UHGV virus genome: UHGV-0369576
Source of the DNA: a virus
DNA: 26,400 nt
Direction: 5' to 3' (one strand)
Shown: in pieces, positions 1-26,400 of the stretch
Layout of the letters: each line of letters starts with the position of its first letter
How positions within the stretch are numbered: position 1 is the first letter of the stretch
The notes under the pieces: model-generated
The model's input: only the letters and a program-made list of their open reading frames with translations
Databases searched by the model: none
Told to the model about the DNA's origin: nothing
Program-made: the position numbers and the translations under genes

Positions 1-39
1 CCGGGCGTGCGCCAGAATCGCTGATTCTGTCTCTGTCAT
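1..39 (-). CDS. Partial 5' end of a tail assembly gene in the lambda K position; continues past the window start
   Basis: ATG at 39..37 lies 4 nt downstream of the L stop; minus-strand reading MTETESAILAHAR runs to the window edge; position follows L as in lambda tail gene order. Confidence 0.35.
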   Translation of the reverse strand, partial: MTETESAILAHAR

Positions 40-202
40 GGGATTACTGCGAAAGTTTGTTAATGGAAAGGAAGCCGCCAAAGTTGCCGACGTTATTGCG
101 AAACTTACAGCCACTCAGGCATTTGCTGCATTTATCCTTCGTGATATCGGACGTCGGCTGGTCATATTCATCCGCGACAGCCGGACCGCTATAACCGCAC
201 TC

Positions 203-229
203 GTCACCGCGATAGATCCAGGTGCAGGT
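203..229. repeat. Left arm of 27-bp imperfect inverted repeat bounding the inverted L segment
   Basis: Reverse complement of 203..229 matches 491..517 at 24/27 positions; the three differences are all synonymous third-codon positions. Confidence 0.75.
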
Positions 230-232
230 CAC

Positions 233-490
233 GGTATGGTCACCGGGATGGCGGAAGATCTGCAGAGTCTGGTCGGCGGAACGGTGGTCCGGCGTAAGGT
301 TTACGCCCGTTTTCTGGATGCGGTGAACTTCGTCAACGGAAACAGTGACGCCGATCCGGAGCAGGAGGTGATCAGCCGCTGGCGCATCGAACAGTGCAGC
401 GAACTGAGCGCGGTCAGTGCCTCTTTTGTGCTGTCCACACCGACGGAAACGGACGGTGCTGTTTTTCCGGGGCGCATCATGCTGGCCAAC
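233..490 (+). other. Central L coding segment in inverted orientation
   Basis: Plus-strand frame of track ORF 38..523 encodes L-like sequence only from about 233 onward; upstream part of that ORF is antisense read-through. Confidence 0.65.
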
Positions 491-517
491 ACCTGCACCT
501 GGATCTACCGCGGCGAT
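491..517. repeat. Right arm of the 27-bp imperfect inverted repeat
   Basis: acctgcacctggatctaccgcggcgat; encodes TCTWIYRGD on the plus strand, the same peptide encoded by 229..203 on the minus strand. Confidence 0.75.
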
Positions 518-695
518 GGATAAGCCTGATACTGCCGCCCCTGCCAGGTGACTGGTTCACCTTTTTCGTTCTGCTCATTACAGAAGAAATAACGATCTCC
601 GCCGACCTCTGTCAGATCAATTTCCCAGAGCACGACCAGCGCGGATTGCTCCGTTTTAGTGCACTCATTGAGTGTTTCCTGCTGTATATCCTGCA

Positions 696-1052
696 TCAGT
701 GAGTGACCTCTTCAAAGGTACAGTTAAAATCGGTATACATGGTATTATCCGAAATGCTCCACTCCCTGCAGACAACCCGGACAGTCCTGTTGTGTTTTGG
801 CGGACGCCACAAAAAAGCACGAATCCCGGCATGACGGGATAAAAAACTGTCCAGCGCGGCACGGGAATATTCATCTGTGACACGAAATACCGGTTTAAAC
901 GTTTTCAGATCCGCATTCAGACCACCAGCCCGTCGCTGTTCATATCCGTCACCAAACTTTACCGTAATAACTGATGGCTTTCGTGTCGTCTCCATCCCCT
1001 CACGGGGGATCCAGTTAAAAACTTCAGGCTCAGGCACTGTACAATCCTCCAT
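696..1052 (-). CDS. Minor tail protein M (lambda gpM-like)
   Basis: Sequence FNWIPREGMETTRKPSVITVKFGDGYEQRRAGGLNADLKTF resembles lambda gpM; stop overlaps L start (ATGA at 698..694); lies directly downstream of tape measure; start at 1052 chosen by homology (track ORF extends to 1082). Confidence 0.75.
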   Translation of the reverse strand: MEDCTVPEPEVFNWIPREGMETTRKPSVITVKFGDGYEQRRAGGLNADLKTFKPVFRVTDEYSRAALDSFLSRHAGIRAFLWRPPKHNRTVRVVCREWSISDNTMYTDFNCTFEEVTH

Positions 1053-4000
1053 CCCGACGCGATGACTGCATAATTGACACAACCCTGCTGTCGATCAGAT
1101 CCACCAGTCCCCTGGCTGAGCGCGCATCTATCTCGCCATTGCTCCCTTGATTCTGAATGCTGATGTGATACACGGGAGAATAAACAAATCCACCGCCACC
1201 ATTCACATTTCCAATGGCCCTGACCCCAAGAGAGCCGTCCGCTGCCCGTGTCAGTGGCATGATTGCTTCGGGCCCGGCCTCGCCCATCAACCCGGCACCT
1301 TTCGCAAAAGCAAAATACGTCGGTGTATCCACAATAGTGTTACTGTAAGCACTCAGATTTGCCGATGTGTAAACACCACCTTTTGCGTTTGCCACTGCCC
1401 CCGAAATCCATCCGCCGACCGTACCAAGCCACCCTCCGGCACCGGAGAGTGATTTCAGTCCGTTAACAATGGCTGCATTCATCAGAATTTTTGAAACTTC
1501 CCGGAGAACTGAACTCCCCCAGTTCCTCCAGTCCACAACATTCCCGGCCAGTGCATCGGAAATATTTGATACCAGCCCGTCCATCGTGGAAACGACAGCA
1601 TCTGCCGCCTGTGAAGCATAATCGGTGGCACTGTCTGCCCAGTTGGTCAGTCCCTCCTGGAGTCCGGCATTCCAGTTATTACGTAAAGCATCGGCCTTTG
1701 CATAATAATCCTGCTGATCGCTGAGACGCTCTTCCAGATATTTTTTATTCAGTTCTTTCTCCTGTTTCCACAGAGCTTCTTCAATTTCTCCGGCCTGATA
1801 CTGTCTCAGCAGCTCGTTATTTTTCTGCTCAAACGCCTGCCGGATACTCCACATTTCCTGGAGTCGTTCACGCATCCGTGAGCCTTCACCATATCCCAGC
1901 AACTGCGCTTCGTCAGATGCCCGGGCACTGGCATTACTGTCCGCCAGACTGCTCTCATACGCAGCAAGCTGCTCACGAATCTTTTTCTGGTCGATGAGTG
2001 CTGCATTCTGCAAAAGCGTTTTTTTCTGCGCTTCTGACAGGGTTGATAATTCGCCCTGACTGACCTGATATTTCATCTTAGCCAGTTCAGTATTCTGCCC
2101 TGCCAGTGCTATTTGTTCTTTTTGCTGTTTAATCAGCCGTTTATAAATATCTTCTGTTTTTTCCGCTTCGGTCTTTTTATGCGCTTTGGGTTTATTTGCC
2201 TGGTTATTTCGCCAGGCATCCAGTGAGTTATTGATATAATTCTGTCTGGCTGTCTGATACGCCTCTCCCACAAAGCCGAGATCATCCGCAGCATAACCCA
2301 GGCGGGCACGCTCACGGGCTTCCCCCTTCAGGCGGGACAGAGCCAGTTCGCGCTCACTGTTATTCAGTGCGGTCTGCTGTTTATCATCCAGGGTTGCCTG
2401 TGGTAGCCGTAACGGTACATTCACCAGCCCCTGTCGCTGCTGAAGTAATTCATTACCGAGCCCGAGAAGGCGATTAAACTCGGTATGCTGCCCATTCATG
2501 ATCAACAGGGACTGATACGCTTTGTTTTGTTCCGCGGCCTGTTGACGGATCAACGCCACCCGTCGCTCCTCCAGCCCGGCAAGCACATCCTGAATGGATT
2601 GCGCTTTGCCCTGCATTTGTGTGAGACGGGACTGTTCAACTGCCAGTTGATTTGTTGCTTCTGCAAGCCCTTCTGTGACAGTTTTTACCGACGTCATGTG
2701 GTTAATCATAAAACCGTTATCGGTTGTCCAGCCCGGGTTTGCCAGCACATACTGATAGCCAGCAATTTTTTCCTGTAAGGATTTAATCTTACTTTTCTGC
2801 TCGTCAATTAACCTGTTTTGCTCATCAAGTGCCTGCCGCGTCTTTTCCTCATTATCTGACGCTTCAGGAAGCGACATTGCCGACGTTTTCTGGCGAATTT
2901 CGTCGATTGTTGCGGCATACTGGCGTGCAGATTCTCTGGCCTTCTCCTGATTCTGATACATCGTGTACCAGGCCGTCGCCCCCAGCATGACGAGTCCCGG
3001 CACACCACCAACCAACCCCAGCGCACCACTTAACAGACGACTCCCCACTGACGTGACAGTATTCAGCGTTGTCTGTGCCGCTGTTCTGGCCGCAATATTA
3101 CGGGTAAGTGACGCCTGGGCAGCTGTCAGCTTCGCTTCTGCTGCGGCCTGCCTTTCGGTACCGCGAGCAGCAACAACCGCCTGTTGCGCACGATAAACCG
3201 CCGCACGCGCCCTGGCGGTTGCTATCTGTGTCCCCCGAAGTTGCGCTTCAGCAAGAGCCACTTCGTTTCTGGCTGCAGTAATTAATCCGGCAGTTGCAGA
3301 TCCAGCAGACGACGCCATATTGCCAAAATATCGGGCTACCCCGACGGCAACCAGTGCGCCAGCTGCAGCAGCCACGGTATCCATATTGTCTGCAACACCA
3401 TTCAACACCCCGGTGAGTGTCTTTGTCACTCCGCTTGCCTCGTTCGCACCACCAACCCAGGCCATAAAGGCGTTTTCAACTTTGGTTGCAGAGGATGAAA
3501 CAGTATCAGGCATTGCTGCATATTCATCACGCAACGCCCCAAGCTGACTAATCAGTGCAGGAACAACCTTATCGGCGGTCAGTTTTCCGTTATCCGCCAT
3601 GGCCTTCAGATCCTTACGGGCAACACCCATTCCCGCAGCCAGCGCACGAATAACACGATCGCCGTTCTCATTCACAGAGTTAAATTCTTCACCGCGCAGC
3701 ACTCCCTGCGCCAGTGCCTGACTGAACTGCGTGATCACCGAACTGGCTTCTGCTGTACTGGCACCGGATAATTTCAGGCCCGTGGAGATCGCCTCGGTGA
3801 CTTTCAGTACCTCCTCAGAACTGTAGCCATACTCCCGCATGGAAGCTGCAGAGCGGGCAAAAAGGCTGGCGTTATCAGAAAACGCCGTTCCCGTTCTCTG
3901 GCTGATTGCCATTAATTCACGTTGTGATACCTGAAAATCATCACTGGACTGTGAAGCCTGCTTCAGACGGGCATTTACTGAATTCCACTCATCGGCGAGA

Positions 4001-4263
4001 GAAATAAGATGACCGGTAGCAAAAGCTCCGGCAAATGCCCCCGCCATATTCAGTGCCGAAGATTTAGCTGTATTTATCTGATCCGTCACTTCTGCCAGTG
4101 CACGCCGCATTTCACGGGATGCAGCAGCGGACTGCCGGCCTCCGTTCTGCATGGTACGGTAGTAATCCTGCCCCATACGCGAAGCCCGGGAGATCTCTGA
4201 CTGGAATGACCGGGAATTTGCCGAGATTTTAATAATCAGTTCACGTAATGTCGCCACACTCAT
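1030..4263 (-). CDS. Tail tape measure protein (lambda H-like)
   Basis: 1077-aa ORF, Ala/Gln-rich coiled-coil-like middle, Gly-rich C-terminus, positioned after G/GT and before M; ATG at 4263 preceded by GGAGA. Confidence 0.9.
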   Translation of the reverse strand: MSVATLRELIIKISANSRSFQSEISRASRMGQDYYRTMQNGGRQSAAASREMRRALAEVTDQINTAKSSALNMAGAFAGAFATGHLISLADEWNSVNARLKQASQSSDDFQVSQRELMAISQRTGTAFSDNASLFARSAASMREYGYSSEEVLKVTEAISTGLKLSGASTAEASSVITQFSQALAQGVLRGEEFNSVNENGDRVIRALAAGMGVARKDLKAMADNGKLTADKVVPALISQLGALRDEYAAMPDTVSSSATKVENAFMAWVGGANEASGVTKTLTGVLNGVADNMDTVAAAAGALVAVGVARYFGNMASSAGSATAGLITAARNEVALAEAQLRGTQIATARARAAVYRAQQAVVAARGTERQAAAEAKLTAAQASLTRNIAARTAAQTTLNTVTSVGSRLLSGALGLVGGVPGLVMLGATAWYTMYQNQEKARESARQYAATIDEIRQKTSAMSLPEASDNEEKTRQALDEQNRLIDEQKSKIKSLQEKIAGYQYVLANPGWTTDNGFMINHMTSVKTVTEGLAEATNQLAVEQSRLTQMQGKAQSIQDVLAGLEERRVALIRQQAAEQNKAYQSLLIMNGQHTEFNRLLGLGNELLQQRQGLVNVPLRLPQATLDDKQQTALNNSERELALSRLKGEARERARLGYAADDLGFVGEAYQTARQNYINNSLDAWRNNQANKPKAHKKTEAEKTEDIYKRLIKQQKEQIALAGQNTELAKMKYQVSQGELSTLSEAQKKTLLQNAALIDQKKIREQLAAYESSLADSNASARASDEAQLLGYGEGSRMRERLQEMWSIRQAFEQKNNELLRQYQAGEIEEALWKQEKELNKKYLEERLSDQQDYYAKADALRNNWNAGLQEGLTNWADSATDYASQAADAVVSTMDGLVSNISDALAGNVVDWRNWGSSVLREVSKILMNAAIVNGLKSLSGAGGWLGTVGGWISGAVANAKGGVYTSANLSAYSNTIVDTPTYFAFAKGAGLMGEAGPEAIMPLTRAADGSLGVRAIGNVNGGGGFVYSPVYHISIQNQGSNGEIDARSARGLVDLIDSRVVSIMQSSRRDGGLYSA

Positions 4264-4271
4264 TCTCCGGA

Positions 4272-4294
4272 CGAAAAAAACCGCCGAAGCGGTT
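4272..4294 (-). terminator. Intrinsic-terminator-like hairpin between GT and tape measure genes
   Basis: aaccgc-cgaa-gcggtt stem-loop followed on the minus strand by a 7-T run, immediately upstream of the tape-measure SD. Confidence 0.4.
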
Positions 4295-4302
4295 ATGTTG
4301 AC

Positions 4303-4976
4303 TCACTGAGACACTATTAAAAGCGCGTTTTCCAGTCCGGCAAATGGATCTGAGACGCCTTCTGTCTGCTCTTGTTCCCACTGAAGAAGCGCATCATTCA
4401 GTGGGACTTTGACACCCTGCGCACCGTAAACCGCAGAAACTATCTGGGCAGCCCGGATATCAGCCCGCTCGTCACCCAGCGGGCTGAACCTGTCAAATTC
4501 TGCCCACATCATGATTTCTGATGCGGACATTTCCCGGCGTAACTCTGACAATGTGCGCCCCATCCTGAGCGCCAGCATCATCAGAAAACGCATCCCCGGA
4601 AGCGCTACTTTTTTTTAACCTCGCCGGCATCACTGATCAGTTCCAGAGACTGCCGAAGAAGCCGCGCATGCACCGGGCCATACACGGCAATCACCTGTTC
4701 ACGATCATCCTCTGAAAATACAGGTTGCAGTCCGGTATCACACAGAACATCAATGAACAGTTCAACATCTGCCTCCAGATTTCGGCGGGCGCGCTCCGCA
4801 ACGGATAACGGTGTCTCATCATCTTTTGCTTTAACGATCTCCTGCCAGCGCAACCAGGCTTCTGCAGAAGGTTCCCGTAATACAACCGTTGCCCCTTCCC
4901 ATTCAGGCACATCAACAGTTTTATGGCGAAACCCCGACATCGTTGCCAGTGCCAGATTGCGGATATTTTTAGTCAT
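4303..4976 (-). CDS. Tail assembly chaperone G-T fusion made by programmed -1 frameshift
   Basis: ORF 4303..4593 is open upstream through the slippery site in the -1 frame relative to G (reads KVALPGMRFLMM...); classic G/GT arrangement. Confidence 0.7.
4605..4976 (-). CDS. Tail assembly chaperone G
   Basis: Position between major tail and tape measure genes; ends GEVKKK-stop on a run of 8 A; start at second ATG (4976) which has a GAGGA SD. Confidence 0.8.
   Translation of the reverse strand: MTKNIRNLALATMSGFRHKTVDVPEWEGATVVLREPSAEAWLRWQEIVKAKDDETPLSVAERARRNLEADVELFIDVLCDTGLQPVFSEDDREQVIAVYGPVHARLLRQSLELISDAGEVKKK
4608..4614 (-). promoter_or_regulatory. Slippery heptamer A_AAA_AAG for the G/GT -1 frameshift
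   Basis: Minus-strand GTT AAA AAA AAG TAG at the end of G; the -1 frame continues without a stop into T. Confidence 0.7.
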
Positions 4977-4990
4977 CACATCTATCCTCA

Positions 4991-5695
4991 TTAACTGACG
5001 GTAACAGTGCAGGAAGTGGAGGTCACCTTGTTAACAGGGCTTGCTGAATCAGAAATCTCGCAGGTATACGCACCGGCATCACCTGATGCTGCTGATGCCT
5101 TACTGAATGTTGCCGCCGTCTGTCCGGAAACAGGAGAACTACCTTTCTTCCAGACATAAGAATAAGGCGGCACACCACCGGCAGCCTCAACCACCATTTC
5201 GAGTTTCGCTCCGGCAGAAACCTGCAGCGTGCTGTTTAAATCGACCTTCACTTTCAGCGGCTCTGTCGTCAGCACAGGTTTACCTTTCAGGCGCAGGGAA
5301 AACGTTGCAGCCACAACACCATTAGTTCCTGCAGACCAGGTATGCTGACGCACCTCTGCCATAAAGGTAAATCCGTTGCCTGACGGAAAAATAACTTTAA
5401 AGCCATACGTGGTGTCATTGTCATAGGCACTGCGCAACGCGTTCTGGGCAGCATTGAGGTAAAAGTTGCCTGACATGGAAATCTCTGACGCGGCACCAAG
5501 GCCGTTAATATTTTCCTGCTCAACAGAACACAGCGTGGTGACATCAATATCCTGCTTTTGTCCTGCGGTAAACTGCACCTCTTTGATTGTACAGCTCAGG
5601 CCAAGATAGCTGGCAGAATCCAGGGTTTCTGCTGTTACCGGTGCAGACGAAATCATAATTTTCGTCAGTTGCGAACGCTCAAAATTAGAGGACAT
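4991..5695 (-). CDS. Major tail (tube) protein with C-terminal Ig-like domain
   Basis: Position upstream of G/GT; C-terminal ~80 aa resemble a Big_2-type Ig domain (PPYSYVWKKG...AYTCEISD); ATG at 5695 with AGGAGA SD, downstream of a terminator hairpin. Confidence 0.85.
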   Translation of the reverse strand: MSSNFERSQLTKIMISSAPVTAETLDSASYLGLSCTIKEVQFTAGQKQDIDVTTLCSVEQENINGLGAASEISMSGNFYLNAAQNALRSAYDNDTTYGFKVIFPSGNGFTFMAEVRQHTWSAGTNGVVAATFSLRLKGKPVLTTEPLKVKVDLNSTLQVSAGAKLEMVVEAAGGVPPYSYVWKKGSSPVSGQTAATFSKASAASGDAGAYTCEISDSASPVNKVTSTSCTVTVS

Positions 5696-5710
5696 ACTCG
5701 TCTCCTGAAA

Positions 5711-5736
5711 ATAAAAAACCCGCCAGCGGCGGGTGG
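5711..5736 (-). terminator. Hairpin plus T-run upstream of the major tail gene
   Basis: cccgcc-agc-ggcggg stem followed on the minus strand by ttttttatttt. Confidence 0.45.
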
Positions 5737-5754
5737 GTAAAATCATTAACGACC

Positions 5755-6099
5755 TCAGGCTATTACCTGAAATTCAAGCGTGGCTCTGCTCAGACGGGAA
5801 TCAGGATCATAACCCTGAGTTTTAGAAATAACGGAAGGTGCAAGTTGCCTTACCGCATCAAGCGCCTGCTCACGGATATCATCTGCGTCATCAGGTACTG
5901 TTGCCCAGACATCGATCTGCACGGTAATTCTGGATTCAGCCTGACCATCAAGCACATCAGACGCAGTGTCAGACACCACAGAAAATACCAGCCATGGCGG
6001 AGATACCGCAGGCTTTCCCTCCGTCAGCGGGACCACATAAGGATAAACCTGTCCTCCGGCCAGTTGAGACAGCAGGGAATACAGTGTGGTCTCTCTCAT
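5755..6099 (-). CDS. Tail terminator / tail completion protein (DUF3168-like position)
   Basis: 114-aa ORF immediately upstream of the major tail gene; start overlaps the preceding stop. Confidence 0.55.
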   Translation of the reverse strand: MRETTLYSLLSQLAGGQVYPYVVPLTEGKPAVSPPWLVFSVVSDTASDVLDGQAESRITVQIDVWATVPDDADDIREQALDAVRQLAPSVISKTQGYDPDSRLSRATLEFQVIA

Positions 6100-6542
6100 T
6101 TACTTAAGACCTCATCAATAGCCTGATTCATTCGCTGTATGGCAATCTGTGCTGCCAGTTCCTCTGTCGTATCGAAAGCCGGGCGAATGAACGGATGCGC
6201 GGGCATGTTTATCGTTCCCAGCTCCACAAAGCGCCAGTAAAACGCATTTCGGGGATCACTGGCTTTCATGCTGTTATCACTGTTTCCGGTTCGCAGGTTC
6301 CGTCCACGAATGTGGACACCCGAGATAATTTCCCCCCGACGCTTTGAACGCTGAGTGAGAACAACCACATTTTTCTTCAGTTTCCCGGTTCGCTCCGGCG
6401 CACGTTCAACAACTGCATCCCGCATAACTTCAGCACCGGCACGGGTGGCATCGCGCAGTACCTTATTGTTTTCTGCCCTGCTGAGCGTCTCCAGATCCCG
6501 TGCAATATCCGCCAGACCTGAAAAATCAAGACTGAAATCCAT
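6096..6542 (-). CDS. HK97 gp10-family tail component
   Basis: Motif TINMPAHPFIRPAFD typical of the HK97 gp10 family; ATGA overlap with the upstream gene. Confidence 0.7.
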   Translation of the reverse strand: MDFSLDFSGLADIARDLETLSRAENNKVLRDATRAGAEVMRDAVVERAPERTGKLKKNVVVLTQRSKRRGEIISGVHIRGRNLRTGNSDNSMKASDPRNAFYWRFVELGTINMPAHPFIRPAFDTTEELAAQIAIQRMNQAIDEVLSK

Positions 6543-6880
6543 CACACATTCCCCTTCTGAGAACAGAGTATCTCAAGCCGTGTGGCACGAGCATCCGGTA
6601 TCGGCGGACCGTCTATACTCAGAATCGCGCCTTTGAATGCACCAGTCAGCACTTTCAGACATGAAGTTGCTGTTACATCTCGCCGGAATCTCATCCAGAC
6701 CCTCACTGTAGCCTGAGCAGTTTCTGCGCCTCCGGATATTCTCTCCCTGCCACTGATCCCCTTAACTTCTGCCCATATGGTTGCCCCCTCCGTCATTGTT
6801 TCCACAGGGTGCCCTGACGGAGACCGAACGGTGGTGGCATTCAGAATAACCACACGATCACGTAATCTTCCTGCCTGCAT
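6542..6880 (-). CDS. Head-tail adaptor / head closure protein
   Basis: 112-aa ORF in the conserved connector block between capsid and tail genes. Confidence 0.6.
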   Translation of the reverse strand: MQAGRLRDRVVILNATTVRSPSGHPVETMTEGATIWAEVKGISGRERISGGAETAQATVRVWMRFRRDVTATSCLKVLTGAFKGAILSIDGPPIPDARATRLEILCSQKGNV

Positions 6881-6888
6881 GAATCCTC

Positions 6889-7194
6889 CTATGTTCCGGG
6901 ATGAAATCGATACATCCGCAGTCCGGTATAGAAAAAATCAGGCACTGCATCCTGCATTTCCCTGTTCTCGTACCAGTAGCCAACCAGTTGCATAAGACGC
7001 AGTTTTATCAGAGGTGTTATTACAAGCCCGGTCGTATCCTGCTCAGAAACAGTTTCATCGTAAAGCGTCCGGTTTAAAAACTTTTCAGCCTCTTCCCTGG
7101 CAGCAGCCAGATACATCATAAGAAGAGAATTCTCCTGTTCATTGTCATCATCAATCCGGCACTGAACACGAAGCTCTTCCAGAGTGGGCATCAT
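6889..7194 (-). CDS. Head-tail connector protein (gp6-like)
   Basis: 101-aa acidic protein in the expected position after the capsid gene. Confidence 0.6.
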   Translation of the reverse strand: MMPTLEELRVQCRIDDDNEQENSLLMMYLAAAREEAEKFLNRTLYDETVSEQDTTGLVITPLIKLRLMQLVGYWYENREMQDAVPDFFYTGLRMYRFHPGT

Positions 7195-7205
7195 TTGGGC
7201 AACCT

Positions 7206-7394
7206 CTATGAATGCTGTTTTTTAGACTTATCAGCCCCCCGCGCAACAGGTGTTCTCTTATCAGAGACAATCCCAGCTGCAGTGGCAATTTCGCGTACCC
7301 GTTCGGGTAATTCTTTATCTTCATACTCACCGGCCCGAATAATCTCAACACGCATACCGTCCGGTGACCATTTCAGATCTTGTTTCAGGATCAT
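7206..7394 (-). CDS. Hypothetical protein (62 aa)
   Basis: ATG with AGGTGA SD, located between the capsid gene hairpin and the connector genes. Confidence 0.45.
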   Translation of the reverse strand: MILKQDLKWSPDGMRVEIIRAGEYEDKELPERVREIATAAGIVSDKRTPVARGADKSKKQHS

Positions 7395-7413
7395 GATTCT
7401 TTCACCTGTCAGA

Positions 7414-7440
7414 ACAGGGGGCGCACTTCTGCGCCCCCTG
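7414..7440 (-). terminator. Stable GC hairpin immediately downstream of the major capsid gene
   Basis: gggggcgca-cttc-tgcgccccc, a 9-bp perfect stem just after the capsid stop; weak T tract. Confidence 0.45.
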
Positions 7441-7445
7441 AATGA

Positions 7446-8651
7446 TTACGCCGCTGCAATCTTCAGCAGTTTGATGGCCTGCGAATCGACCAGCATGCCG
7501 CCGGTGCGCTTGGTGGTATAAAAACCGACAAACGGTTTATTGGTGTACGGGTCACGCAGAATGCGGGTACCGATACGGTCAACGATGGTGTAACCCCGTT
7601 TGAAGTTACCAAATGCAATGGCTTTCGCATCAGCGGCAATATCCGGCATCTGTTCGTTTTCAGCGATAGCGTAACCCGCCAGAGAGGACGGCTGCCCCAG
7701 CTCCAGCCCCGGACGCCACAGATAGTTACCCTCACTGTCTTTCAGCAGACGGATGGCAAACAGACTGTTGTTGTTCATCATGAACTTCGCGCCAGTGCGG
7801 TGTGCCTTACGCAGCGTGTAAATCAGTTTGATAATGGCATCTGCGGTCACCGCCGTCGCTTCGCCGGATACAATATGCTGAAGTTTGCCGAACGCCCGGA
7901 CCTTGTCTGTTTCATCCGTGGACTCATACGCCAGGAACCCTTTCGGCTTCTTGGTACCATCGCCGGTGGTAAAGGCAATTTCTTCCTGTTCGGCAAATTC
8001 GGTTGCCAGCTCGCTGTTGATCCATGCTTCCACGTTGAAAAAGGCATCATCCAGCATTTTCTGGGTGGCCTGCGGGTTACCGTAGATTTCCCCCATGAAA
8101 GGTTCAATCAGGCCCAGTTTTGAGGTGGCAGTCTGGGAGCGCGCGTCAGTCTCGCCAACCCATCCGGAAGCCGTGCCGCCCAGATTCACCAGTTTTTTGT
8201 AGTCGGAACCACCAACGCTGATCACCGTGGCTTCCTGGCGCATCACCACTTCATCTTTCAGCAGGGTGAGAATGTTGCGATCCAGTGCTTCCGGCACGGC
8301 ATAGCCGCCGTCTTCATCGGTGCCCACCTGTAATGCCTTGCGCTCCAGATCGCGCAGACCATCTTCACGGCCTTTACGCAGGAAGCCCACAAACGCTTCT
8401 TTATGCTCGGTGGCCAGTTTATTTTGCGCACCACCTGCCGGACGTTTCAGCTCAAGCAGCTCTTTTTCAAGATCGCTTTTGAGGTTTTCCAGCTCGCTGA
8501 GTTTCCCGTTCAGGGTTTCCACCTGCCCGGCAAGTTTGCCTTTTTCCTGCTCAATCGCATCCACGCGCTTGTCGTTCTTTGCTTTGAAGTCGTCAAACTT
8601 CTGCTGCAGCTCCTGCGCGACCTGTTCGACATCTTTAATATCAACCGCCAT
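7446..8651 (-). CDS. Major capsid protein (HK97 fold) with N-terminal delta/scaffold domain
   Basis: 401 aa; N-terminal ~100 aa coiled-coil (KFDDFKAKNDKRVDAIEQEKGKL...); follows prohead protease; AGGAGA SD. Confidence 0.9.
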   Translation of the reverse strand: MAVDIKDVEQVAQELQQKFDDFKAKNDKRVDAIEQEKGKLAGQVETLNGKLSELENLKSDLEKELLELKRPAGGAQNKLATEHKEAFVGFLRKGREDGLRDLERKALQVGTDEDGGYAVPEALDRNILTLLKDEVVMRQEATVISVGGSDYKKLVNLGGTASGWVGETDARSQTATSKLGLIEPFMGEIYGNPQATQKMLDDAFFNVEAWINSELATEFAEQEEIAFTTGDGTKKPKGFLAYESTDETDKVRAFGKLQHIVSGEATAVTADAIIKLIYTLRKAHRTGAKFMMNNNSLFAIRLLKDSEGNYLWRPGLELGQPSSLAGYAIAENEQMPDIAADAKAIAFGNFKRGYTIVDRIGTRILRDPYTNKPFVGFYTTKRTGGMLVDSQAIKLLKIAAA

Positions 8652-8665
8652 CGTATTTCTCCTGA

Positions 8666-9316
8666 TTAGAAGTTCAGATTTTTCAGTGCATTCAGTGCAG
8701 AGCCCACATCCTCAGCGTCGCGCAGGGACAGTGCGCCATAGCCCCCGGCCATGAATGCTTTGGCCTGGGTACGGGAGAGTCCGACATCACGCAGGACTCT
8801 TTCGATTTTTTTCTGTTCGGGGATTTCCCCGCGGGCCAGTGCGTTCTTGACGTCGCTGATCCGCGCCTCGTCGTTAGACGGGAACGTCACCAGGCTGACT
8901 TCCCAGAGGTCGATTTCTTTCAGCAGAAAGGCTTCTTTGCTCCGGTCGTATTCCCAGTCTTTCAGGACGTACCCAATAGAAAGGCCGGTTAACGAACCGG
9001 CCTTCATGTGTGCATGTGCGCGTTTTGCGAGGGGATCATCATCAATAAGCAACCGTCCCCTGACGTAAAGCCCGACATCGTCTTCCTTCATTTCGGTGTA
9101 AACACCGATGGGTTCATCCATGCGGTGCTGCCAGAGCAGCGCAGGTAACGCTTTTCTGTCACTCCACGCCCGCAGGGAAGCAGCAAATGCCCCGGACATC
9201 ACCACATCATCGTGGCTGTCCTTTACACCAAAGACGGAGCCATACCCTTCAAACTCACCGGAGTCACTGACAGATTTCAGACTCAGCGGTACATCAAGAC
9301 GTTGTTTCGTCTGCAT
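8666..9316 (-). CDS. Prohead protease (HK97 gp4 family)
   Basis: Motif GEFEGYGSVFGVKDSHDDVV; sits between portal and capsid genes; start at 9316 chosen for its AAGGA SD. Confidence 0.85.
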   Translation of the reverse strand: MQTKQRLDVPLSLKSVSDSGEFEGYGSVFGVKDSHDDVVMSGAFAASLRAWSDRKALPALLWQHRMDEPIGVYTEMKEDDVGLYVRGRLLIDDDPLAKRAHAHMKAGSLTGLSIGYVLKDWEYDRSKEAFLLKEIDLWEVSLVTFPSNDEARISDVKNALARGEIPEQKKIERVLRDVGLSRTQAKAFMAGGYGALSLRDAEDVGSALNALKNLNF

Positions 9317-10535
9317 TGGCGTTATCCTTCTGCTTACCGGCTTTACTGCCATCGGATGGTTTCGTGGTCATGTTCATCGGTGTGAGATAGACATCCCCAC
9401 CGGGACGCGGATTCATATCTTCCAGGTCGCGGCAGTCATTGGGAGAGTAAATTCCCCAGTTGATCCCGGTGGCGTAGGCTTCAAAACGGGACTTCATATC
9501 CCCGCGCAGTAACGCCCCGGCGTTAAATTTGGCGTAATAAACGCCCTGCTTACTTTTTCGTACCAGTCCGGTGTTGATCCGCTGTTCGATGCGGGTCAGA
9601 TACGGCACCAGTGAATAGTTGATAAATCCCAGCCCCAGCTCTTCGATATTGTTGAAGGTGGCGCGATCGGTGTTCTGCACCATGTGCAACGGCACCCGGA
9701 ACAGACGACAGATTTCTTCAAGCTGAAACTTGCGGGTTTCCAGGAACTGGCTGTCCTCGGCGTTCAGCGCCATCGACTTCCAGTCCAGCCCCATCTCAAG
9801 GATCATCGGGCGGTGAGCATTGCCAAGCCCGGTGTGACGCTCCTCAAAATCTTTCTTCAGGCGCTCATAAGCCTGATCCGACAGCGTCTGTTCTGTACGC
9901 AACACACCGGACGTCACCGCACCATTGCTGAACAGTCTGGCCCCGTGCTCTTCGGTCGCTGCTGCCAGCGATATTGCCTCGCGGGCATAGGCGATGGGAT
10001 TCAGTCCCACCAGACCGTCCAGCGTCAGCGTGCGCACATGCCAGATATCTTCCTGGCTCAGTACATCCGTGGAACCGTCCGGGAATGTGACCTGATAGAC
10101 CGGCTCCCAGCGACTGTTAAGCTTCGGTACCACACAACCGGGATCGACGGGCAGCAGTTCAGCCACTTCGCCAAATGCTTTCACTTTGTAGGCGTAAAAG
10201 TTTCCCCTCAGGCACAGACAGGTGACCACCAGCTCCCAGAACTCCTGCGGCGTCATATAGCCATTGGGATGCGTGGAGATCAGCTTATGCAGACGTTCGC
10301 CGGTGGCTCTCTGTTTCAGGCTGCCGTTCAGGTGATACAGATTGCAGGGCAACATCCCGACCGACTCTGCTAGCACTCTGACGCAGGAAAAAACCGCCGT
10401 CAGTCGCATGGCCCGCTGACTGCTGATCTGCTTTCCGGTATAGGTGTCGTAAGACAACCCGATGGCATCCGCCAGCTCTGCTGGCGTGGTCACCGGCGCG
10501 TCACTTTTTCGTTGAAATAATCCCGAAAAGAACAC
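9294..10535 (-). CDS. Portal protein
   Basis: 413-aa ORF directly after the terminase genes; GTG start preceded by GGAGGT. Confidence 0.9.
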   Translation of the reverse strand: MFFSGLFQRKSDAPVTTPAELADAIGLSYDTYTGKQISSQRAMRLTAVFSCVRVLAESVGMLPCNLYHLNGSLKQRATGERLHKLISTHPNGYMTPQEFWELVVTCLCLRGNFYAYKVKAFGEVAELLPVDPGCVVPKLNSRWEPVYQVTFPDGSTDVLSQEDIWHVRTLTLDGLVGLNPIAYAREAISLAAATEEHGARLFSNGAVTSGVLRTEQTLSDQAYERLKKDFEERHTGLGNAHRPMILEMGLDWKSMALNAEDSQFLETRKFQLEEICRLFRVPLHMVQNTDRATFNNIEELGLGFINYSLVPYLTRIEQRINTGLVRKSKQGVYYAKFNAGALLRGDMKSRFEAYATGINWGIYSPNDCRDLEDMNPRPGGDVYLTPMNMTTKPSDGSKAGKQKDNANADETTS

Positions 10536-10717
10536 TATTTACCTCCGCCGACAGACGGCTGTGTACGGTCGAGATATCGCGCCACCAGCCACGACCAGAA
10601 CAGGCACAGCACCCCGGCAACAACAAAACCCGCCGGGGGATAAATCAGCCAGGCACCATACGCCAGCAAAAGCGCACCCAGCACGCCCACCAGTGGCGCG
10701 AGAATTATCAGAAACAT
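10535..10717 (-). CDS. Small two-helix membrane protein (60 aa)
   Basis: Two hydrophobic stretches ([18 protein letters not shown] and [17 protein letters not shown]); GAGG SD; coupled between TerL and portal. Confidence 0.5.
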
Positions 10718-10728
10718 AATGACCTCGG

Positions 10729-12486
10729 TTAAAGCGAACGGATGCCCACGCTGACCAGATGTTCAGACAGATCCAGCTCCGGTTCACCACCATTGACCAG
10801 CATCCGGCTCATTGCTGTAAACATCGCAACAGGGCCGTCGATTTTGGCTTCCAGCGTGGATTTATTCGGGAAGATATTGTCGTTTTTGTCCGGTTTTACC
10901 GTAACGTTAGACATCATCCAGTTCATGACCGGATGATTGCTGTGATGGAAACGCCCGGCATAGACCAGTGATTCCGTTTCCTTCATGGCCTCTGACAGAT
11001 TGCGAACCGTCTGCGGAACCTCCACCAGCGGTATCCCTTCTTCAGCCAGTGCCAGGCTGAACTGCATCGCGCTCCACGGGTCAAATCCCAGTTCCCTGAG
11101 GTTTTCACCACCAATCCATTCCAGTAAGTCACTTTTTATCTGAGCATGATCGATAACATCACCATCCGTCAGAATCAGCTTATCCATCTCCGCCCACTTC
11201 CGGTAAAGTTCTGCCTGCTGCCGCGAGCATCGTTCCAGCCGTCCTTCCGGAAGCCAGAATTTAAAATCGGCATGAACATGCCCGTTATCCGTTCGCCAGA
11301 GTTTTGCCGCCGCACAGATATCAATCTTATGAGCAAGGTCAACGCCGACCCACATGGGATACGTTTTCAGCTCATGTCGTGGGGCAATGTATTCGCACTT
11401 CTCCCACTTAATCATGTCCATCCAGGCAGACTCTGCTGTTACCCACACATTCATGTGTTTGGTAAAAAAATTCACCCGCGCAGAGACCTGTTCTTTCGCT
11501 TTTTTCGCCAGGCGACGCAGATCATCCCAGCGTTTACAGATGCCCAGGCCGGGATTCGCTTTCTGCCAGACCGTTTCATCAAACGGATCATCTCCCTCAT
11601 CGAGGGTGTAAATAATCGCAAAGTAGGAGTCGTCTTTTACAGCGCCCTCCACATCGCTGTTATAGCCACGCAATACCTTGATGGCGTAATCACGCTGCTC
11701 GTAACAAATCCCTTCCTTGTTAAACCCTGCCGTGGTGATACCAAATAACAGGGACTGCAGGCGGGCACCGGTTGCCGTTTCCAGAACGTCCCACACGTCG
11801 CGGGTTTTATGTGCATGCAGCTCATCAATAATGGCGCAGTGGATGTTCAGACCATCCAGGTTGTTTGCATCCGAGGAAAGCGGTTCAAATTTTGATGCGC
11901 TCTGCTCCTGGTAAATCGCCAGCTTGTTGAAATCAAACAACCGCCCGAGTGTCGACCGGGCTTTTCTGACCATATTTTTGGCGTCTTCAAACACAATTCT
12001 GGCCTGGTCACGCGTGGTGGCGGCTGAATACACCTCAGCACCGCCTTCACCATCTGCCCCCGTCATATACAGGCCGATACCCGATGACAGAGTTGATTTT
12101 GCGTTTTTACGGGCGACTTCGTTGTACGCCGTCCGGAACCGGCGCACCATCACCGGACGTCCGCTGCCATCGCTGCGCATGACAACTTCCCCGGTCTCTT
12201 CATTCACCAGCGGAATGACAAAACCAAAAATATTAATGAGGATAAATACATGCCAGTCCATCAGTTCAATGGGCTGGCCTGCCAGCGCCCCTTTTACATG
12301 AGGCACAAATTTGTAGAAATTCAGGATGTGCTGCGCACGGGGTTCACTGAAATAAATCCCCCGCTCTTCGCCGTACTTCAGATCATCAAGAAAACGCTGG
12401 CAGGCCAAGCGGACAAATTCGCCAGCAACAATTTCTCCTGCAACAACACGTTCGGCGTAGCGGATCCCGTCAGCCACTTTTGCCAT
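10729..12486 (-). CDS. Terminase large subunit
   Basis: 585-aa ORF; ATPase and nuclease regions typical of TerL; ATGA overlap with TerS stop. Confidence 0.9.
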
Positions 12487-12968
12487 CAGTCTCTCGCTTT
12501 TAAAAGCTCCGCCAGCGGATCAACATCATCCGGTCCGGCGATATTTACTTTAGCCCGGCTTGCCGGTGACATACCAAACTCTGCAAGCATTGCCCGGATC
12601 CGCTTCCAGGCATCCGCTTTCATTGCCGCCGCGGGGTGCGCCTTAATCAGTACATCACCGCTCTGCGTTTCCGTGCGGTAGGTATACCCCTCAACATCGA
12701 GTGTTTCGCAGTGATGCCGATATTCGGTGTAGGCTTCCACCAGCAACTCGAGCGCACGCGCATCAAGCTGAGAAATGATCCCTTCCGCATTCAGCTCTTC
12801 CGCCATTCGCCTGAACCAGTACTTCCCCTGAGCCCCTAAATGCTGCGGAATTTTAGGAAGACCTTTTTCATCCTTTTTAGCGGTTTTTTTGTGGTCTTTA
12901 ACGGGGCGCTTTGAGGGGTTGCCTCGAATCAAATGCAGGCGTGGCGGGGTTTTCGGAGGTCCTGACAT
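12486..12968 (-). CDS. Terminase small subunit (P27-family-like)
   Basis: 160-aa basic N-terminus protein directly upstream of and coupled to TerL. Confidence 0.8.
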   Translation of the reverse strand: MSGPPKTPPRLHLIRGNPSKRPVKDHKKTAKKDEKGLPKIPQHLGAQGKYWFRRMAEELNAEGIISQLDARALELLVEAYTEYRHHCETLDVEGYTYRTETQSGDVLIKAHPAAAMKADAWKRIRAMLAEFGMSPASRAKVNIAGPDDVDPLAELLKARD

Positions 12969-13116
12969 AATCGGTCTTACCTATCAATCGTTTGTTCACA
13001 TTTCCAAAAAAAAGTTTTCGAACCTGCGGCGATATGAGGAAGGGTCAGGCGGCGGTACTGAGCAGCCAGGGTTGCAGAGATTTGACCCGCCCCTCCCCTA
13101 CAGATGGGAACTGTTA

Positions 13117-13467
13117 TCAATTGATGCGTTCGCGCGCTGTTTTTGCTTTATGACAGGGCCAGCACAGACTCTGCAGGTTACTGTCTGCATCCGTGCCACC
13201 ATGAGCTTTCGGAATGATGTGGTCCACAGTTCTGGCTTCAACGGCTCTCCCATTGCGCAGGCAGTTCTGACACAGATGATTATCACGCTTCAGTATGCGC
13301 GCACGTATGGCATCCCATTTCGAGCCATAGCCACGCTGGTGGCGGCTCAGTCCGCGTTGATGCTGTACCCATCCTTCGCCACGATGTTTATCGCAGTAAC
13401 CAGAACTGTCTGTGGTTGTACCTGCACATCCACGCTTACGGCAGGCGCGTGGGATTCGTGATGGCAT
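13117..13467 (-). CDS. HNH endonuclease (packaging-associated)
   Basis: Cys pairs and HNH motif (CQNCLRNGR...VDHIIPKAHGG...CWPCHKAK); immediately upstream of TerS as in HK97-like cos phages. Confidence 0.85.
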   Translation of the reverse strand: MPSRIPRACRKRGCAGTTTDSSGYCDKHRGEGWVQHQRGLSRHQRGYGSKWDAIRARILKRDNHLCQNCLRNGRAVEARTVDHIIPKAHGGTDADSNLQSLCWPCHKAKTARERIN

Positions 13468-13474
13468 AAATACC

Positions 13475-13675
13475 TCACCCCCTGTTCAGTTGAATGACGG
13501 GCTGATTCTCGATATGTTCTGCTGTCAGTCTGAAAGTCACAGTGACTGTTGGTGGCTCGCCTCCGCGTGACTCTGTCCTGGCGGAAAGCTGCCCTTCCAG
13601 TAACTCACCATCAACTGCAATCCCATACCCTGCGAAATGTTTACCACGATACAGTTTAGCGACCTGAAACTTCAT
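13475..13675 (-). CDS. Hypothetical protein (66 aa)
   Basis: ATG with AAGGAAGAG SD; coupled upstream of the HNH gene. Confidence 0.45.
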   Translation of the reverse strand: MKFQVAKLYRGKHFAGYGIAVDGELLEGQLSARTESRGGEPPTVTVTFRLTAEHIENQPVIQLNRG

Positions 13676-13919
13676 AACTCTTCCTTTTAGACATGTTAGA
13701 CGTGAACCTGTCGCACGGCAGAGTCGCCGAAAGTTTACGGTTTACCCAGGCTCACAGCTGAAAGCCTTTCTTAGATGTGCACATGCGATATGCTTTGAAT
13801 GAATTATTAAAAACTTTACTCTTTTTCAAAATTTCGTATCCTGGCTCGTTAATGTTAAAGAATTAAACGTAAGAAAGTAGTATGTTGAATCGCTTATATC
13901 AAAATACATAGGACTCAAA

Positions 13920-14405
13920 ATGCCAGAACTCGTTGATCCAACAGACTCATTAATTAGTTTTCAATACGCCTTTTCTAATGGTCTGATTAAGCCTTCACCA
14001 TGCATAGTTCACCCAAATATGAAGGTGCTTTTGGATGATGCAGAGGGTACGCCACGGTTTACTTATGCATTCTTTGAAGGAGAAAATGTTAAAGGTGTTG
14101 CTATATATGTCCCTGCAGAGTTTGTTGAAGGTAAACCATGCTTTGGCGTTGGCTATGCAGTAGCCGATGAATATAAAGCGCAAGGCATCGGTACTCAACT
14201 TCTCATCGCCAGCATTGAAGAAATGCAATACGGATTTAGAAATTCCTTCAATGAATTCTATGTAGAGGCTATTGTCGGGGTTGGTAATCAAGCCTCCAAC
14301 AAATTAGCTGCAAAAGTTTTATCTGATACTCCTGAGCCAGGGACAGATTCTTACTCAGGAAAACCTATCAATCAGTACATGAAACTTTTCAAAACCACAA
14401 AATAA
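13920..14405 (+). CDS. GNAT-fold N-acetyltransferase-like moron
   Basis: Motif-A-like VGYAVADEYKAQGIGTQLL (Q-x-x-G-x-G) and motif-B-like FYVEAIVGVGNQASNKLAAKV; opposite strand to all neighbours; AT-rich; own AGGA SD and downstream hairpin. Confidence 0.55.
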   Translation: MPELVDPTDSLISFQYAFSNGLIKPSPCIVHPNMKVLLDDAEGTPRFTYAFFEGENVKGVAIYVPAEFVEGKPCFGVGYAVADEYKAQGIGTQLLIASIEEMQYGFRNSFNEFYVEAIVGVGNQASNKLAAKVLSDTPEPGTDSYSGKPINQYMKLFKTTK

Positions 14406-14415
14406 CTACCATTCT

Positions 14416-14437
14416 GGCGCAGATTTTTGCGCCTTTT
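14416..14437 (+). terminator. Hairpin plus short T-run after the GNAT-like gene
   Basis: ggcgc-agattttt-gcgcc followed by tttt on the plus strand. Confidence 0.35.
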
Positions 14438-14583
14438 CAGGTTTGCAGTTCACCTGCCACGCTTTGTTATGCACCTGAATGTCCCGCTTCGTCTGTTGCA
14501 TTATCATAAGTAATAGCGTAGGTTGACACCTTGGCTCTCTTTCGCCACCGGCGAATCTTTAGCGGATTATCCTTGGCCGTTTT

Positions 14584-15051
14584 TTATCTGAGACATTGCT
14601 CACGAATGTATAGCTGTGCCCCTTCCAGTTGCTTCTGCATCGTCATCAACCGTTCTCTGAGGGTGAAATAATCCCGTTCAGCGGTGTCTGCCAGTCGGGG
14701 GCTGGTTGCATTATCCACGCTGGTGGGTCCGGTGGCTTCACGCACGGCTGCGGAGCAACTGGCATTGACCCGCAGGCGCTTACGACCAGCGGCAACATCA
14801 GCGCGCAGAGTTTCATTTTCAGCTTTCGCATTGGCTAATTCTCTCGAGTACTTTGCATCGAGCGCAGCAACATCACGCTGACGCTGTTGCATGTCAGCGA
14901 TGGTGGCAGTCGCCTGCTTCAGCTCACTGACTTTTTTATCACGCTGTTCTTTGTAGGCGATGGCGTTATCACGGTAATGATTGACCGCCCACGACAGGCA
15001 GACGATGGTGCAGATAACCAGAGTATAAATAATCGCTGCGACTCTGCTCAC
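14584..15051 (-). CDS. Rz: Rz i-spanin
   Basis: N-terminal TM helix then coiled-coil; GTG start overlaps endolysin stop (GTGA); contains embedded Rz1. Confidence 0.8.
14646..14831 (-). CDS. Rz1: Rz1 o-spanin lipoprotein embedded in Rz in the +1 frame
   Basis: Signal peptide with lipobox VSAC, proline-rich mature part, entirely within Rz. Confidence 0.8.
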
Positions 15052-15581
15052 TGATCTATCCCCCAACAGGCTAATGCGCTTTCCTGGTCACGACGAATAA
15101 CCTGTCCATAGCAGTTATTTGAACGTATGCGGCAATCGCGCCCACCATCTTTTATCCACCAGCGAATCGCCTCGCATGCGCCCTTACGATCACCGGCATT
15201 CAGCCGCTTATAAAACGTCGACGGGAAACACTTACCGGGGCCAATGTTATAGGGACAGAATGACGCTATACCCGCTTTCTGTGGTTCGGTCAGTGGTACT
15301 TTAATATTGCGCTCCACCCATGCCAGCGCCTTATCACGTTCAATAGCGTTAACCTGGTCGCATTTTTCCTTCGACAGCTTCATTCCCGGTATGACGGGCT
15401 TACCATCCACCATTGTGGCACCACGACAGATGGTCCATATACCGGAACCATCGCGGTATGCCGTAGTGTGGTTACCCTCTTTTTCATCCAGAAACTGGTC
15501 AAGTATTTGAGGAGCAGACGCGCCTGCAGCAATCAGCGCCAGAACAGCAGCTGACAGGCCGTATTTGATTTTTGCGCTCAT
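15048..15581 (-). CDS. R: SAR endolysin (lysozyme-like)
   Basis: N-terminal Gly/Ala-rich weakly hydrophobic SAR segment ([16 protein letters not shown]) followed by an E...D...T catalytic region. Confidence 0.85.
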
Positions 15582-15636
15582 GGATATTTATCAGGATGCT
15601 ACCAATGAAAGATACTGGAAAGCCAACTGCAAAAAG

Positions 15637-15951
15637 CTAACAACCTGTAATCGAGTTATCAGAACTGTTAATTTTTATGGTATACCGCGCCTCTGAACAG
15701 GGGCGCGTTTCTGGCAACAGCTCGTCCCCTTCACATAACCCGGCAGCAACATCCAGGAAGACCTGTCTGATGCTCCTTCTGGCTGCTGCCTCATAAAACT
15801 CCAGCGCGGCACCTTCAACACGGTCCAGCGAGATGTCCAAGCCAAAAATTTCACCGTCAAAGCGTTTTTTGTCCCGTAACGCTAAAGTTACCGTAACTTT
15901 ATTCTCAAAATTGCGGATCCCTTTCACAATCAGTTCATAGTTTTGAGTCAT
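15637..15951 (-). CDS. Hypothetical protein (104 aa) inserted between holin and endolysin
   Basis: ATG at 15951 with GGAGAG SD, 4 nt after the holin stop; no TM segment; no recognisable motif. Confidence 0.6.
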   Translation of the reverse strand: MTQNYELIVKGIRNFENKVTVTLALRDKKRFDGEIFGLDISLDRVEGAALEFYEAAARRSIRQVFLDVAAGLCEGDELLPETRPCSEARYTIKINSSDNSITGC

Positions 15952-15955
15952 TGAA

Positions 15956-16171
15956 TTACTCTCCCCGTGCAGCCTTACGCTTGTCTTCTCTGATTTTGAA
16001 GTACAGATTTGTCAGATAAGTCAGGAAGCCCAGAACCAGACTCCCCAGTACACCAATCGCAGCCCACTGTGACGGACTGACCTGATCAAGCCACTGTAAA
16101 AACCAGTAGCCAGCACTGCCTGCGGAGGTGCCGTAGGCAATGCCCGTTGAAATTTTGTCCATGGATTTCAT
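15956..16171 (-). CDS. S: Pinholin (phage 21 S-like) with dual-start motif
   Basis: 71 aa, [30 protein letters not shown]..., two TM helices, MKSM dual start; GGAGGTGAGG SD. Confidence 0.9.
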
Positions 16172-16229
16172 AGCCTCACCTCCGCAAATAACGGATGGCG
16201 TAGTTTTACACTGAGAAATGAAAGGGATT

Positions 16230-16255
16230 TGAAAAGAAAAAACCGCAAAAGCGGG
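16230..16255 (-). terminator. Terminator-like hairpin upstream of the holin gene
   Basis: ccgc-aaaa-gcgg stem followed on the minus strand by a T-rich run. Confidence 0.35.
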
Positions 16256-16330
16256 CGAAACGATATATACAGAAAGGAAAGCACTCTATCCAACAAACCA
16301 CCCACAGTTAATCGGAATAAAAGCAGAGTG

Positions 16331-16404
16331 CTTATGAATGATCGCCTGCCCGAAGGTTAGTATTTCTGCACAGCAATTTTGCAAAAAAAGGCGATCATTC
16401 ATAA
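16331..16404. repeat. Perfect 15-bp inverted repeat separated by 43 bp
   Basis: ttatgaatgatcgcc at about 16332..16346 and its reverse complement ggcgatcattcataa at about 16390..16404. Confidence 0.7.
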
Positions 16405-16463
16405 CTTAAACGTCTTTCAGTCACTCCGGGATTTCCCATCATCGCAGACTGAAAGACTCTAAC

Positions 16464-16538
<75 letters not shown>

Positions 16539-16541
16539 ATA

Positions 16542-16617
<76 letters not shown>

Positions 16618-16619
16618 AC

Positions 16620-16696
16620 TGGACCGCCACCGGGGACTCGAACCTCGCACACTCAACTTAAAGGGTTGACGCTCTTTCCTGATGAGCTAGTGGCGG
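16620..16696 (-). tRNA. tRNA-like gene with non-canonical features (anticodon region CCUUUAA, possibly UUU/Lys)
   Basis: Perfect 7-bp acceptor stem starting C1-G72, D and T arms present, encoded CCA, but C at position 33 and an A-C mismatch in the T stem. Confidence 0.45.
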
Positions 16697-16697
16697 C

Positions 16698-16773
16698 TGG
16701 TGGCCCTTGCTGGATTTGAACCAGCGACCTGGCGATTATGAGTCGCTCGCTCTCACCACTGAGCTAAAGGGCC
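16698..16773 (-). tRNA. tRNA with CAU anticodon (Ile2/Met type, ileX/ileZ-like)
   Basis: Anticodon loop CUCAUAA; overall similarity to E. coli ileX from memory; encoded CCA. Confidence 0.7.
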
Positions 16774-16877
16774 GGGCGCAGGATAATAACGTTACGAAAT
16801 CAATGTTGCAAGCATTCAAAAATCACCCTTATCTCCTCCACCAGCGCATTCACCATGTCTATCCGAGATAAGTGGCA

Positions 16878-16904
16878 CAAAAAACCCGCTTGTGGGCGGG
16901 TTTT
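16878..16904 (-). terminator. tR'-like intrinsic terminator downstream of the late promoter
   Basis: cccgc-ttgtgg-gcggg stem flanked by A-run and T-run (bidirectional), about 50 nt downstream of the predicted pR' start. Confidence 0.55.
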
Positions 16905-16955
16905 GTTTGCTTTTGCCATCACGTACAAAATCGGCAAAATATCAGATTTGCATGA

Positions 16956-16984
16956 AATATATGCCTTTCAATCTACTTTTGCAA
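16956..16984 (-). promoter_or_regulatory. pR'-like late promoter
   Basis: Minus-strand TTGCAA, 17-nt spacer, TATATT, overlapping the 3' end of the Q-like gene. Confidence 0.5.
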
Positions 16985-17657
16985 CACTTTGCTTTGAAAA
17001 TGCCACCTTTTGTTTTGAACGTGTTCTCATTACAAACAATAAAGCCTCACTATCAAGTCGGTGAAAAATGTGTTTCATTGCAACCCAGTGACGAGTAAAT
17101 GTTTTGGACCAGTTTTTAGTTGTCACTCCCGCCAGTAATGCCAGCTCCTGGTATTCATAACCTTCCCCACCAAAAAGTTCTGCTTTTACTGCCTGCGCCG
17201 CCAGCCAGATTAATTTTTTCAGGCGTTCCTGCGTTTTCCCTGCAATTTTTCTGGTACCGGATTGAGTATTAAATTCATTCCACGCCCACTGTGTTATCGC
17301 GATCTGATATTCCCAACAAATACTCCCGCTGTAACACCACAACAACCAGGCTTTATGATGTTCTTCAAGAGACAGAACTGCCCGTCGCCATGATGATGTC
17401 GAAAACTCAACCTGACTTACCAGAGCAATTGATGAGCCTTTCGCCAGTGATTGTTTTCCCGGTATCGGTGGACTATCCCGCGTTATCATTCTTCCAGTCA
17501 CTTCATCGCGGTACCGGATTTTTTTACGCCTGTAACGCCCTGTATCAAACATGGCATTCTCCTGCCAGGCTTCAAGCTGACCTTTTGTTGCCCCACTCAA
17601 ATCAGCGGTAGCGATAATGAGCTGCTCACGCACAAACTGTAAATACTGGTTATTCAT
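16968..17657 (-). CDS. Late-gene antiterminator Q-like protein
   Basis: Position between RusA and the pR'/tR'/lysis genes; ATGA overlap with RusA stop; no specific motif recognised, call is positional. Confidence 0.55.
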   Translation of the reverse strand: MNNQYLQFVREQLIIATADLSGATKGQLEAWQENAMFDTGRYRRKKIRYRDEVTGRMITRDSPPIPGKQSLAKGSSIALVSQVEFSTSSWRRAVLSLEEHHKAWLLWCYSGSICWEYQIAITQWAWNEFNTQSGTRKIAGKTQERLKKLIWLAAQAVKAELFGGEGYEYQELALLAGVTTKNWSKTFTRHWVAMKHIFHRLDSEALLFVMRTRSKQKVAFSKQSVAKVD

Positions 17658-18013
17658 GCGCACTCCAGTTCTGTGATTTTTATCCCCAGCCGACCACCAG
17701 GAACAGGCAGTCCGCGCACAATATTGATTTCATCAAACTGCTCGTCGTCTATGAGAAGTCCGGCATGCGTCAGCGCATCCAGTGGTGCCTTCAGGATATT
17801 GTCCAGGTCGCGGCGGCGCTTATCCGGTGGCTCTGCAATAATTTTTATTGCCAGCCTTCCGGACAGGTTTAATTTCAACCGCTGCTGGCGAACAATTAGT
17901 GCCACATCACGGCGATAACGCTCACCGACTTTTGATACAAAATATGTGTTGCCACGACGTCGCCAGTAAGTATTCACCGTCGGCGGATAAGGCAAAACAA
18001 ACTCTATACGCAT
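17654..18013 (-). CDS. rusA: RusA Holliday junction resolvase
   Basis: 119 aa, LPYPPTVNTYWRRRGN...RRRDLDNILKAPLDAL, RusA-family motifs. Confidence 0.85.
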   Translation of the reverse strand: MRIEFVLPYPPTVNTYWRRRGNTYFVSKVGERYRRDVALIVRQQRLKLNLSGRLAIKIIAEPPDKRRRDLDNILKAPLDALTHAGLLIDDEQFDEINIVRGLPVPGGRLGIKITELECA

Positions 18014-18025
18014 CAGTAACCTCTT

Positions 18026-19147
18026 TTACCCGAGCACGCCGGTTGCAAAGGCGTGATCAAGAAAACGAAAAATTAAATCAACCTGGGAACCATGCTTTTC
18101 TTCGAACGCCAGCGGATCCGCATGAAGTTCGTTGTGATGTTCCCGGCACAACGGTAGCGTGAAAATATCGTGGGCCTTTGTTCCCATCCCTCCCTGACCG
18201 TGACCAATCAGGTGATGGGGATCGTCGGCTGGCTGACCACAACACGCACACGGCTGTGTCTTCACCCAGCGCGTATATTTCTCATTTAGCCAACGGCGAC
18301 GTTTAGGTCGCCTCATGAAAGATTCCGGAGACTCCGGATCAACGGTGATGCATACCACCGTCTTTTCCTGTGGTGGGTTCTGTTGCTGGTGGGCATGAGG
18401 CAACGGCGCAAGATTTTTTGTGCGCTGCTTCAGTATGCTGGTGGCGGTCTGCTCTCCCGGTACGATGTCGCTTTCGCGGTACAAGGAGCGGATTTTTTCC
18501 GCACGTACCCCCAGAGAACGACGTAATACTGCCTCCGGAAGCGCGTCCGCCACCTGATTGCAGACCGCCCACCAAGATAATTCAGCCAGCGACAATTCCC
18601 GCTCCTGCGTGCCATTCATTGCATGGCGTATGACGTCAATCATCCATGCTGACAGGTTTTGATGAGCAAGTTGCCCGAGTGATTCGGATGTCTGGTCACG
18701 CAACTGGTTGTCGCAGTGCCAGCACAACACCATCGCGCTGGTACCGTAACGATGTATGACGATTTCACTGTGATGATAGTCACCATGAGGCCACTGGCAG
18801 GATTTGACATGACGCAACAGCCAGTCAGACAGCGCCCCAGCGCCGCCAGCAGCACGAATCACCCGCTCATCGCTGAAAAATGGCAGTAATGATTTATCCT
18901 CCGCCAGCGGCTGGCGAACGGCAGGGACGACTCCGGACGGCAGACCGCGCATGCTTTTCGGTTCAGGCTCCACCAGCACTCGAGGGTTATGAAATACTTG
19001 CATGGATTCACGGCCCGGCCTAAGGACCACCAGCCCGAGTTCCGGTACCAGAACAGGTCGAAGTAATATCCGCACGTTACCTCCAGATCCGTTGCTGGTA
19101 TGTGCGGGATGGGCGCGGTGGGCGTTCGGAATAAGGGAGCCTGACAT
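18026..19147 (-). CDS. DUF968-family protein with C-terminal Cys/His-rich (HNH-like) region
   Basis: C-terminal CACCGQPADDPHHLIGHGQGGMGTKAHDIFTLPLCREHHNELH; start uncertain (19147 or 19003). Confidence 0.6.
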   Translation of the reverse strand: MSGSLIPNAHRAHPAHTSNGSGGNVRILLRPVLVPELGLVVLRPGRESMQVFHNPRVLVEPEPKSMRGLPSGVVPAVRQPLAEDKSLLPFFSDERVIRAAGGAGALSDWLLRHVKSCQWPHGDYHHSEIVIHRYGTSAMVLCWHCDNQLRDQTSESLGQLAHQNLSAWMIDVIRHAMNGTQERELSLAELSWWAVCNQVADALPEAVLRRSLGVRAEKIRSLYRESDIVPGEQTATSILKQRTKNLAPLPHAHQQQNPPQEKTVVCITVDPESPESFMRRPKRRRWLNEKYTRWVKTQPCACCGQPADDPHHLIGHGQGGMGTKAHDIFTLPLCREHHNELHADPLAFEEKHGSQVDLIFRFLDHAFATGVLG

Positions 19148-19355
19148 AGATTATCCAGTGACGATAATCGAGGCTGAGGGCTTTCTTAATCTCGTATCCG
19201 CGTCTGCGATAGTTATGAATTAGCCATTCGGCCTGTTCTTCAGTACATGGGTCATGCTGGAACCAGTCAGATTTGAAAGTGCGGGAACGCCGCCCGTGCC
19301 TGCTGGCAAAGACGGCAGAATCATCAGAATTGTGTAATTTGGTATCGTGCGCCAT
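19077..19355 (-). CDS. Hypothetical basic protein (92 aa)
   Basis: ATG at 19355 downstream of a terminator; overlaps the DUF968 ORF if that starts at 19147. Confidence 0.4.
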   Translation of the reverse strand: MAHDTKLHNSDDSAVFASRHGRRSRTFKSDWFQHDPCTEEQAEWLIHNYRRRGYEIKKALSLDYRHWIIYVRLPYSERPPRPSRTYQQRIWR

Positions 19356-19426
19356 CGGTTGTCTCTGCTGGCGCAGCAGGTGCCAGTTGTTCAGGCTGGC
19401 GTGCGAATTGTAAACCAGAATGCCAG

Positions 19427-19452
19427 GAAAAAACAAAACCCGCCGAAGCGGG
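19427..19452 (-). terminator. Intrinsic terminator
   Basis: cccgc-cgaa-gcggg stem followed on the minus strand by ttttgtttttt. Confidence 0.55.
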
Positions 19453-19651
19453 TATGCTAAAACAAACTGAAAGTAATATACCGGACTTGTAAAGGAACGA
19501 TAGAATAATTATTGGATTAAACCCTGACTCAATCCAGATTTCATAGACAACAACTACGGACTAATCATCACAGTCATGTTTGATAGACTTAGTCCACATT
19601 GGGTGAGGGTTTACGGCGTTTTCACTAATAATTTATCGTCCAAGCTATACA

Positions 19652-20044
19652 CTACTGCCCTGTTTTAACGAAGTTTTTAAAGGAAACAACTGCCTGATAG
19701 GGGTTTGGTTGACAGCCAAACATATTATCGCAAAAAGGCTTGATGAAAATTCTTGAGGATCCATCTTCATTTGGCATTTTACTCACTTGATAAGCGAGGA
19801 ATGGACTATTTGGAGAGGGATTATAAGTGGAAATTAGCGTGTCTGTCGCCGTTTGAATTTTCCATGAGGAATTATTAGCCAACCAGAATTGCGCTCGTTT
19901 CCAATAAAAGTCACATTGCTTTTCATCATTACATGTTAGTGGCTTCATTGCTTCTGCTTTCAACGCTGGATCGATCTTTGCTGCACACCCTCCCAACATT
20001 ACTGTTGCAATCATTACACCTGCGACTAAAACAAGTTTCTTCAT
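19652..20044 (-). CDS. Lipoprotein (130 aa), AT-rich moron
   Basis: Signal peptide MKKLVLVAGVMIATVMLGGC with lipobox LGGC; six further Cys; low-GC gene bracketed by terminator hairpins. Confidence 0.65.
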   Translation of the reverse strand: MKKLVLVAGVMIATVMLGGCAAKIDPALKAEAMKPLTCNDEKQCDFYWKRAQFWLANNSSWKIQTATDTLISTYNPSPNSPFLAYQVSKMPNEDGSSRIFIKPFCDNMFGCQPNPYQAVVSFKNFVKTGQ

Positions 20045-20099
20045 CTCCCTGCCCCATCAATAAAAGTTCGGTTCTCTAATAACTAGAGTTAATCAACGG

Positions 20100-20120
20100 A
20101 AAAAACGCCGAAGCGGGTTA
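20100..20120 (-). terminator. Weak terminator-like hairpin with T-run
   Basis: Degenerate copy of the ccgc-cgaa-gcgg hairpin preceded on the plus strand by aaaaaa. Confidence 0.3.
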
Positions 20121-20187
20121 AGTGCGGGTGCGTTGAGGATGCCTGACACATCAGAGGTGGCGAGGGATTTCTCCCCCGCCAGGTCTC

Positions 20188-20343
20188 TTACTCCTCAGGT
20201 TCGTAAGCTGTGAAGACAGCGACCTCCGTCTGGCCGGTTCGGATTCGTACCTCGCAGAGGTCTTTCCTCGTTACCAGTGCCGTCACAATGACGGTTAAAC
20301 AGATGACGATCAGGGCGATTAACATCGCCTTTTGCTGCTTCAT
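20188..20343 (-). CDS. hokD: Hok-family type I toxin (HokD/RelF-like)
   Basis: 51 aa, MKQQKAMLIALIVICLTVIVTALVTRKDLCEVRIRTGQTEVAVFTAYEPEE; single TM helix and conserved Hok C-terminal region. Confidence 0.8.
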   Translation of the reverse strand: MKQQKAMLIALIVICLTVIVTALVTRKDLCEVRIRTGQTEVAVFTAYEPEE

Positions 20344-20579
20344 AGCCTGCTTCTCCTTGCCTTTCGGCACGTAAGAGGCTAACCTAGATTTGCCGTTCAT
20401 AGATTGAGCCTCAGATTAATGTTAAGCGTCTTGCAGGACGCGTAATGTTAACTGGGGCTTTTCTCTATCTGCCTTTGGTGTTCATGCCTGAGACAGATAG
20501 CCTCAAGCACCCGCAGCCATTCTACTTAACTCCCGTTACCTCGCCAATATAAAATCAATCAGAAAGGTGATCCATAAAA

Positions 20580-21266
20580 TCACTCCTTCTCTTCTTTTCC
20601 GTAGTGGAGTTGGCCAATTTTGATAAGAGGGCGTCCCTGAGATTTGCGGTGTAGATTGGTATCGCGCAGAGAATACACACAGCCACAATATTCCTGCTGA
20701 TAGAATTTTTCGCGCTTGCTGATTTCAATCATACGGGACGAGCCGCCCTGCTTGCGCCAGTTATAATCCCAGTACACCATACCCGGATAATGCGCAACAG
20801 CTCGCCGCCCACACTCGTTAACCTGCTGCATATTTTTCCAGCGTGAAATGCCCAGTGAACTGCTGATCACACTGAAACCATTTTCAGCAGCGTACAACGC
20901 TGTCCGCTCAAAACGCATGTCAAAACACATGGTACAACGGATCCCCCTCTCAGGCTCCCATTCCATTCCTTTGGCACGTTCAAACCAGTTGTCGGTGTCG
21001 TAATCAGCATCGATAAACGGCACGCCGTGTTGTTCAGCAAAGCGAATATTTTCATCCTTACGAATTAAATACTCTTTCTGAGGATGAATGTTCGGGTTGT
21101 AGAAAAAGATGGTGTAGTCGATTCCCGAGGCCTGAAGCGCCTCCATCACTTCACCGGAACATGGAGCACAGCAAGAGTGCAGTAGTAGTTTGTTTGCCCC
21201 GTTTGGGAGCTCCAATTTAGGCCGTTTGAAATCAGCAATAGTCATAAATATTTTTATTGGGGTCAT
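20580..21266 (-). CDS. Cys-rich DUF208/QueH-like protein (putative epoxyqueuosine-reductase family)
   Basis: N-terminal [14 protein letters not shown] motif plus further Cys clusters (CTMCFD, EYCGCVY); family assignment from memory of the motif only. Confidence 0.45.
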
Positions 21267-21419
21267 GAAAATAGCACAGAGTGTAGCATCAGAGCAGGTC
21301 TATCGGGAATATATGTCTAAATCTGGTAATATCTGGTTTTGACGCAAAGCGGACAACCACGCTGGCTCTACCCTGCGCCATGAAAATGTCAATTCACATC
21401 TGAACTAATGCTCTTTAAT

Positions 21420-21845
21420 CTAGTAACGTCTAAAATACCTAACATTTCCTTGATAAAATGCCAGTACACGCTGCATAGCTTCGCTCTTCCGGCACTCGCG
21501 ACAGATTATATTCAGGCGCCTGTCGTAGCGGCGTATTTCGCCGTCTGGTAACGACCAGATAAGGTCCGGATCAACCACTGCAGGTTTCTTCACCTTTGCC
21601 CTTGAGAGTTTTTTGCGAGCATTTTGCCAGTCCTTACGCGCCTGTTCAGACGGGAATAACCCGTAACCAGAGTTGTATACATCGCCACTGGCAACCAGCT
21701 CTCTGGCGAGAACACTCATCAGATATCTTGTCGCACCTGTCCTGGCTTCCAGTTGCCGCAACGTCTCGCGACCGCTCAGACGTACAAGTTCAACAACCTG
21801 CCCTTTAATTTTTTCCCGCTCTTCTTGTGTAAATACTTTTGCCAT
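21420..21845 (-). CDS. Hypothetical protein (141 aa), possible HTH
   Basis: ATG at 21845 with GGAGG SD, coupled to the upstream gene; basic C-terminus. Confidence 0.45.
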   Translation of the reverse strand: MAKVFTQEEREKIKGQVVELVRLSGRETLRQLEARTGATRYLMSVLARELVASGDVYNSGYGLFPSEQARKDWQNARKKLSRAKVKKPAVVDPDLIWSLPDGEIRRYDRRLNIICRECRKSEAMQRVLAFYQGNVRYFRRY

Positions 21846-21860
21846 AAGCGCCTCCGGCAA

Positions 21861-22631
21861 TCACTTTTCCGATACAACACGGCGGGAAGAATCAGTAATC
21901 TGTCGAACAATATCCCGGTGCTTGTTCAGCTCCCGCAGCGCGGCGCAGACTCGCTCCCACTTCTGAACATCACTTTTCGCCCTGCGCAGCGCCAGGTTTG
22001 CCCTGCGAAGGGACGGAAAAATCAGCTCATCTGCTTGCGTTTCGGTAAACGATGGCAACGGCTGCACAATGTCCGCCACAGTTTCTGTTTTAATTTCTTC
22101 CTGTGTTGCGGCTTCCCGGACTGGTAACGCAGCACCTGCTGGCTGAGGAAAGGCCTTACCATCACTTTCCGTTACCAGCGCGGCTTTCGGCTCTGCTGGT
22201 AAATTATCGCCCGGCATGCAGTAACGAAATTTACCGTTCTGATTAACGCGTGCCAGCCGCCCCGTTGCGGTTACCACCGCCAGCGTGGAAGCAACCTTGC
22301 GAGTACTGACACCGAACTTACCCGCCAGTTCCTCACACGTTTTAGCCCCATCCTGACCGATAAACTCAATCATCATGTCTGCGGTAACTTTTTGTTCGAC
22401 CTCCCCGGTCAGCATATCCTGTGCTTCAGATTTTACTGGCCGCTCTTCGGTTACCCGGGATTCACCTTCGCCAGCCAGAAACCAGGTGTGACCAGTTTTA
22501 TCAACGACGCCTTTTCTTTTGAGTTCCCACAGCTCGTTGACAGCCTCTTCACGACTGATTCCAAGGCGAGCTGCCACCACATGTGAAGAGGCTTTTTTCA
22601 GTGCTTTCAGTGCGTCAGATACGGTTTCCAT
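21861..22631 (-). CDS. Hypothetical protein (256 aa) with two winged-helix-like repeats
   Basis: Internal repeat AARLGISREEAVNELWELKRKGVV versus LAGKFGVSTRKVASTLAVVTATGRLARV; sits after the replication genes. Confidence 0.45.
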   Translation of the reverse strand: METVSDALKALKKASSHVVAARLGISREEAVNELWELKRKGVVDKTGHTWFLAGEGESRVTEERPVKSEAQDMLTGEVEQKVTADMMIEFIGQDGAKTCEELAGKFGVSTRKVASTLAVVTATGRLARVNQNGKFRYCMPGDNLPAEPKAALVTESDGKAFPQPAGAALPVREAATQEEIKTETVADIVQPLPSFTETQADELIFPSLRRANLALRRAKSDVQKWERVCAALRELNKHRDIVRQITDSSRRVVSEK

Positions 22632-22652
22632 TAAAATTTCCTCCGGACAAAA

Positions 22653-23399
22653 TTACTTCACAACCCTCATATTGCTGACATTTGGACGCCAGCTATCCCA
22701 GTTAAACGTCACCCATCGACCACCGTTCATGGTCATGCGGTCCATAATCCTCTCACCAAGAAGCGTACTCATTGCGGCATGATTCAGGTTTGTTAACATC
22801 CCGACACTGCACAGTGATGCTGTCCGGCGATCAATTATCTGGTGCAATACCACCTGCTCGTTTTTCGTCTCCCGCTGAACGCCTATTTCATCCAGGACCA
22901 GCAAATCAACCCCGCAAAGCTCCTGTAAAAATTTTTCCCCGGATTTGCCGTTGTCGTAGCTGTCATGCAACACGCTCATGACGTCAGACACGGTGACGAT
23001 AATCACGCTGCGCCCCTTCACCATCAGCCGGTTGCCCATCGCCGCTGCAAGGTGATTTTTCCCGGTGCCGGTTTTACCGCTGAACACAAAATTCGTGCAC
23101 CCGGTCATCAGTTCGTCAGCTATGGATTTGGCCTGGCTCAGCGCGTATTTTTGCCCGTCGTTCTGCACCTGATAATTTGCAAACGAGCATTTGCTGTGCA
23201 GAGGCTGGATGCCCGAACGATTCAGGATTTTTTCCACCCGCAACTGGCGATTCTGGCGGTTAATCTCCTCGCTGCGTTTTCGTCCTTCAGCAAGTTGCCA
23301 TTCCCGCCACTCCTCCACCGTCCGGTACGGTGGAACCGACCCCTGTGGTGCAAGTCTGCGAATACGTTCAAGAACCCCAACTGCCGCAATGTTTTTCAT
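22653..23399 (-). CDS. DnaC-like replicative helicase loader (AAA+ ATPase)
   Basis: Walker A GKTGTGKNHLAAA and Walker B LLVLDEIG. Confidence 0.85.
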   Translation of the reverse strand: MKNIAAVGVLERIRRLAPQGSVPPYRTVEEWREWQLAEGRKRSEEINRQNRQLRVEKILNRSGIQPLHSKCSFANYQVQNDGQKYALSQAKSIADELMTGCTNFVFSGKTGTGKNHLAAAMGNRLMVKGRSVIIVTVSDVMSVLHDSYDNGKSGEKFLQELCGVDLLVLDEIGVQRETKNEQVVLHQIIDRRTASLCSVGMLTNLNHAAMSTLLGERIMDRMTMNGGRWVTFNWDSWRPNVSNMRVVK

Positions 23400-23405
23400 G
23401 ACACG

Positions 23406-24368
23406 TCACCCCCTGAATCCCGGCGGTATTTCAGTGTCCGGTTCAGAAATGTGATTCACGCAACGCTGCGCAGGCGAACGCCCCAGGCGGATAACCAGTT
23501 CATCCCATTTTTCCCGGAGTTTTGCCGGACTCATGATGTTTTTTACCCAGAACGAATCCCGCTGGAGACGCCCAAACATTTCACAAATTTGTCTGTGAGT
23601 TCTGCCATCCAGCATCCGCATTGTGCGAACGTCATTGGCCCATGCTGTCCAGTTGGGTTCTTTCGGTCTAGTGATCTCGCCATCATAGCTGGCCGCCTGC
23701 TCGTAAAGACTCACGATTCGTCCCCAGATCCACTGTGCGCACACCAAATCTTCCTGACTTCCCCACTGGCGTTTTTTCGCACTGAACACAACCGCGTCAG
23801 GGTGTCGGGTTAAAAAATCCTGTTCAGCCGTCTGCGGGTCCGGTTGCGAAGCGTCCGGACAAGAAGATCTTTTATCTGACGGATCAGGTTTTAATACTGA
23901 CGGATCGGGGTCAATCATCGCCCCCCTAATCGGCAGTTTTTTATCAACAGTTGATCCATCAAAATTTGACGGGTCAACCGTTGAGGGGTCAATATTTGAC
24001 GGGTCAACTGTTAACGGGTCATTTTTTGCCGGGCTAATTTTTCTTTTCGGTTTATATGACTCACGCGCCGCCGCCGCAGCTGCTTCGAGTTTTTCCACAT
24101 TAAGCCGATAGATATTGCTTACATTACGCCCACCGACCTTACGCTCTTCCTTCGTCAGCCAGCCCTCTTTCGCCAGTTCTGCAATAGCCGATTTCACTGT
24201 GGATTCACTTCTTGCACCGATCTGACGCCGGATAGTTTCAATGGCAGGCCATGACACGCCCTCGTCATTGCTGTAGTCTGCAAGACGGGCCATAACCGCC
24301 ACCCTGGATAAGATCATGCCGGTGAAGGCGCACCCTTCCCAGACAAGACCATGAAGCTTGCTGCTCAT
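23406..24368 (-). CDS. Replication initiator (lambda O-like) with N-terminal HTH
   Basis: Position upstream of the DnaC-like gene; contains an internal iteron array; start at ATG 24368 (GGGGG SD), track ORF extends to GTG 24383. Confidence 0.65.
   Translation of the reverse strand: MSSKLHGLVWEGCAFTGMILSRVAVMARLADYSNDEGVSWPAIETIRRQIGARSESTVKSAIAELAKEGWLTKEERKVGGRNVSNIYRLNVEKLEAAAAAARESYKPKRKISPAKNDPLTVDPSNIDPSTVDPSNFDGSTVDKKLPIRGAMIDPDPSVLKPDPSDKRSSCPDASQPDPQTAEQDFLTRHPDAVVFSAKKRQWGSQEDLVCAQWIWGRIVSLYEQAASYDGEITRPKEPNWTAWANDVRTMRMLDGRTHRQICEMFGRLQRDSFWVKNIMSPAKLREKWDELVIRLGRSPAQRCVNHISEPDTEIPPGFRG
23951..24025. repeat. Iteron array (about five 15-bp direct repeats), putative replication origin
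   Basis: ttgacgggtcaaccg / ttgaggggtcaatat / ttgacgggtcaactg / ttaacgggtcatttt plus degenerate copies upstream, followed by an AT-rich stretch. Confidence 0.6.
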
Positions 24369-24390
24369 AAAACCCCCGAACACCGTGCTT

Positions 24391-24816
24391 TTAGTGCATC
24401 ACCACAGCATTCCCTGCCGGGCCGCCGCGATTCATCTGGTCATACAAAACAACCGCTGACGCAACAAAATCATCGACATCCTTCACCAGCCGATCCCTCC
24501 GTTCGACGATCTCACGGTAATATTCAGAACTGTGGCTGCGCATACGGGCCACCAGCAAAGGCGGCATCGCCTTTTCGATCGCCGGTAACAGAGCCTGCAT
24601 TTTTTCAACAGCATCAGGGGTGTCTTTCTCTACCCAGCGGAAAATTTTCTGGGTATTGCGAGCCAGGGCTTCCGGATGGCTGTCGTCATACAGTTCTGGG
24701 AACGTCATACCCAACTCAAAATAAGCCTGGGTTATTCCAGCTGCTGGAACTTTTTCGCCATCAGGACGCGCCCAGGCATTCATCGCCATGCGGATGTGTT
24801 CATGCTTGATTTTCAT
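24391..24816 (-). CDS. YdaT-like protein in the cII position
   Basis: 141-aa ORF downstream of the Cro-like gene with AGGAG SD; family call from memory of Rac prophage gene order. Confidence 0.5.
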   Translation of the reverse strand: MKIKHEHIRMAMNAWARPDGEKVPAAGITQAYFELGMTFPELYDDSHPEALARNTQKIFRWVEKDTPDAVEKMQALLPAIEKAMPPLLVARMRSHSSEYYREIVERRDRLVKDVDDFVASAVVLYDQMNRGGPAGNAVVMH

Positions 24817-25081
24817 GAATCAAGCTCCTAGAAAGTGGTTGTGTTAACGTTTTGGTATCTTCCAGCTCGGGCCAAATATTCATCCAATCAAAAGGCCTTA
24901 GTTGCTGACGTGTAACTTCACCATTACTGGCTCGCTCAATAAGGACACATAACGATGCCCCTAACACTTGACCTTTACTCAATGCCTTTCTTAGATAACC
25001 GATGCTGGTACCACACTCGCATGCAAACATACGCTGTTCATCTGACGAAAGAGAATTGAGAAATATTCTTAATTCTTCCAT
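24800..25081 (-). CDS. Cro/YdaS-like HTH regulator
   Basis: 93 aa; HTH-like CGTSIGYLRKALSKGQ; divergent from the repressor; AAGGAG SD. Confidence 0.6.
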   Translation of the reverse strand: MEELRIFLNSLSSDEQRMFACECGTSIGYLRKALSKGQVLGASLCVLIERASNGEVTRQQLRPFDWMNIWPELEDTKTLTQPLSRSLIHENQA

Positions 25082-25104
25082 AGCTACTCCTTAGTAAACA
25101 CAGC

Positions 25105-25150
25105 AAAGAATACCCACAGGTAAACAAAAGTCAATACCCACAGGTTGTTT
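25105..25150. promoter_or_regulatory. Right operator region with PR-like promoter for the Cro-like gene
   Basis: Two copies of TACCCACAGGT(A/T) at about 25111 and 25135; minus-strand TTGACT, 16 nt, TATTCT with an operator inside the spacer. Confidence 0.55.
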
Positions 25151-25181
25151 ACCTTGCGGTAATCGCATCTATTATTTACCT

Positions 25182-25601
25182 ATGGACAAATATGAATTTA
25201 GACGACAGCAACTCATCAAAATTCGTGATGAGAAATGCGATGGTAAAGCGGTTAACGTGGCCAGAAAGATCGGGCGCGAGCCTTCTTATGTATCAAGAAT
25301 GTTGTACCCAGAGGGGAAAAAGGGAAAAAAACGGATCGCTGATGATATGGTGGAGATTATCGAAGAGTCCTTTGGGTTACCCCGGGGATGGATGGATGGT
25401 ATCGTTTCATCATCAACGAACACAGCCTCCAGTTATGAAACAAGGGTTCTAACGCCACGACAACGTATTTTTTTAGATCTCTTAGACGAACTGCCAGAAA
25501 GTGAAGCGGATAAATTATTAAAAACTCTTGAAGAGAAAAAACAGTATTACAATATGATCTACGAAGAAATCCGTAAAAAGAAAGCACAAAACGCATCATA
25601 G
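25182..25601 (+). CDS. Prophage repressor (HTH, no LexA-type cleavage domain)
   Basis: 139 aa; HTH-like AVNVARKIGREPSYVSRML; divergent from the Cro-like gene; flanked on both sides by the same palindromic operators. Confidence 0.7.
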   Translation: MDKYEFRRQQLIKIRDEKCDGKAVNVARKIGREPSYVSRMLYPEGKKGKKRIADDMVEIIEESFGLPRGWMDGIVSSSTNTASSYETRVLTPRQRIFLDLLDELPESEADKLLKTLEEKKQYYNMIYEEIRKKKAQNAS

Positions 25602-25639
25602 CTCACCAAACAACTAGTCACCAGTTAAGACACCGCAAA

Positions 25640-25685
25640 AATTTACCCATGGGTATTTACTTTTTAAATACCTATGGGTATCCTT
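25640..25685. promoter_or_regulatory. Left operator region with pL-like promoter
   Basis: Perfect palindrome TACCCATGGGTA at about 25644 and TACCTATGGGTA at about 25669; TTTACT, 17 nt, TATCCT on the plus strand. Confidence 0.5.
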
Positions 25686-25866
25686 CTTTTCATACCAACC
25701 CACCCCGCCCCACAGAATGCAGGGCAATACTTCGAGTTACCAGGCAGTGGTCAGGGGTTAAGTAGCCAGCCCGAGGCGTAAGAACATGACGGCAGGGTTC
25801 AACTTTAATAACTATGCAGCAGGTTTTTGTTCCGCTACCCCGGCGTTAAGGGGAAATGAGGTCAAC

Positions 25867-26022
25867 ATGGATACTATCGATCTTGGCAACAACGAATCTC
25901 TGGTGTACGGCGTGTTTCCCAACCAGGACGGCACGTTCACCGCGATGACGTATACCAAAAGCAAAACGTTTAAAACCGAAAATGGTGCCCGTCGCTGGCT
26001 GGAAAGAAACTCAGGTGAGTGA
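25867..26022 (+). CDS. Small early-left protein (YdaF-like, 51 aa)
   Basis: ATG with GAGG SD; MDTIDLGNNESLVYGVFPNQDGTF...; family call from memory. Confidence 0.5.
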   Translation: MDTIDLGNNESLVYGVFPNQDGTFTAMTYTKSKTFKTENGARRWLERNSGE

Positions 26023-26023
26023 T

Positions 26024-26152
26024 ATGGATTTCGACACAATCATGGAAAAGGCTTACGAAGAATACTTCGAAGACCTTGCCGAAGGCGAAGAAGCTCTCAG
26101 CTTCAGTGAGTTTAAACAGGCGCTTTCCAGCTCGGCAAAATCTAACGGCTGA
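26024..26152 (+). CDS. Small acidic early-left protein (YdaG-like, 42 aa), not in the ORF track
   Basis: ATG 1 nt after the preceding stop; MDFDTIMEKAYEEYFEDLAEGEEALSFSEFKQALSSSAKSNG. Confidence 0.45.
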   Translation: MDFDTIMEKAYEEYFEDLAEGEEALSFSEFKQALSSSAKSNG

Positions 26153-26181
26153 TAAGCGAAGTAGCACCGCGAGGAATCAGT

Positions 26182-26400
26182 ATGCAGAAACGAGAACCCG
26201 TCATAATCGCGCCAGACTATACCGATGATGAACTTTATGAGTGGATGCGCCAGAAAATTAATGCAGCGCAGGATCTGAAATGGGCTAATGAAGCCAGGGC
26301 TAAGCAGGCTGAAAATCTGTCCGCTCTGGAGCAGGATATCACCAATCTGGAAAAAGCAGCGGCATTAAGCATTGCCAGAATGATTACATACCCGCGTTAA
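26182..26400 (+). CDS. Hypothetical protein (72 aa)
   Basis: ATG with GAGGAA SD; stop at the window end. Confidence 0.5.
   Translation: MQKREPVIIAPDYTDDELYEWMRQKINAAQDLKWANEARAKQAENLSALEQDITNLEKAAALSIARMITYPR

Follow-up and report, generated by a model that had tools for sequence, protein, structure and literature searches.

Gene L in three pieces on alternating strands: a two-allele joint in a lambdoid prophage or an assembly error

Introduction

How a tail gene that is a single uninterrupted frame in related prophages comes to lie in three pieces on alternating strands is the question raised by the left end of the virus genome UHGV-0369576, a lambda-like prophage of E. coli. The window, by which is meant the whole stretch of 26,400 nt that was analysed, begins on the minus strand with part of a lambda-type tail operon; within its left 1.1 kb the genes follow in the order H, M, the pieces of L, and the start of K. 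The same H-M-L-K order is annotated in the relatives L001, L003 and L016, the last being the prophage of strain WP2-S18-ESBL-07. An initial annotation, made from the sequence alone, attributed the state of L to an internal inversion bounded by a 27-bp inverted repeat. The locus is considered here from its anatomy, from the alleles that it combines and from its occurrence in public collections.

Results and discussion

Anatomy of the split gene L

Alignment by BLAST of window positions 1-1100 with the intact M-L-K loci of close relatives resolves the region into three blocks. Positions 518-1100 are colinear with the relatives and 100% identical to them. Positions 231-518 match on the opposite strand over 288 nt, with 99.65% identity to the closest relatives (L005-L016) and 97.6% identity to the relative L001 (E 2e-143). 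Positions 1-229 then form a colinear block once more. The intact L gene of the relatives is 699 nt long and encodes 232 aa, and serves as the reference for the L nucleotide coordinates used throughout.

Each block carries a defined portion of the gene. The 5' fragment (518-696, minus strand) holds L nt 1-179, that is codons 1-59 and two further nucleotides, and is 100% identical to the relatives. The inverted core (231-518, plus strand) holds L nt 254-541, which encode residues Y85-D180. The 3' fragment (44-229, minus strand) holds L nt 514-699, comprising codons 172-232 and the stop. L nt 180-253 (74 nt) are absent from the window, a deletion that runs from the third base of codon 60 to the first base of codon 85 and so is not one of whole codons. 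By comparison L nt 514-540/541 (27-28 nt) are present twice.

The translated pieces were also compared with the Pfam profile PF05100 (Phage_tail_L, 206 profile positions). All three match the profile, in colinear order, at positions 1-32 (517-696, minus strand), 58-153 (233-517, plus strand) and 144-206 (47-229, minus strand), with scores of 46, 143 and 88 bits against a gathering cut-off of 25. The intact L of a relative spans positions 1-206, whereas the pieces in the window leave 25 profile positions uncovered and cover about 10 twice. A continuous L ORF of about 232 aa covering positions 1-206 is absent from the window, the pieces lying on alternating strands. The initial annotation had described three colinear pieces on alternating strands, with coordinates that prove right to within 1-2 nt, and its estimate that about 25 codons were missing agrees with the 25 profile positions and 74 nt found here. 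The alignment against intact L genes of related prophages, which it had proposed as a check, defines both the breakpoints and the missing nt 180-253, and shows the gene uninterrupted in the relatives.

From the L start the frame passes through the 5' fragment, continues into the right arm of the inverted repeat and stops at 505-507 after 63 codons (ORF 505-696). The truncated product consists of 59 native residues followed by PSPR and the stop, and the earlier view that L is inactivated therefore holds. The genes on the right-hand side are undisturbed: the M homologue (696-1052, minus strand) is intact and 100% identical to that of the relatives, and the tape-measure gene H (1030-4257, minus strand) is likewise intact.

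A chimeric ORF of 161 aa on the plus strand (38-523) is regarded as spurious. The strand opposite the L 3' end (38-229, plus strand) holds a long open frame, which after the rearrangement continues in frame into the inverted core of L. A gene caller could take the 161-aa ORF for a real protein with a Phage_tail_L domain.

The inverted repeat and the junctions

A repeat search called an inverted repeat at 204-229 and 491-516 (26 nt, 92%), which extends to 27 nt at 203-229 and 491-517 with 24 of 27 positions matching; the arms agree perfectly over 17 nt at most. Both arms encode the peptide TCTWIYRGD, and the three differences between them (TAT/TAC, GGT/GGC and GAC/GAT) are synonymous. The 27-bp repeat with three synonymous differences, as first described, is thus real. 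Taken alone it barely beats chance, the maximum in 200 shuffles being 23/27. What decides the matter statistically is the inverted homology of 288 nt, the shuffle test on the repeat only being weak.

The repeat does not, however, have the role first assigned to it. Intact L genes hold the 27-mer once only. The left arm (203-229), which is the allele-2 copy of L nt 514-540 (the alleles are defined below), is external to the inverted block, and the right arm (491-517), the allele-1 copy of the same nucleotides, falls within it. The repeat is therefore the duplication of 27-28 nt made by the join; it is a by-product of that join and no recombination site. This arrangement contradicts the proposal that the inversion was mediated, or symmetrically bounded, by the repeat. 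Nor do the breakpoints fall at the repeat, since the true junctions lie at 229/230/231 and at 518. When the flanks are compared with their natural continuations, junction 1 shows 0 nt of homology and an orphan base, the C at position 230, which is templated by neither flank: against every reference one BLAST block stops at 229 and the next begins at 231. Junction 2 shows 1 nt of homology. By inspection, no pre-existing partner repeat that might act as a quasi-palindrome seed was found near nt 180-253 of intact L.

A programmed or recurrent invertible segment, flipping between the 27-bp arms as an intragenic inverton, had been raised as a possible explanation. The geometry is superficially right, with arms of about 26-27 bp lying 261 bp apart inside a phage tail gene, and inverted repeats of about 26 bp around a segment in a tail gene are a feature shared with the tail-fibre invertase systems Gin, Cin, Pin and Hin and with intragenic invertons. 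Against this, the arms are duplicated coding sequence found here only, intact L having one copy, and their longest perfect match is short. Flipping the segment in silico leaves the stop at 505-507 in place and the core out of frame (net -46 nt relative to intact L), so that the two orientations are both non-coding; unlike the known systems, the locus is also represented by one sequence only. No invertase is annotated in prophages that are 99.4-99.9% identical over the window, and the sole recombinase annotated in near-identical prophages is a distant, frameshifted integrase. The core of Hin/Gin-type crossover sites follows the pattern AAACCNNGGTTT. With up to 2 mismatches allowed this core has 13 matches against 12.8 expected, none of them at 203-229 or 491-517. 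Either junction, in either state, occurs in 0 of 5,426 genomes. Finally, gpL is a hub protein, whereas invertases of the Gin/Cin/Pin/Hin type vary tail-fibre proteins. The invertible element is effectively refuted, and little credence can be given to it.

Two alleles of L

The blocks derive from two forms of the gene. Allele 1 is the L of the resident lineage and allele 2 is the L/K type of a lambda-like prophage in E. coli 2017.15.02CC (L004). Window positions 518-10257 are 100% identical to the prophages in GCA_053690295.1 and GCA_045573945.1 (L008 and L012), and positions 518-20577 are 99.9% identical to the prophage of strain WP2-S18-ESBL-07. In all three of these prophages L is intact, with 232 aa. 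As the flanking sequence is shared at 100% and 99.9% with prophages that have an intact L, the rearrangement is recent and derived.

Positions 1-229 have a different origin. This block contains the L 3' fragment together with the 5' end of K (1-39, minus strand), a gpK homologue that carries the name C40 family peptidase in 2017.15.02CC. It has 15 mismatches in 229 positions against allele 1 (93.4% identity) and is 100% identical to allele 2. The 2017.15.02CC prophage is true-lambda-like, and its M and H are unrelated to those of the window. The inverted core differs from allele 1 at a single position, L nt 258 (window 235), where it carries T, the allele-2 base. Between the two alleles L nt 180-258 are hypervariable; the sequences are then identical over nt 259-413 (155 nt) and similar to about nt 552. 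The arms of the inverted repeat differ in precisely the way that allele 1 and allele 2 do at nt 531, 537 and 540, and it can be reasoned that a single parental L, or a simple hybrid, would not be able to supply both arms. The suggestion that two diverged L alleles are involved is thereby confirmed, whereas a purely intragenic event is not: the locus is instead a three-part chimera of two prophage lineages.

The median genome holds 4 L-matching places, and several co-resident L genes are the norm. Inter-lineage exchange within L does happen, as shown by the natural P1-type prophages AR_0077 and phage 640R1, in both of which the 5' half is of allele 1 and the 3' end of L is a different one. Homologous recombination of two L genes was considered for the present locus and rejected, because in neither orientation can it invert the block relative to the flanks. 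A derivation of the left and middle pieces from what was once one known allele was also rejected, the 'restored' sequence giving a best match of 98.2% among the 5,426 genomes.

Lineages commonly exchange K and the 3' end of L by homologous recombination, as in AR_0077 and 640R1, and this would accommodate a history in two steps. An illegitimate intragenic inversion, with a 28-nt duplication and the 74-nt deletion, would first have arisen in a pure allele-1 L, and homologous exchange would later have replaced K and the L 3' end by those of allele 2. The crossover would, however, be confined to the 17 identical nt from window 213 to junction 1 at 229, with no homology beyond. RecA recombination in E. 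coli has a minimum homology of about 23-27 bp, and 17 nt is shorter than the length usually needed. The allele-2 base that lies beyond junction 1, at L nt 258, is also left unexplained. A relative with both junctions and an allele-1 3' piece was absent from all collections searched, which leaves the two-step history unsupported, and such a history is considered very improbable indeed.

Occurrence in other genomes

The junctions were sought in several collections. For both junctions, junction-spanning megablast gave 0 matches with at least 80% coverage among 5,426 complete genomes of E. coli, in which the junction queries have about 13,000-15,000 matching places. For junction 2, megablast found 0 places with at least 80% coverage among INPHARED phages and PLSDB plasmids. 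Exact-pattern scans of IMG/VR, the GTDB species representatives and the JGI metagenomes gave 0 matches to both junctions, and exact-protein look-up found none of the junction-specific ORFs (63, 161, 95 and 62 aa) on record. The exact H protein occurs in 462 blocks of a public collection. In the 10 of these 462 places that were listed, L is an intact 232-aa gene beside the identical H, except for one assembly (L010) with fragmented gene calls, and the L rearrangement was seen in 0 of the 10. The rearranged L is a singleton, derived from a prophage that is intact in other respects and was shared very recently.

When homologues of the 161-aa chimeric ORF were sought, only two other antisense-sense fusions of L were found. 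One (L017, JAHQAQ010000068.1) lies at the start of a 7,180-bp draft contig in a contig-terminal hairpin, the first 183 nt being the reverse complement of the contig's own positions 542-724. The other (L018, LQUK01000198.1) fills a near-palindromic 1,203-bp contig and has 8 nt of microhomology at the join. A further case, from a Shigella sonnei draft (L019, CXFV01000035.1), has L, K and L joined in tandem, and a single N falls exactly at L nt 258/259. Single-N scaffold joins are seen in this draft at 5399, 6558, 8051 and 10173. Several L proteins with internal direct duplications (P0002, P0003, P0005 and P0006) were also observed. Where L is structurally odd in public data, assembly is often the cause, and the breakpoints are concentrated close to the border of the conserved core, as in the window.

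The three cases resemble the window in that their joins lie inside L, with loops of 78-358 nt, and in where the sense strand begins, which in each is close to the core's 5' edge (L nt 241, 294 and 259, compared with 254 in the window). They differ from it in context: L017 has its join at the beginning of a contig, L018 lies in a contig of 1.2 kb, and in L019 the join is one made in scaffolding and marked by a single N. The arms of L017 are of the same allele, whereas the window combines two junctions and two alleles without Ns and, unlike all three, has 26 kb of clean sequence on one side. As four independent assemblies have breakpoints at L nt 241-294, a real rearrangement could mark a recurrent fold-back site (a replication U-turn) where the conserved core of lambdoid L genes has its 5' edge, although this is very unlikely. 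If the fold-back reading were true, the window would hold a fresh and as yet unpurged illegitimate joint of two co-replicating lambdoid phages. It would then be a defective intermediate of the kind predicted by the illegitimate-recombination model of phage mosaicism and rarely caught.

The contexts of these fusions bear on a further explanation, that the locus is an artefact of assembly, scaffolding or library preparation and that L is biologically intact. With two or more lambdoid prophages having near-identical L cores in one cell, a chimeric fold-back, or a repeat piece that was misplaced or flipped, could have entered the contig. This is a possibility of real weight, though not the one we would back. 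Several observations are in keeping with it. L is multi-copy, and the inverted block (nt 254-541) is approximately the block conserved between the alleles. The core is an allele-2/allele-1 hybrid, as expected when read sets are merged through an identical stretch. Closed 1-nt gaps would be consistent with both the orphan base at 230 and the ambiguity at 518, and the Shigella sonnei draft has its single Ns at L/K joins, one of them at L nt 258/259. The other two L fold-backs are located at a contig start and in a contig of 1,203 bp. Chimeras formed during amplification are mostly inverted joins with intervening deletions (PMC1855051). A singleton with zero divergence from relatives with an intact L is also what an artefact would give.

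Other observations are harder to reconcile with an artefact. The window is without any N, and the other 25.9 kb are perfectly colinear with the relatives. Neither junction has the exact k-mer overlap needed by a de Bruijn path, the arms of the repeat differ at 3 sites and hence offer no contig overlap, and the ends of the inverted core (nt 254 and 541) are no node boundaries for the two alleles. A specific version, in which the inverted core is a de Bruijn repeat node and the arms are its k-1 overlap, was rejected on the grounds that the arms differ at these 3 sites and that the core ends between allele-specific sites. The 74 nt of unique sequence that are missing would lie on a high-coverage true path, which should outcompete rare chimeric reads. 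They are directly continuous with the unique 26-kb side of the window. Their absence argues that the join was present in the DNA, since they are allele-specific, single-copy sequence that a graph assembler normally carries through.

A proposed template-switch joint of two L genes

The explanation favoured here, to which we give a probability of roughly 0.5, is a single illegitimate joint of the template-switch type between two lambdoid L genes, which left L null. The parents would be the resident prophage, with an HK97-type head and a lambda-type tail, as the source of allele 1, and a second lambdoid phage or prophage as the source of allele 2. The joint would have been formed in a cell and would be neither site-specific nor homology-driven. 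Read in the sense direction of L, copying would have followed allele 1 up to L nt 179, jumped to the opposite strand at nt 541 and traversed the conserved core in reverse as far as nt 254, with a change of template to allele 2 at some point within the 155 nt that are identical. A second jump, with the addition of one untemplated base, would then have led to allele-2 nt 514 and on into K. The same path may be described as two fold-backs of opposite polarity, one from sense 541 to antisense 179 on allele 1 and the other from antisense 514 to sense 254 on allele 2, the two joins being linked via the identical core. The process may have been copy-choice template switching during replication or break repair, of the fold-back or FoSTeS/MMBIR type. 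Its outcome would be the loss of 74 nt and the duplication of the 27-28 nt that appear as the 'inverted repeat'.

Tandem inversion duplication in Salmonella and E. coli was reportedly described by Kugelberg et al. in 2010. Inversion by intermolecular template switching, with the spacer becoming inverted, is documented (PMC8604942). The window has two breakpoints with an inverted templated segment between them, the junctions at 229-231 and 518 being 288 nt apart. Such a segment, accompanied by a small duplication and a small deletion, is shared with both FoSTeS/MMBIR and tandem inversion duplication, and the two junctions of opposite polarity within 288 nt, together with the use of more than one template, are FoSTeS/MMBIR-like. 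The bacterial cases in the literature begin from existing short quasi-palindromes that are separated by a few nt, whereas the window is without a pre-existing inverted repeat and would require jumps of 260 and 362 nt with 0-1 nt of microhomology. It differs from those cases also in having two diverged alleles as templates.

Several features weaken the template-switch reading. Microhomology of at least 2 nt is usually reported for such events, compared with the 0-1 nt found here, and a literal reading of the allele-2 base at nt 258 calls for three switches. The joint is a singleton, and the other antisense-sense fusions of L occur in contexts typical of artefacts. The feature also lies within 700 nt of the left edge of the window, which is possibly a contig end.

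Consequences for gpL

In lambda, gpL and gpJ make up the final ring of the tail tip, and gpL carries a [4Fe-4S] cluster on Cys173, 182, 205 and 212 (PMC10721106). All four cysteines are kept in the 44-229 fragment, which is not translatable from the L start. The likeness to lambda gpL thus extends to the colinear PF05100 pieces, the H-M-L-K gene order and the ligands of the cluster. In contrast to lambda gpL, the N-terminal beta-sandwich (HDI) domain is partly missing and partly inverted: it has lost residues 60-84, and residues 85-180 of the protein are encoded on the other strand. The frame stops after 63 codons, as in a pseudogene.

If the sequence is true, L would be a null pseudogene. In classical lambda genetics an L-null phage is tail-defective unless gpL is supplied by another prophage. 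L being null, the prophage would have no tail tip of its own unless a co-resident lambdoid prophage supplied gpL. A real event would therefore represent one more route to a defective prophage, which would make DNA-filled heads and no tails of its own unless gpL were supplied, as well as a tidy natural example of a multi-template, non-homologous joint of two lambdoid genomes in an essential gene. If the locus is an artefact, it illustrates how the near-identical L cores of co-resident prophages trap assemblers and annotation. Neither reading brings a new biological principle: the locus is a one-off complex rearrangement pseudogene or an assembly error, and as such a known kind of thing.

Other features of the prophage

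The remainder of the window contains several further features. At 4303-4991 (minus strand) two adjacent ORFs (128 aa and 96 aa) are the counterparts of the relatives' tail assembly chaperone and protein T, and by position this is the site of the programmed -1 frameshift of lambda G/GT. A boundary in the mosaic structure is seen at about 20577-25856. Positions 518-20577 are WP2-S18-ESBL-07-like (99.9%), while the replication and immunity region at about 20.6-25.9 kb is 99.4% identical to a G12-type prophage and matches WP2-S18 only in patches, at 88-89%. Cargo-like genes, with names taken from the G12 annotation, are found at 13920-14405 (plus strand) and 20580-21266 (minus strand). A GNAT acetyltransferase gene is encoded by the plus strand, whereas its HNH/terminase and lysis neighbours are read from the minus strand, and the early region contains a homologue of QueH (epoxyqueuosine reductase) and a hokD toxin gene according to the G12 annotation. 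Finally, a cluster of four tRNA genes (16464-16773, minus strand) is situated between the Q antiterminator and the holin, and comprises Gly-TCC, Thr-TGT, Lys-TTT and a tRNA with a CAT anticodon. The last is called Met by ARAGORN and tRNA-Ile in near-identical prophages, and is probably a lysidine-modified Ile tRNA.

What the first reader, a model, noticed from the sequence alone, without database searches (positions are those of the whole stretch)
13676..14440. Opposite-strand AT-rich GNAT-like acetyltransferase moron between lysis and packaging modules
This is the only plus-strand gene in about 11 kb of minus-strand late genes. It sits in a low-GC island with its own SD and a downstream hairpin, in the classic moron slot between Rz and the terminase block. 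Its motifs resemble GNAT acetyl-CoA binding motifs A and B. No adjacent RHH/HTH antitoxin is present, so it is probably not a canonical GNAT toxin-antitoxin pair; it could be a lysogenic-conversion acetyltransferase.
Basis: partly seen in the sequence, partly recalled or inferred. Interest (0 to 1): 0.55.

Follow-up and report, generated by a model that had tools for sequence, protein, structure and literature searches.

The report
Stand-alone GNAT acetyltransferase prophage moron
An E. coli prophage carries, between its lysis and DNA-packaging genes, one small backwards-facing cargo gene for an acetyl-transferring enzyme; the gene is real, conserved and already labelled as such in databases, but what it acetylates is unknown.

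Summary

The slot between HNH and Rz is a true cargo hotspot. Near-identical phages have it empty, or filled with Bor or a YfbU-domain gene. RefSeq already names the protein "GNAT family N-acetyltransferase" (WP_001114684.1; 63 of 5,426 complete E. coli genomes).

The family has 593 clusters at 50% identity, nearly all about 160 aa. It recurs as a lone antiparallel gene at the lysis/packaging junction of at least four packaging-module backbones, on Pseudomonas, Agrobacterium and Aeromonas plasmids, and in diverse chromosomes. No partner gene is conserved, so it is not a canonical GNAT toxin-antitoxin pair. No GNAT subfamily stands out and the acceptor substrate is undetermined. One relative is fused to an Mrr-STAND protein beside SIR2, which hints at a conflict role.

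Verdict: an ordinary, correctly read moron from an uncharacterised GNAT family. No promoter was found. The conserved linker sequences bounding the slot are the least expected detail.

The parts
13920..14405 (+). GNAT-family N-acetyltransferase gene (161 aa; identical to RefSeq WP_001114684.1)
13910..13913 (+). Shine-Dalgarno AGGA, 6 nt before the ATG
   Evidence: Read from the sequence. Conserved as (A/G)AGGA in orthologous loci.
13796..13909 (+). AT-rich leader of the cassette; presumed promoter region, promoter not identified
   Evidence: GC about 0.3-0.38. Short blocks (TTCAAAATT, CATTAATGTTAA, GTATTTT) are shared with Enterobacter-type loci. No sigma-70 consensus on the + strand. No credible small ORF.
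14416..14445 (+). Terminator-like hairpin (14416-14433) plus interrupted T-tract
   Evidence: The 51-nt stretch 14400-14450 folds at -13.3 kcal/mol, z = -2.2. Conserved in the 76-100% identity group and functionally in Yersinia. Below the strict terminator criterion.
13696..13795 (.). Left boundary element: ~100-nt highly conserved non-coding sequence with a long imperfect inverted repeat
   Evidence: 86-91% identical in GNAT-less phi80, mEp213, HK639, mEp390 and others. Present about 115-125 nt upstream of the GNAT in nearly all enterobacterial GNAT loci, whatever the - strand neighbour. 91% mean identity. The consensus copy folds at -40 to -45 kcal/mol, but there is no covariation and the window copy is degraded. 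No Rfam hit.
14445..14495 (.). Right boundary linker: conserved non-coding sequence between the cassette and Rz
   Evidence: 80-90% identical in all enterobacterial GNAT loci, including those with only 57% GNAT identity, and in GNAT-less phage 611R1, whose homology to the window resumes at 14444.
13475..13675 (-). ORF66: small late-strand gene (phrog_10235, unknown function) that shares the variable island but is not a partner of the GNAT
   Evidence: PHROG hit at 2.6e-28. No Pfam domain and no RHH/HTH. Absent from the empty-site phage apart from a 28-nt remnant. Accompanies the GNAT only in the E. coli group and one other locus.

Best explanation
This is a moron: a self-contained cargo cassette of about 0.65 kb (AT-rich leader, SD, 161-aa ORF, hairpin/T-tract). 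It is inserted antiparallel to the late operon in the polymorphic slot between the lysis genes and the HNH/terminase genes of an HK97-type lambdoid E. coli prophage.

Its product is a catalytically competent, stand-alone GNAT-fold acetyl-CoA-dependent N-acetyltransferase. It belongs to an uncharacterised family enriched on mobile elements and acts without a partner protein.

Shown: gene reality and constraint, the fold, an intact CoA-binding motif, cargo polymorphism, and the absence of any conserved neighbour.

Inferred from orientation and from the Bor precedent in the same slot: it is transcribed on its own in the lysogen rather than with the late genes, and it benefits the carrier cell.

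Inferred weakly (about 0.35): the acceptor is a protein or other foreign or conflict-related molecule, for example an incoming phage or host protein, giving exclusion or defence, rather than a tRNA. Detoxification of a small molecule is nearly as likely (about 0.25). The stated confidence applies to the shown and orientation-inferred parts, not to the choice of target.
For: GNAT identity:
- Pfam PF00583, 27.4 bits against a cut-off of 20.7.
- AF2 model with pLDDT 91.9 and pTM 0.87.
- Motif A K86-A-Q-G89-I-G91 (R at position 86 in 87% of the family). N123 and R46 are invariant, and E116, S126, D39, G78-Y79-A80 are at least 89-98% conserved over 163 sequences.

Functional gene: dN/dS 0.05-0.17.

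Moron anatomy:
- Only + strand gene in about 25 kb.
- GC 0.40 against 0.50.
- Conserved SD and hairpin.
- In 95-98% identical backbones the slot is empty or holds Bor or a YfbU-domain gene.

Recurrence: antiparallel to both neighbours in 33 of 42 loci, across at least four packaging-module types and 46-100% protein identity.

Stand-alone: 73 Pfam families among 111 neighbours, none recurring more than three times.

Mobile-element and conflict association:
- 34 plasmids, 17 of them conjugative.
- Neighbours include Pycsar, TIR, Abi and TA genes.
- One relative is fused as Mrr-nSTAND1-...-GNAT immediately downstream of a SIR2_2 gene.

Acidic protein: pI 4.77, net charge -6.
Against: - No sigma-70 consensus promoter was found upstream, so autonomous transcription is not shown.
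- The hairpin fails a strict terminator criterion and is absent in the 54-57% identity group.
- No expression data were available.
- No PADLOC defence model matches.
- No sequenced phage isolate among 50,697 records carries the gene, so it is known only from prophages and uncultivated viral contigs.
- The conflict link rests on heterogeneous neighbourhoods and a single metagenomic fusion. Some chromosomal homologs sit beside housekeeping genes.
Confidence: 0.7

Rival explanations
1. Small-molecule resistance or detoxification enzyme. The GNAT acetylates an amine on an antibiotic, a toxic amino-acid analogue or an aminoacyl-nucleotide (in the manner of AAC(6'), PAT/Bar, streptothricin acetyltransferase or MccE/RimL) and protects the carrier cell.
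For: - This is the most common role of stand-alone GNATs on mobile elements (general knowledge).
- Invariant R46 plus conserved D39 and D143 could hold a zwitterionic substrate.
- The family is widespread in soil and plant-associated taxa and their plasmids.
Against: - No NCBIfam model matches above noise; the best is E = 0.09 to an unrelated Pat model.
- No resistance genes lie nearby in any plasmid locus examined.
- The structural ranking is flat, so these hits are no better than protein acetyltransferases.
- The abbreviated N-terminal region lacks the usual alpha1-alpha2 wall of small-molecule pockets (the link to substrate class is my inference).
Confidence: 0.25
2. Orphan GNAT toxin or abortive-infection effector. 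It acetylates aminoacyl-tRNA like TacT/AtaT/ItaT and is held in check by an unrecognised antitoxin (a small protein or RNA) or by low expression.
For: - Similar size (about 160 aa).
- It is on mobile elements and often close to unrelated TA pairs.
- A long ~240-nt upstream non-coding region could hide a regulator.
Against: - No adjacent co-oriented RHH/DUF1778/HTH gene. ORF66 is divergent, has no DNA-binding domain and is not conserved with the GNAT.
- Only 22-30-aa ORFs in the leader, none conserved.
- No recurrent neighbour in 111 flanking genes.
- The protein is acidic (pI 4.77) and the family median pI is 6.3, whereas tRNA-binding GNAT toxins are basic (general knowledge).
- ItaT ranks 49th in a flat list.
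Confidence: 0.08
3. Anti-defence protein. It acetylates and inactivates a host immune protein, as AcrVA5 does to Cas12a, and helps the phage or plasmid establish itself.
For: - In Pseudomonas plasmids the gene lies in long same-strand runs of small hypothetical ORFs downstream of a small tyrosine recombinase, reminiscent of anti-defence islands.
- GNAT anti-CRISPRs are a precedent (general knowledge).
Against: - In phages the gene faces against the late operon, far from the early region where anti-defence genes are expressed. That fits expression from the prophage, not at entry.
- The leading-region anti-defence paper contains no occurrence of 'acetyltransferase'.
- Position relative to oriT was not established for any plasmid.
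Confidence: 0.1
4. Selectively neutral hitch-hiker. The gene is carried along because the slot tolerates insertions and has no current function in E. coli.
For: - Present in only 1.2% of complete E. coli genomes, all at least 99% identical, which suggests one recent spread.
- No promoter found.
- The prophage in the window may be defective, because gene L is interrupted by an inversion.
Against: - dN/dS is 0.05-0.17 over orthologs that have diverged to dS of about 1.
- The ORF is intact in all 63 genomes.
- It recurs in the same slot in several phage backbones.
Confidence: 0.05

Closest known systems
RimJ/RimL/RimI and archaeal/eukaryotic Naa-type N-alpha-acetyltransferases (Pfam Acetyltransf_1 / Acetyltransf_3)
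Lambda Bor and other lambdoid morons in the Rz-to-packaging slot
   Same: Same slot, same antiparallel orientation, own transcription-unit architecture and lower GC. Phage 733R4, with 91-98% identical flanks, carries Bor where the window carries ORF66 + GNAT.
   Different: Bor is an outer-membrane lipoprotein, whereas this is a cytoplasmic enzyme. Lysogen expression is documented for Bor (general knowledge) but not for this gene.
Type II GNAT toxins (TacT, AtaT, ItaT, KacT) with RHH/DUF1778 antitoxins
   Different: No antitoxin gene and no conserved partner. Acidic rather than basic. Not closer to these toxins than to about 50 other GNAT families.
AcrVA5 (GNAT anti-CRISPR that acetylates Cas12a)
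   Same: A small GNAT encoded by a mobile element that acts alone on a protein target (general knowledge).
   Different: No detectable specific similarity: it is not among the listed PDB matches. The orientation in the prophage argues for lysogen expression rather than early expression.
Avs/STAND NTPase anti-phage proteins with SIR2 or Mrr effectors
   Same: One family member forms the C-terminal domain of a 1,098-aa Mrr-nSTAND1 protein encoded next to a SIR2_2 gene.
   Different: The window protein is a stand-alone 161-aa enzyme with no NTPase or nuclease nearby. The fusion is a single metagenomic case.

Membership tests
GNAT superfamily (Pfam PF00583 Acetyltransf_1) | Sequence match to the family model above its curated gathering score | tested here: met
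   27.4 bits against a cut-off of 20.7, E = 4.4e-6, residues 37-132. Weaker sub-threshold hits to Acetyltransf_3 and Acetyltransf_7.
GNAT superfamily (Pfam PF00583 Acetyltransf_1) | GNAT fold: mixed beta-sheet with beta4/beta5 splay, flanked by alpha3 and alpha4 | tested here: met
GNAT superfamily (Pfam PF00583 Acetyltransf_1) | Motif A pyrophosphate-binding loop [R/Q]-x-x-G-x-[G/A] after beta4 | tested here: met
   K86-A-Q-G89-I-G91 in the window protein. Position 86 is R in 87% and G89 is conserved in 99% of 163 family members.
GNAT superfamily (Pfam PF00583 Acetyltransf_1) | Acetyl-CoA-dependent acyl transfer activity | not testable with these tools
   Needs a biochemical assay.
Moron (autonomous cargo unit in a phage operon, as defined by Juhala/Hendrix) | Present or absent between otherwise homologous neighbouring genes in related phages | tested here: met
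   Flanks are 91-99% identical in 606R7 (empty, 42-bp gap), 733R4 (Bor) and 611R1 (YfbU-domain gene).
Moron (autonomous cargo unit in a phage operon, as defined by Juhala/Hendrix) | Nucleotide composition unlike the surrounding phage genes | tested here: met
   GC 0.40 against 0.50 in the window; 0.41-0.44 against 0.48-0.55 in orthologous phage loci.
Moron (autonomous cargo unit in a phage operon, as defined by Juhala/Hendrix) | Own promoter and own terminator | tested here: inconclusive
   The terminator-like hairpin plus T-tract is present and conserved but falls below the strict scan criterion. No sigma-70 consensus promoter on the + strand.
Moron (autonomous cargo unit in a phage operon, as defined by Juhala/Hendrix) | Expressed from the repressed prophage | not testable with these tools
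   Needs RNA-seq or a reporter fusion in a lysogen.
Type II GNAT-RHH toxin-antitoxin systems (TacAT, AtaRT, KacAT, ItaRT) | Adjacent co-transcribed RHH/DUF1778 antitoxin gene | tested here: not met
   Both neighbours are on the opposite strand. ORF66 has no DNA-binding domain. Only unconserved 22-30-aa ORFs lie in the leader.
Type II GNAT-RHH toxin-antitoxin systems (TacAT, AtaRT, KacAT, ItaRT) | Partner gene conserved across homologous loci | tested here: not met
   73 Pfam families among 111 neighbours, at most three recurrences (integrase). Phage loci have varied neighbours.
Type II GNAT-RHH toxin-antitoxin systems (TacAT, AtaRT, KacAT, ItaRT) | Growth arrest through acetylation of aminoacyl-tRNA | not testable with these tools
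   Indirect evidence only: pI 4.77 and net charge -6 argue against a tRNA-binding surface.
Known anti-phage defence systems (PADLOC-DB v2) | Match to a model of a known or candidate defence protein | tested here: not met
   0 families at E <= 1 for the GNAT and for ORF66.
Curated acetyltransferase families in NCBIfam (named equivalogs and subfamilies used by PGAP) | Match to a specific curated model above its cut-off | tested here: not met
   The only hit is NF058543 (Pat) at E = 0.09, 11.6 bits against a cut-off of 460. PGAP therefore uses the generic name.

The most novel reading that the evidence does not exclude
The 161-aa protein represents a widespread, uncharacterised family of stand-alone mobile-element GNATs (593 clusters at 50% identity) that act as single-gene conflict effectors, for example by excluding or aborting superinfecting phages through acetylation of a phage or host protein. 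One lineage has been recruited as the C-terminal domain of a SIR2-associated Mrr-STAND immune protein. Separately, the conserved linkers on both sides of the slot (13696-13795 and 14445-14495) would act as portable recombination or expression 'landing pads' that let lambdoid phages swap such cargo.
Probability: 0.25. Interest if true: 0.6.

Novelty: new member of a known kind. Interest (0 to 1): 0.3.

Why it matters
As it stands this is a routine result: a correctly recognised accessory acetyltransferase gene in a prophage, already carrying a generic database name.

It would matter more if the family proves to be a single-gene exclusion, defence or tolerance factor. It is compact, strongly constrained, spread over prophages and plasmids of many Proteobacteria and into Acidobacteriota, and has no characterised member. 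One assay series could therefore annotate hundreds of protein clusters.

The conserved linkers flanking a hotspot that alternately holds Bor, a YfbU-domain gene or this GNAT give a concrete, testable case of how lambdoid phages exchange morons.

Tried and rejected

2. Defence-system membership. PADLOC gave nothing.

3. Literature. No paper mentions WP_001114684. Searches for prophage GNAT morons, defence, leading-region anti-defence, STAND/SIR2+GNAT and superinfection exclusion found nothing on this family.

4. ORF66 as antitoxin. Rejected: opposite strand, no DNA-binding domain, not co-conserved.

5. A hidden small ORF in the leader. Only 22-30-aa ORFs, not conserved.

6. A promoter. The consensus scan was negative. 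My manual inspection of conserved leader blocks gave at best 7-8 of 12 matches, which I do not claim.

7. The left boundary element as a structured RNA or known RNA family. No Rfam hit. The consensus copy has a stable hairpin, but there is no covariation and the window copy is degraded. Unresolved, not claimed.

8. A broad-family genome scan with alignment A6 failed for lack of a conserved stretch. The narrower A1 was used instead.

9. The + strand 161-aa ORF at 38-523 looked like a second same-sized gene. It is an artefact of a 288-bp inversion inside tail gene L.

Full report
WHAT IS THERE

The window is part of a lambdoid E. coli prophage with an HK97-type head and packaging module. It is 99.4% identical over 24.9 kb to a prophage of strain G12. 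The finding's span (13676-14440) contains one real gene, 13920-14405 on the + strand, 161 aa. The span also holds 244 nt of upstream non-coding DNA and a downstream hairpin. RefSeq annotates the identical protein as WP_001114684.1, "GNAT family N-acetyltransferase".

CHECK OF THE OBSERVATION

All descriptive claims hold except the promoter.

- Strand.
- Composition. GC falls to 0.37-0.41 over 13600-14400, against 0.50-0.55 on either side.
- SD. AGGA (13910-13913) lies 6 nt before the ATG and is conserved in orthologs.
- Hairpin. GGCGCAG-ATTT-TTGCGCC (14416-14433) is followed by TTTTCAGGTTTG. The 51-nt stretch 14400-14450 that contains it folds at -13.3 kcal/mol, z = -2.2. It is almost identical in Enterobacter, with a better T-tract, and Yersinia has a different sequence of the same shape. 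It misses the scan's strict T-tract rule and is absent in the 54-57% identity group.
- Promoter. No sigma-70 consensus was found on the + strand, so "its own promoter" is unproven.
- Neighbours. They are Rz (14584-15066), then on the other side ORF66 (13475-13675), HNH (13117-13467), P27-type terS and terL, all on the - strand.

IS IT A GNAT?

Yes.

- Pfam Acetyltransf_1 scores 27.4 bits against a gathering score of 20.7.
- An AlphaFold2 model built on 37 homologs is confident (pLDDT 91.9, pTM 0.87).
- Motif A is intact (K86-A-Q-G89-I-G91). Over 163 family members R46 and N123 are invariant, and G89, D39, S126, A80, E116, G78, S146, C74 and Y79 are 89-99% conserved.
- The N-terminus is unusual. 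One helix (7-19) leads directly into four consecutive strands, in place of beta1-alpha1-alpha2, and only 110-125 residues superpose on known GNATs.
- Sequence searches of the PDB match little more than motif A. BFVD gives only generic viral GNATs.

The fold therefore does not reveal the substrate.

IS IT A FUNCTIONAL GENE?

Pairwise dN/dS between orthologs is 0.05-0.17 at dS of 0.25 to above 1. The cassette is intact and at least 99% identical in 63 of 5,426 complete E. coli genomes, always as a single chromosomal copy. No sequenced phage isolate among 50,697 records encodes it. Thirty IMG/VR viral contigs do.

IS IT A MORON?

Phages whose flanks are 91-99% identical to the window fill the HNH-Rz interval in different ways.

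- 606R7 has a 42-bp gap that still contains a 28-nt remnant of ORF66.
- 733R4 has a DUF4347 fragment plus Bor, on the same antiparallel strand.
- 611R1 has a + strand YfbU-domain gene plus an 88-aa ORF.
- The window has ORF66 plus the GNAT.

Homology to 611R1 resumes at 14444, directly after the hairpin. Homology to phi80 and mEp213 ends at 13789-13810. The GNAT cassette proper is therefore about 13796-14443.

The CDS is 8-12 GC points below its flanks in all enterobacterial and Yersinia phage loci.

Across 42 loci the gene is antiparallel to both neighbours in 33, by crude ORF calling. It sits at the lysis/packaging junction of at least four packaging-module types: HNH/P27-terS/terL, a 485-aa terL, the Yersinia 538-aa terL (there between terS and terL), and a 552-aa terL. 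These loci span 46-100% protein identity.

THE FAMILY AND ITS COMPANY

A profile search of 1.84 billion cluster representatives finds 593 clusters at E <= 1e-3 and 197 at E <= 1e-30. Almost all are about 160 aa and match full length.

- Outside phages the gene is on 34 plasmids (Pseudomonas 14, also Agrobacterium, Aeromonas, Vibrio, Photobacterium, Alteromonas and others; 17 conjugative).
- It is also in chromosomes or MAGs of Acidobacteriota, alpha-, beta- and gammaproteobacteria and one Saccharimonadales bin.
- In Pseudomonas plasmids it lies in same-strand runs of small hypothetical ORFs downstream of a small tyrosine recombinase, near ParA/ParB, TA pairs or Pycsar.
- In Agrobacterium pAt2 it lies beside a TIR protein and a second GNAT. 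In Aeromonas it lies beside an Abi protein and IS elements.
- A bulk Pfam scan of the three genes on each side in 19 diverse non-phage loci gave 73 families among 111 proteins. None occurred more than three times, and the most frequent was integrase.

There is thus no conserved partner.

One relative (P0097, 1,098 aa) has the architecture Mrr nuclease - nSTAND1 NTPase - ... - GNAT, with the catalytic residues retained. It is encoded immediately after a SIR2_2 gene. That looks like an Avs-like defence operon, but it is a single metagenomic contig.

HOW IT MOST LIKELY WORKS

Shown: an autonomous-looking, constrained, stand-alone GNAT cargo gene in a polymorphic moron slot.

Inferred:
- Because it faces the late operon and occupies the place Bor occupies in a sister phage, it is probably transcribed on its own in the lysogen and benefits the carrier.
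- It probably transfers acetyl from acetyl-CoA to an amine, with E116 on beta5 as the likely general base. Invariant R46, together with D39 and D143, are candidate acceptor-binding residues.

The acceptor is unknown. I lean slightly (about 0.35) towards a protein or other conflict-related target, giving exclusion or defence. The reasons are the phage and plasmid accessory contexts and the STAND fusion. Small-molecule detoxification comes next (about 0.25).

A tRNA-acetylating toxin is unlikely (about 0.08). There is no antitoxin and no conserved neighbour. The protein is acidic (pI 4.77, net charge -6; family median pI 6.3). It is no closer to ItaT than to dozens of other GNATs.

An anti-defence role (about 0.1) fits the plasmid arrays but not the antiparallel late-region position in phages.

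COMPARISON WITH WHAT IS KNOWN

- It is a member of the GNAT superfamily: three defining features were tested and met, and activity is untestable here.
- It fits the moron concept: polymorphism and composition are met, promoter and terminator are inconclusive, and expression is untestable.
- It is not a canonical GNAT-RHH TA system: two defining features were tested and not met.
- It is not in PADLOC and matches no specific NCBIfam model.
- No paper in the searchable library mentions the protein or characterises a relative.

A GNAT domain in predicted defence loci has been discussed for other families (PMC12839542). That is only a general precedent.

SIDE OBSERVATION WITHIN THE SPAN

Window 13696-13795 is a ~100-nt non-coding element. 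It is 86-91% identical in phi80, mEp213, HK639, mEp390, mEp043, mEp237 and FSL SP-016, all of which lack the GNAT. It is also present about 115-125 nt upstream of the GNAT in almost all enterobacterial GNAT loci, whatever gene follows on the - strand.

It contains a long imperfect inverted repeat. The consensus copy folds at -40 to -45 kcal/mol (z = -2.7 to -3.9). However, RNAalifold finds no covariation, divergent copies break pairs, and the window's own copy is degraded (z about 0). There is no Rfam match.

A second conserved linker (14445-14495) bounds the cassette on the Rz side. It is conserved even where the GNAT is only 57% identical, and it is present in GNAT-less 611R1. I read both as module-boundary linkers that could mediate cargo exchange. 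Their function is unresolved.

VERDICT

It is also largely ordinary: a generic, already annotated GNAT accessory gene. The added value here is:
- the exact cassette limits;
- the evidence that the slot is a cargo hotspot bounded by conserved linkers;
- the size and mobile-element distribution of an uncharacterised GNAT family;
- the exclusion of the canonical TA model.

Interest 0.3; new member of a known kind.

Noticed in passing
window 13696-13795: A ~100-nt non-coding element with a long imperfect inverted repeat. It is 86-91% identical in many lambdoid phages that lack the GNAT (phi80, mEp213, HK639, mEp390 and others). It also lies at a fixed distance upstream of the GNAT in nearly all enterobacterial GNAT loci, whatever the minus-strand neighbour. 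No Rfam hit and no covariation; the copy in the window is degraded.
   Followed up: partly
window 14445-14495: A second conserved non-coding linker, between the GNAT hairpin and Rz. It is 80-90% identical across all enterobacterial GNAT loci (even where the GNAT is only 57% identical) and in GNAT-less phage 611R1. The cargo slot is therefore bounded by conserved sequences on both sides.
   Followed up: partly
window 231-518: A 288-bp segment inside the minor tail protein L gene is inverted relative to the 99.4%-identical G12 prophage. It breaks gene L and creates the spurious + strand 161-aa ORF at 38-523, which carries gpL-like sequence. The prophage may be defective, or this may be an assembly or rearrangement artefact.
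   Followed up: partly
L075 295-4740 (metagenomic contig SRR30787003_439299): A SIR2_2 gene is followed by a 1,098-aa protein with Mrr nuclease, nSTAND1 NTPase and a C-terminal domain of this GNAT family, with catalytic residues retained. This is an Avs-like candidate defence operon.
   Followed up: partly
L015 2006-2545 (+) and L016 2394-2687 (+): The same HNH-Rz slot in sister phages holds other antiparallel cargo: a 179-aa YfbU-domain protein (611R1) or Bor (733R4). Phage 606R7 has the slot empty apart from a 28-nt remnant of ORF66.
   Followed up: yes
L001 2581-11080 (E. coli KFu019): In a related prophage, a satellite-like island (tyrosine integrase, DUF927 primase-like protein, Icd-like protein, PerC, SSB, HTH regulators) abuts a truncated terL. 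An extra + strand 171-aa gene lies between terS and HNH. Neither is present in the window.
   Followed up: no
window 16467-16773 (-): Four tandem tRNA genes (Gly, Thr, Lys, Ile in the G12 annotation) lie between antiterminator Q and the holin.
   Followed up: no
window 20338-20512 (-) and about 20190-20345: A hok/sok type I toxin-antitoxin locus (Rfam sok at 110 bits; hokD in PGAP) lies inside the prophage early region. Next to it is a low-GC patch (19400-20000, GC about 0.39) with a 130-aa hypothetical ORF (19652-20044, -).
   Followed up: no
window 20580-21266 (-): The prophage encodes an epoxyqueuosine reductase QueH homolog (annotation of the G12 prophage). This is an unusual accessory gene, given the phage's own tRNA cluster.
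   Followed up: no

Follow-up and report, generated by a model that had tools for sequence, protein, structure and literature searches.

A YdfR-family gene between holin and endolysin

The 104-amino-acid gene that separates the holin from the endolysin in the virus genome UHGV-0369576 (a stretch of 26,400 nucleotides, here called the window) is almost certainly a member of the YdfR/DUF1327 family, an optional piece of lambdoid late-operon cargo that normally sits between holin S and lysozyme R. The gene was taken from the ORF list and occupies positions 15637..15951 of the minus strand, with an ATG start and 104 codons plus stop. Its product matched the Pfam profile DUF1327 (PF07041) with 128.9 bits against a cut-off of 25 (E=8.3e-38), spanning profile positions 1-90 of 93, and it matched PHROG 2735 over its full length (E=2e-54). 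BLASTP aligned it with K-12 YdfR at 64% identity overall (E=4e-45). Residues 1-68 of the two proteins are nearly colinear, 58 of the 68 being identical, and identity over residues 1-72 is ~85%; the differences lie almost all beyond residue 68. When the 1.9-kb cassette was used as a megablast query, 100%-identical copies were found in many RefSeq E. coli chromosomes, in which the gene is labelled 'DUF1327 domain-containing protein' (for example WP_000193292.1 in strain EBJ003). A score above the Pfam threshold, similarity to YdfR, the position between holin and lysozyme and the core motif described below all identify the gene as a DUF1327 member.

An earlier note, made from the sequence alone, had offered a lysis-timing regulator, an abortive-infection or anti-defence factor or a moron as possible roles; it had recognised no motif in this protein and had implied that the gene was an unusual insertion. 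The product in fact belongs to Pfam PF07041 and PHROG 2735 and is annotated as DUF1327 in RefSeq, and its position is a textbook one, which matches the layout of K-12 Qin and recurs as similar DNA in ~80% of complete E. coli genomes. As the window gene belongs to the family of K-12 YdfR itself, Pfam, the PHROGs, RefSeq and the K-12 annotation already contain the gene together with its family name and position.

The reading frame is far beyond what chance would produce, as judged by the Pfam match (E=8e-38), 259 database homologues and a dN/dS of 0.24-0.30 over codons 1-72 in comparisons with the Qin and YYZ-2008 homologues. The value was 0.24 in the comparison with Qin and 0.28 in that with the YYZ-2008 type, which is ~54% identical and gives a dS of ~1.6. 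A dN/dS of this size over a dS of up to ~1.6 indicates long-term purifying selection on the protein. The description of a well-formed gene in the earlier note was thus borne out by the Pfam match, the homologues and the conservation of the frame as coding sequence. The product was likewise found to be acidic and soluble in character, with a pI of 4.99 (17 D+E versus 14 K+R) and a maximal 19-residue Kyte-Doolittle window of 0.75, and thus without a segment of transmembrane grade. The note had counted two cysteines near the C-terminus; there are three, at positions 73, 85 and 104.

Several frame variants were observed in the region. An alternative frame is present within the gene at 15675-15860 (minus strand), the database variants P0108, P0120, P0143 and P0149 enter the +1 frame (...MLLPGYVKG...) near codon 66, and P0019 continues through the downstream spacer in another frame. 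The +1-frame variants and P0019 look like frameshift mutations or sequencing errors, not programmed frameshifting.

Lysis cassette and late-control region

The gene is part of a minus-strand lambdoid late region with the order Q, pR'-like promoter and GC-rich hairpin, four tRNA genes, holin, YdfR-like gene, lysozyme and Rz/Rz1. The upstream neighbour is a phage-21-type class II holin of 71 aa (15956..16171, minus strand), which matched PF04971 'Bacteriophage P21 holin S' (E=1.4e-35) and PHROG holin families. It contains a hydrophobic segment with a Kyte-Doolittle value of 1.72 and has Met1 and Met4 at the dual-start position. The downstream neighbour is endolysin R, a phage lysozyme of 177 aa (15048..15581, minus strand; PF00959, E=1.1e-24; PHROG 7 endolysin). 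Its residues 9-27 form an Ala/Gly/Ser-rich hydrophobic stretch (Kyte-Doolittle 1.78), consistent with a SAR domain at the N-terminus. These assignments agree with the flanking genes proposed in the earlier note, a phage-21-type holin and a SAR endolysin. The cassette is completed by the Rz spanin (14584..15066, minus strand; PF03245, E=1.9e-49) and by Rz1, which is embedded in Rz (14646..14831, minus strand; PF06085, E=1.4e-18). The start of Rz is uncertain, the options being a TTG at 15066 (160 aa) and a GTG at 15051 (155 aa), the latter in a GTGA overlap with the R stop. RefSeq annotation of the identical cassette in EBJ003 includes Rz1 and has no CDS for Rz. A GNAT-family acetyltransferase gene (13920-14405, plus strand; PF00583, E=4e-6) lies between Rz/Rz1 and the HNH endonuclease and terminase genes on the opposite strand, a moron-like placement.

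The late-control region placed to drive the cassette extends upstream over 16464..17663 (minus strand). It holds the gene for the Q antiterminator (16968..17663, minus strand; PF06323, E=1.9e-89), a pR'-like promoter that overlaps the 3' end of Q (TTGCAA-17-TATATT, 16984..16956, minus strand) and a 10-bp GC-rich hairpin with a T-run (16881..16904), which the scan called terminator-like on the plus strand; promoter and hairpin are consensus matches only. By position the hairpin could be the tR' site acted on by Q. ARAGORN and Rfam identified the four tRNA genes (16464..16773, minus strand), with the anticodons Gly-TCC, Thr-TGT, Lys-TTT and CAT. The CAT tRNA was assigned to Met by ARAGORN, and RefSeq gives Ile at the corresponding cluster position in EBJ003. 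The position of these genes between Q/pR' and the holin is the slot used for tRNAs and stx genes in Stx phages. The same prophage carries a tRNA-modification enzyme in its early region, a full-length homologue of the epoxyqueuosine reductase QueH (20580-21266, minus strand; PF02677, E=1e-65).

A promoter/terminator scan found no promoter-like or terminator-like site between S, the YdfR-like gene and R. The gene is therefore very probably co-transcribed with the lysis genes, as had been supposed in the earlier note, and an independently expressed moron with an internal promoter or terminator of its own was rejected on the same result.

In K-12 the family is represented by YdfR (b1555, P76160), encoded by the Qin cryptic prophage and of the same length class (103 aa versus 104 aa here). 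The Qin order of essQ (P21-type holin), ydfR, rrrQ (177-aa lysozyme) and rzpQ/rzoQ places ydfR in the slot of the window gene, and rrrQ is 90.6% identical to the window R at the DNA level. The two cassettes differ at the downstream junction, where Qin ydfR and rrrQ overlap as ATGA and the window has a 55-nt spacer instead, and in the Rz module, which is DLP12-like in the window and DUF2514 in Qin.

Other cassettes do without the gene. Phage PA2 has a holin with ~77% identity and a lysozyme with 94% protein identity to those of the window, and nothing between S and R. In K-12 DLP12 essD and rrrD are contiguous, and its Rz/Rz1 pair is of the same type as in the window (80.8% DNA identity). The cassettes of phage 21, PA2 and DLP12 thus share the holin family and the holin-embedded Shine-Dalgarno sequence with the window, but have contiguous S and R. 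The phage 21 cassette itself contains no gene between S and R. The direct adjacency of S and R in PA2 and DLP12 upholds the earlier view that a contiguous junction is interrupted here.

A conserved N-terminal domain with exchangeable tails

An AlphaFold2 model built on a 31-sequence alignment, taken together with the alignments and the dN/dS values, delimits a conserved N-terminal domain at codons 1-72 (15736..15951, minus strand). The predicted fold is beta-beta-beta-alpha, with antiparallel strands at residues 4-13, 17-26 and 32-42 followed by a long helix at 49-72, and the block-mean pLDDT was 70-90 across the domain. The most conserved motif, R-x-E-G-A-x-L-E-F-Y-E-A, is located at the start of the helix. 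In the window protein residues 44-56 read RVEGAALEFYEAA, and the G, A, L, E, F, Y, E and A of the motif are invariant in the 31-sequence alignment. K-12 YdfR shares the EGAALEFYEAAARRS motif within its residues 1-72.

Codons 73-104 (15640..15735, minus strand) encode a variable C-terminal tail, which is of the 'tail B' type (...LCEGDELLPETRPCSEARYTIKINSSDNSITGC). Values below 50 at residues 73-90 and 98-103 predict that the tail is disordered. From about residue 69 onwards the tails of the two proteins are unrelated, with LCEGDELLPETRPCSEARYTIKINSSDNSITGC in the window and EKLSEKVESYLQHQYSFKIENPANKHERPHHKYL in K-12 YdfR. At the DNA level homology between the window and Qin covers the holin and ydfR codons ~1-69, breaks, and resumes 10 nt before R. 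This pattern identifies the tail as a separate mosaic module.

Among the 167 proteins retrieved we distinguished two types of N-domain, RFDGEIF and GGYxSLLLP, and three short tails, namely CSEARYTIKIN... (the window type), IILEAQNVWITY... and the K-12 type EKVESYLQHQYS.... The two sets assort freely, whether or not a coiled-coil extension is present, and the longest form in the family has 287 aa. Some columns are invariant even between N-domain types that are only ~54% identical. In P0150 and P0165, tail B was also found joined to N-terminal domains that are unrelated. A second DUF1327-like domain at the N-terminus of P0150 was considered and discarded, the hhalign match coming from the common tail B alone. 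Truncated, frameshifted or fused variants are numerous in the databases.

Distribution of an optional gene

DNA similar to the gene was present in 4352 of 5426 complete E. coli genomes, at up to 10 places in one genome. In the phage collection DUF1327 occurred in 101 records, compared with 438 for the holin family and 457 for the lysozyme; the bearers include mEp460, whose gene is 98% identical to that of the window, as well as H-19B, BP-4795, YYZ-2008 and many ECOR-induced phages. Among Stx phage records DUF1327 was found in 41 of Stx1a, 15 of Stx2c and 2 of Stx2a phages, and the holin in 47, 17 and 124 records, respectively. Stx2a phages resemble PA2 in that the holin family and the lysozyme are directly adjacent. 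The skew in the Stx record counts probably reflects phage lineage but could bear on when the toxin is released. The gene is optional, being freely gained and lost between related phages.

The family is narrow and confined to enterobacterial prophages. A HMMER search of 1.84 billion representative proteins returned only 59 clusters, all of them close relatives or fragments, and wherever an organism was named it was Escherichia, Shigella or Salmonella. Two large proteins with multi-stretch matches at E ~1e-5 (P0159 and P0161) look like compositional matches.

The layout of holin, DUF1327 gene and lysozyme recurs in K-12 Qin, YYZ-2008, mEp460 and the contig that encodes the 287-aa form, and in Salmonella it recurs with another holin. 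At the Salmonella loci (L010-L012, gene at 3001-3312) the upstream holin belongs to PF16080, is ~100 aa long and is separated from the gene by 120 nt. The same 177-aa lysozyme follows ~366 nt downstream, and a small antisense ORF was called in this gap at two of the three loci. The most divergent member, P0162 (94 aa, 38% identical, Pfam E=1.8e-13), is encoded outside any lysis cassette, at 3001-3285 of a Logan SRR16693353 contig (L009) between lambda I-like and J-like tail genes; a megablast of this contig against the phage collection gave no match. The PF16080 holin in Salmonella and the tail-gene site of P0162 together identify the family as late-operon cargo that is bound neither to one holin nor strictly to lysis genes.

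Searches for a functional relative

The YdfR-like protein lacks the features of lysis proteins (transmembrane domain, signal or SAR sequence, lipobox), and Pfam and PHROG returned only DUF1327 and PHROGs of unknown function. No known lysis accessory protein, the kind of relative that in the earlier note would have refuted its reading, appeared among the Pfam and PHROG matches. NCBIfam held no model for the protein, and no solved structure was related to it by sequence. Foldseek against the BFVD viral models gave no match at E<=0.001, the fold matches being generic and below significance. None of the PADLOC-DB 2.0 defence models matched the window protein, P0130, P0131 or P0054 at E<=0.1. No sequence or fold homology to Dip, RraA, RraB, RapZ or Srd was found. 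The extensions at the C-terminus of the long variants had only coiled-coil-type matches below threshold in Pfam, and a PHROG scan of the excised extensions returned unknown-function families only. In the literature DUF1327 is mentioned in a single paper, in passing, and ydfR is still among the uncharacterised genes of K-12 (the y-ome) in a survey from 2024 (PMC11551758).

A possible link to RNase E

Functional evidence on the family comes from K-12 YdfR. With RNase G as bait, a two-hybrid screen yielded YdfR 1-72 three times (Göpel et al. 2026, PMC13232886). Both the full-length protein and the 1-72 fragment gave two-hybrid signals with RNase E 1-597, Rne1-598 co-eluted with Strep-YdfR from lysates that had not been treated with nuclease, and the Strep-YdfR eluate was rich in DNase-resistant nucleic acid (PMC13232886). 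In a separate over-expression screen ydfR led to a 3-fold rise in streptomycin MIC (PMC12924614).

By analogy with the K-12 protein, we tentatively suggest that the window gene encodes a late-expressed protein whose N-domain binds host RNase E and/or RNA and which is not a lysis component, a reading that we consider possible but short of probable. The gene would be transcribed only late, off the Q-dependent pR' transcript, and would be translated from the Shine-Dalgarno sequence in the last codons of the holin, the site that would drive R where the gene is absent. The product would be a small, soluble, acidic cytoplasmic protein composed of the conserved 72-residue beta-beta-beta-alpha domain and a disordered tail swapped by recombination. 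As reported for the K-12 orthologue, the N-domain would bind a host factor, for which the catalytic N-terminal half of RNase E and/or RNA is the likeliest candidate. In this way the protein would adjust the turnover of RNA during late lytic growth. It would take no part in the action of holin, endolysin or spanin. That the gene is dispensable for lysis is indicated by PA2, the Stx2a phages and DLP12, which join S and R without it, and by the record counts given above.

Several points weigh against an RNase E binder. The contact has been reported for K-12 YdfR only, by two-hybrid assay and by co-purification without nuclease treatment, and it could be RNA-bridged. Over-production of YdfR in K-12 was non-toxic and altered few transcripts (PMC13232886). 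The window tail departs from the K-12 tail from about residue 69, and the conservation of position beside R in E. coli and Salmonella could reflect a role related to lysis.

If the K-12 result transfers, and only then, the protein would resemble the phage RNase E modulators T4 Srd, phiKZ Dip and T7 gp0.7 and the host proteins RraA, RraB and RapZ (roles as named in PMC13232886 and from established knowledge). Srd and RapZ touch RNase E in its catalytic N-terminal half, as the YdfR-like protein would then do too. More speculatively still, and with a good deal less than even likelihood, the N-domain might be a prophage ligand that recognises RNase E or RNase G in the catalytic half and so define a new class of viral RNase E modulator, which the majority of E. 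coli strains would carry and which would be produced solely as the lytic cycle ends. Which RNAs or partners it is steered to would depend on the exchangeable module at its C-terminus (three short tails, coiled coil, larger domains).

Translation of R and a possible effect on lysis

The sequence between the YdfR-like gene and its neighbours bears on a different explanation, that the gene modulates lysis. On the minus strand the upstream junction reads GGGGAGAG-TAA-TTCA-ATG, which places the Shine-Dalgarno sequence GGGGAGAG (15959..15966, minus strand) within the final codons of the holin, at the 3' end of its gene, and the ATG 4 nt past the holin stop. This is exactly as described in the earlier note, which gave the Shine-Dalgarno sequence as GGAGAG. 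In the alignment with PA2, where the junction reads TAA-GCTG-ATG(R), the YdfR-like start codon occupies the position of the R start. The same GGGGAGAG element thus serves the YdfR-like gene here and R in cassettes that lack the gene.

Downstream, 55 nt separate the YdfR-like stop from the lysozyme start (15582..15636, minus strand; delimited by junction alignment), and this spacer ends in CCTGATAAATATCCATG. R is preceded by CCTGATAAATATCCATG (15582-15600 in the window) also in mEp460 and YYZ-2008, other tail classes being included, and in Qin by the closely related ...CATCATAAATATCTATG. In this small sample of aligned junctions (window, mEp460, YYZ-2008 and Qin) no obvious Shine-Dalgarno sequence precedes R, and the first ~8 codons of R (15558-15581) differ between PA2 and the four aligned YdfR-containing cassettes, again a small sample. 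The spacer showed no significant RNA structure (fold z-score 0.07) and no Rfam match, and a regulatory RNA before R was rejected on these two results.

A modulator of lysis could act by either of two routes. In trans, a cytoplasmic factor would tune the timing or completeness of pinholin/SAR-endolysin lysis by binding the cytoplasmic C-terminal tail of the holin or the nascent SAR endolysin, like T4 RIII, to which it is not homologous. In cis, the gene would lower R synthesis by moving R away from the strong Shine-Dalgarno sequence that is embedded in the holin gene. The loss of the GGGGAGAG element by R wherever the gene is present, with no obvious replacement, fits the second route, and the ATGA overlap of Qin ydfR and rrrQ suggests translational coupling. 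The position directly upstream of the 177-aa lysozyme is moreover kept in both E. coli and Salmonella, even behind another holin family. A K-12 screen tied ydfR to envelope integrity, as cited in PMC13232886, which would also suit a role in lysis; the envelope phenotype of the deletion could, however, be a polar effect on rrrQ.

The resemblance to T4 RIII, a cytoplasmic antiholin cofactor, is one of functional analogy only: both are small, soluble cytoplasmic proteins co-expressed with a holin, but no search detected homology, the YdfR-like gene is dispensable and its most divergent homologue is unlinked to a lysis cassette. The dual start of the phage 21 holin yields an antiholin. The holin of the window already bears the Met1/Met4 dual-start pattern, and the YdfR-like protein has no transmembrane or membrane-binding segment of its own. 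Complete phages (PA2, the Stx2a phages and, by established knowledge, phage 21) have cassettes without the gene. The location of P0162 in a tail-gene cluster argues against a strictly lysis-specific role, and a role exercised in cis alone is disfavoured by the purifying selection that the protein shows. We rate an effect on lysis, by whichever route, as unlikely, somewhat below the binding of RNase E or RNA.

Conflict protein or passenger

Somewhat less likely again is that the gene is cargo of an arms race, an anti-defence, superinfection-exclusion or other conflict protein housed in a recombination-prone slot of the late operon. Specificity would then come from the swapped C-terminal modules, with the conserved N-domain as their scaffold. 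The patchy occurrence of the gene among close relatives (Stx1a and Stx2c versus Stx2a records) accords with such a role, as do the free assortment of N-domains and tails, with or without a coiled coil or a larger C-terminal domain, the reuse of tail B on unrelated N-domains and the restriction of the family to enterobacterial prophages (59 clusters among 1.84 billion representatives). Tail swapping may, on the other hand, be plain lambdoid mosaicism at a module junction. No PADLOC match was obtained, and the fold matches were generic and sub-significant. Timing also speaks against cargo of this kind. Hardly any RNA-seq reads came from K-12 ydfR under standard growth conditions (PMC13232886), a finding that disfavours a defence moron expressed in the lysogen, and the apparent late-only expression would be the wrong time for protecting a lysogen and late for anti-defence.

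Improbable is a near-neutral passenger with little or no present phage function, retained mainly by linkage to the essential S and R: free loss and gain between related phages, the many truncated, frameshifted and fused variants and the slight effect of over-expression in K-12 (PMC13232886) would fit it, but the dN/dS of 0.24-0.30 over a dS of up to ~1.6, the columns held invariant across ~54%-identical N-domain types and the presence in ~80% of complete E. coli genomes, at up to 10 places in one of them, tell against it.

Significance

The sequence feature itself adds nothing new. Its interest is that a very widespread yet uncharacterised gene of E. coli prophages sits within one of the best-studied lysis cassettes, and that DUF1327 is present in most Stx1a and Stx2c phage records. 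Natural cassettes with and without the gene share their S and R families, the gene takes over the ribosome-binding site of R, and its product combines a domain with swappable tails. The RNase E link, if confirmed, would be of importance to the RNA biology of phages and might bear on when Stx is released. Should the N-domain prove to be a ligand of RNase E or RNase G, a long-standing K-12 y-gene, found more often than any other 'extra' gene in the lysis cassettes of lambdoid and Stx phages, would gain a function in stabilising or destabilising late mRNA or in setting the time of lysis and toxin release.

Follow-up and report, generated by a model that had tools for sequence, protein, structure and literature searches.

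The minus strand of the viral genome UHGV-0369576 (26,400 nucleotides, the whole of which is referred to here as the window) carries a gene for a 51-residue toxin of the Hok family, and the gene upstream of it is not relE, as in the Qin prophage of E. coli K-12, but one of the DUF208 type. The question raised by this locus is whether a hok gene in such a setting is an orphan, deprived of its regulation, or whether the control elements of a toxin-antitoxin module are still in place. A first-pass annotation had called it an orphan hok followed by a strong 3' hairpin, and had left two options for the leader, that it carries mok/sok-like control elements or that the toxin is unregulated or silent. 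The minus-strand segment 20547..20100 and, opposite it, an antisense gene at about 20357..20466 of the plus strand very probably make up a full hok/mok/sok type I toxin-antitoxin locus of the hokD type. The host element is a Qin/Rac-like lambdoid prophage of E. coli, in which the locus lies in the nin-like region, with the replication genes on one side and Q on the other. The features of the locus are as follows.

20519..20547, minus: hok/mok promoter from a promoter scan, with -35 TTGGCG (20547..20542), a 17-nt spacer and -10 TAGAAT (20524..20519)
20100..20512, minus: predicted full-length mok-hok mRNA of about 413 nt, with its 5' end placed at 20512 and its 3' end at the T-run 20105..20100
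20501..20512, minus: tac (translational activator) box, GGGUGCUUGAGG, located at the 5' terminus of the mRNA
20454..20460, minus: ucb or anti-Shine-Dalgarno box, AAGCCCC, counterpart of A70/G71/C72 in R1 (PMC9841398)
20409..20412, minus: mok Shine-Dalgarno sequence, GAGG, 8 nt upstream of the mok ATG
20188..20400, minus: mok reading frame from the list of open reading frames, 70 codons, in frame with hok and ending at the same stop codon
20375..20380, minus: dcb (downstream complementary box), AGCCUC, pairing with the mok Shine-Dalgarno region in the trimmed fold
20353..20357, minus: hok Shine-Dalgarno sequence, AGGAG, read from the sequence
20188..20343, minus: hok (hokD) toxin gene, 51 aa, from the list of open reading frames, Pfam HOK_GEF and the RefSeq accession
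20200..20205, minus: UACGAA, TadA A-to-I editing motif at the Tyr47 codon (Tyr to Cys recoding), read from the sequence
20158..20181, minus: stem-loop closing the predicted processed (truncated) hok mRNA, with 10 bp (one of them G-U), a GAAA loop and -19.6 kcal/mol
20126..20138, minus: fbi (fold-back inhibition) box, CCUCAACGCACCC, forming a 12-bp duplex with tac (-19.8 kcal/mol) and paired in the full-length minimum free energy (MFE) fold
20100..20117, minus: degenerate intrinsic terminator, CCCGCUUCGGCG + U6, with a stem of 3 bp only
20357..20466, plus: putative Sok antisense RNA gene, with -35 TTGCCT (20357-20362), a 17-nt spacer and -10 TAACCT (20380-20385)

The toxin gene and its neighbours

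The product of the open reading frame 20343..20188 on the minus strand is MKQQKAMLIALIVICLTVIVTALVTRKDLCEVRIRTGQTEVAVFTAYEPEE. Members of the Hok/Gef family were recognised by a length of about 50 residues, an N-terminal transmembrane helix, the motif RKxLCE(V/I)R and a score above the Pfam gathering score. The toxin belongs to the family by the Pfam search, in which the HOK_GEF profile (PF01848, cut-off 22 bits) matched it with 82.9 bits and an E-value of 1.2e-23 over profile positions 1-42 of 42. RefSeq names the protein HokD (WP_000813254.1), an accession that it has in common with a K-12-type strain, so that its first identification as HokD/RelF was confirmed. HokD is toxic when overexpressed (bioRxiv 10.1101/2025.08.07.668861), and would probably be toxic in the present context as well. 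The RefSeq annotation at the locus consists of the hokD coding sequence alone, without mok, Sok or RNA elements.

Conservation was assessed in a comparison set of 36 loci from at least eight genera (Escherichia, Shigella, Kluyvera, Citrobacter, Pseudocitrobacter, Photorhabdus, Pantoea and Erwinia). The Tyr47 codon lies in a TadA editing motif, and the hokD mRNA is edited at about 6% (PMC12214031); in 3 of the 36 loci the corresponding codon is TGC, which encodes cysteine.

The upstream neighbour encodes a 228-residue QueH/DUF208 protein (21266..20580, stop codon 20582..20580; Pfam QueH, E = 1.1e-65), as had been noticed at the outset, and neither relB nor relE was found in the window by the list of open reading frames, the Pfam search or the RefSeq comparison. 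The arrangement was not that of a relBE-hokD operon, with QueH upstream and the full hok leader in place. Loss of relBE through mis-assembly, which had been envisaged, is unlikely because the finished chromosome of E. coli AR_0077 has the same QueH-hokD arrangement. The identity between AR_0077 and the window was 99.8% over 15700-26400. Collinearity over the whole window was not retained as a claim, since the base-by-base comparison failed and the BLAST matches were collinear from 15700 onward only, the tail genes at the left end being rearranged or different. All of the genes from 25081 down to 16968 are on the minus strand, and hok is followed, after a 143-nt spacer, by the gene for a 130-residue lipoprotein.

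Control elements of the leader and the 3' region

The leader between the QueH stop and the hok ATG at 20343 spans 20344..20579 (about 237 nt). The leader is highly non-random: the Rfam model RF01794 (gathering score 59) matched it over 20512..20338 with 110 bits (E = 1.6e-24). The model, named sok, represents the hok-sense strand, so the match identifies the leader and was not taken as direct proof of an antisense transcript, although it lends support to a Sok gene at this place. Position 1 of the model aligns to 20512. The -10 hexamer of the hok promoter, which matches the consensus at 9 of 12 positions, sits at -12..-7 from the G at 20512, a spacing to +1 equal to that of R1 hok, where the -10 TATGAT was defined by mutation (PMC9841398).

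The mok frame was recognised by its upstream start, its overlap with hok and its own Shine-Dalgarno sequence. The start was kept in 36 of 36 loci, as was a GAGG 7-10 nt upstream of the ATG; the frame itself was in phase with hok in 26 loci, in the +1 frame in five and a short open reading frame of 19 codons in five.

On the opposite strand, the Sok RNA would begin near 20392 and end near 20466 in a long hairpin and U-tract, giving a transcript of about 75 nt that overlaps the mok translation-initiation region. Its promoter aligns with TTGCGC-17-TATCCT of the R1-type locus. The hexamers and their 17-nt spacing were kept in 29 of the 36 loci, the window among them, and the seven hokC-type loci have a gapped ACTCT -10. 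The Sok hairpin folds at -31.5 kcal/mol (z = -4.3), and the matching helix showed five compensatory pairs and hardly any G-U, the pattern to be expected of a sequence that has to fold on both strands. The search that the first-pass annotation had proposed, for a mok frame, fold-back elements and a Sok-like promoter, thus recovered all three (the 70-codon mok, tac/fbi and TTGCCT-17-TAACCT); the option of a leader with control elements was borne out, all of the canonical elements being found, and nothing in the sequence appears to favour a toxin that is unregulated or silent, since every regulatory element is intact and conserved.

The hairpin after the stop codon, first described as a 9-bp stem at 20159..20180, proved real, with 10 bp at 20181..20158 and coordinate shifts of 1-2 nt. 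None of 200 shuffled sequences folded as well (z = -4.0). Its stem (helix 16) was 82% paired in the 36 loci, with five pairs changed on both sides, and it occupies the position of GGCGGGC-GCAG-GCCCGCC in the R1-type locus, a stem in which each position is G or C. In R1, 19 substitutions that break the terminal stem abolish the truncated mRNA and toxicity (PMC9841398). The hairpin in the window is the positional equivalent of the R1 stem altered by G345A and C358A, a mapping that is approximate, within about 5 nt, since the plasmid copy used differs from R1 by small indels 5' of the Shine-Dalgarno sequence. The hairpin was also considered as a terminator and rejected: it has no U-tract (CCACCUCUGAUG comes next), the terminator scan was negative and the conserved fbi box lies downstream. 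The hairpin was not, as it had been read at first, an isolated 3' element. It is a conserved stem that closes the processed hok mRNA, the counterpart of the one that in plasmid R1 protects the processed, translatable message; the fbi box lies further 3', and the functional transcript runs about 60-80 nt past the hairpin, through that box.

The single slightly unusual feature of the locus is the terminator after fbi, which is truncated. This allele reads CCCGCTTCGGCG + T6 in DNA letters, at a place where CCCGCTTCGGCGGG + T5 is found in K-12 and in most of the other loci. A terminator scan of 19900-20800 found none, and the local fold at the degenerate terminator was no better than shuffles. The junction between the truncated terminator and the lipoprotein gene is common to 254 E. 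coli genomes. Because of the truncation, the primary transcript may end further downstream, which would alter the kinetics.

Alternative RNA folds and their conservation

The MFE fold of the full-length mRNA (-164.3 kcal/mol, z = -7.3) paired tac with fbi and ucb with the mok Shine-Dalgarno sequence, which was thereby sequestered. In the 3'-trimmed RNA, tac was paired with ucb and the mok Shine-Dalgarno region with dcb. The two states of the model described for plasmid R1 (PMC9841398) thus both came out as MFE folds, one for the full-length and the other for the trimmed RNA, and the R1-type reference locus folded alike. A further hairpin, formed locally at the mok AUG in the full-length fold (helix 5), was poorly conserved, with 51% pairing over the loci, and is not claimed.

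When the structure derived from the window was imposed on the 36 loci, 85.2% of the cells were paired, compared with 38-45% when the partners were slid, and 36 pairs were changed on both sides, compared with 11-23 in the slid controls. The long-range tac/fbi helix was 91.7% paired; pair 4/404 was U-A in 22 loci, C-G in 11 and U-G in two, a compensatory switch. Column counting of tac/fbi pairs 7-12 undercounts Photorhabdus, which lacks the bulged C and is shifted by one column; per-sequence duplex folding showed these loci to be fully paired. All 18 distinct tac/fbi combinations formed duplexes of -14 to -26 kcal/mol, compared with -9.2 +/- 2.7 kcal/mol for shuffled fbi. The contrast between own and foreign partners was small (-21.0 vs -18.9 kcal/mol) because most changes pass through G-U; duplex energy was therefore a weak measure of tac/fbi co-evolution, and column covariation and the shuffled-fbi control were used in its place.

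The alternative leader pairs were near-invariant and so show conservation, not covariation. The seven tac/ucb pairs were paired in 99.6% of cells over the 36 loci; four of the five pairs of GAGGC/GCCUC, between the Shine-Dalgarno sequence and dcb, were invariant and the fifth was paired in 34 of 36. The sole variable position of tac is the one bulged in the tac/ucb stem, a sign of dual constraint. With the exception of these leader pairs, covariation accompanied the presence, arrangement and conservation of all of the elements.

Known relatives, mechanism and competing readings

The hok/mok/sok (parB) locus of plasmid R1, archetype of the type I toxin-antitoxin systems, has the same elements as the window in the same order and spacing: promoter, tac at +1, ucb, mok Shine-Dalgarno GAGG, mok start, dcb, hok Shine-Dalgarno, hok, hairpin and fbi. 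In both, dcb overlaps the Sok -10, a G+C-rich terminal hairpin lies about 6-10 nt past the stop, the same two conformations are predicted and the toxin falls in the same Pfam family, HOK_GEF. The DNA of the R1-type locus has a mean column identity of 72% to that of the window, and the toxin sequences are markedly different. The window differs from R1 in the Sok hairpin, to which an apical stem-loop of some 16-20 nt is added (GCGUC-CUGCAA-GACGC, an insertion in the Rfam alignment), in the bulged C of the tac/fbi helix, in the degenerate terminator and in its location in a prophage and not on a conjugative plasmid.

The hokD (relF) gene of the K-12 Qin prophage encodes the identical 51-residue protein in the same type of neighbourhood, with a DUF968 gene and Q downstream, and its DNA is about 98% identical from the hok Shine-Dalgarno sequence through fbi. 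Homology to the window starts near position 20357, which precedes the hok ATG by about 13-16 nt, and the Shine-Dalgarno AGGAG is the first stretch still in common. Upstream of this point K-12 has no promoter, tac, ucb, mok start, Sok transcript or Sok -35, and relB-relE stand in their place (PMC6379469). The ancestral hokD frame had about 70 codons, reduced to 51 in K-12 because relBE integrated there (PMC6379469). Beyond fbi, K-12 has the full terminator and rem, whereas the window has the lipoprotein gene.

Close relatives of the whole cassette are prophage and phage loci annotated mok/hok or MokW/HokW, for example in phage Rac (MN652886), mEp460 and Stx-converting phages. Their DNA is 88-98% identical, and they too lie with the replication/nin genes on one side and Q on the other; the flanking cargo genes are others, QueH being that of the window, and mok of the Rac phage is thrown out of frame with hok by a 1-nt insertion (GGTCAAGG). 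About 100 phage records also contain the locus, under the names hokD, mok/hok or MokW, and hok is enriched in prophages (bioRxiv 10.1101/2025.08.07.668861). Among 5426 complete E. coli genomes the locus was found in 3844-4287, with an intact leader in 4287, and the K-12 relE-hokD junction in 1173, so the rarity implied by the word orphan did not hold up. The framing itself was not supported, since relBE does not belong to the hok system and its insertion in K-12 removed the promoter, tac, the mok start and the Sok gene of hokD.

By homology with R1 hok/sok, and with each structural step recovered in silico on this sequence, a mechanism can be proposed. The constitutive promoter would give an mRNA of about 410 nt from 20512, in which the 5' tac and 3' fbi are paired and ucb masks the mok Shine-Dalgarno sequence, so that the full-length RNA would be stable, untranslatable and inaccessible to Sok. 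Slow 3'-to-5' exonucleolytic trimming would strip fbi and presumably halt at the G+C-rich hairpin 20181..20158, whereupon the leader would refold into tac/ucb and Shine-Dalgarno/dcb, exposing the mok start and the Sok target. As long as the element is present, short-lived Sok, complementary in sequence to the region of the mok start and presumably expressed, would bind the trimmed mRNA and RNase III would cleave the duplex. Once Sok synthesis stops, through DNA loss or a transcription block, mok would be translated and hok with it by coupling, and the 51-residue membrane toxin would kill or arrest the cell. Such a module may serve prophage retention or phage exclusion.

An intact architecture is no guarantee of killing activity, since the intact chromosomal hokA, hokB and hokC that were tested gave neither post-segregational killing nor rifampicin activation (Pedersen & Gerdes 1999, as summarised in bioRxiv 10.1101/2025.08.07.668861). 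The locus could accordingly be structurally intact yet inert, weakly transcribed or never activated and carried as a passenger of the prophage, and the truncated terminator and a promoter that is merely a 9-of-12 match would fit with this. We consider this unlikely, though it has a real chance of being correct: all of the regulatory elements are kept, with compensatory substitutions across genera, a sign that the RNA mechanism is under purifying selection; expression of the HokD peptide is toxic; and R1 hok, present as one copy in the chromosome and transcribed from its native promoter, is lethal when Sok is absent (PMC9841398).

It is less probable that hok belongs to a longer transcription unit, either read through from the early-right operon or continuing into the lipoprotein gene, with regulation unlike that of an autonomous R1-type cassette. 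The neighbours are co-oriented from 25081 to 16968, no terminator-like site was found in 19900-20800 and the truncated terminator/lipoprotein junction recurs in 254 genomes; however, a conserved promoter belongs to the locus itself and stands at the canonical distance from tac, the internal tac/fbi pairing needs no defined ends in silico and the 143-nt spacer before the lipoprotein gene bears no sign of coupling. Such a longer unit modifies the main explanation and does not replace it. A more speculative extension, to which we give little credence, is that in this allele, which lacks the canonical terminator, the hok transcript continues towards the lipoprotein gene, retuning fbi release and the killing timer or coupling the lipoprotein to hok mRNA processing; more broadly, the early-right operon position could make Hok an effector of prophage induction or abortive infection and not a retention module. 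A lipoprotein coupled in this way would possibly be a superinfection-exclusion factor.

That hok is an orphan which lost its relBE partner and became unregulated or silent, with the 3' hairpin as terminator, is scarcely credible: relBE is indeed missing and a hairpin does directly follow the stop codon, but relBE is an insertion specific to the K-12 type in place of the hokD leader (PMC6379469), the window has the full leader (110 bits to RF01794) with conserved mok and Sok elements, the hairpin is followed not by a U-tract but by a conserved fbi box that pairs with the mRNA 5' end, and the intact form is the commoner one (4287 vs 1173 genomes).

The hokD/mok/sok locus of the window is an ordinary full copy of a well-known RNA-controlled module, already known and without new biology. 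Its main value lies in a correction, namely that the textbook K-12 relBE-hokD arrangement is the derived, truncated one. The regulatory RNA architecture of such cassettes is missing from standard annotation and, when K-12 relBE-hokD is taken as the reference, the commoner intact hokD/mok/sok cassettes are misread as anomalies.

The hok cassette and its prophage setting

A lambdoid (Qin/Rac-like) prophage whose head genes are of HK97 type makes up the window. The minus strand carried, in order, regulators, replication genes, DUF1627, DUF977, QueH, hok and a gene for a 130-aa lipoprotein, followed by DUF968, RusA, Q, four tRNAs, lysis genes and then the terminase, head and tail genes. The hok cassette thus fell within the nin-like region that separates the replication genes from Q, a position at which many phage records have hok under the labels HokD, mok/hok, MokW or 'host killer'. 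Judged by its sequence, the cassette is a hokD-type hok/mok/sok system of a canonical and very common kind, with all its elements present.

Features of the hok cassette and its neighbors
21266..20580, minus: QueH/DUF208 epoxyqueuosine reductase, the gene directly upstream of hok
20547..20519, minus: sigma-70-like hok promoter (TTGGCG, 17 nt, TAGAAT)
20412..20409, minus: mok SD, GAGG, preceding the ATG at 20400
20400 (ATG), minus: start of the mok frame, 70 codons, in frame into hok
20357-20362 and 20380-20385, plus: putative Sok promoter (TTGCCT, 17-nt spacer, TAACCT), aligned with the R1-type promoter
20343..20188, minus: hok ORF, 51-aa peptide MKQQKAMLIALIVICLTVIVTALVTRKDLCEVRIRTGQTEVAVFTAYEPEE
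20181..20158, minus: post-stop hairpin, 10 bp with a GAAA loop, beginning 6 nt past the hok stop
20117..20100, minus: truncated terminator, CCCGCTTCGGCG and T6, with a 3-bp stem left
20044..19652, minus: predicted lipoprotein of 130 aa whose signal peptide ends in LGGC, directly downstream of hok, occupying the place of rem

The hok product was covered over the whole profile by Pfam HOK_GEF (82.9 bits, cut-off 22), and its RefSeq accession, WP_000813254.1, is common to the E. coli AR_0077 record, which has the same locus, and a K-12-type strain. Neither relB nor relE was found at the hok locus, where QueH lies upstream instead. The 51-aa HokD product, the DUF208-like gene upstream in place of relBE and the strong 3' hairpin agreed with the first-pass annotation to within 1-2 nt. 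The refuting case that it names, relBE being really upstream and the window mis-assembled, is unlikely because the finished AR_0077 chromosome has the same arrangement, with 99.8% identity to the window over 15700-26400.

Over 1-15700, which holds tail and lysis genes, the window was not collinear with AR_0077: 518-13484 matched at an offset of ~1030 nt, 14614-15597 had only 94.6% identity and the first ~500 nt matched partly inverted. The prophage is therefore a mosaic relative of that in AR_0077. QueH (20580-21266, minus), a tRNA queuosine-pathway enzyme, is prophage cargo in the nin-like region, and ~4 kb from it, at 16464-16773, is a cluster of four tRNAs, Gly-TCC, Thr-TGT, Lys-TTT and a CAT-anticodon tRNA called Met by ARAGORN and Ile by RefSeq.

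The Tyr47 codon of hok lies within UACGAA (20200-20205, minus), the TadA A-to-I editing motif, and editing there would recode Tyr to Cys. Editing of hokD mRNA has been put at ~6% (PMC12214031). TAC was kept at this position in 33 of 36 loci (the window and 35 aligned relatives), while three (L047, L049 and L060) had a hard-coded TGC Cys.

Control elements of the leader and the predicted fold of the mRNA

The Rfam model RF01794 ('sok') spanned 20512..20338 end to end (110 bits, gathering score 59, E = 1.6e-24). The match was on the hok-sense strand, where the model begins GGGUGCUUGAG at the hok mRNA +1 and finishes at the hok AUG, and it therefore recognizes the hok mRNA leader. As built, RF01794 describes this leader, with sok encoded antisense within it, rather than the antisense Sok RNA. 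The -10 of the hok promoter was at -12..-7 counted from the G at 20512, a geometry shared with TATGAT, the -10 of R1 hok defined by mutation (PMC9841398), and checked in an R1-type plasmid locus, L067.

On the opposite strand, the putative Sok promoter aligned column for column with the R1-type TTGCGC-17-TATCCT. Its -10 abutted dcb, the downstream complementary box, which agrees with the remark that an R1 Sok-promoter mutation is located in dcb (PMC9841398). The putative Sok transcript would run from ~20392, with a 5' tail that is single-stranded and complements the mok start, through a long hairpin (-31.5 kcal/mol, z = -4.3) to a U-tract ending near 20466; compared with the Rfam consensus, the hairpin apex in the window has an extra stem-loop of ~16-20 nt.

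The minimum free energy fold of 20512..20100 had -164.3 kcal/mol (z = -7.3). In this full-length fold, the 5' tac box GGGUGCUUGAGG was paired with the 3' fold-back inhibition box, fbi, CCUCAACGCACCC at 20138..20126, and the mok SD was paired with GCCCC at ~20458..20454, the core of the anti-SD box, ucb. When the 3' tail was trimmed to the hairpin (20512..20156), the fold switched: tac was now paired with ucb (AAGCCCC, 20460..20454), and the SD region GAGGCU and dcb AGCCUC (20380..20375) formed a hairpin presenting the mok start. These two predicted folds are those of the two-state model established for R1, where the full-length mRNA, closed by tac/fbi, is stable and untranslatable, and slow 3' processing is followed by refolding to tac/ucb and SD/dcb, permitting translation and Sok binding (PMC9841398). 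The full-length RNA of the R1-type locus had the same overall fold as the window.

The post-stop hairpin (-19.6 kcal/mol; 0 of 200 shuffles equally stable) was rejected as a terminator, having no U-tract on its 3' side and lying within a functional transcript that runs on through fbi. It is best read as a terminal stem that probably protects the processed hok mRNA, since the R1-type locus folds alike and has its own stem, GGCGGGC-GCAG-GCCCGCC, at the same place, 9 nt past the stop.

In most loci, fbi is followed by the terminator CCCGCTTCGGCGGG and T5. In the window, homology with other hokD loci broke inside the terminator 3' arm, where a different downstream module starts. A terminator scan over 19900-20800 found no site, and the local fold in the 20117..20100 region was no better than shuffles. 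The junction of terminator and lipoprotein gene was common to 254 of 5426 E. coli genomes; the lipoprotein, annotated as hypothetical, had no Pfam match.

Conservation across related loci

Scanning one genome for each species gave 62 related loci, 35 of which, having intact ends, were aligned with the window (Escherichia, Shigella, Kluyvera, Citrobacter, Pseudocitrobacter, Photorhabdus, Pantoea and Erwinia). As a control for covariation, the 3' partners were slid by 1-3 columns. A standard pair was present in 85.2% of cells for the structure as given and in 38-45% for slid partners, and the pairs changed on both sides numbered 36 and 11-23, respectively.

The tac/fbi helix was 91.7% paired, with pair 4/404 being U-A in 22, C-G in 11 and U-G in 2 loci; the bulged C is missing from the Photorhabdus loci, which the column method therefore undercounted. 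Folded as individual duplexes, 18 of 18 distinct tac/fbi combinations formed ~12 bp (-14 to -26 kcal/mol; shuffled-fbi controls, -9.2 +/- 2.7 kcal/mol). In the alternative state, the seven tac/ucb pairs were nearly invariant (99.6% of cells paired); four of the five SD/dcb pairs were invariant, the fifth being paired in 34 of 36 loci. The one variable tac base, position 4, is the base bulged in tac/ucb, and near-invariance of the others is the pattern that would be expected when two partners must be satisfied. In the helix that would also serve as the Sok terminator, compensatory changes occurred with almost no G-U, whereas sense-only helices had many G-U pairs, consistent with constraint on both strands.

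The putative Sok promoter hexamers and their spacing were kept in 29 of 36 loci, the window among them; a gapped ACTCT -10 was present in the seven hokC-type loci. The mok start and SD were present in all 36, while the mok frame was in frame with hok in 26 (including the window), in the +1 frame in 5 and a 19-codon ORF in 5. A variable frame with a constant start and SD fits the published view that what counts is the translation of mok, not the Mok peptide itself (PMC9841398).

A hokD-type copy in E. coli ECMA0423 (L013; CP178302.1, ~1354-1739) had the 5' box GACTGCATGTGG instead of GGGTGCTTGAGG, with hok and fbi intact, and looks like a natural inactivation of tac. In Kluyvera sp. CHPC 1.2972 (L043; NZ_JAPKIB010000020.1, ~1317-1716), the same relE-type sequence as in E. 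coli K-12 lay upstream of hok, with a clearly distinct Hok protein, MKQQSWRFITLII..., a sign that the junction of relBE and hok may have moved or recombined between hok variants.

The relBE-free form and the likely role of the cassette

In a K-12-type strain, homology with the window set in only ~13-16 nt upstream of the hok ATG, near 20357, preceded by the end of relE. Consequently, K-12 hokD lacks the promoter, tac, ucb, mok start, Sok transcript and Sok -35. The ancestral hokD ORF has been given as ~70 codons, reduced to 51 in K-12 by relBE integration (PMC6379469, citing Ramisetty & Santhosh 2016), and for the K-12 hok loci except hokB, inactivation through insertion elements or rearrangements has been suggested (PMC12214031). 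The leader (20530..20330, at least 80% coverage) was present in 4287 of 5426 complete E. coli genomes, the whole 501-nt cassette in 3844 and the K-12 relE-hokD junction in 1173. The description of hok as an "orphan" lacking relBE is therefore not supported, the relBE-free form being the ancestral and commoner state. The suggestion that the leader carries mok/sok-like control elements was borne out by the RF01794 match, the mok frame, tac/ucb/dcb and the putative Sok promoter; with a complete canonical cassette present, a hok that is "unregulated or silent" finds no support.

The complete hokD-type cassette of the window is already known. Its molecular mechanism may be assigned with high confidence on homology and conserved architecture. 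Expressed HokD peptide is toxic, and prophages show about four-fold enrichment of hok genes, but no post-segregational killing was seen when intact hokA, hokB and hokC loci on the chromosome were tested earlier (bioRxiv 10.1101/2025.08.07.668861). Prophage retention or phage exclusion are likely roles of the cassette.

Follow-up and report, generated by a model that had tools for sequence, protein, structure and literature searches.

A predicted full-length QueH encoded by lambdoid prophages of Escherichia coli: a probable cobalamin-independent route of queuosine maturation

Introduction

The DNA analysed in this study, referred to as the window, is a stretch of 26,400 nucleotides from the virus genome UHGV-0369576, and it is 99.4% identical to the prophage of E. 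coli strain G12 and of about 90 other genomes. It carries on the minus strand a gene (20580-21266) which a preliminary description had assigned, on the basis of a cysteine motif, to the DUF208 family of epoxyqueuosine reductases (QueH). The locus raises the question of why a lambdoid phage should carry an enzyme for the last step of queuosine synthesis in a host which already possesses an enzyme for the same step.

Queuosine (Q) is carried by the tRNAs with a GUN anticodon (Asn, Asp, His and Tyr) and tunes the decoding of the Asn, Asp, His and Tyr codons. De novo synthesis of cobalamin is impossible for E. coli and the vitamin has to be scavenged. The pathway which forms the substrate, epoxyqueuosine (oQ), is established in E. 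coli K-12 (tgt, queA; PMC5372724, PMC9508795). The host enzyme QueG (yjeS in E. coli) belongs to a family unrelated to QueH and requires cobalamin and two [4Fe-4S] clusters (PMC4646009), whereas QueH is cobalamin-independent (PMC5615194). As far as the work of Frey et al. (1988) is related in PMC4646009, the conversion of oQ to Q in Salmonella and E. coli requires a cobamide, and oQ builds up in E. coli cells which lack B12. In S. aureus, QueG and QueH coexist and their expression patterns were attributed by the authors to cofactor availability (PMC13443448). A search of the literature other than the primary QueH papers, in which the names QueH, DUF208, COG1636 and epoxyqueuosine reductase were paired with phage and prophage, returned no discussion of a QueH in E. 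coli prophages.

Results and Discussion

Identification of the gene product

The open reading frame at 20580-21266 is uninterrupted over 228 codons in the ORF list of the window. The product is probably of 221 aa and begins at ATG 21245, since the upstream ATG 21266 is unconserved (it is ATT in the ST70 allele), whereas ATG 21245 is invariant, along with the codons after it, in the six prophage alleles. The coding sequence is accordingly placed at 20580-21245 on the minus strand (221 aa and the stop codon) from the ORF, the Pfam and RefSeq matches and the conservation of the start codon. A good Shine-Dalgarno sequence is absent before either ATG (start region 21243-21266) and the leader is AU-rich. 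The 221-aa product is 100% identical to RefSeq WP_000150294.1, which is named 'epoxyqueuosine reductase QueH'.

The Pfam profile PF02677 (QueH) matched the prophage protein with 221.5 bits (curated cutoff 23.5 bits) and E=1.1e-65 over profile positions 1-174 of 175, and a match of this significance over nearly the entire profile excludes chance. No NCBIfam model matched the protein. In PHROGs it falls in phrog_3217 (E=1.9e-138), which is labelled 'unknown function' and to which the QueH annotation can be transferred with confidence. Sequence matches in the PDB were the QueH chains of Thermotoga maritima (7lc5, 9dco and 9d86) with E values of about 1e-21 (7.8e-22 for the PDB QueH match) over residues 27-203, and the identity to this solved enzyme was 31-35%.

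The individual residues were compared in an alignment of 79 representatives (clusters at 50% identity) drawn from 4774 library matches, to which 7lc5 was added. All seven family-conserved cysteines, C32, C33, C36, C111, C114, C194 and C196, are present in the prophage protein. Each of them is kept in at least 90% of the aligned representatives except C194, which is kept in 55 of 68 (81%). Hence, the pattern CCxP[C/D], CxxC and CxC, which forms the set for a [4Fe-4S] cluster and an adjacent iron, is complete, the metal-ligand assignments being based on the alignment and on the titles of the PDB entries. The other strongly conserved positions P35, N57, N59, I60, P62, E65, Y66, R69, W94 and E106 are kept as well, and so are G108, R110, R118, A126, K144 and G195. 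C9 and D13 of the T. maritima enzyme, which were mutated by the depositors in 9d86 and 9dco, align with C32 and C36. Cysteine is the family majority at the position of D13 (68 of 73). The 14-residue motif on which the preliminary description had relied occupies residues 27-40 of the ORF product and is followed by the cysteine pairs C111/C114 and C194/C196, as had been noted; it had also been taken for the start of the protein, but it opens the conserved domain instead.

The AlphaFold2 model of the prophage protein had a pLDDT of 76.8 and a pTM of 0.79. In a Foldseek search of the PDB with this model, the top five matches were all T. maritima QueH (E about 1e-11, target-normalised TM 0.84), including the queuosine complex 9deu. 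TtuA and LarE, which have adenine-nucleotide alpha-hydrolase folds, were the next matches and were weaker by about seven orders of magnitude. The DUF208/QueH assignment of the preliminary description is thus borne out by the full-length profile match, the PDB match, the fold and the retention of every conserved metal-site cysteine.

As judged from the alignment and the predicted structure, the prophage gene encodes an intact full-length QueH, which very likely has the canonical molecular function. It resembles T. maritima QueH (PF02677/IPR003828, formerly DUF208; PDB 7lc5) in domain, cysteine pattern and predicted fold, but it is carried by a temperate phage and not by the chromosome, and it has a cysteine in place of D13. 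The gene is a cargo gene of a known family and not a novel type of system. Its identity had already been given by the RefSeq automatic annotation, and its setting as lambdoid prophage cargo is unusual but widespread.

Genomic setting and occurrence of queH

The G12 prophage has a length of about 41 kb and is integrated beside a tRNA-Ser gene, near mtfA and zinT. The minus-strand genes follow the order of a cro-like gene, a YdaT-like gene, an O-like HTH gene, a DnaC-like ATPase, DUF1627, DUF977, queH, hok/sok, a lipoprotein ORF, DUF968, RusA, Q and four tRNAs, after which come the holin, lysozyme and Rz genes, a GNAT gene on the opposite strand, the terminase, an HK97-type head and a lambda-type tail. 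The placement of the gene in the nin region of a prophage, as proposed earlier, is therefore correct, because queH lies between DUF977 on one side and hok/sok, DUF968, RusA and Q on the other. The DUF977 gene (21420-21860, minus strand; PF06163, E=9e-28) is the last gene of the replication module. The preceding DUF1627 gene (21861-22631, minus strand) is intact in the window and is annotated as frameshifted in the G12 prophage. The GNAT-family acetyltransferase gene (13920-14405, plus strand), which separates the lysis cassette from the HNH/terminase genes, looks like another item of cargo.

Among complete E. coli genomes, queH was found in 995 of 5426 (about 18%), and 985 of these 995 carriers have a copy which covers at least 80% of the gene. 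Of its 1017 places 1014 are chromosomal, and in every context inspected the gene lay in a prophage. The E. coli copies listed bear the RefSeq name 'epoxyqueuosine reductase QueH'. IMG/VR gave 189 matching stretches, and in the best 80 of them the encoded protein has 100% identity to that of the window. In these 80 loci the order of DUF977, queH and then hok and/or DUF968 is nearly constant. The sole constant partner is DUF977, which precedes queH in 79 of the 80 loci and in all the E. coli contexts inspected.

Divergent alleles (92-98% nucleotide identity) were found in other backbones, including that of the isolated phage HannyBb, each directly after DUF977. In ST70 the gene belongs to a Rac-like prophage adjoining trkG. 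In NCTC10537 and strain 7/2 it belongs to Qin-like defective prophages, and the one in NCTC10537 contains IS3 and is without late genes. The gene is intact in these defective Qin- and Rac-like prophages. Its presence is variable, as it occurs in 18% of E. coli genomes and almost none of the sequenced lambdoid isolates has it. In 50,697 phage records the only close copy was that of phage HannyBb, where it is annotated as 'hypothetical protein'. Between Q and the holin gene (2465-5226 of the examined stretch), the deposited annotation of HannyBb also lists about 18 very short CDS (90-170 nt) named 'hypothetical protein'. These look like an over-annotated non-coding stretch, because ARAGORN finds no tRNAs there.

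Origin, expression and selection

The closest proteins outside E. coli prophages, with 80-90% amino acid identity and equal length, are the chromosomal QueH of Erwinia, Gibbsiella, Providencia, Proteus, Photorhabdus, Rahnella, Ewingella and others. Six of these homologue contexts were inspected and all were non-phage. In Erwinia the gene sits between purL and glrK, in Providencia it adjoins tmcA and purC, and in Photorhabdus it adjoins benE and toxin-complex genes; the remaining ones were chromosomal contigs, in one of which the gene adjoins dcm/vsr. The chromosomal genes thus stand among housekeeping genes (purL, tmcA, dcm/vsr), whereas the prophage gene stands between DUF977 and hok/sok. Since its nearest relatives are chromosomal genes in non-phage contexts, the phage queH is, on this comparison of sequences, a captured Enterobacterales housekeeping gene.

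A putative extended -10 element, TGCTACACT, was recognized by comparative alignment at 21280-21288 on the minus strand, 34 nt upstream of ATG 21245. The element is intact in four of the six prophage alleles and has a one-base change in ST70 (TGCTACACA) and in strain 7/2 (TGCCACACT). In six chromosomal queH genes, an identical or similar element (TGCTACACT, TGCTAAAAT, TGCTACAAT, TACACT, TATACT and TATAAT) precedes the ATG by 37-44 nt. As a -10-like element is found at about the same distance in the phage and chromosomal copies, queH probably came into the phage with its own short-leader promoter, from which it may also be expressed in lysogens. A consensus scan called no sigma-70 promoter or terminator on the queH strand beside the gene and left the -10-like element uncalled. 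For this reason the own promoter is something that we infer, and for the same reason queH may be transcribed only within the early-right operon during induction. The Rfam search upstream of queH gave no riboswitch or other RNA family, and only the downstream sok reached the gathering score.

Of the marks of a phage moron, an independently expressed gene of lysogenic conversion, queH shows a conserved -10-like element and a variable presence, whereas the scan called neither promoter nor terminator and the GC content, 0.46-0.50, is like that of the flanks. Nei-Gojobori analysis of five prophage alleles gave dS values up to 0.45 with dN/dS of 0.046-0.091. By these estimates the gene has long been resident in the phage gene pool under strong purifying selection, and it is therefore no decaying passenger; it is also intact where late genes have been lost. 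The opposite reading, that queH is a neutral passenger or a decaying remnant with no current function, can draw on its full redundancy with the host queG gene in every genome (see below) and on the scarcity of expression signals, as neither a promoter nor a strong ribosome-binding site could be called. However, it is already contradicted by the signal of selection (dN/dS 0.05-0.09 at dS up to 0.45), and nearly all carriers keep the larger part of the gene with the conserved residues all intact. We regard it as very improbable.

Proposed role of the prophage QueH

A megablast search with K-12 queG (b4166) found queG in all 5426 complete E. coli genomes. Consequently, in every carrier the prophage queH duplicates a reaction for which the host has its own enzyme, and it coexists with QueG rather than replacing it, in difference from the known QueH. 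Both enzymes are predicted to perform the same reaction, from oQ34-tRNA to Q34-tRNA, in the same cell. On the strength of the sequence comparisons, the prophage gene is a well-conserved backup to the B12-dependent host enzyme, for which we infer a benefit as follows.

Ancestors of this lambdoid phage would have taken queH from a chromosome elsewhere in the Enterobacterales, probably along with its short-leader promoter, and the gene would since have travelled as cargo in the slot which has the replication genes on one side and hok/sok and Q on the other. In the host, Tgt and QueA would make epoxyqueuosine at position 34 of tRNA-Asn, tRNA-Asp, tRNA-His and tRNA-Tyr. The prophage QueH, an iron-sulfur enzyme independent of cobalamin, would then remove the epoxide oxygen by a two-electron reduction to give queuosine, which is the reaction of host QueG without vitamin B12. 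The selected benefit would most likely lie in sustaining the maturation of queuosine under a shortage of cobalamin or after loss of cobalamin uptake, both in the lysogen and during phage growth.

The conversion of oQ to Q on host tRNAs without B12 is thus the most likely function. The finishing of queuosine without B12 is the most economical reading because QueG needs cobalamin, QueH does not and E. coli cannot make cobalamin. Taken as a whole, the explanation that a functional QueH was captured from an Enterobacterales chromosome, is carried as prophage cargo and keeps queuosine maturation going under cobalamin scarcity is considered probable. We know of no difference in decoding between oQ and Q, and hence the size of any benefit is uncertain. 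A broader proposal can be put forward only tentatively, and we consider it less likely than not to hold in full: lambdoid prophages may bring a cobalamin-independent queuosine route to about one fifth of E. coli, where it may be kept as B12 in the gut is contested and BtuB is a target of phages and colicins.

If this broader proposal is true, a lysogen could lose or repress its B12 uptake and still mature Q-tRNA, and QueH would provide the first demonstrated case of lysogenic conversion by a tRNA-hypermodification enzyme. A prophage gene which removes B12 dependence would be a simple and natural example of a phage altering the tRNA modification state of its host. Moreover, a lysogen and its cured strain, with and without B12, would provide isogenic material for asking what oQ and Q do differently.

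Phage tRNAs, codon usage and lytic growth

The preliminary description had linked QueH to the tRNA cluster of the phage and had suggested phage manipulation of tRNA modification or of a 7-deazaguanine pathway. The cluster (16464-16773, minus strand; from ARAGORN, RefSeq and codon counts) consists of Gly-UCC, Thr-UGU, Lys-UUU and a CAU tRNA (Ile2), the last being Ile in RefSeq and Met by ARAGORN. The four tRNAs read GGA, ACA, AAA and ATA. Of these codons, ATA, ACA and GGA are about twofold commoner in the prophage genes than in the host gene sample, and the cluster is therefore explained without queuosine. None of the four has a GUN anticodon, so that the proposed link with the cluster falls away. 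HannyBb, the sequenced isolate with queH, had no tRNAs by ARAGORN in the region examined. An enrichment of the prophage in queuosine-read codons was also considered and is ruled out, as its NAU/NAC usage equals that of the host: for Asn, Asp, His and Tyr, the NAU fraction of the codons is 0.58 in the prophage as against 0.56 in the host sample, and queuosine-read codons number 14.5 and 13.5 per 100, respectively.

These values bear on the possibility that QueH serves the phage in lytic growth only, where its expression from the early-right operon would top up the queuosine of host tRNAs for an efficient or accurate translation of the late proteins of the phage. The gene is co-oriented with that operon, no terminator lies between it and the replication genes, and the prophage invests in translation otherwise, through four tRNAs matching enriched codons. 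However, a phage whose use of queuosine-read codons equals that of its host does not fit this possibility, nor do the intact copies in defective prophages without late genes, and the promoter-like element common to the chromosomal homologues suggests independent expression. A role confined to lytic growth is thus considered unlikely.

Relation to 7-deazaguanine DNA modification

The phage 7-deazaguanine clusters (DpdA with FolE, QueD, QueE and QueC) resemble the prophage queH in being phage-borne genes of the queuosine/7-deazaguanine pathway. The prophage differs in having neither DpdA nor genes of preQ0 synthesis, and QueH acts after the base has been inserted into tRNA. It is known that phages hijack enzymes of the preQ0/queuosine pathway for the modification of DNA (PMC6884629), and an action of QueH on phage DNA within such a pathway would have this precedent. 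On the other hand, the RefSeq annotation of the whole G12 prophage of about 41 kb contains no DpdA or TGT-like transglycosylase and no FolE, QueC, QueD or QueE, and the solved QueH structure 9deu binds a queuosine nucleoside. To our knowledge, no DNA base of the epoxyqueuosine type exists. Hutinet et al. (2019) state that QueA, QueG and QueH had no homologue among the DNA-modifying viruses which they surveyed (PMC6884629). An action on phage DNA is regarded as extremely improbable, and the suggestion of a 7-deazaguanine pathway is not sustained by the gene content. From the idea of phage manipulation of tRNA modification, what stands is a redundant, B12-independent last step of queuosine synthesis, and its links with the tRNA cluster and with DNA modification are not supported.

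Neighbouring cargo and the defence question

Directly downstream of queH lies a hok/sok type I toxin-antitoxin locus (20188-20560, minus strand) with a Hok/Gef domain (PF01848, E=3e-23), a sok RNA (RF01794 at 20338-20512, 110 bits) and the RefSeq name hokD. It is neighbouring cargo and lies outside the function of QueH. A promoter-like site (20547-20519, minus strand) is seen just beyond the queH stop codon, at the complete hok/sok locus (mok/hok ORF). Farther on, in a patch of low GC (0.39-0.40), is a 130-aa ORF (19652-20044, minus strand) which has a lipoprotein signal with an LGGC lipobox. This ORF gave no match in Pfam or PADLOC and was found in 8 of the 80 IMG/VR loci, i.e., in a minority of the queH prophages.

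In the Qin-like prophage of strain 7/2 (4153-5792 of the examined stretch), queH is followed by a KwaB-like Kiwa gene with a 204-aa partner, and then by an IS fragment and by relBE and hokD. Since a Kiwa-like gene, relBE and hokD come after queH in this strain, the slot behind DUF977 and queH is a hotspot of cargo and defence genes.

Such a slot could suggest that QueH takes part in conflict, either because the Q/oQ status of the GUN-anticodon tRNAs alters their susceptibility to anticodon nucleases of the colicin E5 type or because QueH belongs to a defence island. The tRNAs cleaved by colicin E5 are exactly those which carry queuosine, and the slot holds hok/sok in the window and the Kiwa-like gene and relBE in strain 7/2. 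Against this, no PADLOC model matches QueH, DUF977 or the neighbouring lipoprotein ORF, and queH has no constant partner gene except DUF977. The protein shares 80-90% identity with chromosomal enzymes of the housekeeping kind and retains all residues of the catalytic site, and we know of nothing which sets oQ apart from Q in nuclease sensitivity. A part in conflict is therefore judged to be quite improbable, and the B12-independent maturation of queuosine remains the preferred reading.

The same slot is affected by a deletion in the Rac prophage of E. coli K-12, where ydaW is joined directly to the rzpR pseudogene and the slot of queH is removed (4753-5645 of the examined stretch). In the Rac-like prophage of ST70, the segment which is deleted in K-12 Rac holds DUF977, queH, nin-type genes, tRNAs and lysis genes.

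Follow-up and report, generated by a model that had tools for sequence, protein, structure and literature searches.

The region between the Cro-like gene and ydfA in the 26.4-kb window (the whole stretch of DNA analysed, 26,400 nucleotides) is very probably the immunity switch of a Qin/Rac-like lambdoid prophage of Escherichia coli, with five operators placed as in phage lambda and a non-cleavable repressor. A lambda-like architecture had been proposed earlier from the letters of the DNA (the sequence-only reading), and it recurs in phage mEp043 and in 39 of the 42 bacterial loci compared.

The window carries a lambdoid E. coli prophage of the Qin/Rac-like type, whose minus-strand genes are arranged in the order tail genes, head, lysis, Q, nin region, replication, YdaT gene and YdaS-type gene (Table 1). 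The YdaS-type gene is Cro-like and has the Shine-Dalgarno (SD) sequence AAGGAG (complement of 25087–25092) 5 nt before its ATG; the cII-like YdaT gene is the second gene of the PR operon. The repressor gene (plus strand) and the Cro-like gene (minus strand) are divergent and separated by a 100-bp spacer, as in lambdoid switches. On the 3' side of the repressor gene follow ydfA, ydfB, and ydfC on the plus strand, and in annotated genomes this operon reads ydfA-ydfB-ydfC-(dicF)-dicB-ydfD-exonuclease-xis-int (PGAP). The ydfABC-dicF-dicB operon is the dicB operon of Qin, and since it is driven by pL, this promoter is the counterpart of Qin dicBp. Strain O103 RM8385 has the prophage at the Qin site, adjoining rspB. 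The prophage retains full structural, lysis, replication, and int/xis genes.

The switch is common in E. coli. Of 5426 complete E. coli genomes, 822 (about 15%) have a match that covers at least 80% of the 1-kb stretch comprising cro, the repressor gene and the downstream sites, and all 15 matches listed are 100% identical. The repressor is labelled 'hypothetical protein' in the annotated genome matches inspected, and its protein cluster has 543 members. The repressor gene was not found in any record of the phage collection (sequenced free phages), which may reflect poor inducibility or sampling only.

The operators conform to a 12-bp consensus, TACC-N4-GGTA, in which the outer 4-bp half-sites are conserved and the centre is variable. 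Four exact copies are present in the window, all of them in the intergenic DNA on either side of the repressor gene. The same four are the only exact copies in a 49-kb locus containing the whole prophage; shuffled sequences give an expectation of 0.29 copies for this locus, and none of 100 shuffles reaches four. Two to three copies had been anticipated between the repressor and Cro-like genes and two just downstream of the repressor; the spacer holds two exact copies (from 25111 and 25150) and one with a single mismatch (from 25135), and two exact copies (from 25644 and 25669) lie downstream. The earlier proposal of palindromic operators on both sides of the repressor therefore stands, but not its spelling: TACCCA-NN-GGGTA (TACCCANNGGGTA) has 13 nt, shows no enrichment (8 matches vs 3.8 expected at two mismatches), and was rejected as the motif. 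A literature search with the operator sequence strings returned unrelated papers only.

Relative to the repressor ATG, the window operators start at -71/-47/-32 and at +462/+487, and the centre of O2 lies 41.5 bp before the ATG. Centre-to-centre distances are 24 bp for O1–O2, 15 bp for O2–O3, and 25 bp for OL1–OL2. As the 15-bp step puts O2 and O3 on roughly opposite faces of the helix, alternation between these two sites in the style of lambda is not guaranteed. A candidate fourth operator over the ATG (25178–25189) was rejected as probably due to chance; it is not kept in a Salmonella relative (L050).

Table 1. Features of the switch region, in window coordinates; promoters and their boxes are predictions.
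Feature	Positions	Strand	Sequence or boxes	Placement or basis
cII-like gene, YdaT family	24391–24816	-		Pfam PF06254, E 2.6e-9; phrog_163 'CII-like transcriptional activator', E 2e-47
Cro-like gene, YdaS-type HTH	24800–25081	-		phrog_35, E 5e-23
PR	25134–25107	-	-35 TTGACT 25134–25129, 16 nt, -10 TATTCT 25112–25107	Promoter scan, 9/12
O1 (OR1 analogue)	25111–25122		TACCCACAGGTA, exact	Over PR spacer and -10
O2 (OR2 analogue)	25135–25146		TACCCACAGGTT, 1 mismatch	Abuts PR -35
O3 (OR3 analogue)	25150–25161		TACCTTGCGGTA, exact	Overlaps PRM -35
PRM	25148–25175	+	-35 TTTACC 25148–25153, 16 nt, -10 TATTAT 25170–25175	Promoter scan
Repressor gene, 139 aa	25182–25601	+		Profile, BLASTP, alignment, AF2 model
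Repressor DNA-binding head, aa 1–75	25182–25406	+		65–82% identity to S24/LexA-type cI heads
Repressor linker, disordered, about aa 77–87		+		AF2 model
Repressor tail, DicA/Gifsy-type helical, aa 88–139	25443–25598	+		DicA/Tritos/GtgR homology
OL1	25644–25655		TACCCATGGGTA, exact	Directly 5' of pL -35
OL1–OL2 hairpin	25644–25680	+	16-bp stem, 5-nt loop, then TCCTTCTTTT	Terminator scan
pL (dicBp counterpart)	25656–25684	+	-35 TTTACT 25656–25661, 17 nt, -10 TATCCT 25679–25684
OL2	25669–25680		TACCTATGGGTA, exact	Over pL spacer and -10
ydfA (DUF1391), first gene of pL operon	25867–26022	+		Pfam PF07151; PGAP annotation on identical DNA

A promoter scan returns exactly two promoters, PRM and PR, and the predicted start of PR is near 25100 on the minus strand. 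The overlap of the right copies with PR, one of them in its spacer, was part of the sequence-only reading; it is borne out by the scan and by a layout that is conserved across loci. The left copies had likewise been placed over a predicted pL. With a score of 8/12 against the consensus, pL falls under the scan threshold, and its assignment rests on comparative evidence: the order OL1, -35, OL2, -10 recurs in about 30 loci, and the pL module (25645–25685) is an inverted copy of the PR module (25106–25145; inverted repeats I1/I2). The predicted pL start is near 25691. DNA homology to the heteroimmune phage Tritos and to other Qin-like leaders starts at about 25696, approximately 12 nt after the pL -10, which places the end of the immunity cassette at the start of pL.

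The proposed PRM, TTTACC and TATTAT spaced by 16 nt, is one of the two promoters found by the scan. Its -10 ends 6 nt before the repressor ATG (25182), and the repressor mRNA is therefore predicted to be leaderless, as had been suggested. In the comparative set the PRM -10 ends 6 nt before the ATG in 13 loci and 7 nt before it in 17 (30 of 44), and 38 of the 44 have no SD-like sequence before the repressor ATG, so that a leaderless repressor mRNA looks like a family trait. The paaR2 transcript of CP-933P, a heteroimmune relative, is leaderless by 5' RACE (PMC8630535).

The comparison was based on a scan of one genome per species, which gave 42 loci with a related DNA-binding domain from Enterobacterales, Aeromonas, Neisseria, Burkholderiales, Nitrosomonas, and Xanthomonadales; phylogenetic footprinting of the promoters covered 44 loci. 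In 39 of the 42 loci, and also in mEp043, the operator motif keeps its offsets to the repressor ATG (about -73/-48/-33), with O1 ranging from -71 to -73, O2 at -47/-48 and O3 at -32/-33; O2 is degenerate in its last bases in most loci. Across the 42 loci, the 210 bp preceding the repressor ATG contain 11 copies of the motif per kb, vs 0.52 per kb elsewhere. The aligned upstream consensus reads tTACCnnnnGGTAa-N7-GTCAA-TACCnnnnGGtt-aTTTACCnnnnGGTAa-N6-8-TAnnAT-N6-7-ATGGAYAAA, and its conserved elements include the PR -35 TTGAC abutting O2, the PR -10 beginning at the last TA of O1, and the PRM -35 TTTACC. The downstream OL pair, 25–26 bp apart, is present in about 30 loci with the pattern OL1, TTGAC/TTTAC, N7-8, OL2, TAnnnT.

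Repressor and operators vary together. The recognition helix SY(V/I)xRM is kept in 39 loci, each of which has one to three sites, and in the three loci with a diverged predicted recognition helix (L028, L044, and L048) no sites are found. This covariation of helix and sites is the only computational proxy for repressor binding. A homologous Cro (36–73% identity) lies beside the operators in 35 loci and shares the motif M-E/D-E-L..YLNSLS..CGTSIGYLRKA..IWPEL. In mEp043, a lambdoid phage with an S24 cI and N, the right sites are at 2929, 2954, and 2969, and the cI ATG follows 6 nt after the -10; the left sites, at 4096 and 4121, come after a canonical terminator and just 5' of nutL/N. The literature search produced no paper recognisable by title or abstract as dealing with the mEp043 immunity region.

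The repressor belongs to the short class (about 130–160 aa, N-terminal HTH, no cleavage domain). Pfam gives no match in its 139 aa, including S24/LexA cleavage domains, in agreement with the earlier statement that a LexA-like cleavage domain is missing, and in alignment its tail stands in the place of the S24 domain of the homologues. The proteins related to its head are S24/LexA-family prophage repressors of 221–242 aa, including mEp043 cI, and the recognition helix reads ..PSYVSRMLY. The AF2 model (mean pLDDT 82) has HTH head helices at residues 3–18, 23–30, 34–41, and 54–63, and a tail formed by a helix at 92–103 and a long helix at 106–138.

The tail has different relatives from the head. 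It resembles the C-terminus of DicA (BLASTP 33% identity, E 2e-7; NF007257 E 1.9e-5, which is under the curated cut-off) and, weakly, Gifsy-2 GtgR (E 1e-3), with which it has the motif L..LF..LPE.E in common; GtgR itself matches DicA. The repressor head is without homology to the DicA head. The tail is 72% identical to that of the CI of phage Tritos, the head of which is unrelated. In a search of 1.84 billion representative proteins, this 50-aa tail module was found as the C-terminus of 48 proteins, most of 120–185 aa, and the 33 carriers that were aligned have diverse HTH heads. In Burkholderiales the same type of head occurs with other short tails. The shared tail module and the swapped tails indicate that the repressor is a head/tail mosaic and not a truncated S24 repressor. 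A PDB sequence search with the repressor gave nothing significant, and Foldseek against the PDB gave weak matches only, the best of which, the Rep-Ant complex of Salmonella phage SPC32H (5d50, E 1e-3, TM 0.46), is a lead and no classification. Neither the operator consensus nor the head/tail mosaic was found described in the literature searchable here. Two observations go beyond the sequence-only reading: the left sites form a strong hairpin, and the repressor is a chimera with a head that is normally carried on a cleavable S24 domain.

Since the repressor has no S24 domain, RecA-stimulated autocleavage is excluded. Induction by 'an antirepressor or another route', as the sequence-only reading put it, fits what is known of the class. 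Gifsy repressors are not cleaved, and LexA-controlled antirepressors strip them off DNA (PMC3121763). DicA represses dicBp and dicC, the antirepressor Rem relieves this repression, and switching is DicC-dependent and bistable (PMC10448788). The general expectation holds in this respect, but searches of the prophage detected neither a LexA box nor a homologue of DinI, GftA, or Rem. An antirepressor that acts in trans or is unrelated to these may be involved.

There is about an even chance that derepression occurs through an antirepressor supplied in trans by a co-resident prophage, or through a Cro-dependent, bistable loss of the repressor that is sensitive to stress or temperature. The case is made purely by analogy. 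Gifsy antirepressors act on non-cognate repressors too (PMC3121763), dicBp turns on spontaneously and under urea or heat in a Rem-independent and DicC-dependent manner (PMC10448788), and in CP-933P, PaaR2, YdaS, and YdaT are the CI, Cro, and CII analogues of a bistable switch (PMC8630535). The tail is a module common to many heads, the prophage offers no cis candidate, and the repressor is carried by no free phage in the phage collection vs 822 of 5426 E. coli genomes. On the other hand, sampling may explain why the phage collection lacks this repressor, and Tritos and the vB_EcoS series, whose repressor tails are near-identical, have been recovered as virions.

Induction by a Gifsy-type module in cis, that is, a LexA-controlled dinI-antirepressor operon of the prophage that inactivates the repressor under SOS, is unlikely. 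It would suit a tail of the DicA/GtgR type, which belongs to the antirepressor-inactivated class (PMC3121763, PMC10448788), and the best structural match, weak as it is, is a repressor-antirepressor complex. However, no exact LexA box (CTGT-N8-ACAG) is present in the 49-kb prophage locus; the best LexA-like site of the prophage scores 13/20 and lies inside queH, whereas the dinI box of Gifsy-2, used as a positive control for the scan, was found at 17/20. In a tblastn search of the window and three prophage loci with Rem, DinI, and the presumed Gifsy-2 GftA (the ORF after dinI in Gifsy-2), no match fell below E 0.2, no antirepressor is listed in the PGAP annotation of the prophage, and a PHROG scan of small and hypothetical nin-region ORFs found no antirepressor family. 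The lack of a LexA box and of DinI, GftA, and Rem homologues is what makes a cis-encoded Gifsy-like SOS module unlikely. A 92-aa phrog_1212 ORF adjoining DUF968 was considered as a positional analogue of rem and dropped, as it shows no similarity to Rem and there is space for both in Qin.

The left pair allows a second interpretation. OL1 and OL2 together form a hairpin 43 nt after the repressor stop codon, with an RNA folding energy of -23.4 kcal/mol (z -4.6), and the stem is kept in close relatives. We read the pair as an operator pair whose palindromy yields the hairpin, which in this lineage may have a secondary role as a terminator of the PRM transcript. That the pair is mainly an intrinsic terminator of the repressor transcript and not an operator pair is very unlikely; a softer version gives it both roles. 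The stem, loop, and T tract at that distance from the stop codon would suit a terminator, this is the strongest hairpin of its kind among all loci compared, and no other terminator separates the repressor gene from the toxic dicB operon. Moreover, a relative with 92% identity has one double compensatory change, and its OL1 is the exact reverse complement of its OL2. Against this, the pair occurs at 25–26 bp spacing with in-register -35 and -10 boxes in about 30 loci, where it often lies 0.1–1.8 kb away from the repressor stop and forms weak hairpins (-5 to -17 kcal/mol). In mEp043 the pair lies between a separate canonical terminator and N. The T-run is interrupted in the window and absent in the nearest relatives (L052, L053, and L050), and two copies of one palindromic site will pair together anyway. 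An Rfam scan of 24700–26400 gave only a spurious sub-threshold miRNA match, which falls on the hairpin.

It is extremely unlikely that the short repressor is the remnant of a decayed S24-type cI and the region a dead switch, as might be thought from homologous heads being usually joined to S24 domains and from many Qin-like prophages being cryptic, given that many short repressors, DicA and Tritos CI among them, end in this conserved 50-aa tail module, that the switch region is spread over 822 complete genomes with no difference among the matches listed and a protein cluster of 543, and that the operators and promoters are all intact in a prophage with structural, lysis, replication, and int/xis genes.

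The arrangement suggests how an immunity switch of this kind could work. The 139-aa repressor, as a dimer, would read the TACC half-sites through its HTH head. O1 and O2 together would shut off PR, and with it cro (YdaS-like), cII (YdaT-like), and the replication genes, and O2, placed like lambda OR2, probably activates PRM. O3, over the PRM -35, should give negative autoregulation. Transcription from PRM is predicted to start at or next to the ATG and to produce the leaderless repressor mRNA. About 460 bp downstream, OL1 and OL2 would cover pL and keep the ydfABC-dicF-dicB-exo-xis-int operon silent. Cro, co-inherited with the operators, presumably binds the same sites. Derepression would have to be brought about by a repressor-binding protein (antirepressor), possibly in trans, or by Cro-driven bistable switching.

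The region supplies an operator consensus, a promoter map, and a repressor domain map for an immunity type present in 822 of 5426 genomes. Because the switch controls the dicF/dicB operon, it would set the timing of cell-division and phage-exclusion factors. The head/tail mosaic is a natural experiment, in which the C-terminus may be cleavable or not while head, operators, and Cro stay the same, and it allows direct tests of the effect of induction mode alone on prophage behaviour and of the recognition of the common tail by antirepressors. A broader view is tentative and rather doubtful: the core of cro, operators, and head could be an ancient fixed cassette, extending from Enterobacterales to Neisseria, Burkholderiales, and Xanthomonas, to which interchangeable 'induction sensor' tails (S24, DicA/Gifsy, and others) are attached. 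If this is true, the tail swap would give the lysogen an SOS-proof immunity to mEp043-type phages and would tie induction to prophage crosstalk or to non-SOS cues, and the left operators would also serve as an RNA hairpin shielding the toxic dicB operon from read-through of the repressor gene. The general picture of lambdoid regulation is unchanged.

The switch resembles that of lambda in the divergent repressor and cro genes, the three right operators and the left set over pL, as well as in the 24-bp distance between the first two sites over PR and in the leaderless repressor mRNA. In lambda, OR2 is at -42 relative to the PRM start, and O2 here is about 42 bp before the start. The differences include the size of the sites (17 bp in lambda vs 12-bp TACC-N4-GGTA), the number of left sites (three vs two), the 15-bp O2–O3 spacing, and the distance of OL from OR, which is only about 0.5 kb here. 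The repressor of the window has no S24 domain, and pL drives ydfABC-dicF-dicB instead of N.

The DicA/DicC/dicBp switch of Qin in K-12 occupies the same genomic slot, with the same downstream operon (ydfA, ydfB, ydfC, dicF, and dicB) and, in some strains, the same integration site by rspB. It also has a short non-cleavable repressor with a homologous tail and operators on both sides of the repressor gene. In contrast, the DicA head is a classical XRE HTH unrelated to the head here, the operators are TTAG-N6-CTAA-like (read from L006), Cro is DicC rather than YdaS-like, and the gene for Rem is absent from the prophage described here. The repressors of Gifsy-1, -2, and -3 (GfoR, GtgR, and GfhR) are uncleaved proteins of about 136 aa in a lambdoid context, and GtgR carries the tail motif mentioned above; the heads and operators differ, and the dinI-antirepressor operon and LexA box are not present here.

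CP-933P/Sp12 of O157:H7 is similar in having a short repressor, PaaR2, opposite YdaS (Cro analogue) and YdaT (CII analogue), and its PR, PRM, and pL are under the control of both proteins in a bistable switch (PMC8630535). Its repressor is of another family and is co-transcribed with a toxin-antitoxin pair, and its operators are 18-bp GTTTAGTAA-type repeats. Closest in head and operators are mEp043 cI and the S24-type repressors of Enterobacterales, Burkholderiales, and Xanthomonadales: the heads are 65–82% identical, the recognition helix, the operator consensus TACC-N4-GGTA, the operator offsets, and the PR/PRM/pL geometry are shared, and Cro is homologous. These repressors, of 221–242 aa, differ by their S24 autocleavage domain, and mEp043 has N and nutL 3' of pL. 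The switch described here is a member of the known lambdoid class with short non-cleavable repressors, and an ordinary one of its kind.

In the relative that is 92% identical (L052/L053), the left operator OL1 TACCCACAGGTA is the exact reverse complement of its partner OL2 TACCTGTGGGTA, and the hairpin between them is thus kept via a double compensatory change as compared with the window. The T-run 3' of the hairpin is lost in this relative. Downstream, the first gene of the pL operon, ydfA (DUF1391), has two possible readings, and its start codon is therefore uncertain, with a pL leader of either 95 or 176 nt. The phrog_751 match to the longer form covers residues 10–77.

On the opposite side of the repressor gene, the cro mRNA of the window has a leader of 19 nt with the Shine-Dalgarno sequence AAGGAG. 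In the aligned regions upstream of the repressor, the cro ATG lies just 6–8 nt past the PR -10 in L027, L031, L034, L035, L037, L040, L043, and L045–L047, which are loci of Burkholderiales and Xanthomonadales. Because of this short distance, both switch genes, repressor and cro, may be leaderless in those Burkholderiales and Xanthomonadales loci.

The remaining features are listed in the table. The tandem tRNAs are Gly-TCC, Thr-TGT, Lys-TTT, and one with a CAT anticodon, which is called Met by ARAGORN and Ile by PGAP.

Coordinates of the features in the window and in compared loci
Feature	Position	Strand	Remark
Inter-operator hairpin OL1/OL2	25644-25680		L052 and L053: ~+463 to +499 from repressor ATG
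ydfA (DUF1391), 78 aa	25786-26022	+	upstream ATG; Tritos annotation; phrog_751
ydfA (DUF1391), 51 aa	25867-26022	+	PGAP call
Four tandem tRNA genes	16464-16773	-	between Q antiterminator gene and lysis genes
Epoxyqueuosine reductase QueH homologue	20580-21266	-	cargo, nin region
hokD	20188-20400	-	cargo, nin region
GNAT acetyltransferase	13920-14405	+ (opposite strand)	cargo, between lysis and terminase genes
Small conserved ORF, phrog_1212 (function unknown)	19077-19352	-	directly upstream of DUF968/ydfU gene
ImmA/IrrE-type metallopeptidase	L049 36945-38090		nin region of phage Tritos
TTAG-N6-CTAA-like palindromes	L006 6870-6935 and 7375-7430		flanking dicA, Qin, E. coli K-12

The CI tail of the heteroimmune phage Tritos is 72% identical to that of the window repressor, and this phage carries an ImmA/IrrE-type metallopeptidase gene, which suggests protease-based inactivation as a possible alternative route for repressors that have such a tail. 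The window prophage lacks a gene of this kind. The phrog_1212 ORF, present also in Tritos and other Qin-like prophages, lies in the hokD-to-ydfU stretch in which Qin has rem, the gene for the DicA antirepressor; compared with Rem, it has no similarity.

Qin (L006) has palindromes on both flanks of dicA, arranged as the operators around the window repressor, and the dicA ATG stands immediately 3' of one of them. The dicA mRNA may therefore be leaderless too, as predicted for the window repressor.
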